This document shows, piece by piece, positions 1-64,000 of a DNA stretch of 64,000 nucleotides. Position numbers and translations under genes: made by a program. This DNA comes from an uncultured Pseudobdellovibrionaceae bacterium (lineage in GTDB: Bacteria; Bdellovibrionota_B; Oligoflexia; Oligoflexales; Bog-1112), in assembly GCA_964611335.1 (NCBI GenBank), contig CAZSXR010000001.1, forward strand, positions 382,993 through 446,992, read 5' to 3'. Under the pieces are notes generated by a model. The model was not told the DNA's origin, made no database searches, and worked only from the letters and a program-made list of their open reading frames with translations. Within the stretch, counting starts at the first letter, position 1, and each line of letters begins with the position of its first letter.

Positions 1-8970: not shown

Positions 8971-9462
8971 CTACCCTTCGGATTCATCTGTGTTTAAAAC
9001 ATAAACAATCCCGAAATAACATGAAGTGCTATCCGAGGACTGATATTCGTAGACACCTAATTGAATACTATTCTCACTATCATTTGTAGAACGACTGACA
9101 AGAATTCCTACATGGGTATCCTCAAGAAAACAATCTGGTTTATCTCCAATCACATCTAAGATGAAATACTCTTTTCCATGAAATCTCTTTAATAATTTTT
9201 TTCCTTCATAGAAGGTTTGAAGACTTCTTAAAGTTCCTTCACGTCCTATTTGAACTTGAAAGTTGGGATATCTTCTTTCTGTTCCGAGTTCTGGATATTT
9301 ATACAAGGCTTCTGTTTCAATGCCCCTTATGAGATCTTCATTAGGGTCGGGAATAACCACCATCTCCTGCGAGAGCGTTGAAAGGTTTTCTGCGTGTAGA
9401 GTTTGTAGGGAGCTTAAAGATAAAAAAGTGAGAGAGAGTATCATTTTTCTACCAGAATACAT
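8971..9462 (-). CDS. secreted hypothetical protein
   Basis: Signal-peptide-like N-terminus MYSGRKMILSLTFLSLSSLQTLHA, taken from the ATG at 9462. No recognisable domain. Confidence 0.5.
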   Translation of the reverse strand: MYSGRKMILSLTFLSLSSLQTLHAENLSTLSQEMVVIPDPNEDLIRGIETEALYKYPELGTERRYPNFQVQIGREGTLRSLQTFYEGKKLLKRFHGKEYFILDVIGDKPDCFLEDTHVGILVSRSTNDSENSIQLGVYEYQSSDSTSCYFGIVYVLNTDESEG

Positions 9463-9800
9463 AACGTTCTCCTGCATGAACTTAGATGCTTTCAAATTCC
9501 ACACTATCGTATATCAACTTTGAATTCATAAATCCTGCGCGATATTAATATATTTAAGTGGCTGGATTTTACTTCCTCAGATCTCATTTTGATGAAATAT
9601 AAGCTTCTGATTTTACTAAAAAAGACATCAAATCCTTTTTTTTTAAGAAGAAAATCCAGATCTCAGCATTTAAGCAGTGAATTCGGTTGCCCACTTTATA
9701 GGGACTTGATAACATTCGGGGAACTTATCAGCTTTTGTTAGCCCTCTGCTGGTGTCTTAACTTAAAGCGACGTTTCTGAAATTTTAGGAGTTAGAAAGAA

Positions 9801-10169
9801 ATGCAAAGCTCGAAACTGTTTGTAGGTGGATTATCGTACAGCACCGATGAACAAAAATTGACTGAAGCCTTCAGTCAGTATGGTGAAGTGACCAGTGCGG
9901 TTGTTATTCGTGATAAAGCGAGTGGGGATAGCAAAGGGTTTGGTTTTGTTGAAATGAAAAGTCAATCTGAAGCGCAAGCTGCGATGGATGCATTAAACGG
10001 AGCAAATCTTGATGGTCGTCGTATTGCAGTCAACGAAGCACGTGAACGCGAAGGCGGTCGTCGTGATGGCGGTGGCGGTGGTATGGGCGGCGGACGCGGC
10101 GGCAGACCACCTTACGGTGGCGGCGGCATGGGTGGTGGAATGGGTGGCGGCAACAAACGCCGCTTCTAA
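9801..10169 (+). CDS. RRM (RNP-1) RNA-binding protein with glycine/arginine-rich tail
   Basis: RNP2 LFVGGL and RNP1 KGFGFVEM. C-terminal GGRRDGGGGGMGGGRGGRPPYGGGGMGGGMGGG. AGGAG SD upstream of the ATG. Confidence 0.9.
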   Translation: MQSSKLFVGGLSYSTDEQKLTEAFSQYGEVTSAVVIRDKASGDSKGFGFVEMKSQSEAQAAMDALNGANLDGRRIAVNEAREREGGRRDGGGGGMGGGRGGRPPYGGGGMGGGMGGGNKRRF

Positions 10170-10209
10170 TTCCGATCATCTAGCATCCTCGCTAGTATAT
10201 ATCTGGTAA

Positions 10210-10241
10210 AGAGAGCTTTGTGTTTAGGCACAAAGCTCTTT
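10210..10241 (+). terminator. stem-loop downstream of the RRM gene (terminator or attenuator)
   Basis: About 12-bp stem (AGAGAGCTTTGTG / CACAAAGCTCTTT) with a 6-nt loop. T-rich sequence follows but is interrupted. Confidence 0.45.
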
Positions 10242-10276
10242 GTCTATCTGGGTTTTTTTAAACAGGAGTCTTTGCT

Positions 10277-10852
10277 ATGGCTAAAACACTTTCTACGATG
10301 CTTCCTCTTGGTACACTTCTCCCTCGTTTTTCACTACCCGATACAGAAGGACGTTTGCAGAGCTTCGATGCTTTTCCTAAAGCGCAAGCTTATCTCGTGA
10401 TGTTTATCTGTAACCATTGTCCTTACGTTGTGCATGTTCGAGACGGGATGATCAAACTTGCACAAGACTTGCAAAAGCAGGGGGTCGCTGTTCTGGCAAT
10501 CAATTCCAATGATATTTCCGTCTATCCTGAAGACAGCCCTGCGCAAATGAAAATCTATTCAGAAAAATACCATTATCCCTTTCCCTATCTTTTTGATGAG
10601 GATCAAAGTGTTGCAAAAGCTTTCAAAGCTGCCTGCACTCCTGACTTCTTTCTTTTCGATGCTACAAAACATTTGGTCTACAGAGGTCAAATGGATGATA
10701 GCAGACCTGGCAAAGATATTCCTGTGGACGGAGCAGATATTCTCAAAGCTGTAGCAGATATGTTTGCAGGAAAAAAACCTTCTGAAAATACACAAAAGCC
10801 TTCCATGGGGTGTAATATCAAATGGAAGCCCAACAATGAGCCTAAATATTAA
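10277..10852 (+). CDS. thioredoxin-fold thiol-disulfide oxidoreductase (AhpC/TSA-like family)
   Basis: CNHCPY redox motif in a thioredoxin-like context (YLVMFICNHCPYVVH). 191 aa. Confidence 0.7.
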   Translation: MAKTLSTMLPLGTLLPRFSLPDTEGRLQSFDAFPKAQAYLVMFICNHCPYVVHVRDGMIKLAQDLQKQGVAVLAINSNDISVYPEDSPAQMKIYSEKYHYPFPYLFDEDQSVAKAFKAACTPDFFLFDATKHLVYRGQMDDSRPGKDIPVDGADILKAVADMFAGKKPSENTQKPSMGCNIKWKPNNEPKY

Positions 10853-10862
10853 AGAGACAAAA

Positions 10863-11051
10863 ATGGAAGACGATCCACGTAAGATCATTGAATTTCGCAA
10901 AAAGAAAAAACCTGCAGAGTGGAAAATTCAGTATCAGGTGCAAAGAAAAAAGAATTTTCGTAAAGACAAGATGATCTTCTGGATCAAGTTTCTTGTCTAC
11001 TTAGGGCTTGTTTCTTATGTTCTGCAACAGTGTGGTATCGTTTCTTATTAG
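10863..11051 (+). CDS. possible small tail-anchored membrane protein
   Basis: 62-aa ORF with a basic N-terminus and one C-terminal hydrophobic helix (MIFWIKFLVYLGLVSYVL). No homology recognised. Confidence 0.25.
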   Translation: MEDDPRKIIEFRKKKKPAEWKIQYQVQRKKNFRKDKMIFWIKFLVYLGLVSYVLQQCGIVSY

Positions 11052-11115
11052 CGTTTTTGTTCAATCATTTCAGAGATAGGAAGGGAGTATTAAACTCCCT
11101 TTTCTTATTTGTAGA

Positions 11116-12660
11116 TTAGCTTTTTGCAGGAGTATGGAAGAGGTTTTTAGCTTTCTTCTTAATCTCAGGCTCATGAACTTTTGCGATTTCAGGAATGAAA
11201 TCGATGAATACGGCTTCCAAATCTGTGTAAGATTTTTCGCGACGAGAATGGTCGACATCTTTACGGTGTCTTGTTACGAAACTGATAAGACTTTCGTTTT
11301 TACCTTTGTAAGCATTGTCGAAGTCTACATCATTTTCCATTTTTGCTTTTCCGATTTCAGAATCCATAGCAGCCAAGAATCTAAGATGAGGTGCATCTAC
11401 TAAATCCAGGAAGCTGTAGTCTATAGAACCATCTACGCTAGCTCTCAATAGATCATCTTGAATAACCATAACACGTGGGCTATCGCTATGACCTTTGTGT
11501 GCGTTAGATGATAACCAGGAGTCTTGTAGACGGTAGTCTAACCATGCAAAGATGTCAGAAACAAAACTTTTGTTCTCACCGATACGAGTTCTGAGATCAT
11601 GTATATAAGAACTCAGTGTGTTTGTAGAATCACCAAGACTTGCTAAGTAATTTGTGTTGTCGACCGCTGTTGTAAGAGCTTTGGAGCCAACATTTGCCAT
11701 ATAAGTTGCAGTTCTGTCGCAATCTAAACGTGTGTAGCTCTCGATTTTATTGGCATCGATAGCTTTCAGTGGGTTCTGTTCGTTCAAAATCGAAAAGATA
11801 TCAGCACTTGTATAGTTGTTGTTTTGATCATTTGCTAAGAAACTAACGATTCTGTTTGCGTGAGTTCCATTGATATTATTGGCTTCCGTTGTGAATCCAT
11901 AATATTCCAAGGTCTCGTAGTTTTTTATCGAAGGAAGTCGTGAATATGCATAGTAGGTATGACTTTCATCGACTTTGCGGAATTCGCTATGAGTTCCACT
12001 GAAAACAACGCCAGGAAGATATTTTGTAGATCTCAAGAGGCTTGTTGCATTGTCGAAATCACGTTGAGTGATTTCACTTGCTCGAGCGAGTTTAGAAGTG
12101 TTGATGAATGCCATGGCGTTAAGAACTTTACGTTTAACAACATCATCTGCATCGGGAACATTGAGAGAGACCATACAAGCTTTGTGGAAAGGTGTCTGAC
12201 TCATATCCAGATTTTTTTCGAAAGCATCGAGGCGACTGAGTAGAACTTGAATCTGCTCGTTGTTTTCAATTTTAATTTCGCCATGCTGGGTATTTGCGAT
12301 CGCAGCTCTAAGATCGGACAATTGTTCCTTTATTGTATCAAGGCTTCCTTTGTCTGCAGCAGAAGATTCTTTAAGAGGGGTCATGAGATCCTGAACTTTT
12401 GCTTCTAATGTTTTCACAAGTTCGCTTGTGTCGAAGCTAGGATCTTTTTTTATAGCGTTTTTTATAGCATCTACATTTTCTTTCAAAGTCTGTAGAGTTT
12501 TCGCAAGCTCTGCTTTTTCTTTTGCTTGAGCTTCTCCAAGAGTATTGTCGACTTCTTTTTCTTTTTTGTCGACACGGCTTTCTGTCTTTGCATTGTCTTT
12601 CCCACAGCCAACTAGACCCATAGCTGCAGTTAATACGATTCCATTAACAAAAAATTTCAT
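11116..12660 (-). CDS. lipoprotein of unknown function with coiled-coil-like N-terminal region
   Basis: Lipobox LVGC in MKFFVNGIVLTAAMGLVGCGKD. K/E-rich heptad-like first ~130 aa. Confidence 0.55.
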   Translation of the reverse strand: MKFFVNGIVLTAAMGLVGCGKDNAKTESRVDKKEKEVDNTLGEAQAKEKAELAKTLQTLKENVDAIKNAIKKDPSFDTSELVKTLEAKVQDLMTPLKESSAADKGSLDTIKEQLSDLRAAIANTQHGEIKIENNEQIQVLLSRLDAFEKNLDMSQTPFHKACMVSLNVPDADDVVKRKVLNAMAFINTSKLARASEITQRDFDNATSLLRSTKYLPGVVFSGTHSEFRKVDESHTYYAYSRLPSIKNYETLEYYGFTTEANNINGTHANRIVSFLANDQNNNYTSADIFSILNEQNPLKAIDANKIESYTRLDCDRTATYMANVGSKALTTAVDNTNYLASLGDSTNTLSSYIHDLRTRIGENKSFVSDIFAWLDYRLQDSWLSSNAHKGHSDSPRVMVIQDDLLRASVDGSIDYSFLDLVDAPHLRFLAAMDSEIGKAKMENDVDFDNAYKGKNESLISFVTRHRKDVDHSRREKSYTDLEAVFIDFIPEIAKVHEPEIKKKAKNLFHTPAKS

Positions 12661-12799
12661 AACGACTCCTAATGAGGTTTACAAATGAGGTTTGCTTATA
12701 AACAACCCCCATTTTGAAAACTATCCGTAGGAACTACGGTGATTCTTTCAATTTTCTGTGCTAAAACTTAGCACCTTCAAATCAATAAAGGATCTAGAC

Positions 12800-13381
12800 A
12801 TGCGTTTATTAAAAAAAAATTTTCTAATTTTAACTCTTTGCCTTTCCTTTGAATCTCTCTTCGCCATAGGTGTGACACCCGATGAGAGGCTTATTTACGC
12901 GGTAAAAGGCGTGAAATCAGGTCTTGCTCTTTTAAGTTGTGTTTTTCTCAATCCCTTAGCAGGACTTTTTGTGTCTTACTACCAACCGGATGAAAACCGA
13001 AGCGATCTTGTCAGAATTGATGCGGCTCTTGAAGATGGGGCGAATATAGATTTCCAGGAGCTTTACAGTGGGTATACAGCTCTGATCTATGCAGCTTACA
13101 AAGGCTATCCTAAAATTGCAGCACACCTTCTTGCGAAAGGTGCAAATATAGAAGTGAAAGAATACGAGGGATACGATGCCCTCTCGATGGCAAACTATTA
13201 CGTTAAAGAATACACCTTAGATTATGAGCGAAATGAAAGCAGAGAGCTTTCCGCTTGGTTCACAGCAGAAATGAAACAAAGCCACCGAGAATATTATCAG
13301 AGATTTATAGATCGCTATCAAGAGATTGTAGATTTGATTGAAGCTTCGACTCACTCAATACAGTCGAGTTGGCTCTGGTAA
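12800..13381 (+). CDS. secreted ankyrin-repeat protein
   Basis: Signal-like MRLLKKNFLILTLCLSFESLFA from the ATG at 12800. Two ANK-like repeats (GYTALIYAAYKGYPKIAAHLLAKGANIEVKEYEGYDALSMA). Confidence 0.65.
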   Translation: MRLLKKNFLILTLCLSFESLFAIGVTPDERLIYAVKGVKSGLALLSCVFLNPLAGLFVSYYQPDENRSDLVRIDAALEDGANIDFQELYSGYTALIYAAYKGYPKIAAHLLAKGANIEVKEYEGYDALSMANYYVKEYTLDYERNESRELSAWFTAEMKQSHREYYQRFIDRYQEIVDLIEASTHSIQSSWLW

Positions 13382-13388
13382 AATTTTT

Positions 13389-15500
13389 TTAAAACACAGA
13401 GTTGTGGAAGACTAGACTTTGTAGATGCCAATCGGAATAGCCTTCTTCCACTTTTGTCGTATTCTTAGGATTCCCTACATGCAGTTGCTCATACTGAAAG
13501 GGAATATGACAGTAGTTCCTATCCACAAATTGCTTATTCACAAGAGCAATATGAATTTCGTTAGAGCCTGAACCTATGACCTTTTGCTCAGCTTTGAGAG
13601 GAACAAAGATAGCATCGCTTCCATATTCAAGAGGTCTGTCGAGTTCATAAAGAAAGAAGCGGAAATTGTAGAGTTCTGCTATCAATTCCAAATGTACAAA
13701 ACTGAGATAGATGTGGGGATTGTCGAAGAGCAAAGCCCACTCTTCGAGGGTATTTGTATCAATCTCGGATAAAACGTTATTTACAAGTTTTAAATGATGG
13801 GGATCAGGATCAAGACTCGTTTTGATCTTTAAAAGATCCTCTATAAACTGTTTTCGAGAGATTCCCACAATGTGAAAAAGAGAATCTCCATAAGGCTCCT
13901 GAGGAGCAATGCGACTCGGAACAATTATACCACTATGCAATTGAGTTTTTCGAACAGAGCTTAATCGATCTTTTTGAAGGTGTGTACGTTCTAAGATCTC
14001 TTCTGCTTGAGGGTACATATGTGCGGTATAGGTGTTTTCTAAATCGCGTTTGGCATTCTCTATAAAAAGAGGGCCTGAAACTTTTAAAAATTCGGAACTT
14101 TCTTTTGTAATTCCCTTTGTGCCGAGTAAAGTTTGCACCCGAGGTGTGAAATCCGGTTGTTTTACATACTCTTTTAAACGGTCTATAAATTCAACCCAAT
14201 CAGAGTTATGGGGAAGTCTGTAGACACTTGTTATCATTAAACAGTCTTTATAAGCCATTCTCAACACACGTCTAAACACTGTGTTTGCAAGAAAGAGTGT
14301 TCCATTCATGGATTGAACTTGAGGTCTGAATTCAAAATGCTTTCCATCTTTGTAATATGCGATATCTCCATCACTTTCAAAAGTGAGTGGGAAATTCTTC
14401 ATAACTTTGGGATAATATGGATTTTTGATCTCGAAGCTTTCTAAGGAATTGAAAAAATTCATGGAGAAATTGCGAATGAGGTTGCAATGAAAGAGAGTTA
14501 AGACTCCAGGTAAATTCTCTACATCTTTCTTGTACAAAAACATTTCTTCGAAGTTAACTTTATCAAAGCCTAAAGCTTCGGAATAGCTGTTGTCAAAAGA
14601 CTTACTCCAGGTGTGAACATTACCCATATGAACGACAATATAATCTTCACCATCGGTGGGAAGAATTTCCTGGTCGTTGTAGAATTCTGCGTTTTCTGCA
14701 GAAGGATCATTGGTGAGGCTATAGGAATTTTGTCCAGATTGGGTTGATTTTCGAACGAGTTTATATTTTCCAAAACCGGAAGAGCTTTGGACCTTTTCTT
14801 TTTGTACTTCCCAACGTTGTGAATCCAAGTTGAATTTGAGAACAAAAATTCTTGAAACCGTGTTGAGAGTGTAGACATGTTCTTGAGTAGGAACGCCTTC
14901 GTAGTAAGCAAGAATAAGAGTTTTAGCCCTCATCTTTGTCGTTGCGAGAATCTGGTCCATTTCATTAACATTTTCTATTTTGCGCCATCTATTTCCTTTG
15001 GGAATAAATCTTTCAGGATTTTCTCCATTCAGAAGATGTTTTAATGCTCGATAAATAAGACCATGTTCTAAAAGATCGCGAAAATCTTCGAGTTTTCTAT
15101 TGCTTTCAAGGTTGAAAGCAAGATTTTGAAGATTTTCTTTAAGGTCTATACGGGCATCAAAAGTTGCAGGAATACGTTCCCTATTATTCATGGAAAGCAA
15201 GTAAATCAAAAAATCGTCAAGTGTGGCTTCTTGAGAATTTATGATTTCCAAAGAATACCATGCTATAAGTTGGCAAATAGCAGCACGTGTTCTCGGATCT
15301 GTTATGTTAAAACCTGGTTTTCTCAGTTCAATATGAGCTTTATTTATGGCTTTTTCTAAGTCTTCTTCTGAAGTGTCCAACTTCTTAAGAATATGAGCCT
15401 GGAGTCTATCTTCTTCAAGTTCACTGCTTGCAAAAGACGTATGACTTAAAAAAAGACTGAGAAAAAAAATGTACTTTAGAATCTTCATGAGAAACCGCAT
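13389..15500 (-). CDS. large secreted protein of unknown function (C-terminal region weakly OTU-like)
   Basis: Signal peptide MRFLMKILKYIFFLSLFLSHTSFA; 703 aa. Its start abuts the LuxR stop. See findings for the speculative OTU-like blocks. Confidence 0.5.
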   Translation of the reverse strand: MRFLMKILKYIFFLSLFLSHTSFASSELEEDRLQAHILKKLDTSEEDLEKAINKAHIELRKPGFNITDPRTRAAICQLIAWYSLEIINSQEATLDDFLIYLLSMNNRERIPATFDARIDLKENLQNLAFNLESNRKLEDFRDLLEHGLIYRALKHLLNGENPERFIPKGNRWRKIENVNEMDQILATTKMRAKTLILAYYEGVPTQEHVYTLNTVSRIFVLKFNLDSQRWEVQKEKVQSSSGFGKYKLVRKSTQSGQNSYSLTNDPSAENAEFYNDQEILPTDGEDYIVVHMGNVHTWSKSFDNSYSEALGFDKVNFEEMFLYKKDVENLPGVLTLFHCNLIRNFSMNFFNSLESFEIKNPYYPKVMKNFPLTFESDGDIAYYKDGKHFEFRPQVQSMNGTLFLANTVFRRVLRMAYKDCLMITSVYRLPHNSDWVEFIDRLKEYVKQPDFTPRVQTLLGTKGITKESSEFLKVSGPLFIENAKRDLENTYTAHMYPQAEEILERTHLQKDRLSSVRKTQLHSGIIVPSRIAPQEPYGDSLFHIVGISRKQFIEDLLKIKTSLDPDPHHLKLVNNVLSEIDTNTLEEWALLFDNPHIYLSFVHLELIAELYNFRFFLYELDRPLEYGSDAIFVPLKAEQKVIGSGSNEIHIALVNKQFVDRNYCHIPFQYEQLHVGNPKNTTKVEEGYSDWHLQSLVFHNSVF

Positions 15501-16328
15501 CTATGATGAGAACTCTGGTAAACGGTCAAAACCGCTTTTGCAGAGAAAATCTTGTAATTTGCTTTTATGGGAAATGTGGGATTTTAATTTGATGCTTTCT
15601 ATATAATCTTCGACAGTTCGACTTGAAATCTTCATGACTTTTGCGATGTCTTGAGATCTCATATTTTTGCTTATAAGGTAAGCACAGTGAGCTTCTCTTT
15701 TTGTCAAATAACTTTGGGTATCCGTGTTCAGATAGTATTTTTTGGTCTTCATAGTCTGCATGCAAAATTTAAGAGAGTCATCTTTTGTGAAAATTTTTTT
15801 GGAGCTACTGATAAATTTAAATCGAGGAGCATTGCGCAGAAGGTCGGAAGATTGATCCAGGAAATAAAAAATAAAATGACGAAGAAGGTCATAATTTGAA
15901 CTTAGACTCTCATAGGAAGCTCTATGAGAAGCAAGAGGAAAAAAACTGAATTCTTCAAGGTAGTCAGGTTTTGAAAGCAATATAGAGTAAGGAGGAGTTG
16001 TTGAAAATTGGCGTTCAAGGTCTTCTACCATATTCTGAAATAGGCTTTTAAAACTCGAATTGGCCATTCCTAGAAGGGAGTTTGTATCTCCAATTCTTAT
16101 AGTGGAATTTAATCCACCTGGTAAGGAAGGTGTGGGTACACCTTTGAGATAATCATAGTCCTTGACAAAGTGTTGTATAAAGTTCTCGGAGTTTGAGACA
16201 CAAAATCGAGTGTCATCGGGGTAGTAGCGGATGTATGAGAAAATTCCTATGGGTAGGGTTTGAGTGAGAGCTTTTGTTATCTTGTTAATCTCTGAATATA
16301 AACATGGATCGTTTATTTTGAGTTGCAT
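15501..16328 (-). CDS. LuxR/GerE-family HTH transcriptional regulator
   Basis: C-terminal LTKREAHCAYLISKNMRSQDIAKVMKISSRTVEDYIESIKLK is a GerE-type HTH. The N-terminal domain is not recognised. Confidence 0.75.
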   Translation of the reverse strand: MQLKINDPCLYSEINKITKALTQTLPIGIFSYIRYYPDDTRFCVSNSENFIQHFVKDYDYLKGVPTPSLPGGLNSTIRIGDTNSLLGMANSSFKSLFQNMVEDLERQFSTTPPYSILLSKPDYLEEFSFFPLASHRASYESLSSNYDLLRHFIFYFLDQSSDLLRNAPRFKFISSSKKIFTKDDSLKFCMQTMKTKKYYLNTDTQSYLTKREAHCAYLISKNMRSQDIAKVMKISSRTVEDYIESIKLKSHISHKSKLQDFLCKSGFDRLPEFSS

Positions 16329-16358
16329 AATGACTTTCTTTCAAGGCAAGCGATCTCA

Positions 16359-17354
16359 TCAATTGATAGTGCCATCCGATAATCGACAAGGAGCACAAGG
16401 CAGGTGTCTTTCTCCGTTAGGCTTGCAGGAGAGTATAGTTTCTTTTGTTCCATAGGAACTTTTTGGCCAATGATTTTGATAATTTTCAAAAACTATATCA
16501 TTCAAGACATTTCCCCCTGAAATAGCATTTACAGAATGATTGCTTGTAGAACACCAGGCTCCTTCAGCTGGGATAACGAAAGAACTTATGTTTTGAGAAG
16601 CGAGCTGTGCACTGATCCAGGCATCATCTACAAAGTAAGCAGCAGATTTTTCTTTAGCTTCGTTGGGGGAAGGAATAGGAAGCTTCATCCATAAGTTTTG
16701 GCAAAAAAATCGAGGTTGAATCATATAGCCCGAAACTCCTGTTACAACTGCAATCTGTATGGGTTCTTTTATTTCATAAGAATGTATAATTCCCATATCA
16801 CTAAATTTGAGGCTTGTGGGCATTTGATGACCACGATTTGCTAAAGCTGAATCGGAGTACGCAGGAACTTCACTCCACTTAAGAAAATTATCGACCATAT
16901 CTTTAGGATAGGTTTGATCATCGTCTACAACTATAATTTTCCAATCTTCTTGTTGTCTTGATTTTTTTTCTTGGATAATCGGAATGAATTTTGTGTTGGG
17001 ACCCCAATCTTCCTCTGTTGAGAGAATACGAACAAAAGGATGAGCATTTTTTAAATATTCGGGGATAGGATATTCACAATTTTCTTTTCGGGAAAGTTTA
17101 GGAATAGCGATGACAATTTCTTCAGGAAGAGTTGTTTGTTCTAGTAGTGAAATAAGTGTGGGATAGATATCTCCAATTCGAGAGGGAATAGAAGTTAGAG
17201 AAATCGAAACACCTTTTGCTATTTTGGAATTGTTGGGTATAGGAAGTTCTTTTGGATAGTTTTTAGAAGGGCCATACTTTTTTTCAGTGCCGCATGAAAA
17301 TATGCAGAGAAAAAATACGGGGAATATAATTTTTGAAAATGTACTTGCTTTCAT
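16359..17354 (-). CDS. putative exported GT-A-fold glycosyltransferase (lipoprotein-like signal)
   Basis: MKASTFSKIIFPVFFLCIFSCG signal. SLTSIPSR...LISLLEQT...IVIAIP followed by IIVVDDDQTYP (a DxD-type motif). Confidence 0.4.
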   Translation of the reverse strand: MKASTFSKIIFPVFFLCIFSCGTEKKYGPSKNYPKELPIPNNSKIAKGVSISLTSIPSRIGDIYPTLISLLEQTTLPEEIVIAIPKLSRKENCEYPIPEYLKNAHPFVRILSTEEDWGPNTKFIPIIQEKKSRQQEDWKIIVVDDDQTYPKDMVDNFLKWSEVPAYSDSALANRGHQMPTSLKFSDMGIIHSYEIKEPIQIAVVTGVSGYMIQPRFFCQNLWMKLPIPSPNEAKEKSAAYFVDDAWISAQLASQNISSFVIPAEGAWCSTSNHSVNAISGGNVLNDIVFENYQNHWPKSSYGTKETILSCKPNGERHLPCAPCRLSDGTIN

Positions 17355-17489
17355 GAGTCTGCCAAACGTTAGGGTTAGAATTTCGCAATATTTATCATGG
17401 ATTTGTAAAAACTTTCCAGCGTTTTTTAGATAAAGAAGAACATGCTGAAATGTATGGGTAATTAACAGGGTGTTTCTTTTTGGATCATA

Positions 17490-18395
17490 TTACAAAGTTT
17501 CAGAAAGTTTGTACCAGGTAAGCTCATGCTTGTTATGACTCAAATGCATAATCCTCGAACCAGGAATTTCTAAAAACTTTTTAATCACATCGTAGTGATT
17601 GGTGCCTTGAAACTTTAAAGTGAATACGAAGTTTTTTTCAGGACAAGCTTGAATGTAAGCCTTCACAAAGGGAAGAACCTTTCCAGGATAGGCAATTACA
17701 TCGGAAAAAATCCAGCTAACTTCAGGATGTGTTTCTGGTTTTACCTTAAAACAATCTTCGTCGAAAAATGTAACTTTTGGATCTTCTTGAAGAGTGAGTT
17801 CCAAGTAAGCGCGATCGTAAGCAATAACTTTTGCTCCGAGCTGTCGAAGAACCCAAGTCCAACCTCCGGGGCTTGCTCCCAGATCTAGACAGACATCCTT
17901 TTTTCCAGGAAATTTTTGAACACGTGTAAAGAATTCCCAGAGTTTTAAATAGGCACGACTCGGAGGATTTTCATGATCTTCTTTGAAATTCCATTCTCCG
18001 TTCGGAACGGTGCTTGTGCAATGGGGAGAAGCAAGGATGGTGTTCTCATCGAGCAGAGTCCAGGAACCTAGGACGGAGTCAGGAACTTTTTGTAAAAAGT
18101 CTAAAGGTTTCGTAGGAATATAAGGAAGTTTGTCTTGGATCAACTGTGCACGTCTATGGAGTTGGAAACTATAGACAGCCCAGTTCCTTTGCATTTCACG
18201 CAACTGACGAGCTGCATCTGCAATGGAATCGATTTTCAATGTGATGGGATTCAACCAGATGTTGAGAGCAAAGGGGCAGTGTTGTGGTTTTCCCTTCGCA
18301 ATAAAAAGACGTTCGTGTCGTCCAATGATATTTTGAAGACCAAGCTCAACTGTTTTTTCGAGACCTTCTGGTGCTAAATAGGCACTGATACTCAT
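17490..18395 (-). CDS. rlmM: 23S rRNA 2'-O-ribose C2498 methyltransferase RlmM-like
   Basis: PPSRAYLKLWEFF, CLDLGASPGGWTWVL, WIFSDVIAYPGKV and FTLKF align with my recollection of E. coli RlmM blocks. The ATG at 18395 overlaps the upstream stop (ATGA). Confidence 0.7.
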   Translation of the reverse strand: MSISAYLAPEGLEKTVELGLQNIIGRHERLFIAKGKPQHCPFALNIWLNPITLKIDSIADAARQLREMQRNWAVYSFQLHRRAQLIQDKLPYIPTKPLDFLQKVPDSVLGSWTLLDENTILASPHCTSTVPNGEWNFKEDHENPPSRAYLKLWEFFTRVQKFPGKKDVCLDLGASPGGWTWVLRQLGAKVIAYDRAYLELTLQEDPKVTFFDEDCFKVKPETHPEVSWIFSDVIAYPGKVLPFVKAYIQACPEKNFVFTLKFQGTNHYDVIKKFLEIPGSRIMHLSHNKHELTWYKLSETL

Positions 18396-27647: not shown

Positions 27648-28688
27648 TTATTTCGAAGAATCAAATCCGGCAGAGCGTTGAGAACGCACAAGGTCTTGAA
27701 CGTGAAGCGAGTGCTCTTTGAAGTTCGAAGAGAAGTGGTGTTTCTTTTCTGCACCCGGAATGAGTACAAAATAATAATAACCCTCACTTGTAGGGTTGAA
27801 CACCGCTTCCAAAGAAGCCAAGGAAGGTGAGGCTATAGGAGTCGGAGGCAAACCTTTGTGAATCCTTGAGTTGTAGGGATTCTTTTCATTTTGGAGGTCT
27901 GCCCATGTGAGGTTTCCATTAAAGTTCGGAATTCCATAAATTAATGTGGAGTCAATCCCTAAAGGACTTCCTGCTTTGAGTCGTCTCCAAATCACTTCTG
28001 CAATTTTTGAACGTTCGTCATTTTGTGCGGTTTCTTTTTCAATCAGAGAAGCAAAGCTAACCCATTGTTCGAGAGTAAGATCAAACTCTTTAAGCTTATC
28101 TTCATAGTGGGAAGGAAGACGATTGAAAAATTCCCGTATGGGCTTTTCATACGCTTCTTCAGGTGTTGGTTTTTTATGGAAAAATTTATAGGTAGCGGGA
28201 AATAGAAATCCTTCTAGTACAGGAATCCCCATTTTTTCAAACCAGGCATGATCCGTTTCCAGTTTTTTAAAGTCTTCCTCCGTCCCTAGTTCTAAAGAAA
28301 TCAGGTGCGCTCGAACTTGCGCTACAGTCGCACCTTCAGGAATAGTAAATTCTAACGCCAGTGGATTATAAGTTTTCCCCTCGACCATAGTACGGATGAT
28401 TTCTTGAGGACTCACTTTGTCTACAAACCGGTAAAGTCCTGCAAGAAAGTGTTCATAACTACGTTCGTGGTATTTCACCCAGAGATGAAAGAAGAGCGCA
28501 TTTTGAATCAAACCCTTGTTCTTAAGATCTTCTGAAAGAGAACGAAGGCTTTCCCCCTTAGTCAGTTCTACTAGAACTTCTCCCTCAATATTTACAGGGT
28601 GTTTAGCCCAAGAAGAAAGGTAGTAGATCGTGTAAGAGCTAAACACGAGACCTAAAAAAACGAGAATAATGAGGATTCTAGACTTCAT
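27648..28688 (-). CDS. mltG: endolytic murein transglycosylase MltG (YceG family)
   Basis: N-terminal TM; NPYNSRIHKGLPPTPIASPSLASLEAVFNP is the YceG signature. I chose the start at 28688 to avoid overlap with fumC. Confidence 0.85.
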   Translation of the reverse strand: MKSRILIILVFLGLVFSSYTIYYLSSWAKHPVNIEGEVLVELTKGESLRSLSEDLKNKGLIQNALFFHLWVKYHERSYEHFLAGLYRFVDKVSPQEIIRTMVEGKTYNPLALEFTIPEGATVAQVRAHLISLELGTEEDFKKLETDHAWFEKMGIPVLEGFLFPATYKFFHKKPTPEEAYEKPIREFFNRLPSHYEDKLKEFDLTLEQWVSFASLIEKETAQNDERSKIAEVIWRRLKAGSPLGIDSTLIYGIPNFNGNLTWADLQNEKNPYNSRIHKGLPPTPIASPSLASLEAVFNPTSEGYYYFVLIPGAEKKHHFSSNFKEHSLHVQDLVRSQRSAGFDSSK

Positions 28689-28695
28689 TTTTCGA

Positions 28696-30075
28696 TTATA
28701 CCATATCTTCCGGTCGGACGTACTTGTCGAAGTCTTCCCCACTAAGATAGCCTAATGCTATCGCAGCAGTACGAAGGGTTGAGTTATCTTTGTAGGCACG
28801 TTTGGCAATTTCAGCTGCCTTATCATATCCCACTATAGGATTTAATGCTGTGACGAGCATAAGGGAGTTTTTTAAATGCATCTGAATGCGTTCTTTGTCG
28901 GGTTCTATGCCTTTGACACAGTGTTCTGTGAAACTCTCTATGGAATCGGAAAGCAAACGTATAGATTCCAAAACATTATGAATGATGACAGGTTTGTAAA
29001 CATTCAACTCGAAGTTTCCTGAGCTTCCTGCAAGACTCACCGTCACATCATTTCCCAGGACTTGTGTGCAGACCATGGTCAAAGCTTCACATTGAGTAGG
29101 ATTCACCTTACCAGGCATGATGGAAGATCCAGGCTCATTTGCGGGAATGATAATCTCACCCAATCCACATCGGGGACCACTTGCAAGCCATCTTACATCA
29201 TTGGCAATTTTCATCATTGCACAAGCTAAAGTTTTTAATGCTCCGTGCGTTGATACCAAAGCATCATGAGCTGCAAGCCCCGCAAATTTATTTGCAGCAG
29301 TGACAAATGGAAAATTTGTTAGGTTTCGGATTTTTTCTGCAACGAGTGTAGCATATTTAGGATGAGTGTTGAGTCCTGTGCCGACAGCTGTTCCTCCCAG
29401 AGCCAGTTCGTAAAGACCGTCGAGGGAAAGTTCACATTGTTTTTTTGCAAAGCGTACTTGTGCAGCCCATCCGCTGATCTCTTGTCCTAAAGTCAGTGGA
29501 GTTGCATCCATGAGATGGGTTCGCCCTATTTTAATGATTTTCGCATTAGCTTTTGCTTTAGTATCCAGTGTTTTGATCAACTCCTCACAAGCAGGGAGCA
29601 AAGTTTCCTGAATCGCGCAAACAGTTGCAATATGCATGTAGGTTGGAAAAGCATCGTTGGAAGATTGTGACTTGTTGACATCGTCATTAGGATGCACCGG
29701 TTTTTTAGATCCAAGTACTCCTCCAGCGAGTTCAATAGCCCGGTTTGCAATGACTTCGTTGGCATTCATGTTGGACTGAGTTCCCGATCCTGTTTGCCAG
29801 ACCACAAGGGGAAAATGTTCATCAAGCTTTCCTGCGATAACTTCGTCGCTCGCTTTGCAGATAAGATCGCATAATTCCTTATTCAGGATTCCTAGCTCGT
29901 TATTCGTAAGAGCTGCTGCTTTTTTAACAATGCCCATGGCTTTAATCATGGAACGGGGGAATCGATGCCCTCCAATTTTGAAATTTTCAAGTGAACGCTG
30001 GGTTTGTGCACCCCAATACTGGTTTTTTGCAACTTTGATCTCACCGATTGAATCTTTTTCTATACGAAATTCCAC
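28696..30075 (-). CDS. fumC: class II fumarate hydratase
   Basis: [16 protein letters not shown] signature. 459 aa. Confidence 0.95.
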
Positions 30076-30154
30076 AGGATTTTCCTTATGACAAGTTCGG
30101 TGAATATTTTAACTGGGGACGGAGCTCAAGGACATGAAAAAAAAGGGACTATAA

Positions 30155-31519
30155 TTAAGCGAGTTCTTTCACTTCGCGTCGACGGCCTTTAAGAACCATA
30201 CGGAGAGGAACATGAGTAAAGCCCAACTCGCGACGGAAGCCATGCACCATGTACCGACGATAAGCAGGGATCACTGCGCGGGCACAGTTGCAGCGTACAA
30301 TCAAAGTAGGAGGCGTGCCGTAAGCCTGAGTCGCATCATGGAATGTAGGATCAGGAATATTTGTTCCTTTCAAATGAGGAGGGTGGGCACTGATGATTTT
30401 TTCAAGTGCCATATTGAGTTCAGCTTTGTCTATGCGCTTAGACATCTGTTCTTGAAGTTCAACCACGCATTCCATAATTTGATGAACGCGTTTGTTTTCC
30501 AAGCAAGATAGGAAATGAACAGGAAGGTACGCATGATCCCCCAACTGTCTTGCAAGATTTTCTTTGTAGTCTCGCATAGTGTTCGAAGTCTTATCAGGAA
30601 CCAAATCCCATTTGTTCACAAGAATTAAAACCAATTTACCACGTTCAATTGCTAAATTGATCAGTCGAGAATCTTGGTCTGTTAGACCTTCCATCGCATC
30701 GAGGACAAGCAAGACCATATCCGCTTTCTGAATAGCACTCAAACTGCGTATCACACTTTGTTCTTCAATGAACTCTTCAATACGAGCCTTGCGACGAATT
30801 CCTGCGGTATCTATAAGAACGTAGGGTTTTGCTTTGTATTTAAAATTTGTGTGAATGCTGTCGCGTGTTGTTCCCGCAAGAGGTGTAACCAAGCTGCGGT
30901 CTTCTCCTAAAATACGATTGAGCAACGAAGATTTTCCAACGTTTGGACGACCGATCAAAGCCAGTTTGAGTCCGTCTGGAATGATTGCAGTTTTGTGTGT
31001 GAGACCCTGCATCTCCGTGCGCATAAGATCTTTGAGTTCCCAAAGGCCTTTGCCATGCGCAGCACAGATAGAAAGGAAATCATTGATTCCCAGTTTAGTA
31101 AATTCCCACAGGCCATATTCATCTTTGGGCGCATCCACTTTGTTGACAATGCAATGCACACGCTTTTGATTGGCTCGGAGGAATTGCATGATTTCGAAAT
31201 CATGCGGGTGTAAACCAACCTTCGCATCCAATACGAAGAGAATGAGGTCTGCTTCAAGAATTGCAAGTTTAGTCTGTTCCCAGATGCGCTCTGCAAACTG
31301 GTGGATATCTTGAGTCTCAGCAACTTTTTTTTCAAACCCACCTGTATCGATAAGAATCAGGCTTTCTCCATCTTCGTAGGAAACTTTTCCATAAAGCCGA
31401 TCGCGTGTGACGCCCGGTTCAGGACTGACAATCGCAGTCTTCGAACGTGTCAAACTATTGAAGAGAGTGGATTTACCCACATTAGGTCTACCGACGATAG
31501 CTACAAGTCCGCTTAACAT
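30155..31519 (-). CDS. der: ribosome-associated GTPase Der/EngA (tandem GTPase domains)
   Basis: Two G1 motifs (GRPNVGKSTLFN and GRPNVGKSSLLN) plus a KH-like C-terminus. Confidence 0.93.
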   Translation of the reverse strand: MLSGLVAIVGRPNVGKSTLFNSLTRSKTAIVSPEPGVTRDRLYGKVSYEDGESLILIDTGGFEKKVAETQDIHQFAERIWEQTKLAILEADLILFVLDAKVGLHPHDFEIMQFLRANQKRVHCIVNKVDAPKDEYGLWEFTKLGINDFLSICAAHGKGLWELKDLMRTEMQGLTHKTAIIPDGLKLALIGRPNVGKSSLLNRILGEDRSLVTPLAGTTRDSIHTNFKYKAKPYVLIDTAGIRRKARIEEFIEEQSVIRSLSAIQKADMVLLVLDAMEGLTDQDSRLINLAIERGKLVLILVNKWDLVPDKTSNTMRDYKENLARQLGDHAYLPVHFLSCLENKRVHQIMECVVELQEQMSKRIDKAELNMALEKIISAHPPHLKGTNIPDPTFHDATQAYGTPPTLIVRCNCARAVIPAYRRYMVHGFRRELGFTHVPLRMVLKGRRREVKELA

Positions 31520-32295
31520 AATTCTTCAACCTTTTTCAAAACGGGAAACGTTTCCAAGACTAATTTCGCTGCTGCTTGTGAAGCCCTTTTCTTGCTGCTC
31601 CCATCAGCTTCTGCAAGAGTTTGCCCATCAAATACCACAGCAACACGGAAAGTTTTTGCGTGGTCAGGACCTTTTTCTTCAAGAGTCACATACTGAGGAA
31701 CTTTCTGATAACGACCTTGGAAAAGTTCCTGCAAGCGTGTCTTGGCATCCTGCACATCTTCATCAATGGGGAAAAATTCAGTGAACCAGGTTTGCACATG
31801 CTCCGAGACACAGTCATAGGAACTATCAAGGTACATCGCTCCAATCAGAGCTTCCAAGGCGTCAGCTAGAAGTGAGGGGCGTAGGTGGCTTTCCACCTTC
31901 TTCTCCACTCGACCCACGGTTAAGCAGTTGTGAAGACCTAGATGCTTGGCAAGCCTTGCAAGGCTTGCTTCGCTCACGAGAGAGGCTTTTACTTGTGAAA
32001 GTTGGCCTTCATCGAGGCTTTCTCTTTGCCAAAGTAGGCTGGAAATAATAAGCCCCAGAACCGAATCACCTAAAAATTCAAGGCGTTCGTTCCAAGGCAA
32101 AGGATTTTTTTCTTTAGTTGTCAGAGGATGTAGAATTGCGGACCTATGGACCATAGCCTCATACAGAAAGCTTCGGTCTTGGAAGGTATAAGCAATTTTT
32201 GCTTCTAAAATAGATAGTTGTGCATGTTCTTCAGGATAGTTTTCCCAAAAAATGCGCCACTTATCTTCTAATATGTCCAAATTCTCTATGCTCAT
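31513..32295 (-). CDS. rnc: ribonuclease III
   Basis: ERLEFLGDSVL catalytic signature and a C-terminal dsRBD. Confidence 0.92.
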   Translation of the reverse strand: MSIENLDILEDKWRIFWENYPEEHAQLSILEAKIAYTFQDRSFLYEAMVHRSAILHPLTTKEKNPLPWNERLEFLGDSVLGLIISSLLWQRESLDEGQLSQVKASLVSEASLARLAKHLGLHNCLTVGRVEKKVESHLRPSLLADALEALIGAMYLDSSYDCVSEHVQTWFTEFFPIDEDVQDAKTRLQELFQGRYQKVPQYVTLEEKGPDHAKTFRVAVVFDGQTLAEADGSSKKRASQAAAKLVLETFPVLKKVEELC

Positions 32296-32389
32296 AATCT
32301 TCTTTATTTGGCTTACCGGAATGGAAGACGAAGATAGCTTATGGTGCGTTTGGGGGCAAGACCTTTGGCGGAATTAGAGACGGAAAGTC

Positions 32390-32557
32390 CTACTTCACCA
32401 ATTTGGCTTCTTTAAATTCTACATGCTTACGAACTTTTGGATCGTATTTCTTCAAAACAAGCTTTTCTTTGCCCTTAAGCTTTTGTGTTGTGTAGAAGTA
32501 GCCAGTGTTGGCTGTAGAAACGAGCTTAATTTTTTCTCTGCGTTGTGATCTTGCCAT
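32390..32557 (-). CDS. rpmG: 50S ribosomal protein L33
   Basis: [53 protein letters not shown]. Start taken at the internal ATG at 32557. Confidence 0.9.
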
Positions 32558-32695
32558 TATAGGTTCCTTTTCTTCTCTTTGTTTTCGAAACTGCAATTTA
32601 AATGCAAATTTTGCTTAGTGCCAGAGCTTTTTCACTTTGCAGCTCTCACGTTAAAATGAAAGGTGGATGGAAGTCGTTCCACCGTCATTAAAAGG

Positions 32696-34252
32696 ATGGA
32701 ACTGATGCAAGCACGAAAGCACGTTCTCGGTGTCCTACTAGCCTGTTCCTCTTACTTTATTTGCCAGAAAGTGAGTCTGGCAAGCTCTTTCAACCTTGAT
32801 AGGGAAGAAGAACTGCTCTCGAGTGTTCGGCGCTCTATAGTCAAAATAAACGCTGTTCGCCAAGACCTAGACTTCTCAAACCCTTGGCACTTTTCTCCGA
32901 GCCGCGCAGTTTCTGGTAGTGGTTTTTACGTAGGTAGCGGTCGTCTCATTACCAATGCCCATGTTGTTTCGAATGCCAGATTTATCACTGTTCAGAAGGA
33001 CGGAGACCCCCGTCAATATAATGCCGTCGTGGAATTTATTGCCCATGATTGTGATCTGGCTGTCCTTCATGTTCATGACAAGGCATTTTTTGCTGGGCTC
33101 AAACCCCTGAGTTTGGGTGAAGTTCCCAAGCTCCGTTCTCCCGTTTCCACCGTGGGGTACCCCGCAGGGGGTGAGCAAATTGCGGTGACGAAGGGGATTG
33201 TCTCACGCATTGACTACAGTTTGTACGTTCATACGGATTATCACTATCACCTCTTAGTTCAGGTGGATTCAGCTATCAATCCCGGAGCAAGTGGAGGACC
33301 TGTTTTACAAAATGGGAAAGTAGTAGGAGTTGCTTTTCAGGCTTTTAGAGCTGGAGAAAATATTGGGTACATCATTCCTGTACCCGTCATTAAACGTTTC
33401 TTGAAAGATATAGCTTCCGGTTTTTATAGAGGTCATCCTGAAACAGGTTTTTCAGGACGACCTTGGGTTATGGATAACGAAGGTGCTGCACTCTATTACG
33501 GAACTCATGAAGGCTACAAACTGACGGAAGTTGCAGAATGGTCTGCTTATAAAGATCTTTTTCGAGAAGGTGATATTCTTCTTCAAATTGATGGCCAGCG
33601 TATTGGTCCGGATGGAAATATTTCTTTTTATGGAGAAAGGATTTCTTTCTTCTCTCTTTTTGATCTCAAACTGATTGGAGAAAAAGTTCATTTCAAATTG
33701 AAACGTGCTGAAAAAATAATGGATGTGGAATTCACTATTCAGGCTCCTACAGATCATCCCTTTGCAGGTCTCACTTACAAGAAGCATCCTCGTTACTTAG
33801 TTGTAGGTGGTTTGGTGTTTACAGAGTTTACTCAGAGTTATTTGCAAACGTGGGGAGATGATTGGATACGTAAGATTCCCGTCTTTTTAAGATACGTATT
33901 CAGTCATAGTGATGAAGATGAACGTATGAAAAAAATCCGTTCTTTTGTGATTATCACACGCAGACTTCCTCATGAAATCAATCAATATGCTGAAAATTTT
34001 CAGAATGCGGTGGTGTCAAAAGTTAATGGTGCCGAAATTTTTTCTTTCCAAGATTTTCAACATGAGATGAAAAATCTGAATAAAAAATTTCTTAGAATTG
34101 ATTTTTTTGATAGAGAGGAAGCTCTTTATCTTCCTGTAAAAGGTGTGGAGGAAAGTTACAAAGATATAAGCGATAGTTATGGTGTAAATCCAGACTTTTG
34201 GTTCGACTCTCAAACGGATGGAGCCATAAGTTGGGAAGAAGGGCAGCGATGA
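32696..34252 (+). CDS. S1C (Deg/HtrA-type) serine protease, Deg9-like architecture
   Basis: Triad contexts ITNAHVV (His), HDCDLAVLHV (Asp) and NPGASGGPV (Ser), plus YIIPVPVIKRFLKDI. Signal or TM at the N-terminus. Confidence 0.8.
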   Translation: MELMQARKHVLGVLLACSSYFICQKVSLASSFNLDREEELLSSVRRSIVKINAVRQDLDFSNPWHFSPSRAVSGSGFYVGSGRLITNAHVVSNARFITVQKDGDPRQYNAVVEFIAHDCDLAVLHVHDKAFFAGLKPLSLGEVPKLRSPVSTVGYPAGGEQIAVTKGIVSRIDYSLYVHTDYHYHLLVQVDSAINPGASGGPVLQNGKVVGVAFQAFRAGENIGYIIPVPVIKRFLKDIASGFYRGHPETGFSGRPWVMDNEGAALYYGTHEGYKLTEVAEWSAYKDLFREGDILLQIDGQRIGPDGNISFYGERISFFSLFDLKLIGEKVHFKLKRAEKIMDVEFTIQAPTDHPFAGLTYKKHPRYLVVGGLVFTEFTQSYLQTWGDDWIRKIPVFLRYVFSHSDEDERMKKIRSFVIITRRLPHEINQYAENFQNAVVSKVNGAEIFSFQDFQHEMKNLNKKFLRIDFFDREEALYLPVKGVEESYKDISDSYGVNPDFWFDSQTDGAISWEEGQR

Positions 34253-35739
34253 AAAATTTTATTATTTTGATGCTTTCTATTTCAAACACAGTTTATGCGC
34301 AGCAAGTCTCAGCTATGCGTCGTTCTCTTGTCAAAATTTTTGTTCATAAACAAGAAATGGATGAACATGAGCCTTGGAAAAGTGGAAGAGTACTTACCGA
34401 AGAACACACAGGAACTGTCGTAGGATTTAATAACAATACAGAAAAAGGAATTCTTGTAAAAGGGAGCAGCCTTTCTTTTGCTAAACGCATTGAGATGCAA
34501 ACCATAACAGGTGGTACTCGTGTGGAACTCACTCCTCGTTTTATAGATCACGAAATGAATCTTGCAATTTTGGAAGCTCCTGCTTCGGATGCTTTGGAAC
34601 ATCTCAAACCCATTCTAGTTTCAAACCAGGAACTTTCCATAGAGGAGGAAGTTTATCTTTTTAAAATCGATGGTGATTCTATGATTTCTCGAGTGCGCAG
34701 TTCTCTGAGAGAGGTGAATACAGGTGAACGATTTGATACGAGTTCCTATCCGACTGTGAATTACATTTTTAAAGTTCCAAGAAAAGATTTGGGTGCTTCG
34801 GAACCAGTTATCTCTAGAGGGCGTGTCGTGGGTCTTGCTGTTGCAGAAGATGATGAAGATAACATTCATGTAATTCCGAGTTCTTTGATTTATCACTTTT
34901 TGAACGATGACCTAGGAGATAATTACAAAGGTTTTCCAACAGCAGGTATAAGTTACATCCATTTAACCTCTCCTTACGCTCGTGAGGCGTTAGGATTGGA
35001 TGGTACAAAAGATGGTGTCTTGATTAACAAAGTGAGTCCTCAAAGTCCATTTTACGGAAAGATTCAAGAAAATGATTTGCTTTTAGAAATCAATGGTAAA
35101 CGCATAAGTTCTAAAGGAACTTTCTCACATCCTGTTTGGGGTGAGCTTTCTGCTAGTACTATTTTGTATCATCACTATGCAGGGGATGAGGTGGAGATTG
35201 AAGTTCTCAGAAATAAAAAATTAGAAACAATTAAAGGAATTCTTAAACGTCATAATTCCAATTTGAATCGAATCCCTTACTATCACCATGATGGAACAAC
35301 TCCGTATCTCATCGTCGGTGGTCTTGTGATGCAAGAATTGACAAGACCTTATCTTCGATCATGGGGGAAAAATTGGTTGGGAGATGTTCCATCTGCTTTT
35401 TCGTATCTATGGGTATTTAAAAATTTTATACCTGAAAAACCTGAACGCATTATTATTCTAAATCAAGTCCTCGCTGATCCTATAAATAAGGGGTATGAAA
35501 GTATAAGCAATGTCATCATAAAAACTGTAAACTCAGTTCCTATCCACTCTCTATTAGATCTAGAAAATGCGTTTGAGAAACCTGTTCTTAAAAACAATGA
35601 ATTTTTTGCACAAATTGGTTTAGATTATGGAGAAGGGATGATCATCCTTCCCATGAAAGAATTGAAGAAAGCTCACGAGAGGATTGCTTCCAGTTACGGT
35701 GTTTACGACAAAGAATCTTTTTTCGCCTGGAAGCAATAA
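34249..35739 (+). CDS. Deg-like paralog with degenerate catalytic triad (probable pseudoprotease)
   Basis: Same overall layout as the upstream gene, but the His context reads LVKGSSLSF, the Asp context reads EMNLAILEA, and the Ser box is GASEPV. ATGA start/stop overlap with the upstream gene. Confidence 0.65.
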   Translation: MKNFIILMLSISNTVYAQQVSAMRRSLVKIFVHKQEMDEHEPWKSGRVLTEEHTGTVVGFNNNTEKGILVKGSSLSFAKRIEMQTITGGTRVELTPRFIDHEMNLAILEAPASDALEHLKPILVSNQELSIEEEVYLFKIDGDSMISRVRSSLREVNTGERFDTSSYPTVNYIFKVPRKDLGASEPVISRGRVVGLAVAEDDEDNIHVIPSSLIYHFLNDDLGDNYKGFPTAGISYIHLTSPYAREALGLDGTKDGVLINKVSPQSPFYGKIQENDLLLEINGKRISSKGTFSHPVWGELSASTILYHHYAGDEVEIEVLRNKKLETIKGILKRHNSNLNRIPYYHHDGTTPYLIVGGLVMQELTRPYLRSWGKNWLGDVPSAFSYLWVFKNFIPEKPERIIILNQVLADPINKGYESISNVIIKTVNSVPIHSLLDLENAFEKPVLKNNEFFAQIGLDYGEGMIILPMKELKKAHERIASSYGVYDKESFFAWKQ

Positions 35740-35748
35740 GGTACCAGA

Positions 35749-38295
35749 TCAGTGTGCAACAATGTCTGTATAAACATAAGGTTTAGGCATCTGTGTTGAC
35801 TTCGCTAGTCTCTGATAGAGATCATCCTGGGATTTTTGCTCCGACCACACCAAAGCATGCAGAAGAACTTCATCCATATGTTCCACAGGAATAAACTCAA
35901 TTTCTTTAACTATCGTTTTAGGAATGTCCAACATGTCTTTGATGTTGTCTTTGGGGAAAAGAATTTTCTTAATCCCAGCTCGGTGAGCAGCTAGGAATTT
36001 TTCTTTTAACCCACCTACAGGCAGAGCCCTTCCCCTCAAAGTGATTTCACCAGTCATAGCCACTTCGTGATTTACAGGTTTAGAAGTCAAAGCACTTGCC
36101 AGGGCTGTAGCAATACACAAGCCCGCAGAAGGCCCATCTTTAGGAATGGCTCCTTCGGGAACGTGGATGTGTATGTCAATTTTTTGATAGAAATCCTCTT
36201 CCAATCCTAGAAAGATAGCGCGTGATCGAATGTAACTCAAAGCTGCTTGTGCAGACTCTTGCATGACTTCACCCAGTTTTCCTGTGATGGTGAGTTTCCC
36301 CTTACCAGGTAGTATGGTGACTTCTGCAAAGAGCAAATCTCCTCCCGAAGGAGTCCATGCAAGTCCGGTGCATATCCCAACTTCTTTTTTATCCGCCTGT
36401 TTCCCAATGCGGTAACGATGTGGTCCCAAATACTGTTCAACGAGTTTTGGTGTAACCTGTTCTTTGATTTTTAAAAGTTCTTTATCGAAGATAACCGTTT
36501 TAGGCTCTTTAGCACTTTCTTTTTCACTCTTGGAAGCATTTGCAGGGTCACTAAGGCCTAGGCTTTTTCTCTGTTCTTTTTCTAAATTTTGAATGTGTTT
36601 GCGAGTTATCTTTCTAAAGATAGATGCCAATTCCCTTTCAAGATGTCGTACACCCGCTTCTCGTGTGTAGTAACGGATAACATCCAGTATGCTTTTGCTT
36701 TGGAAGACGATGTTTTGACCTTCGAGCCCATTTTCTTTGAGTTGTTTAGGAATAAGATAGCGTGTGGCAATCTCTAACTTTTCATTTTCGGTGTAACCTG
36801 AAAGATTGATGCACTCCATTCTATCGAGAAGTGGAGCAGGAATACCGTCATAGGAGTTTGCCGTAGCAATAAAAAGGACTTTCGAAAGGTCAAAATCAAG
36901 GTCTAGGTAGTGATCATTGAATCGGTTATTCTGCTCTGGGTCTAGAACTTCCAATAGAGCTGCTGCAGGGTCTCCTCGGTAGTCAGTGCCGAGTTTGTCT
37001 ACTTCGTCGAGAAGCATGAGGGGATTTGCAGAGCCTGCTTTTTTTAAGGAGAGGATGATGCGACCTGGCATGGAGCCTATGTAAGTTTTTCTGTGCCCTC
37101 GAATTTCAGCATGGTCTCGAACTCCTCCTAGAGAGATGCGCACAAATTTTCGACCGAGGGATTCTGCAATGCTTCGAGCAAGGGAAGTTTTTCCAACACC
37201 TGGTGGTCCCACTAAACAGAGTATGGGGCTTTTAATTCCCTCTGACATTTGTCGTACTGCGAGGTATTCTAGTATCCGTTCTTTAATTTTCTCTAGGCCA
37301 AAATGATCTCTATTTAAAATTCCCTCTGCATAGACAAGGTCACTTATGTCTTTGGTATATTCACCCCAAGGAAGAGCAAGTGCGGTTTCAATATAATTGC
37401 GAACAACTGTAGCTTCAGCAGACATAGGTGACATCTGCTTGAGTTTTTTCAATTCGCGGGATAGTTTTTCGCGGGCTTCTTCAGAGAGAGGTCTTTTGGC
37501 AATCTGCTCTTCCATTTCGTGAATCTCAGCTCTGCCATCATCTTTTTCACCTAACTCTTTTTGAATCGCAGCCATTTGTTCATTGAGATAGTACTCTTTT
37601 TGAGTTTTTTCCATCTGACGCTTAACACGTGCTCGAATTTTTTTCTCAACGCGGATGATTTCAATTTCGGATTGAATGAAACCATAAAGGGTTTCAAGTC
37701 TTTTTTGTGGACTGATCTCTTCGATCAATTTTTGTTTGTCTTCCAATTTCAAATTAGGAAGATGGGCTACCAGAGTATCTGATAATTTCGATTCGGATTC
37801 TATTTGAGCGACAGAAAGAAGCATTTCAGGCGGAACGCGTTTGTTCAAACGCACATAGTTATCAAAAGCCATTTTTACGGTGCGCATCAGTGCTTCATTT
37901 TCAACATCCGACTGTGGGGATTCATGAAGAATTTCGGCTTCCACCATAAAGAAACGTTCATTGGGAACATAGTTTAGAATTTTCGCCCGCTTTTGCCCTT
38001 CGACTAAAATCTTAACAGTTCCATCGGGAAGTCTGAGCAACTGTAAAATTGTAGACAAAGTCCCAACTGGATATATATCCTCAACTTCCGGATCGTTCGT
38101 CTTTGCTTTCTTTTGAGCGACAAGAAGTATCTCCTTGGAGCCTGCAATAGCATGCTCGAGCGCCTGGATAGACTTCTCTCGTCCAACAAAAAGCGGAACG
38201 ACAGTTCCCGGAAAGACGATAATGTCCCGCAAAGGCAACAACGGAACATTGATCGTACTCTTACTCTCACCACCCGTAAGTTCGTGGCTTGACAT
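35749..38295 (-). CDS. lon: ATP-dependent Lon protease
   Basis: [15 protein letters not shown]alker A and PKDGPSAG protease Ser box. ATG at 38295 preceded by a GGGGGGA SD. Confidence 0.95.
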
Positions 38296-38531
38296 GCTTA
38301 TCCCCCCCATAATAGGTAATAAAACCTTGTGGCATCCCGGAGGAAATGCAACGATTCCCACTTGTCATTTCGGTATCTTTAATAAATATTTTATCTTAAT
38401 TATCCGGAGCAGGCGAGCGACTCCTCAAGTAAAGAACATAATTGTAGACGGTACAAACCAAAGGAAAACATGATTCTCCTTGCAAGTCACCAGCATGCGA
38501 AAAACATGCTGCATACTAAGCCCACATATAT

Positions 38532-39830
38532 TTAAGGAGAAGAGGTTCCAGCGCCTCTTTTCTTCTTGGAACTCTCAGCATCTTCCTCACTCTTTTTCTC
38601 AGTAGAGTGGAATACAAGCATCGGTTCCGCACCTTTTTCTATGCTTTCTTCAGTAATAACGACTTCTTTCAAATCTTTGATGCTCGGCATTTCATACATG
38701 ATGTTAAGCATAGCTTCTTCAAGTATGGAACGAAGACCTCGAGCACCTGTTTTACGCTTGATAGCTTCTCTCACGACAGAACGAAGTGAACCTTCCGTGA
38801 ATTTAAGTTCGACGGATTCAAATCCAAAAAGCTTCTTAAATTGCTTCACAATGGCATTCTTCGGCTGAGTGAGAATTTTTATCAAAGTTTCTTCATCGAG
38901 TTCAGCAAGAGTACAAACAACAGGAAGTCGACCAATAAACTCAGGTATGAGACCGAATTTCATAAGATCTTCAGTCCGTACCTTTGGAAGCAAACTATTG
39001 AGTTGATCCTTTTTCTTCGACTTGATGTCAGCGCCAAAACCCATCGCTCCGGCTTCAAGACGTTGAGAAATAATATTCTCCAAACCTGTGAAGGCACCTC
39101 CACAGATAAAGAGGATATTCGTCGTATCGACTTGTAAGAATTCCTGTTGAGGATGTTTACGCCCGCCTCGAGGAGGGACGTTTGCAATAGTTCCTTCAAT
39201 GATTTTTAAAAGAGCTTGTTGAACACCCTCTCCCGAGACATCTCGGGTAATAGAAGGATTTTCACCCTTTCTCGCTATTTTGTCGATTTCATCTATGTAA
39301 GCAATGCCTCTTTGCGCAAGTTCCACATCGTAGTCTGCGGCTTGCAGAAGATTCAGAATGATGTTTTCAACGTCTTCTCCCACATAACCTGCTTCGGTGA
39401 GGTTCGTTGCATCTGCAATTGTAAAGGGAACATTCAAAATACGTGCGAGAGTTTGAGCAAGCAAAGTTTTACCGGTTCCCGTAGGACCAATAAGCAAAAT
39501 ATTGGACTTAGACAAGTCCACTTCGTCTTCTTTTTGATTCTTTGCATCTATGCGTTTGTAGTGGTTGTGAACAGCAACAGAAAGGGTCTTCTTTGCCTGT
39601 TCCTGTCCGATGATGTAATCATCTAAAATCCGTTTGATATCTTTAGGATCAGGAACCTTATCGTGCCGTTCAAGCACTTCTTCTTTTTCAACTTCCTCAG
39701 CAATGATGTCGTTACAAAGCTGGATACATTCGTCGCAAATGTATACATTTGGACCTGCGATCAGCTTCTTGACTTCGCGTTGACCTTTGCCACAGAAGCT
39801 GCAATGTAAACCAGTATCTTTCCCAGCCAT
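38532..39830 (-). CDS. clpX: ATP-dependent Clp protease ATP-binding subunit ClpX
   Basis: N-terminal zinc finger CSFCGK...[12 protein letters not shown] Walker A, and an IGF-type loop region. Confidence 0.95.
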
Positions 39831-39875
39831 ATAAATATATCTCCTTGCTGAGAGGCACTTACTCTCAGTTTAAAC

Positions 39876-40493
39876 TTAACGAACGTCTTCTTCCAGATCT
39901 TTTCTATTTTTTTTCACACTGACAACTACTTCGTCGACTATACCGTAGGCTTTTGCTTCTTCTGCAGACATGTAGAAGTCACGATCAATGTCTTTGTAAA
40001 TCATCTCTTCGTTTCTTCCCGTATGCTTCGAAAGCAATTGACACATTCTTTTTTTCAAACTGATAATTTCACGAGCTTGAATATTAATATCAGTCGCTTG
40101 TCCGGTCGCTCCACCCAAAGGCTGATGAATCATCACCCTTGAATTTGGAAGTGCATAACGTTTACCGTTCTGACCTGCTGCCAATAACCATGCAGCAGAA
40201 CTCGCACACTGACCAATACAATAGGTGCGAACATCCGGTCGGATATGTTGCATAGCATCATAGATGGCTAAGATCGCAGTAACAGAACCGCCGGGTGTGT
40301 TAATATAGAGGTGAACGTCTTTGTCAGGATCTTCACTTTCCAAAAATAAAAGTTGAGCAATAATGACATTTGCCATTTCATCATAGATAGGTGTGCCTAA
40401 AATAATAATTCTATCCTTCAAAAGCCTAGAATAAATATCCCAGGAACGCTCCCCGCGACTCGTACTTTCGAGAACTATTGGGACGAGAGCCAT
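39876..40493 (-). CDS. clpP: ATP-dependent Clp protease proteolytic subunit ClpP
   Basis: [30 protein letters not shown] (Ser), MIHQP (His). Confidence 0.95.
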
Positions 40494-40735
40494 TGCTTCA
40501 GTCTCCTTAAAAAAGAGTAATAGATGATTGTGTTAAAACAGATCTCACAAGCTCAAAAAAGCGCAACACGCTTCTCTCTCTTCCCTCTTCCATATGAGAT
40601 CGTATCTAATTAAACCTCTTAGAGGCCACCTTATGCGAAAGGCAAAGGCCTGACAAGAATCTTCGATTCTATCGGGGCCTGAGCGGAGTTTTTCTTCTAC
40701 ATAGACGTTGGTTAAGAGTTGAATCCAAGATCGCG

Positions 40736-42100
40736 CTAGATATGATCATGATTGTGATCGTGATCGTGATCGTGATCGTGATCATCATGCTCTTCATGAT
40801 GATGGTGATCATGTGCTGCAGGAATAGGTGTGATGGTTGCGTGAGATGTAAGAAAGTTAAGTGCCTTTTTGAAAAGCAGTTGTTCCCGAACATTGTCACC
40901 ATATTCTCGCAGATTGCGATTAAAATCAGCTTCTTTTTTGGCAGGATCTGTTTCTCGAGAAAGCTGTGCAATAGCCTGATGAAACTCTTCGTTTGTGAGA
41001 GACAACTTTTCTTGTTTGATCAACTCATGCAAAAGCATTGTATTTTTTGCTCGCATTTTTGCTTCGACCAAAACTTCTGCACGCATATTCTTATCAGCAA
41101 GAGCTTTCTGACGTTCAGAATCATTTTTAAAATGGGATTGAGAGATTATGTGATCGATAACCTGATCTGTGATGGAGGGCGGAACTTCAAAAGGAACTCT
41201 GTCGTTTAGTTGCGTAAGAAGAGCGTTGTGTACGCCATCTTCGTTCAAACGAGTGTAATGCGCTGCTAAACCTGCGCGAACTTTTTCTTTGAGATCTTCA
41301 AGAGACTCATAGTTCAAATCTTTTGCAAACTCTTCATCGATAACGGGAACTTCCAGTTTCTGAATGGATTTTAACGTCACATTGAAAACAGCAGATTTTC
41401 CTTTGTATTTTTCAGTAATGCCTTCGCTTGGGAATTTAACATTTACAGGTTTTGTCTCATTCAGATTCATTCCAATAAGAGCATCTTCGATTTCTTTGAT
41501 AAAGAGTCTATGTCTGCCAACTTCAACAACTTGTTCATCCATAGTTAGCAAAGGATCATCTACACCTTCGATCTGTGCTGTATAAGAGATTTTAACGAGG
41601 TGTCCATTATCACAACGTGTGCTTTCTGCTACCGGTTTTAGAGTGGCGTGCTGGCGAGCGAGTTGTTCTAATCGATGTCCCAACATATGATCATCAGCTG
41701 TGTGATGTTCATAAGAGACAACAAGATTTTTATGTTGATCATTGAGTTTGATTTCAGGAAGCACATCGATGATGGCACTGATTTCATAAGCTTGATCTTC
41801 TGTAGGAATATTCGAATTTTCTATGTAAGGCTGAGAGATAGCCGAAATGCCGCTCTCTCTCAGAGAGGAAAGTAGGTGTTCACGAACAAGCTGGTCTACA
41901 ACGTCATAGGAACCTGATCCACCGTACATTTTTCGGATAAGGGTCATAGGGACCTTACCAGGTCTAAACCCATGAACTTTGGCCTTGCCTCGAACTTTTT
42001 GATAATAGGCTGAAAAAGCTTTGTTTACAGCTTCAGGTGGTACAGTAACTTTTACGCGTCTTTGCACGGAGTTGATGTCTTCAACGATGGCTTTCATCAT
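40736..42100 (-). CDS. tig: trigger factor with C-terminal His/Asp-rich tail
   Basis: N-terminal ribosome-binding GFRPGKVP, and position upstream of clpP-clpX-lon. The tail reads AAHDHHHHEEHDDHDHDHDHDHNHDHI. Confidence 0.9.
   Translation of the reverse strand: MMKAIVEDINSVQRRVKVTVPPEAVNKAFSAYYQKVRGKAKVHGFRPGKVPMTLIRKMYGGSGSYDVVDQLVREHLLSSLRESGISAISQPYIENSNIPTEDQAYEISAIIDVLPEIKLNDQHKNLVVSYEHHTADDHMLGHRLEQLARQHATLKPVAESTRCDNGHLVKISYTAQIEGVDDPLLTMDEQVVEVGRHRLFIKEIEDALIGMNLNETKPVNVKFPSEGITEKYKGKSAVFNVTLKSIQKLEVPVIDEEFAKDLNYESLEDLKEKVRAGLAAHYTRLNEDGVHNALLTQLNDRVPFEVPPSITDQVIDHIISQSHFKNDSERQKALADKNMRAEVLVEAKMRAKNTMLLHELIKQEKLSLTNEEFHQAIAQLSRETDPAKKEADFNRNLREYGDNVREQLLFKKALNFLTSHATITPIPAAHDHHHHEEHDDHDHDHDHDHNHDHI
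40753..40782 (-). repeat. hexanucleotide microsatellite (GATCAC)5 encoding (Asp-His)5
   Basis: The + strand reads GTGATC x5, 40753..40782. Confidence 0.95.
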
Positions 42101-42261
42101 GATCTCTTTCTCTTAATTGGGCCTTGATTGGGGCTCGGAAAAGTCGGGCCAGTCTAGCTTTCTCAGCTTTTTTTTTCAAGCCCGCAGATAAGATCAGTTT
42201 TCAGGGAAGGAGTCAACGGACTAAAGAGAAGGCTTTGTTCGTGAGAATTAGCGAGCTTTCA

Positions 42262-42861
42262 TTAGCCTTTTTTCTTCGCTTTGATGGGGAATAGGCTTCC
42301 ACAAAGGCTATTGTTTTCAGAAGTGCTGATGCAAATATCGCTTTCATTCTCGGTACAATTTAAATTCTCAGAAGCAGTTTCCTTCACAATACAAACGTTA
42401 TTTTCACCCACACTAACAGTAGATGTTGGACAGATCGATAAAACGGTCCCGCAGATAGGGGTTAGTCTTTTCTTTTTAGCTTCCTTTCCTGCTCTTTTAG
42501 CTTCTTTACCTTCTCTTTTTGCTTCTCTTCTAGCCTCTTTACCTTCTCTTTTTGCTTCTCTTCTAGCCTCTTTACCTTCTCTTTTAGCTTCTTTACCTTC
42601 TCTTTTAGCTTCTTCGCCTTCTCTTTTAGCTTCTTCGCCTTCTTGTTTCTCATTAGTATGTGTTGCGTTTCCCTGTCCTGGGATCGTTGCTGGGCCAGAC
42701 CCTGCTTCCCCACCTGTAATGTTTACATCGGAGCCCAGTGCTTCCAAGCCTTCGGTCGCTGCTGAGCTAGAAGATTTCTTAGCTTTTGAAGAGGATCCCC
42801 TGCAAAAGCTAAGGGCTAAGCTCAATATTAAGATTCCAAAAAACTGTAAGTTTCGTTGCAT
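42262..42861 (-). CDS. exported K/E/R-rich tandem-repeat protein with Cys-rich C-terminus
   Basis: Signal/lipobox-like MQRNLQFFGILILSLALSFC. EEAKREG/KEAKREG/KEARREAKREG repeats. Seven Cys in the last ~70 aa. Confidence 0.6.
   Translation of the reverse strand: MQRNLQFFGILILSLALSFCRGSSSKAKKSSSSAATEGLEALGSDVNITGGEAGSGPATIPGQGNATHTNEKQEGEEAKREGEEAKREGKEAKREGKEARREAKREGKEARREAKREGKEAKRAGKEAKKKRLTPICGTVLSICPTSTVSVGENNVCIVKETASENLNCTENESDICISTSENNSLCGSLFPIKAKKKG
42474..42645 (-). repeat. in-frame 21-bp and 33-bp tandem repeats within the K/E-rich gene
   Basis: 33-bp unit at 42504..42536 and 42537..42569. 21-bp units at 42570..42590, 42591..42611 and 42612..42632. Read directly. Confidence 0.9.
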
Positions 42862-42951
42862 AGATGCCCCCACATAGTGAACTTAGTGGCGGATCGGTAA
42901 ATTTTCTGAAAAATTTAAGGCCGTTAGTTTAACCTGTTAGGATTAAAGAAT

Positions 42952-44268
42952 TTATTGAGTTTCGAGATGATGTTTTAGGGAAGCGAGAAATTTTGCCCCA
43001 CCCTCTCCATCGACGATGCGATGATCGAAAGTGAGACCGACTTGGACTAGAGGACGAATGAGGATTTCACCTTTGACCACCGCTGGTCTTTCTACAATCG
43101 CACCTGTGCTTAGAATGGCAACTTGAGGTTGGTTGATAATGGGTTGCGAATGAAGAGATCCATAGATTCCGGGATTAGTTATGGAGAAAGTTCCGCCCTG
43201 CACATCTTCAGGGCTTAGGCGTTTTTCTCTTGCTCTGCGAACGGTATCGTTCAATTTTTCTGCAACCTCGAAAAGAGTGCAGTCGTTTAAATTTTTGAGA
43301 ACAGGAACGATCAGCCCGTGGTCGGTTGCTACTGCACATGCGATATTAATTCGTTCTTTGAAAAGAATGTCTTCTCCATCAACGGAAGAATTGATGATGG
43401 GATGTTCTTTCAAAGATTTTATAGCAGCGTGGATAAAAAAAGCAGTGAAGCTGAGTTTGCTTTGAAAACGAGTGAAAAAATCCGCTTCGAGTTCTTTTTT
43501 TGCACGGACAACTTCTGAAAAATCAATTTCAAAAGTCGTTGTCACATGTGGAGAAATTCGAACAGAACGAAGCATATGCTCTGCTGTCAGACGACGGATA
43601 CGTGTCATCTTTGTTCGTTGAACTTCAACTCCATCAAGAAATTCCTTGTTGTCACGTCTTTCTGTTTTGAGTGAGAACAAAGGTTCATGTACATCATGAC
43701 CTGTGAAAGATGTAGGATGAGAAGGACTTTGAGAATTCAGATGTTCGAAAAGATCCTCTTTGGTAACACGACCGTGAAGACCGCTTCCTCGAACATCTGC
43801 AAGATTCAGACCGCTCTCTTTAGCAATTTTGCGAACGAGTGGAGACGAGCGTATTGGCCCTGCAATAATGCTTTGAGAGATTGCTCGTGGGGTATTTAGG
43901 GTATGAGAGAACTGAGAACTGGTGACAGTACCTATTTTTTTGTCCTGTATGGGTTCTTTCGAAGGTGTTTTTGAGGATTTTTTCGAGAGTGTTTTTTCTA
44001 TTTGCATAAGTGGAGCAGCAGCATTTGGAGAAATCTGTGCAAGGCTCTGTTGAACGGAAATAAGGTCACCCTCTTTTGCAAAACATGCGATGAGAAAACC
44101 TGAAGCAGGTGCAACGATTTCCGTATCGACCTTGTCCGTTGCTATTTCGAGAAGGGGTTCATCTTTGCTTACTTTGTCTCCTGGCTTTTTAAACCAACGT
44201 ATCAAAGTGGCTTCATGAATGCCTTCACCCATCTGTGGAAGTTTAACTAAAGTGGATTCTTGAGTCAT
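42952..44268 (-). CDS. 2-oxoacid dehydrogenase E2 component (dihydrolipoamide acyltransferase)
   Basis: Lipoyl domain LPQMGEGIHEATLIRWFKKPGD..EIATDKV, an E3-binding region, and catalytic DHRIVDG. Start at the ATG at 44268, not the longer ORF. Confidence 0.88.
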   Translation of the reverse strand: MTQESTLVKLPQMGEGIHEATLIRWFKKPGDKVSKDEPLLEIATDKVDTEIVAPASGFLIACFAKEGDLISVQQSLAQISPNAAAPLMQIEKTLSKKSSKTPSKEPIQDKKIGTVTSSQFSHTLNTPRAISQSIIAGPIRSSPLVRKIAKESGLNLADVRGSGLHGRVTKEDLFEHLNSQSPSHPTSFTGHDVHEPLFSLKTERRDNKEFLDGVEVQRTKMTRIRRLTAEHMLRSVRISPHVTTTFEIDFSEVVRAKKELEADFFTRFQSKLSFTAFFIHAAIKSLKEHPIINSSVDGEDILFKERINIACAVATDHGLIVPVLKNLNDCTLFEVAEKLNDTVRRAREKRLSPEDVQGGTFSITNPGIYGSLHSQPIINQPQVAILSTGAIVERPAVVKGEILIRPLVQVGLTFDHRIVDGEGGAKFLASLKHHLETQ

Positions 44269-44281
44269 TGAATGCTCCGTT

Positions 44282-45694
44282 TCAGAGATGTATAGCGCCG
44301 CCAATTGCGACATGAGCCGCTTCCATAATCGTTTCAGAAATAGTTGGATGAGGATGTATAGCGTGAGCAAATTCATCAACTGTAGCTTCGAGAATTTTTC
44401 CAACAACAAATTCACTGATCAATTCAGTAGCCTTTGCTCCGACAATATGAACACCAAGAATTTCTCTGTAATGAGGTTCATATAAAATTTTTATGAAGCC
44501 CTCAGTAGATTCTTCTATTTTTGCTTTTGCAAGAGGAGCGAAGGGAAATTTTGCAACTTTGTATTCGATAGCTTTTTCTTTTAATGCGGATTCTGTGAGT
44601 CCAATGCTCGCTATTTCCGGTTGGGTGTAAACAGCGGAAGGATTGCTAAGATAATCGATAATAGGGGGCTTGTGACCAGCCATAATTTCAACAGCATGTA
44701 TAGCTTCTGCAGACGCTGTATGAGCGAGAGCTGGGGTGTTTATGACGTCTCCTATTGCAAAGATGGAATCGCATGTAGTTTTATAATGAGCATCAACTGG
44801 AATGAAACCTTTTTGAGGAACTATACGAACATTTGCGAGGCCGAGCTCTTCAATAACAGGAGAACGGCCAACGGAAATAAGAACCCTTTCAAATTTGCGT
44901 GCTTCTGCTCCTTCGACATGAACTACGCAGTGATCTTTTGCGTCATCGACACCTTTGAGTTTGACTCCATTTTCGATCTTTATATTTTTTTTACGAAGAC
45001 TTTTTGAGAGTTCTTGAACGCATTCGGTATCTTCGTTGGGAAGTATTTGCGGAAGCAATTCTATGACTGTGACATCTGTTCCAAAACTTGCAAACAAGGA
45101 AGCGAATTCCATTCCTACAACTCCACCGCCTACAACTGCGAGAGATTTAGGAACATGATCTATGCTCAAAATGGTGTCGGAAGTGTGTATAGTTTTCCCA
45201 TTAGGTTTTACGAAAGGAAGGTCTTTGACGCGTGACCCCGTGCTGATCAGTATGAATTTGCTTTTTAAAATTTCTTTTTTGGAATCCGAAGAGACTTCTA
45301 CGCTATGCGGGTCAAGGATTTTACCAAAGCCTTGGTGAACAGTGACTCCATTTTTCTTCATAAGAAAGAGAAGACCTTTGCGTTGGGCATTAACAATACC
45401 TTCTTTTCTTTCGAGAATTGCAGACCAGTCAAATTGAGGACTTCCAATTTTGAATCCTAACTTTTCGACATGATTGAGTTTGGTCCATGTTTTAGCTGAT
45501 TCAAGTAAGCACTTTGTAGGGATACAACCGACATTGAGACATGTTCCACCCAAGTACGTATTCTTTTCAATAAGCGCGACTTTGAATCCGAGTTGAGCTG
45601 CACGAATGGCGCCCACTTCACCACCGGGGCCAGAGCCGATGACAACAAGGTCATAATTTTTAGACTGAGAATCAGGTTGAGATGTTACTGCCAT
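44282..45694 (-). CDS. lpdA: dihydrolipoyl dehydrogenase (E3)
   Basis: VVIGSGPGG FAD motif and redox-active GGTCLNVGCIPTK. Confidence 0.93.
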   Translation of the reverse strand: MAVTSQPDSQSKNYDLVVIGSGPGGEVGAIRAAQLGFKVALIEKNTYLGGTCLNVGCIPTKCLLESAKTWTKLNHVEKLGFKIGSPQFDWSAILERKEGIVNAQRKGLLFLMKKNGVTVHQGFGKILDPHSVEVSSDSKKEILKSKFILISTGSRVKDLPFVKPNGKTIHTSDTILSIDHVPKSLAVVGGGVVGMEFASLFASFGTDVTVIELLPQILPNEDTECVQELSKSLRKKNIKIENGVKLKGVDDAKDHCVVHVEGAEARKFERVLISVGRSPVIEELGLANVRIVPQKGFIPVDAHYKTTCDSIFAIGDVINTPALAHTASAEAIHAVEIMAGHKPPIIDYLSNPSAVYTQPEIASIGLTESALKEKAIEYKVAKFPFAPLAKAKIEESTEGFIKILYEPHYREILGVHIVGAKATELISEFVVGKILEATVDEFAHAIHPHPTISETIMEAAHVAIGGAIHL

Positions 45695-46060
45695 AACTTT
45701 CCTCATGTTGCTAAAGGGTGTTCTTGGAACACTCCTGAAAACTAATAGTTAAGAATCTAAAACGCCATTATAGTCTGTTCAATCCACGCCGAGAATAAAA
45801 ACACAAATACTGTTTACTTATGTTCCTTAAAACGCTAGATCTTTCTTCGTTCTGCAGAAAGGAACAGTCCTTTCTGACGCACTAGCGTCGATCTTGATTT
45901 ATCATCATGCGAGCAAAACAAAAGATGCAAGACGTTTCTTCGAATATTTATCAAGCAATCGTCGTCCCTTTGGTTCTTCCTGAAAAAACCGGCACGAGTG
46001 TACACCCCACTCCATTTAAGATCTGGGAACTTTCTGAGAAAGCACTCAAAAAGCATGACA

Positions 46061-46657
46061 TTATTGATTAAGATTAAGATGACGAAATAGAAAGTTGCGC
46101 AACTCTTCGATTCCTTTCTTCTTGAGAGAAGAAACGACGAAGATATTGCTAACATGGATGTTCTTTGAGTTGAACAGAACTTGTGTCTGTTTTTCAATCT
46201 GAGCGAGTTCATTAGGTTTGAGTTTGTCAGCTTTTGTGAGAACACAGCTTACGGATGTTCTTCTTGTAAGTGACCGAATGAAGTCGAGTTCATGTTCGAC
46301 AAAATTGCGTCGAACATCGATGAGCACGAGGAGGTCTTTGATCTGTGGCCTTTTCAAATAGACATCTAGAAGATCATCCCACAGACCTTGAATTTCTTTA
46401 CCAGCCGTATTGTAACCCCAACCTGGCAAGTCAGCGAGAATCAGCATTTGATTTTTTTGGGGTGATAGAGAGAAGAAGTTAACCATACGAGTGCGGCCAG
46501 GGCTTGAACTTACACGGGCGAGGCTCTTACTATTGAGAATGGAGTTAAGCAGAGAAGATTTTCCGCAGTTGGAACGACCTAAAAAGACGATCTCAGGATA
46601 ATTCCAATCCATGAATTGATCTGGTCGTGCGGCACTAGTAATATAATTCGCTTCCAT
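46061..46657 (-). CDS. engB: ribosome biogenesis GTP-binding protein YihA/YsxC (EngB)
   Basis: GRSNCGKSSLLNSI G1 motif, DLPGWGY, TKADK. Confidence 0.88.
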   Translation of the reverse strand: MEANYITSAARPDQFMDWNYPEIVFLGRSNCGKSSLLNSILNSKSLARVSSSPGRTRMVNFFSLSPQKNQMLILADLPGWGYNTAGKEIQGLWDDLLDVYLKRPQIKDLLVLIDVRRNFVEHELDFIRSLTRRTSVSCVLTKADKLKPNELAQIEKQTQVLFNSKNIHVSNIFVVSSLKKKGIEELRNFLFRHLNLNQ

Positions 46658-46739
46658 ATATGTAATATGTCATCCGGTGATATCTCAGTGAGGGGATCTT
46701 TGGGATGACTTTTCCTTATTAAAATAGTGGTTCTTAATT

Positions 46740-48686
46740 ATGAAACGAGTTCAGCTTTTAAGCGATGAAGTTATAAAAAAAATCGCTGCGGGGGAAGTTG
46801 TAGAACGCCCTGCGAGCGTTGTAAAGGAGCTTGTCGAAAATTCCTTAGATGCGGGAGCTCGCAAAATCATCGTCGAGCTGGAAGAGGGTGGGACGGAGCG
46901 CATCACAGTTCAGGATGATGGCTGTGGAATTCCTGCCGAAGACTGCCTTTTGGCTCTTTCGCGGCATGCTACGAGTAAGCTTTCGCAAGATGAAGATCTT
47001 TTTAATATTGAGACGTTAGGTTTTAGAGGCGAAGCTTTAGCAGCTATTTCTGCCATAGCCAATTTTTCGCTCTGCAGTCGTGTAAGGGGGACGGAGCAAG
47101 GTTGTAAACTAACTATTGAAGGTGGTGGGACTCCGATTCTTGTTCCTTGGGTAGGGAATGAAGGAACGACGATTACGGTTTCTAAGCTTTTTTGCACGGT
47201 GCCTGTGCGTGCAAAATTTCTCAAAGGGCCAGATACAGAGTTTGCAAATTGCCATGATCTTGTTCAGGCTCTTGCTTTGTCATCCCCCCATGTAGGTTTT
47301 TCCCTTTTTCACAATGGCAAACTTAAATTCTCTGCACCAGCTTTAGAATTTGGGCGGGACGGAGCCTGGCGTGGAGAGAAGACATTACGTGAGCGATGGG
47401 CACTTATTGCAGGTAGAGAAGAGGCTGAACTTGCGATTTATGTTCGAGAAGAAAACGAGTATGGCCGGTGGGAAGCTCTTCTTTCGGCGCCAGGTCGGGA
47501 TAAGGCAACGCATAAGAATGTTGTTCATTTTGTGAATGGCCGTTGGGTTAAGGATAAAATATTGAACTTCGGAATTCTTCGCGGCTATCATTCTCACCTA
47601 CTTAAAGGAAGGCACCCTCAAGTTTTATCTTTTTTTGAATGCGATCCTTCTTTAGTCGATGTGAATGTTCATCCCGCTAAAACCGAATTGCGTTTTCAAT
47701 ATCCAGCTGAAGTTCAAGGTTTAATGAGCTTTGCTATTCGTAAACACATGCGTGCTGCAGAGTGGGCACGAACGGAGCAAGATCTTAGGACGGAGCAATG
47801 CCTAAGAGCTGAAACTCTAAGGACGGAGCAAGTTAAAGAATCAATGAGGTCTCTTTCTGTTTTGAACATATCTGAGAACGACAGTTACAGTTCATCGAAA
47901 GATATTACACAAAAAATGCCTGCTGGTGATATTTCACAAATGCGGCAAATGTCGTTGAACGGTATCTCTGTATTGGAAATAAACAAAAGTTCCGAGTCAG
48001 AAAAAACTTCGCTCCGTCCTAATGCAGAAATACTTCGTTCTGTAATCCCTACTGTAATCCCTACTAGGACGGAGCAAACAGCGAATTCACTTTTTCAGCA
48101 AAGCTCACAAGATAAATGGAAGAATCTTCATTACATTGGAACTTACGCCAAATGTTACTTACTCTTCGAAGATAACACGCAGTTGTTAGCTATTGATCAG
48201 CATGCTTTCCATGAGCGTATTCTTTACGAACGTCTTTGTTCAAACCCCAGGCTTCTTGCTCAAAGTCAACCTTTGATGATGCCGGAAGCTCTTTCTTTGA
48301 CGGCAAATCATATTGAAGCCTTGAGAACCCACGAGCACACTGTTCGTAGCGCGGGTTTCATAATAAAATTTTTAAATGAAACAACAGTTGAAATCTGTGC
48401 AGTTCCTACTCTGCTTGTACATAAAAATTATGAAGATGTTTTTCAACATTTTGCAGAAAAACTCGGAGAGGGGTGCGTGGCTTCAGCTCAACATGTTCAC
48501 CATGATTTAATGGCAAGTATTGCATGTCATGCCGCTGTGAGAGCTGGAGAGGAACTAAGCCCTGAGGAGCTCAGAACTTTGCTTGGAGAAGCTGAGACTG
48601 TGGATTTTTATCATAATTGTCCTCATGGAAGACGAGTTTTCAGAACTTTTGAAAAGAGTCAGGTGGCAAAATGGTTCGATCGCTAA
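46740..48686 (+). CDS. mutL: DNA mismatch repair protein MutL with motif-laden linker
   Basis: GHKL ATPase VVKELVENSLDAGA and DDGCGI. C-terminal endonuclease-type DQHAFHERILYE and CPHGRR. Confidence 0.93.
   Translation: MKRVQLLSDEVIKKIAAGEVVERPASVVKELVENSLDAGARKIIVELEEGGTERITVQDDGCGIPAEDCLLALSRHATSKLSQDEDLFNIETLGFRGEALAAISAIANFSLCSRVRGTEQGCKLTIEGGGTPILVPWVGNEGTTITVSKLFCTVPVRAKFLKGPDTEFANCHDLVQALALSSPHVGFSLFHNGKLKFSAPALEFGRDGAWRGEKTLRERWALIAGREEAELAIYVREENEYGRWEALLSAPGRDKATHKNVVHFVNGRWVKDKILNFGILRGYHSHLLKGRHPQVLSFFECDPSLVDVNVHPAKTELRFQYPAEVQGLMSFAIRKHMRAAEWARTEQDLRTEQCLRAETLRTEQVKESMRSLSVLNISENDSYSSSKDITQKMPAGDISQMRQMSLNGISVLEINKSSESEKTSLRPNAEILRSVIPTVIPTRTEQTANSLFQQSSQDKWKNLHYIGTYAKCYLLFEDNTQLLAIDQHAFHERILYERLCSNPRLLAQSQPLMMPEALSLTANHIEALRTHEHTVRSAGFIIKFLNETTVEICAVPTLLVHKNYEDVFQHFAEKLGEGCVASAQHVHHDLMASIACHAAVRAGEELSPEELRTLLGEAETVDFYHNCPHGRRVFRTFEKSQVAKWFDR
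47770..48075 (+). repeat. cluster of GGACGGAGC-type motif copies in the MutL linker, plus a 12-bp tandem duplication
   Basis: GAACGGAGC at 47770; exact copies at 47788, 47821 and 48067 (+) and 48011 (-). GTAATCCCTACT x2 at 48042..48065. Confidence 0.9.
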
Positions 48687-48691
48687 ATAGT

Positions 48692-49594
48692 ATGAAACTT
48701 CCAAAGCTCATTGCAATCGTAGGTCCTACAGCTAGTGGAAAGTCAAGACTTGCGCTTGAGCTTGCAAAGCAAATCAAAGGTGAAATCGTAAGTTGTGACT
48801 CCGTCCAAGTGTACAAAGGTTTTGACATAGGATCCGCGAAAGCTTCTTTGAAAGAACAGGGAGAAATCCCTCATCATCTCATAAATGTAGTGACATGGAG
48901 GGAATCTTTTGATGCTGCCCGTTACCGAGAACTTGCTTTGAAAGCTATAGAAGAAATTCAGAGAAGGAGTCATACACCGATATTAGTAGGAGGAACAGGT
49001 CTGTATTTTCGAGCTCTCTGTGGAGAAAAGTTTCACGATTTACCTAGTGATAGCGTTCTTCGTCAAGAGTTGAGTGCGTGGACTTCCGAAGTTCTTTATA
49101 GCAAATTACAGGAACTTGATCCGCTCCGTGCTAAAGAATTACATCCGAACGATCGCTTTCGCGTCATCCGAGCCTGTGAAATTGCAATGCTTACAGGTAA
49201 AAGTCTTTCAAGCCTTTCTCAAGATTCCACCATAGCTCCGTCCCACCCTTATACGATTCTTTGCAAACCTTCTCGTGAGTCTTTGCTCCGTGCTATAGCT
49301 CAACGGAGTAAGCACATGCTTGAGAATGGGCTCATCGAAGAAGTAAGCAGTCTTCTCAAAGAAGGGTGCCCGCAGTCTGCAAGACCTATGCAGTCTATTG
49401 GTTACAGTCAGGTATGCAAGTTTTTCAATGAGCTTATTAAAGAAGAACATTTACTCGAAGCAATCATCGTTGCAACACGCCAATATGCGCGCAAACAACT
49501 TATGTGGTTTCGTAAAGTTCCTATCGATAAGGTCATAGAAGATTCTCAAATTCTTGAAGGTAATTTGCTCAAACACTTAACGTCGAATGAGTGA
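48692..49594 (+). CDS. miaA: tRNA dimethylallyltransferase
   Basis: IAIVGPTASGKS P-loop, VSCDSVQVYKGFDIGSAK, and the conserved mutL-miaA order. Confidence 0.92.
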   Translation: MKLPKLIAIVGPTASGKSRLALELAKQIKGEIVSCDSVQVYKGFDIGSAKASLKEQGEIPHHLINVVTWRESFDAARYRELALKAIEEIQRRSHTPILVGGTGLYFRALCGEKFHDLPSDSVLRQELSAWTSEVLYSKLQELDPLRAKELHPNDRFRVIRACEIAMLTGKSLSSLSQDSTIAPSHPYTILCKPSRESLLRAIAQRSKHMLENGLIEEVSSLLKEGCPQSARPMQSIGYSQVCKFFNELIKEEHLLEAIIVATRQYARKQLMWFRKVPIDKVIEDSQILEGNLLKHLTSNE

Positions 49595-50098
49595 GAGATG
49601 AAAGCTCCGATCATCATGAAAATCGGGTTTTGAAGCAGGGTGTTCTAAAGCCCAATAGGATTTTTCGTGATCTGTAGTCGCCAAAATACAGGCAAGACCC
49701 AATTTCCCCTCTCTTTCAAGAAGTGGGATGGAGATTATACATTTCAAAAGATCGTAAGAATGTTCCCATGTCACAGAATGAGGAGACAGAGACGCTGGAT
49801 AAAGGCTTCGTATTCTGTACCGAGCAAATTGTGTGAACCACCAATCTCCAGATGGGGAAAAATTCCACTCGACATATTGGGGGGAACCTGGACTTTTCAA
49901 AAAAATTTCAAAACAAGTCGAATCCCACAACCCTTCTTTCATTTCAGGCTTCTTGTTTTTGGGAATGTTTAAAGAAGTAAGATTTCCTCGAATGAAAAGT
50001 TCACATTGCAGCATTGCATCTGTAGCTGAGAGGTTTCCATTAACCGAAAAGTCCTTGTTTTCTTTGAAAGGCAAAAGTTTAAAGCGGGTTTTATTCAT
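49577..50098 (-). CDS. hypothetical protein, possibly DOMON/CBM9-like
   Basis: LWDSTCFEIFL...YVEWNFSPSGDWW resembles DOMON-like CBM9 family blocks. This is weak and from memory only. Confidence 0.35.
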   Translation of the reverse strand: MNKTRFKLLPFKENKDFSVNGNLSATDAMLQCELFIRGNLTSLNIPKNKKPEMKEGLWDSTCFEIFLKSPGSPQYVEWNFSPSGDWWFTQFARYRIRSLYPASLSPHSVTWEHSYDLLKCIISIPLLEREGKLGLACILATTDHEKSYWALEHPASKPDFHDDRSFHLSLIRR

Positions 50099-50196
50099 AA
50101 ATTCCCCATAATTGGAATCTATTCATTCTAACAAATGCCGATAGAAGACGCAGGATAAACTTAAGGCTTAAATTAAACTTCGTAAGGAAATCGATT

Positions 50197-50715
50197 ATGC
50201 AATACAAAGAACATTGTATCAGTAACTTGGGAATAGGAACTTTGCTCAGCATTGGTTTGGGTGAACTGCAGTTGAGTTTGAACCTTCGCCTCATCTTTGC
50301 GTTTTCATTCATACTTGCAACTTTTTTTCTAAGTCCCGACTTAGATCTTTTCCACAGCGCTCCGTCCCGTAATTGGGGCTGTTTCAAAATCCTATGGTGG
50401 CCTTACACTAAATTGTTCAAGCACAGAGGGATAAGCCATGTCCCCATACTTGGTACAGGGAGCCGCTTTATCTATCTTTCAACTCTTGCGTACCTAGGAG
50501 TGCTGGTCTACGATGTTGTCACAGGGCTTCATGCTGGATCAACTATAGAGGGCAGTGAAGTTTTTAATTTCGGACTTACGAAAGCTAACGAGAGTATGGA
50601 TTTTTTCTCACAGAATCACGACCTATGTGTTTCTGCACTCGCTGGTGCCGCTGCTTCAGACTTAGGGCATTTGTTTGTCGATGGTTTCAGCTCCCTTTGG
50701 AAAAGGATCTTTTAA
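50197..50715 (+). CDS. membrane metal-binding protein (DUF2227-like)
   Basis: SPDLDLFHSAPSRNWG...WWPYTKLFKHRGISHVPILGT pattern. Four hydrophobic segments. Confidence 0.45.
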   Translation: MQYKEHCISNLGIGTLLSIGLGELQLSLNLRLIFAFSFILATFFLSPDLDLFHSAPSRNWGCFKILWWPYTKLFKHRGISHVPILGTGSRFIYLSTLAYLGVLVYDVVTGLHAGSTIEGSEVFNFGLTKANESMDFFSQNHDLCVSALAGAAASDLGHLFVDGFSSLWKRIF

Positions 50716-51620
50716 TGGCCCATCATCATGATCATACCCATCTTGGTCGAAAACTGTGGCTTGCCATACTTCTGAATACGTTCATAACAATTGCGCAAGT
50801 TGTGGGTGGTTTTTTTTCCGGTTCTCTATCTCTTCTTTCTGACGCCTTACATAATTTTAGTGATGTCATAGCGCTTCTACTCAGTTATTTCGCCGTACAC
50901 CTTGGCTCTAAGAGAAGCACACCTCAAAAAACATTCGGCTATAAACGCGGTGAAATTCTCGCGGCATTTCTCAATATCTCAGGTTTGTTAGTCATTGCTT
51001 TTTTTCTGGGAAAAGAAGCTATAAGCCGCTTTTTCTATCCGAGAGAAGTCGACTCTCTGACCATCATTGCGCTCGGTGGTTTGAGTGTTGTCATCAACTT
51101 TGTCAGTGTCTGTCTTATTCATAAGGAGGCAAAAAATAGTCTGAATATCCGCAGTGCCTATCTCCATCTTTTTTCAGATATTTTGAGCTCTGTGGCAGTT
51201 TGCCTTGGAGGTGTTATCATTTATTGGACCCAAGCTTATTGGGTCGACAGTGTTTTAAGTATGGGTGTTGCGTGTTATCTGCTTTACACATCGTGGCACA
51301 TTTTAATGGACATTATCCGAATTATTATGCACTTTACACCCGAGCATATCTGCTTGGAAGATCTCGAAAAAGAGTTGCTTAGCTTTCAAGATATTGAAAA
51401 TGTGCATCATATTCATGTTTGGAATCTGAACGACAAAGACATCCACTTCGAAGCTCATGTGGATTTTGTTAGCGATGTTTCCTTGAGTGAAGCTTCGCAA
51501 ATTATAAATCGAATGAGCCAAAGACTTCATGAAAAATTTGGAATCTCTCACTGCGTTATCCAACCTGAAATTGGAATTCATGATTCTAAAACATTGATTG
51601 TAACAGAATGTCATCTCTAG
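50715..51620 (+). CDS. cation diffusion facilitator family transporter (CzcD/ZitB-like)
   Basis: His-rich MAHHHDHTH, TM2 SLLSDALHNFSD, TM5 HLFSDILSS. The start overlaps the upstream stop (TAATG). Confidence 0.88.
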   Translation: MAHHHDHTHLGRKLWLAILLNTFITIAQVVGGFFSGSLSLLSDALHNFSDVIALLLSYFAVHLGSKRSTPQKTFGYKRGEILAAFLNISGLLVIAFFLGKEAISRFFYPREVDSLTIIALGGLSVVINFVSVCLIHKEAKNSLNIRSAYLHLFSDILSSVAVCLGGVIIYWTQAYWVDSVLSMGVACYLLYTSWHILMDIIRIIMHFTPEHICLEDLEKELLSFQDIENVHHIHVWNLNDKDIHFEAHVDFVSDVSLSEASQIINRMSQRLHEKFGISHCVIQPEIGIHDSKTLIVTECHL

Positions 51621-51629
51621 GAATTGAAT

Positions 51630-52349
51630 ATGACCGAATTTTTTACTTTTGAAAATCTTCTCGCATTTCTTACATTGGCAAGTTTGGAAATTGTCTTAGG
51701 TATCGACAACATCGTTTTTATTGCTATTGCTACGGAGAAAGTCCCTGAAGCTCAAAAGCCTTTTGCACGCAAAGCTGGGCTTTTTCTAGCAATGATTGAA
51801 CGCATTATCCTTTTATCCTTGGTCAGTTGGATAGCAAAATTAAGAACCCCCTTCCTTTCTTTTGCAAATTTCACATTTTCGGGAAGAGATCTCATCCTTC
51901 TTTTCGGAGGCTTGTTTCTCATATTCAAAGCAACAACTGAAATTCATAGACTTACGAGTGGTGAACAAGAAGAACAAACCTTAAGCTCTGCTAAGAGATC
52001 TTCTTTGATGTGGGTTCTCTTGCAGATCTTTCTCCTCGATACGATTTTTTCTTTCGATTCTGTCATCACAGCTGTTGGGATGGTGGATAATCTCCTCATT
52101 ATGATTCTTTCTGTGGTTTCTGCTGTGCTTGTGATGATGGCTTTTGCTCATCCTCTCAGTGAATTCATTCTCAAACACCCCACTCTGAAAATGTTAGCAC
52201 TATCCTTTTTGTTACTTATAGGTGTCTTTCTCATTGCGGATTCGTTTGGCAAACATATAGAAAAGGGCTACATCTATTTTGCTATGACGTTCTCTGCAAT
52301 GATAGAAGCTTTGAATCATCGCATGCGTAAAAAAACATCGAAGAGTTAA
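51630..52349 (+). CDS. TerC-family integral membrane protein
   Basis: LEIVLGIDNIVFIAI and LLDTIFSFDSVITAVGM motifs. Confidence 0.85.
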   Translation: MTEFFTFENLLAFLTLASLEIVLGIDNIVFIAIATEKVPEAQKPFARKAGLFLAMIERIILLSLVSWIAKLRTPFLSFANFTFSGRDLILLFGGLFLIFKATTEIHRLTSGEQEEQTLSSAKRSSLMWVLLQIFLLDTIFSFDSVITAVGMVDNLLIMILSVVSAVLVMMAFAHPLSEFILKHPTLKMLALSFLLLIGVFLIADSFGKHIEKGYIYFAMTFSAMIEALNHRMRKKTSKS

Positions 52350-52351
52350 AC

Positions 52352-52837
52352 ATGCAGATTTCTCTCATCGTTGCCATGGGGCTTCACCGTCAGATTGGGA
52401 TTGAAAATAGAATTCCTTGGAAGCTCTCTGCGGATCTGAAAAATTTTAAAAAACTCACCATGGGTCACACCCTTGTGATGGGTCGTAAAACGTACGAATC
52501 TCTAGGTAGACCTTTACCTGGTCGTAAGACTTTTGTGCTTTCTCGTGAGTGCAAAATTTCTTTTGAAAATTGTAAGAGTGTTGCAAGTTTACAAGAAGCT
52601 ATAGGCCTTGCAAAAAATTCAGGGGAGACGGAGCTGTTCATAGCCGGTGGATCTGAGGTTTACAAGCAAGGACTCCCCATTGTTCAACGCATCTATCTTT
52701 CTCGTGTCGATTACGACGGCGCCGCAGATACTTATTTCCCAGAATTTTCGACAGAAGCTTGGAAAAAAACTCACAGCGAGAAATTTGAAAAAATAGAGGG
52801 AAGTCCTGCTTGGACTTTCGAAATTTGGGATCGCTAA
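52352..52837 (+). CDS. folA: dihydrofolate reductase
   Basis: ISLIVAM...IGIENRIPWKL..DLKNFKKLTMGHTLVMGRKTYESLGRPLPGR. Confidence 0.92.
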   Translation: MQISLIVAMGLHRQIGIENRIPWKLSADLKNFKKLTMGHTLVMGRKTYESLGRPLPGRKTFVLSRECKISFENCKSVASLQEAIGLAKNSGETELFIAGGSEVYKQGLPIVQRIYLSRVDYDGAADTYFPEFSTEAWKKTHSEKFEKIEGSPAWTFEIWDR

Positions 52838-53538
52838 CCGAAGAGCGCTTCTTTCAAAATACGTTTGGCAATGATAGGTGAAGAGTTGATATAGCGACTC
52901 GGACAATTTTCAGGACGGTTTTTATCCGTAAGAAGACGATCGTAAATAGCTTCCAAAAGTTTGATCCCTGTATGGGGATCTTTGGAAGCAAAAAATTCGA
53001 TCTTATCTCTGTGAGCCATATCAGCATTCTTTGCCATATTTTTGAGAATCTCAATACACTTGTCTGGTCGTGAGATACTGCTCGCAGATTTACTAGTGTA
53101 ATAGGCAATGGGCAGCTCTTTTTTCAATTCAAGAACAGGTTTGAAAGGTTTTAAGTTTTTTTCAAACTTCTGAACCCTCAAACGCAAAGTTTGCCACTTT
53201 ACTCCATAACGGTGGAAGAGTTTGCCATCAAATTTGACGTTCACTTCTTCTTTCGTTACATAGCCCTGCCAGTTTAGGAAAATAGGACCAGAACCTTGCT
53301 CACGGAGGAGATTGGGTATATTACTCGCCACAATATCAAGATTGATGTGACGAAAATACCGACCCATAATAATACACGTGAACGAAGGGATCAGATCTTT
53401 CTGCCTAGAAGCCTCGTTAAAAAGTTCGAGGTGATCTTGGAAGTAAAACAGCTGTGCATCATGACCCAGAGAATTTTCCCATCCTTGTCGAACATCAGGA
53501 TTTTCATCAAGCAAACAAACGTAAGGCTTTAGCTTCAT
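52834..53538 (-). CDS. hypothetical protein (receiver-like N-terminus without an obvious phospho-acceptor Asp)
   Basis: The ORF is well formed. VCLLDENPDVRQ...FTCIIMGRYF only loosely resembles a CheY-like fold. Confidence 0.35.
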   Translation of the reverse strand: MKLKPYVCLLDENPDVRQGWENSLGHDAQLFYFQDHLELFNEASRQKDLIPSFTCIIMGRYFRHINLDIVASNIPNLLREQGSGPIFLNWQGYVTKEEVNVKFDGKLFHRYGVKWQTLRLRVQKFEKNLKPFKPVLELKKELPIAYYTSKSASSISRPDKCIEILKNMAKNADMAHRDKIEFFASKDPHTGIKLLEAIYDRLLTDKNRPENCPSRYINSSPIIAKRILKEALFG

Positions 53539-53658
53539 AATGCGCCCATTCTTTTTCTTCAGCTTAAGAAAGTGCGGTTTTTGGAAATACAATACCCGGT
53601 GACCTTGCAAGATCATAACTTTATTAGCAAAAATTTAAAGAAGAAGAAAGAGATTTTC

Positions 53659-54330
53659 TTAGTAAGGGCGACTCTCACTAAGATTTGTTGCATTGTATTT
53701 CATCAGATATTTGTTGAAAAAAGGAAAGAGGTGATCCCATTCATCAAGATTTGAAATAATTGTGAAGTTTAGATCTTTGTAAAAGTTTACAACCTTCGTA
53801 TCATCTTTATAAACGCTAAGAGTTAATTCTTTGCTAGGATGTGAGCACTTTTCAATTGCATGTTTCATCAACTCTCTGCCGTAACCCTGACCCTGTTTGT
53901 CTTTGCGTACGCACACGTTGAAAACCATCATGCTCCCGTGCGTAGCTTCATTCTCTTCATGACAATTGAAAAGACCAATAAGATCTCCGCGATCGCGCAT
54001 AATAAACGCGTTAGGCATCTCACCGAAATTTTGTTCTCTGTCTTTGTCCGAACTAGCGATAATATAATCTGCTTTTTTGGAAGCAATACCTGCATCTAAG
54101 CTTTCATACTTCATAAAATATCGGCGTAAGTTATCCTTCTTCGCTTTTGCAAAACAATCTTGGTGTATTTGAAAGAGAAATTTGAAGTCCCGATCATTTA
54201 AATCTTTGCGTAAAGGGTCATGGCTTTCAAAACTGAGCACCCTTTGAGATTTCAAGTAGCTCGCAAGAGCCGCACCTAAAATTCCAAGACTCGCTGTGAA
54301 AAATAAGAAGACGCGAATATTTTTTTTCAT
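53659..54330 (-). CDS. GNAT-family acetyltransferase with N-terminal signal/TM
   Basis: RKDKQGQGYGRELMKHAIEK motif A, and MKKNIRVFLFFTASLGILGAALA at the N-terminus. Confidence 0.7.
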   Translation of the reverse strand: MKKNIRVFLFFTASLGILGAALASYLKSQRVLSFESHDPLRKDLNDRDFKFLFQIHQDCFAKAKKDNLRRYFMKYESLDAGIASKKADYIIASSDKDREQNFGEMPNAFIMRDRGDLIGLFNCHEENEATHGSMMVFNVCVRKDKQGQGYGRELMKHAIEKCSHPSKELTLSVYKDDTKVVNFYKDLNFTIISNLDEWDHLFPFFNKYLMKYNATNLSESRPY

Positions 54331-54420
54331 CAAATATCCAGAAAATAAAAAAACGGCCCATGACTGACAGCCTGATCCGCCTGTTATTAGCACAATTTGA
54401 AGAGAAGAGCCTAGTTGGAT

Positions 54421-54711
54421 TTAATCTTTGCCAAAAACAGCGTCGACGCGTTGTCTCAATTCTGTCCCTGTTCTCCAGACAGGAAGGCGTTTTGCAGGAA
54501 CTTCAACTTCCTCTCCTGTTTTGGGATTACGGCCTACATAACTTTTATATTCTTTAACCGAGAAGGCGCCAAAGCCGCGGATTTCGATGCGGCCACCTTT
54601 GTTCAACGTGCTGGAGAGCGTGTTGAAGAATAGATCGACGAGTTCTTCTGCTTTGAATAATGTTATTCCTGCTCGTTCAGATAACTTTTCAATAAGTTCG
54701 GACTTAACCAT
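54421..54711 (-). CDS. ihfB: integration host factor subunit (IHF-beta-like, HU family)
   Basis: RIEIRGFGAFSVKEYKSYVGRNPKTGEEVEVPAKRLPVWRTGTELRQRV. Start at the internal ATG at 54711. Confidence 0.8.
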   Translation of the reverse strand: MVKSELIEKLSERAGITLFKAEELVDLFFNTLSSTLNKGGRIEIRGFGAFSVKEYKSYVGRNPKTGEEVEVPAKRLPVWRTGTELRQRVDAVFGKD

Positions 54712-54820
54712 GGATGACTCTCTCCTTGTTAAATAACGCGGAAGCTTAGGGTAAATATGTTCATGCTCTAATCTTACTCTTAATAGCTTAGATATCAAGA
54801 CCGTAGTATTTTAGACGCGC

Positions 54821-56269
54821 TTATTCTATCTTTCCGCATTCCAATTTTACATCACAGATGACAATGGGATGCTGCCCGCCTGCAGAACTTGCATAAATCC
54901 AATCCCAGCTTTGTCCCAGTAAAAAACCACCTACAGCACCAAGAATCCCAATCATAGACGGAACCATAATGACAAGATTAAACAACATGCCAAGTGTGGG
55001 CATAAAAGCTTCTGCGATAAGAGGACCTGAGAAAAGGCTGAAAGACATGAGGAGCACTATGGCAACTGCAATAAAAATCATGAGTGAGATAATAAAGGCA
55101 GCAAACCAACTGACAAGGCCCAGTATGATCGCAAGGTTTGAATTTGAACCACAACCCTGAGGACATTCATTATAAGTCAAATCATCTGTTGCTGTGCAGG
55201 TGCGAGTAATGTTGCTAACCCAACCTCCATCTCCATTTTGATTACAAGAGTGTGTTGAGGGAGGGTCTGAAGAGCTCCAAGAAGGACCTGCAGTGCTTGC
55301 AGTTTTTGTAATCATCTGCTGACAGATCGGATTCGAACTGTTGTCATGTCCCACTAAAATAAAACCTGGAGGACAAGCTATTTCTTCACTCTCACATAAA
55401 GGACCTTTTGCATTGACTTGCGGGAGGCTCGTTGAGGGATCTAAAAGCGGCCTGTAAGGTCGGAAACATTTGCATGCAAGAGTTCCTGTTAAGGCATCCG
55501 CACTTGCAACAGCTCCAATGTTACACTGCATTCCCACTATAGTGAGAGTATCTACACTGATCCACTGTGGCTTTCTTGGATAAGTTCCCAATTTGAAACG
55601 TTTGAATTTCGTATAAACTTCAGAAATTTCATAGCGGAATTGTATGGCTTCCGCAAAAGCACAGGAAGTCTGTGCTGGGTTCCTTTTACTGCATACAGGT
55701 TTGAAAAATACACGTACCCGTAATGGAAAATCCTGATTTCCAACTCCATTCGTGTCTCCTTTGAAATTGTAAGCAACATATTGCCCAGGATTTCTCATAC
55801 CCGCTAAAAAACAAGACATAGAACGGGATTTCCAAGGAAGGCTTTGTCCGGAGCTTGGACAGTTAGAATCTCCAACAGCATTGCCGAAAACATAAGACGT
55901 CTCAGGAAAGAGTAGAAACTCCATCCCTAAATTAGAATCAACTTTTGTGGAATCGCAGGCATTCCCACTCACGCCTGTTGCAGAAGTATAAGTTGAAGTC
56001 GTCATAGTTCCTGAAGGATTTCCCACACAGTCACGCAGCATGGCATTTCCCGGCAAGTCTATAGAAGGATCCACACTTTGAAGTATCACCTGTGGATTTG
56101 TTAGAAACAGTTCAATATTACGCGCAAGTTGGTCACGTGAAGCCTCTTTCTCATAAATTATGGTTTCCACCTCACGGTTGCTAAACATCCTTGTAACATA
56201 CAAAAGAACTGCAGAAGACAGAACAATAGCGAGCATTGCATAAGGGAGTGCGGCACCTTTTTGATTCAT
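54821..56269 (-). CDS. Cys-rich membrane protein, unknown function (N-terminal anchor, C-terminal multi-TM bundle)
   Basis: N-terminal hydrophobic helix AALPYAMLAIVLSSAVLLYV. About 20 Cys in the central region. Three or four TM helices in the last ~110 aa. Confidence 0.45.
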   Translation of the reverse strand: MNQKGAALPYAMLAIVLSSAVLLYVTRMFSNREVETIIYEKEASRDQLARNIELFLTNPQVILQSVDPSIDLPGNAMLRDCVGNPSGTMTTSTYTSATGVSGNACDSTKVDSNLGMEFLLFPETSYVFGNAVGDSNCPSSGQSLPWKSRSMSCFLAGMRNPGQYVAYNFKGDTNGVGNQDFPLRVRVFFKPVCSKRNPAQTSCAFAEAIQFRYEISEVYTKFKRFKLGTYPRKPQWISVDTLTIVGMQCNIGAVASADALTGTLACKCFRPYRPLLDPSTSLPQVNAKGPLCESEEIACPPGFILVGHDNSSNPICQQMITKTASTAGPSWSSSDPPSTHSCNQNGDGGWVSNITRTCTATDDLTYNECPQGCGSNSNLAIILGLVSWFAAFIISLMIFIAVAIVLLMSFSLFSGPLIAEAFMPTLGMLFNLVIMVPSMIGILGAVGGFLLGQSWDWIYASSAGGQHPIVICDVKLECGKIE

Positions 56270-56316
56270 ATAAACCTCTAAAAGAGTCTTATCTTCATTA
56301 TAATCGAATTTTACTC

Positions 56317-57198
56317 CTAGAGGCCTTTAGCTAACTCCTTTGCTAAAATTTTATGCCCTAATGCCGAGGGGTGAAATTGGTCTAGATAAAAAAAATCTTC
56401 CGTACTTTCCAAACCATAGTCCTTATAGTGAACTTCGAGTTTCTTGAAAAAATGAAAGAGATCCGGGTGGTGAATTTTGATCATTCGTTCTTTTTCAAGA
56501 GCAATCATGCGCTTTGACAGTCTCCAATTGTAAGAATCGATAAGAACTTCAAACACAAAATCAATGACCCCTTTTTCAAAAGAAAACCAGGAGAGCCCTG
56601 TAAAAATGCCAGCAAGACTCAAGAGAGTTTTACTTACAAGCGGTGTCGAATGAATCGGGACAAGATTCGGAATGAGAAAATTACGAGCACCCTTTCTCGA
56701 AAGACGAATAACAGCATCGTAAATATCTTCTATGACTTCTTCAAAGCGAAGCTCACTTACATCAAAGAGTAAAGACGTATTCATAAATTTGTTTTTAAAG
56801 TCGTTTGCTCCTATCCAAATAATATACAAAGCTGACGCATCTGCCTGATCCCTTGTTTTTTCAAGATAAGAGTGAACCTGTCCTCGTAATCCAGGTGTCT
56901 CTTCCGTTCCCCATCCACTCGTAGCTCCTGCAAAAGCAAAGTTATAACCACCTAATCGACTCGTCTTTAAATCCAGATCCCATTCTTCTGCAAGATGTTC
57001 CACCCAAACCTTTCCATTTGAAAAGCAACCTGAGGGATATAAAGCACAAAATATTGGTTTTTGAAGATAATCTTTCGGACATGCGTTTCCCATATCTGAA
57101 AGACTATCTCCAAAAACAACGATTTTAGAATAATCTGCATTTGCAAAATGAGAGAAGCTACACAACAAAATTAATAGAATTTTTTTTAACATAAGCAC
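56317..57198 (-). CDS. secreted SGNH/GDSL lipase-acyltransferase
   Basis: Signal peptide, then block I KIVVFGDSLSDMGN. The C-terminus DQFHPSALGH is the block V DxxH. Confidence 0.85.
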   Translation of the reverse strand: MLMLKKILLILLCSFSHFANADYSKIVVFGDSLSDMGNACPKDYLQKPIFCALYPSGCFSNGKVWVEHLAEEWDLDLKTSRLGGYNFAFAGATSGWGTEETPGLRGQVHSYLEKTRDQADASALYIIWIGANDFKNKFMNTSLLFDVSELRFEEVIEDIYDAVIRLSRKGARNFLIPNLVPIHSTPLVSKTLLSLAGIFTGLSWFSFEKGVIDFVFEVLIDSYNWRLSKRMIALEKERMIKIHHPDLFHFFKKLEVHYKDYGLESTEDFFYLDQFHPSALGHKILAKELAKGL

Positions 57199-57250
57199 CT
57201 TTCTTTCGATAAGCTTCTATCGAAGAAAGGGTGTGTCAGACGACAGATAT

Positions 57251-59047
57251 TTAAAGACTGTCCCTTGTGTCTATATTTTGTTGGTGCTCCTGAATGAGTC
57301 GAACTACGCGGTGTATCCTGTGGGTAATTTTTCGAATATTTGAGTGAGAAAGCCATGGCTTTAAACTCTTTTTCAAAATTTCAGGATGGCGATCTAACTC
57401 TAAAAGACGGAGATAAACCCGTTCGGAAGGCATCATTTTTTGTAGACGTCTCCAAGTCATAGGAAGAGGGAGGAAGTTTTTAAATGTAAATCCGTGGTCT
57501 ATCAAAATCATACGGCCATCATTTGCTAGGATGTAGTTGTCCACATTGCGGTCGTAATTGTCTATAAGCCAATCATAAAATTTCATATCGGATGTTTTTG
57601 TGACGCGACCTGTTGGCTTTTTAAACTTCGAAGGTTTGCTCCCATCGTATTCCAGCATGTCCCGAGCGCGTGTCGTATTTTCCGCAAAATACTGACAGGA
57701 ACCTGGTTGAAAATCTTTTACTTGAATTTTAACAGTAAGTGGAACGCCTCTGAGATCTAACAATCGGTCTATTACAGAGGCAGCTATTTCATTGCTTGAA
57801 CTTGTGATGAAAAAATCCACAGGGTTTTCCAAAGTAAGACCTGCAGGTTTTAAAACACAACGAGCTTGATCTTCGAACTGAACAACATGTGTGGTCCCCG
57901 CACCTCCTCCGAGCTTTTTTATAGACACAACTTTTTTAGGATCAAAAATATCCTTCTCAATCACAGCTTCCAAACGGTCCGCAAGCAGCGTTAAATTCTT
58001 CTCTCTCATGTTCCATGCTGCGTGTTGATATTGTGCTCTCAATAGGAAGTCGATGATTTCACCATCATGTCCATGGAAGTTTCTAAGTATGGAAACCTGT
58101 GTTTCCGTTTTCACATCAGGAATAGAAAACTGTGAAAATCGAAAGAATGGTTTTTGTCGAAGAGAAAGAGCACTCCATTGTGTATACAAATCTTGTTTGA
58201 GATCTCGATCTTCGAGATCCATAAGGTCCTCATTCCAATTTTCAATAAAATTCGATATGTCATCATCTTCAAATGAAGCAAGGATACTTACAATGTCAAA
58301 AACAAATTCTTTTTTTAAAGTGTCTGTTACGGAATTCACTGCTCGAATGATATCGACTTGTTGTACTTGCAAAGAAAGACCTTCGACCATGTCAATAAAA
58401 GGTTTAGAGAGAAGAAGACGATCAGGAAATCTCTGACTTGCAGAAACAAATTCACTTTGGAATGTTTCATTTGCACTTTTTAAGTTTTGTCGAATCTTTT
58501 CCAAAGCAGAATTTATAGAATGGATATCCTCTAAATTTTTTGGGTTGGAAGCAAGAATTTCTAACTCTTTAAGATATAAAGATCGATATTCAAAATAGCG
58601 AATTTTCATTTTTTCTACAGATTGGAATAAATTTCTTGCAGAAGTGGAAAGAAGTTTGTTTGAAGGGACATTGAACTCTTTTTTCTCATTTTTTAAAGAA
58701 GTTTGAAAAGTCATTTCTCTGAATGTCTGTTCGAATGTCGAATGGAATTCTTTATCCTCACACAGTCTGTTTAAAGAGCCAGAACAGATATGCCTCCATA
58801 GCGAGTTTTGTGTCACCTCACTATGCTTTTTATAAGGCATGAAAGCGCGGGGGAATTCCAAAAACAAACGTGTGTAGGATTCTAGAAAAAGAGTGAGAGT
58901 ATTTTGAGCTCGTGAATCTTCCCATGGAAAGTGGGTGATTTGAATAGTGGAAGCGATATTCCGAAGTTTTTCATAATTCGAAAGATCCTGCGTCGCAAAT
59001 ACGGTTGAAGAACACATTAAAAACAAAAACATCGAAATCCGCTTCAT
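57251..59047 (-). CDS. secreted protein with C-terminal type-II phosphatidylinositol 4-kinase-like (PI3_PI4 kinase superfamily) domain
   Basis: Blocks parallel my recollection of human PI4K2A. GGGAGTTHVV..CVLKP matches GSSGSYFV..AVFKP, SVIDRLLDLRGVPLT matches SLVDQKLELNIVPRT, and GSCQYFAEN matches GSFQLFVEG. DWLIDNYDRNVDNYIL matches DYIIRNTDRGNDNWLI, and ILIDHGFTF matches AAIDNGLAF. Signal peptide MKRISMFLFLMCSSTVFA. Confidence 0.65.
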   Translation of the reverse strand: MKRISMFLFLMCSSTVFATQDLSNYEKLRNIASTIQITHFPWEDSRAQNTLTLFLESYTRLFLEFPRAFMPYKKHSEVTQNSLWRHICSGSLNRLCEDKEFHSTFEQTFREMTFQTSLKNEKKEFNVPSNKLLSTSARNLFQSVEKMKIRYFEYRSLYLKELEILASNPKNLEDIHSINSALEKIRQNLKSANETFQSEFVSASQRFPDRLLLSKPFIDMVEGLSLQVQQVDIIRAVNSVTDTLKKEFVFDIVSILASFEDDDISNFIENWNEDLMDLEDRDLKQDLYTQWSALSLRQKPFFRFSQFSIPDVKTETQVSILRNFHGHDGEIIDFLLRAQYQHAAWNMREKNLTLLADRLEAVIEKDIFDPKKVVSIKKLGGGAGTTHVVQFEDQARCVLKPAGLTLENPVDFFITSSSNEIAASVIDRLLDLRGVPLTVKIQVKDFQPGSCQYFAENTTRARDMLEYDGSKPSKFKKPTGRVTKTSDMKFYDWLIDNYDRNVDNYILANDGRMILIDHGFTFKNFLPLPMTWRRLQKMMPSERVYLRLLELDRHPEILKKSLKPWLSHSNIRKITHRIHRVVRLIQEHQQNIDTRDSL

Positions 59048-59136
59048 AGCTTCCCCTCCGACTCAATACATCACGCCTTCCAAACTTTCTTGGGAACTAT
59101 GAAAAGTTTTGAGTGAGAGAAATCTAAGTCCGAAAC

Positions 59137-64000: not shown

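What the first reader, a model, noticed from the sequence alone, without database searches (positions are those of the whole stretch)
46891..48075. MutL carries seven motif copies; its inter-domain linker is built around repeated AGGACGGAGCAA (Arg-Thr-Glu-Gln) units
Seen directly. There are motif copies at 46891, 47089 and 47357 in the ATPase domain. In the linker there are copies at 47788, 47821 and 48067 (+) and 48011 (-), plus a near copy at 47770. The linker peptide reads ARTEQDLRTEQCLRAETLRTEQ...LRPNAEILRSVIPTVIPTRTEQ. It also contains a 12-bp tandem duplication, GTAATCCCTACT x2 (48042..48065). The MutL linker is known to be poorly conserved and tolerant of insertions. DUS and USS are reported to be enriched in DNA repair genes. 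Rickettsial palindromic elements are a precedent for repeats inserting in-frame into ORFs. Inference: the linker has been expanded by repeated insertion or duplication of motif-bearing DNA.
Basis: partly seen in the sequence, partly recalled or inferred. Interest (0 to 1): 0.6.

Follow-up and report, generated by a model that had tools for sequence, protein, structure and literature searches.

The report
Transposase-linked 9-mer repeats inside mutL
The repeated GGACGGAGC words in this mismatch-repair gene are real, but they match the short end-sequence of a REP-type (RAYT) transposase gene 26 kb away, a word scattered through many genes of this genome, and do not look like a DNA-uptake signal; in MutL they sit in frame, mostly in the flexible linker.

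Summary
GGACGGAGC occurs 23 times in the 64-kb window (0.19 expected). Seven copies are in mutL at the stated coordinates. The linker holds three identical AGGACGGAGCAA 12-mers, one near copy and a perfect 12-bp tandem duplication.

The interpretation needs changing. The 9-mer does not behave like a DNA-uptake sequence. It is the inverted terminal motif of a RAYT-type (REP-associated, Y1 HUH) transposase gene at 19621-20331. The same 9-mer flanks RAYT homologues (49-72% identical) in the same positions and orientations in eight other Oligoflexales-like loci, often as tandem arrays. Three more loci carry one-mismatch variants. Copy density peaks beside the RAYT, and relatives' loci without a RAYT have almost none.

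The motif has no hairpin, has no stop codon in any frame, and is mostly intragenic. In structured domains (MutL N-terminus, MiaA, TyrRS, a heptosyltransferase), all 12 testable copies align without a motif-sized insertion and sit at variable positions. The linker copies form one subfamily and carry duplication footprints, one of them a "duplicated 5' flank next to the motif" signature seen 11 times. MutL's linker is not longer than in relatives. mutL is the densest gene in the window, but not uniquely so.

Verdict: a new variant of the RAYT/REP theme.

The parts
46740..48686 (+). mutL ORF, 648 aa. It is intact and carries the endonuclease-type motifs DQHAFHERILYE and CPHGRRV.
47752..48134 (+). 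Inter-domain linker of MutL (aa 338-465). It cannot be aligned with orthologues.
46891..46899 (+). Motif copy in the HATPase domain. It encodes G-T-E-R where relatives have G-[KST]-K-[RL]. Substitution, no indel.
47089..47097 (+). Motif copy at the end of the HATPase domain (R-G-T-E-Q). The closest relative, L003, already has GGGACGGAG at this site.
47357..47365 (+). Motif copy in another frame (R-D-G-A), in a variable loop between the HATPase and DNA_mis_repair domains. No insertion relative to L003.
47770..47778 (+). Near copy GAACGGAGC (A-R-T-E-Q). It is the first unit of an 18-nt periodic pair with 47788.
47787..47798 (+). 12-mer AGGACGGAGCAA (R-T-E-Q). The unit TCTTAGGACGGAGCAA matches the 19-nt array unit of L012.
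47820..47831 (+). 12-mer AGGACGGAGCAA (R-T-E-Q).
48011..48019 (-). Motif copy on the opposite strand (TTAGGACGGAGCGA on the - strand). It is read as S-L-R-P.
48040..48065 (+). Exact 12-nt tandem duplication (CTGTAATCCCTA x2.2; peptide VIPTVIPT) that ends at the 5' edge of the next motif copy.
48066..48077 (+). 12-mer AGGACGGAGCAA (R-T-E-Q), directly 3' of the duplication.
19621..20331 (+). RAYT-like Y1 HUH transposase gene, 236 aa. HuH motif NHAH at residues 59-62; tyrosine in YIWLNR at residue 120.
19514..19557 (+). Upstream end of the RAYT unit: two motif copies (GGACGGAGT and GGACGGAGC) on the + strand, 107 and 72 nt before the ATG. An 11-nt duplication of the 5' flank lies at 19530-19551.
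20545..20582 (-). Downstream end of the RAYT unit: a 19-nt x2 array carrying two motif copies on the - strand, 217 and 236 nt after the stop. An adjacent 10-nt flank duplication lies at 20577-20597.
18937..19210 (+). Three motif copies inside the SpoU-type methylase gene, antisense to the gene.
25009..25693 (.). Four copies of the 8-mer inside tyrS. All are length-neutral relative to orthologues. A GCACGGAGC variant copy lies just outside this range, at 25878.
26438..26944 (.). Three copies inside a heptosyltransferase gene. All are length-neutral, and two replace 3-4 residues.
48798..49243 (-). Two copies inside miaA. One is made purely by synonymous codon choices at the conserved D-S-V-Q. 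There are also two GCACGGAGC variants, at 49123 and 49285 (the latter just beyond this range).

Best explanation
GGACGGAGC is the conserved terminal motif of a RAYT-type (REP-associated tyrosine, Y1 HUH) transposase unit found in Oligoflexales-like bacteria.

**Shown**
- The RAYT-like gene at 19621-20331 is bracketed by the motif in inverted orientation: copies on the + strand upstream and on the - strand downstream.
- This architecture is conserved in homologous loci from other genomes.
- In this genome the motif family, including the variants GCACGGAGC, GAACGGAGC and GGACGGAGT, has multiplied to about one copy per 1.5-2 kb, mostly inside genes.
- The 9-mer has no stop codon in any of the six frames.

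**Inferred**
- The RAYT binds or nicks this motif, and its activity drives the spread of the motif and the local rearrangements beside it.
- mutL holds the densest cluster because its 128-residue linker is unconstrained.
- The linker copies (R-T-E-Q units, one subfamily preceded by TA/TAA) arose from one or a few in-frame arrivals. Small duplications of 12 and 18 nt followed, of the kind seen beside the motif at RAYT ends.
- The N-terminal copies arose by substitutions at tolerant positions.
- The copies are most likely neutral passengers in an intact, functional MutL.
For: **The gene is a RAYT-type transposase**
- Pfam Y1_Tnp scores 40.6 bits against a cutoff of 23.
- The HuH residues (N59, H60, H62) and Y120 are invariant in 26 homologues.
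- The AlphaFold model has mean pLDDT 80, and its best PDB match is 4ER8, E. coli TnpA-REP, at E = 2.9e-6. IS608 and ISDra2 transposases follow.
- JGI names homologues 'REP element-mobilizing transposase RayT'.

**The motif brackets the gene**
- In the window, copies lie at 19514 and 19549 (+) and at 20548 and 20567 (-).
- The same 9-mer, upstream on + and downstream on -, flanks homologues in L011, L012 (the same contig as L010), L013, L016, L017, L018, L019 and L026. These RAYTs are 49-72% identical to the window's.
- The flanking copies often form arrays of 19-44 nt period.
- One-mismatch variants flank L014, L015 and L020.
- Orientation relative to the RAYT is concordant for 41 clusters and discordant for 9.

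**Density follows the RAYT**
- Density of the 8-mer is 2.5-3.5 copies/kb within 1 kb of the RAYT in the four copy-rich loci (1.0/kb in L026), and 0.5-0.9/kb out to 10 kb in the window and L012.
- Relatives' loci without a RAYT hold 3 copies of the 8-mer in about 105 kb.

**The signal is at the DNA level**
- Copies occur in all frames and both orientations, and 26 of the 33 copies of the 8-mer lie in ORFs.
- There is no stop codon in any of the six frames.

**The linker copies are related to each other and to RAYT-associated arrays**
- The TA/TAA-preceded subfamily accounts for 4 of 4 linker copies, against 6 of 23 window-wide.
- The unit TCTTAGGACGGAGCAA equals the array unit in L012.
- The 12-bp duplication at 48040-48065 belongs to a class of short duplications that end at -1 to +5 of the motif start. 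There are 10 cases in 75 copies against 0.21 expected, plus one more in L026.
Against: - Classical RAYT partners are 20-40-nt extragenic hairpins. Here there is no palindrome or hairpin excess: mean folding energy is -2.36 around the motif and -2.27 at random positions.
- All 12 testable intragenic copies in structured domains are length-neutral substitutions, not insertions. This is what a point-mutation drive such as uptake bias predicts, and it is hard to explain by cut-and-paste transposition.
- The mutL cluster is 26 kb from the RAYT, and no RAYT remnant lies near it.
- Beyond the terminal repeats, orientation polarity is only modest: 20 concordant against 8 discordant, P = 0.036.
- Two partial RAYT loci, L021 and L022, show no motif.
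- Only 64 kb of a contig of at least 1 Mb could be read.
- No biochemical evidence links this RAYT to the motif.
- NCBIfam REP_Tyr_transpos scores 43.8 bits, below its cutoff of 80.
Confidence: 0.7

Rival explanations
1. DNA-uptake sequence (DUS/USS-like). The 9-mer would be the signal by which a competent bacterium recognises DNA of its own kind. It would accumulate genome-wide by point mutation plus uptake bias, including in mutL.
For: - The motif is a short 9-nt core with an A-rich 3' flank.
- It is about 120-fold over-represented.
- It occurs in both orientations and all frames.
- Copies in structured domains are length-neutral substitutions at variable positions. From my own knowledge of the USS literature, this is the pattern reported for USS in proteomes; I did not check a paper for it here.
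Against: - The motif is tied to a RAYT gene in inverted orientation at conserved distances across about 10 loci.
- It is strongly clustered rather than even. Of the 33 copies of the 8-mer, 19 lie within 10 kb of the RAYT and 10 lie at mutL-miaA, while 62% of the window holds 4.
- It is almost absent from about 105 kb of related genomes.
- Tandem arrays and flank duplications are not features of uptake sequences.
- The held literature has nothing on uptake sequences in this clade.
Confidence: 0.1
2. Classical in-frame insertion of a REP/RPE-like palindromic mobile element. Every copy would be an inserted element, as with Rickettsia palindromic elements or the intragenic REPs in uvrA, recB and similar genes.
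For: - Intragenic REPs, many in DNA synthesis and repair genes and in tRNA synthetase genes, are documented (PMC3733652).
- The linker copies cannot be shown to be substitutions.
- The units are multiples of 3 nt (12 and 18).
Against: - There is no palindrome or hairpin.
- The conserved part is only 9-15 nt.
- All 12 testable copies in structured domains lack a motif-sized insertion.
- The linker is shorter than in relatives.
Confidence: 0.12
3. Selection at the protein level for repeated R-T-E-Q peptides in the MutL linker, for example as an interaction or phosphorylation motif. The DNA repeat would be a by-product.
For: All four + strand linker copies are in the same frame and give RTEQ.
Against: - The same DNA word occurs in other frames (RDGA, GRS), on the opposite strand (SLRP, APS, DSV), in unrelated genes and in intergenic DNA.
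- The three 12-mers are identical at synonymous sites.
- Orthologues have no RTEQ.
Confidence: 0.03
4. A host chromosome-organising polar motif (Chi-, KOPS- or AIMS-like) that happens to be frequent in mutL.
For: It is an over-represented 8-9-mer.
Against: - There is no overall strand skew: 13 copies on + and 10 on -.
- There is no GC-skew switch in the window.
- The motif is clustered, forms tandem arrays, is associated with the RAYT and is absent from relatives.
Confidence: 0.03

Closest known systems
TIRYT/'TIRtron' units (Di Nocera et al. 2013, PMC3733652), equivalent to TnpA-Y1 subclass 2.1 (Quentin et al. 2018, PMC6006769) and Bertels RAYT Group 1 (PMC5581495)
   Same: - A RAYT-like gene bracketed by short inverted repeats rather than REP hairpins.
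- Protein length 236 aa, against a subclass median of 238 aa.
- An NH-x-H HuH motif and a C-terminal extension of about 100 aa.
- The class is reported as prevalent in delta-proteobacteria-like lineages.
- Some TIRs are reported to form moderately abundant repeat families arranged in dimers or clusters.
   Different: - The terminal motif here is GGACGGAGC, not the published GGGGWSAS consensus.
- The tyrosine motif is YIWLNR, not Y-x-x-L-N-P.
- No HTH domain was detected in the C-terminus.
- Copies are mostly intragenic and length-neutral.
- Subclass assignment rests on these features only. No tree was built.
REP/REPIN-RAYT systems (E. coli TnpA-REP, PDB 4ER8; Pseudomonas REPINs, PMC3116915)
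   Same: - A low-copy RAYT gene flanked by its cognate repeats in inverted orientation (REPtron layout).
- The repeat family is abundant in the genome.
- Motif variants accompany different RAYT homologues: GCACGGAGC at L014 and L020.
- The fold matches 4ER8.
   Different: - REPs are 20-40-nt imperfect palindromes with a GTAG tag, they are extragenic, and they move as roughly 100-nt REPIN doublets.
- This motif is a 9-15-nt non-palindrome.
- 26 of 33 copies are in ORFs.
- No doublet unit was found.
Intragenic REPs and Rickettsia palindromic elements (RPE)
   Same: - Repeat-encoded peptides lie in frame in apparently functional proteins.
- DNA repair genes and tRNA synthetase genes are among the carriers.
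   Different: - Those are insertions of 20-150 nt with hairpin potential.
- Here the copies in structured domains are substitutions, and the repeat has no hairpin.
DUS of Neisseriaceae / USS of Pasteurellaceae
   Same: - A 9-12-nt word, massively over-represented, in all frames and both orientations.
- It is created in genes by base substitution at tolerant sites.
   Different: - From my own knowledge, uptake sequences are evenly spread, shared across the family and not linked to a transposase gene.
- This motif clusters around a RAYT and is missing from related genomes.
HIP1 (GCGATCGC) of cyanobacteria
   Same: - An iterated octamer-scale word found inside genes in all frames, maintained at the nucleotide level.
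- It is visible by chance in the Anabaena locus L002, with 21 copies.
   Different: - HIP1 is a palindrome.
- To my knowledge it is not linked to a RAYT.

Membership tests
Y1 HUH transposase / RAYT (TnpA-REP) | HuH motif and catalytic tyrosine | tested here: met
   NHAH at residues 59-62 and Y120 in YIWLNR. N59, H60, H62 and Y120 are invariant in 26 homologues.
Y1 HUH transposase / RAYT (TnpA-REP) | Profile match to curated family models | tested here: inconclusive
   Pfam Y1_Tnp scores 40.6 bits, above its cutoff of 23. NCBIfam REP_Tyr_transpos is the best hit but scores 43.8 bits, below its cutoff of 80. A PDB sequence search found nothing.
Y1 HUH transposase / RAYT (TnpA-REP) | Fold of TnpA-REP / IS200-IS605 TnpA | tested here: met
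   The AlphaFold model has pLDDT 80. The top Foldseek hit is 4ER8_A at E = 2.9e-6 (TM-score 0.69 normalised to the target), followed by ISDra2, IS608 and IS200 transposases.
Y1 HUH transposase / RAYT (TnpA-REP) | Gene flanked by its cognate repeats in inverted orientation (REPtron layout) | tested here: met
   Found in the window and in 8 other loci with the perfect motif, plus 3 loci with a one-mismatch variant.
Y1 HUH transposase / RAYT (TnpA-REP) | Low copy number, divergent paralogues (not IS-like) | tested here: inconclusive
   There is one copy in the window. A 69%-identical paralogue, P0130, lies on the same 1.03-Mb contig. The rest of the genome could not be read.
REP (repetitive extragenic palindrome) | Imperfect palindrome able to form a stem-loop | tested here: not met
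   No conserved complementary flanks in 77 aligned copies. Folding energy around copies equals that of random windows.
REP (repetitive extragenic palindrome) | Extragenic location | tested here: not met
   26 of 33 copies of the 8-mer lie inside ORFs of at least 90 aa.
REP (repetitive extragenic palindrome) | GTAG or CGTC terminal tag next to the stem | tested here: inconclusive
   The motif contains GACG, the complement of CGTC, but there is no adjacent stem, so the tag definition cannot be applied.
TIRYT / TnpA-Y1 subclass 2.1 | RAYT-like gene flanked by inverted repeats that are not hairpins; protein of about 238 aa with a C-terminal extension | tested here: met
   The protein has 236 aa and the core ends near residue 130. 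The inverted flanking repeats are 9-14 bp.
TIRYT / TnpA-Y1 subclass 2.1 | TIR motif GGGGWSAS; Y-x-x-L-N-P tyrosine motif; HTH-like C-terminal domain | tested here: not met
   The motif is GGACGGAGC. The tyrosine motif is YIWLNR. There is no Pfam hit in the C-terminal 107 aa.
DNA uptake sequence (DUS/USS) | Short word, strongly over-represented, in both orientations and inside genes | tested here: met
DNA uptake sequence (DUS/USS) | Roughly even spacing along the chromosome | tested here: not met
   There are two hot regions (17.5-30 kb and 46.8-50.4 kb), and 4 copies in the remaining 62% of the window. This covers the 64-kb window only.
DNA uptake sequence (DUS/USS) | Shared by related genomes of the clade | tested here: not met
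   3 copies of the 8-mer in about 105 kb of relatives' loci (L003, L005, L006, L008, L009, L023, L025).
DNA uptake sequence (DUS/USS) | Preferential uptake of motif-bearing DNA by a competence receptor | not testable with these tools
   This needs a transformation or uptake competition assay.
In-frame inserted repeat (RPE-like) | The copy is an insertion relative to orthologues | tested here: inconclusive
   Not met at the 12 sites in structured domains. The linker cannot be aligned, so its 5 copies cannot be judged.
MutL (endonuclease type) | HATPase + transducer + MutL_C domains with DQHA(X)2E(X)4E and CPHGRP-like motifs, and an intact ORF | tested here: met
   The sequence reads DQHAFHERILYE and NCPHGRRV.

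The most novel reading that the evidence does not exclude
This RAYT clade may drive a new kind of iterated sequence. The 9-nt, non-palindromic, stop-free word would be written into resident DNA, coding regions included, without changing its length. That would be a transposase-linked short-patch conversion or nick-and-repair drive, not insertion of an element. The duplicated 10-12-nt 5' flank next to the motif would be its footprint. If so, RAYTs could remodel protein sequences in place, and the dense cluster in mutL could make the mismatch-repair gene a preferred site of RAYT-induced lesions or in-frame length changes.
Probability: 0.25. Interest if true: 0.85.

Novelty: new variant of a known kind. 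Interest (0 to 1): 0.62.

Why it matters
RAYT-type transposases are widespread, and their function is still debated. The largest class (Group 1 / subclass 2.1 / TIRYT) has no agreed DNA partner.

This work turns up a clade-wide, sharply defined 9-mer partner. It lacks the hairpin thought to be essential for recognition by Y1 transposases. It lives mainly inside genes. It appears in conserved domains by length-neutral change. That gives concrete oligonucleotide substrates for biochemistry.

It also offers a natural system for asking how a short word spreads through coding DNA. The same question is open for uptake sequences and for HIP1.

For annotation, it warns that a DUS-like k-mer signature can have a transposase origin.

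For MutL itself the practical message is modest. The protein looks intact, and the repeats sit where variation is tolerated.

Tried and rejected
- **Finding more of this genome.** The genome-contig scan with MutL returned only distant hits, from a Hyphomicrobiaceae MAG and from Anabaena. Exact-protein look-ups of the window's own MutL and of the RAYT paralogues P0130 and P0128 were not on record. The cluster look-up gave no names or accessions. The 1.03-Mb source contig could therefore not be read, and the organism is placed only by named homologues (Oligoflexales / Oligoflexus).
- **Rfam.** Only one tRNA was found, and no RNA family lies at the motif.
- **Hairpin or REP structure.** Rejected.
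- **Chi- or KOPS-like polarity.** There is no strand skew and no GC-skew switch.
- **A second RAYT, or a remnant near mutL.** None was found.
- **'Block overwrite' of 9 nt.** At first this looked supported: NLLN to APSQ needs 8 nt changes. But the same columns are also unusually variable between two motif-free orthologues, 42% against a 31% background. The data therefore cannot separate block replacement from gradual substitution at tolerant sites.
- **C-terminal domain of the RAYT.** No Pfam match. The afdb50 fold library was unavailable.
- **Literature.** A search for the motif string returned only primer hits. Nothing was found on RAYTs or uptake sequences in Oligoflexia.
- **Tandem Repeats Finder on the linker.** It detects only the 12-nt duplication. 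The RTEQ units are too few and too far apart to score as an array.
Full report
**1. The observation.**

The ORF 46740..48686 (+) encodes a 648-aa MutL. It scores 473 bits against TIGR00585. Pfam places the HATPase domain at aa 25-122, DNA_mis_repair at aa 223-337 and MutL_C at aa 466-606, so the linker is aa 338-465, nt 47752-48134.

- The near copy at 47770 is GAACGGAGC.
- The 12-mer AGGACGGAGCAA occurs three times in the window, all in the linker, against 0.02 expected.
- The quoted peptide is right.
- The 12-nt duplication is exact: 48040-48065, period 12, 2.2 copies, 100% identity.

The 9-mer occurs 23 times in 64 kb against 0.19 expected, and it is the commonest 9-mer in a 41% G+C window. 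Its 8-nt core GGACGGAG occurs 33 times. Seven copies in 1.95 kb is far from uniform (Poisson P = 9e-6; 5 of 5000 simulations for any window of that size).

Two other stretches are almost as dense. mutL has 3.6 copies/kb, while a SpoU methylase gene, tyrS and a heptosyltransferase gene have 3.1-3.4/kb.

**2. A DNA-level signal specific to this lineage.**

Of the 33 copies of the 8-mer, 26 fall in ORFs. They occur in all three frames and both orientations: 15 on the sense strand, 11 on the antisense strand and 7 intergenic. The word has no stop codon in any of the six frames.

The organism is an uncultured relative of Oligoflexales. The basis is that named MutL and RAYT homologues come from Oligoflexales MAGs and from Oligoflexus.

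The closest MutL proteins are 81% and 78% identical over the N-terminal half and lie in syntenic loci, L003 and L005. Those loci hold 2 and 0 copies of the 8-mer in 22 kb each. Together with L006, L008, L009, L023 and L025, the relatives hold 3 copies in about 105 kb.

**3. What the motif is.**

The ORF 19621..20331 (+) is a Y1 HUH transposase of the RAYT kind.
- Pfam Y1_Tnp scores above its cutoff.
- NHAH and the tyrosine of YIWLNR are invariant among 26 homologues.
- NCBIfam REP_Tyr_transpos is the best hit but falls below its cutoff.
- The AlphaFold model has pLDDT 80, and its best PDB match is E. coli TnpA-REP, 4ER8, at E = 2.9e-6. IS608, ISDra2 and IS200 transposases follow.
- JGI labels homologues 'REP element-mobilizing transposase RayT'.

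The gene is bracketed by the motif in inverted orientation. Two copies lie on the + strand 107 and 72 nt before the ATG. Two lie on the - strand 217 and 236 nt after the stop, inside a 19-nt x2 array.

The decisive result is that this architecture recurs.
- In L011, L012 (the same contig as L010), L013, L016, L017, L018, L019 and L026, the same 9-mer sits upstream on + and downstream on -, wherever the contig reaches. These RAYTs are 49-72% identical to the window's.
- The flanking copies are often arrays: four upstream copies at 21-nt spacing in L013, five downstream in L016, five upstream in L018.
- L014, L015 and L020 carry one-mismatch variants: GCACGGAGC at L014 and L020, GGACGAAGC at L015.
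- Only two truncated loci, L021 and L022, show nothing.
- Orientation is concordant for 41 clusters and discordant for 9.
- Density is 2.5-3.5 copies/kb within 1 kb of the RAYT in four loci (1.0/kb in L026) and falls with distance.

The variants GCACGGAGC (6 copies, 0.16 expected), GAACGGAGC (5, 0.38 expected) and GGACGGAGT (7, 0.20 expected) are also enriched in the window.

**4. How it differs from a REP.**

An alignment of 77 copies gives the consensus G-T-d-GGACGGAGC-w-A-a. It has no complementary flanks. Folding energies around copies equal those of random windows (-2.36 against -2.27 kcal/mol for 40-nt windows).

So the defining REP features, a palindrome and an extragenic position, are not met.

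The nearest described class is the TIR-flanked RAYT-like genes: 'TIRYT' in PMC3733652, TnpA-Y1 subclass 2.1 in PMC6006769, and Bertels Group 1 in PMC5581495.
- **Shared features:** protein length (236 aa against a median of 238 aa), an NH-x-H motif, a C-terminal extension and the absence of hairpins.
- **Differences:** the published TIR consensus (GGGGWSAS), the Y-x-x-L-N-P motif and an HTH-like tail were not found here.

**5. How copies arise.**

In structured domains the copies are length-neutral.

*MutL and MiaA:*
- GGC AAA AAA CGC (G-K-K-R in relatives) reads GGG ACG GAG CGC (G-T-E-R) here. A lysine conserved in all five relatives compared in the codon alignment becomes glutamate.
- At 47089 the closest relative already has GGGACGGAG.
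- At 47357 the motif sits in a variable loop with no extra residues relative to L003.
- In miaA, D-S-V-Q is conserved and only synonymous codon choices create the word.

*TyrRS and the heptosyltransferase:*
- TyrRS has 411 aa against 409 and 411 in orthologues. The heptosyltransferase has 318 aa against 316 and 315.
- Their seven copies of the 8-mer (and three one-mismatch variants) align without gaps.
- Some rewrite 3-4 residues: NLLN to APSQ, VKT to APS.

*Divergence at the 12 motif sites:*
- The window differs from its closest orthologue at 48% of nucleotides, against a 30% background (P = 8e-5).
- Two motif-free orthologues differ from each other at 42% of the same columns, against 31%.
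- Copies therefore sit at tolerant positions. The data do not separate block replacement from stepwise change.

This substitution pattern is the strongest point in favour of a drive like that of uptake sequences. It is the main unexplained feature of the RAYT model.

**6. The linker.**

The five linker units cannot be compared with orthologues, because the linker does not align. Three things tie them to each other and to RAYT-associated arrays.
- All four perfect copies are preceded by TA or TAA, against 6 of 23 in the whole window.
- The pair at 47770/47788 has 18-nt periodicity. Its unit (GGACGGAGCAAGATCTTA) resembles the 19-nt unit of a four-copy array 6 kb from the RAYT in L012 (GGACGGAGCAAAGGTCTTA).
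- The 12-nt duplication ends one base before the next motif-bearing 12-mer.

Short duplications of 9-20 nt period that end at -1 to +5 of the motif start occur 10 times among 75 copies, against 0.21 expected. They include both ends of the window's RAYT and RAYT ends in L011, L012, L016 and L018. L026 adds an eleventh (AGCCCCATCAG x2).

I infer that something happens at the 5' edge of the motif, such as a nick or a replication block by bound protein, that provokes slippage. Alternatively, these are arrays from which a motif was excised: array periods of 18-26 nt minus duplication periods of 9-15 nt come close to the motif length. Neither possibility is shown.

The linker is not expanded. This MutL has 648 aa, against 740 and 737 aa in the closest relatives. 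Those relatives' linkers have their own unrelated tandem duplications: 90 nt x1.9 in L005 and 33 nt x2.3 in L008. Linker turnover by duplication is thus general in this clade. Here it happens to involve the RAYT motif.

**7. Function and consequence.**

MutL retains all its domains and the endonuclease motifs. The copies add polar R-T-E-Q tetrapeptides to a variable linker and change a few surface-tolerant residues. The most likely effect is none (inference).

mutL is the only repair gene in the window, so a repair-gene bias cannot be tested here. PMC3733652 notes that intragenic REPs in other bacteria are frequent in DNA repair and tRNA synthetase genes. In this window mutL, tyrS and miaA are carriers, which parallels that report.

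**8. Verdict.**

It is wrong on the DUS/USS attribution, on expansion of the linker and on insertion in the N-terminal domain.

The underlying system is a RAYT-type transposase with a conserved, non-palindromic 9-mer partner that is mostly intragenic. I did not find this described in the papers searched. I rate it a new variant of a known kind.

The main limits are that only 64 kb of the genome was readable and that no experiment links the protein to the motif.

Noticed in passing
window 19514-20597; L011, L012, L013, L016, L018 and L026 near their RAYT genes: The 10-12 nt immediately 5' of the motif are tandemly duplicated (X-X-motif) at RAYT ends in several genomes. X differs in every genome. 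There are 10 cases in 75 copies against 0.21 expected, plus one in L026. The mutL duplication at 48040-48065 is one of them. The mechanism is unknown.
   Followed up: partly
window 10726-30117; L011 and L012 whole loci: Motif copies upstream of the RAYT are mostly on the + strand and copies downstream mostly on the - strand, so they 'point' at the gene out to about 10 kb. The split is 20 against 8 once the terminal repeats are excluded (P = 0.036). Around mutL-miaA the orientation flips in the same way near 48.1-48.8 kb, with no RAYT there.
   Followed up: partly
window 22592, 25878, 29240, 49123, 49285, 63259; L014 and L020: The variant GCACGGAGC is itself enriched (6 copies against 0.16 expected). 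It is also the flanking motif of two more distant RAYT homologues. A 69%-identical RAYT paralogue (P0130) lies elsewhere on the same contig and might own this variant.
   Followed up: partly
L012 16693-16770: An array of four 19-nt units (TCTTAGGACGGAGCAAAGG) lies at the 3' end of an MFS transporter gene, 6 kb from the RAYT. More copies follow in both orientations at 16809-16886.
   Followed up: no
L012/L010 9958-10043: A 43-nt tandem duplication (91% identical) spans the start codon and the first codons of the RAYT gene.
   Followed up: no
window 19575-19590 and the equivalent positions in L011-L019: A conserved box, A-[GC]-A-T-G-T-C-A/G-Y-T, lies about 45 nt upstream of the RAYT start codon, between the motif and the gene. 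It may be a promoter or an operator.
   Followed up: no
window 40754-40783: A (GTGATC)x5 hexanucleotide repeat at the 3' end of the trigger-factor gene encodes a His/Asp-rich tail (...HDDHDHDHDHDHNHDHI*).
   Followed up: partly
window 42474-42643: 21-nt tandem repeats in ORF 42262-42873 (-) encode about 10 heptads of EAKREGK in a small, probably secreted protein.
   Followed up: partly
window 24242-24318: 27-nt tandem repeats at the start of ORF 24189-24857 give QSLFANDTD x3 just after a signal-like N-terminus.
   Followed up: no
window 50100-50640, compared with L003 13740-17829 and L005 16073-19600: Synteny with the closest relatives (lon-clpX-clpP-tig-E2-lpdA-engB-mutL-miaA-orf) ends just after miaA and the 173-aa ORF. 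Relatives continue with dnaE (after DUF2227 in L003; after two further unannotated ORFs in L005), while the window continues with a cation-efflux gene. One motif copy (50359, -) sits at the breakpoint.
   Followed up: no
L025 5596-6583, compared with window 18392-21158: In a syntenic relative (hep-tyrS-AstE-...-PFK-GNAT), no RAYT lies beside the GNAT gene. The RAYT unit therefore looks like an insertion, or a lineage-specific retention, between the GNAT and SpoU genes of the window's genome.
   Followed up: partly
L009 6731-6790: An unrelated intergenic array, CACTTAGGGAGGAAT x4 (15-nt period), in a relative's locus.
   Followed up: no
window 4952-8896: A 1314-aa protein with AMP-binding, PP-binding and hexapeptide-repeat domains (stand-alone NRPS-like adenylation / carrier / acyltransferase). 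It has no motif copies.
   Followed up: no
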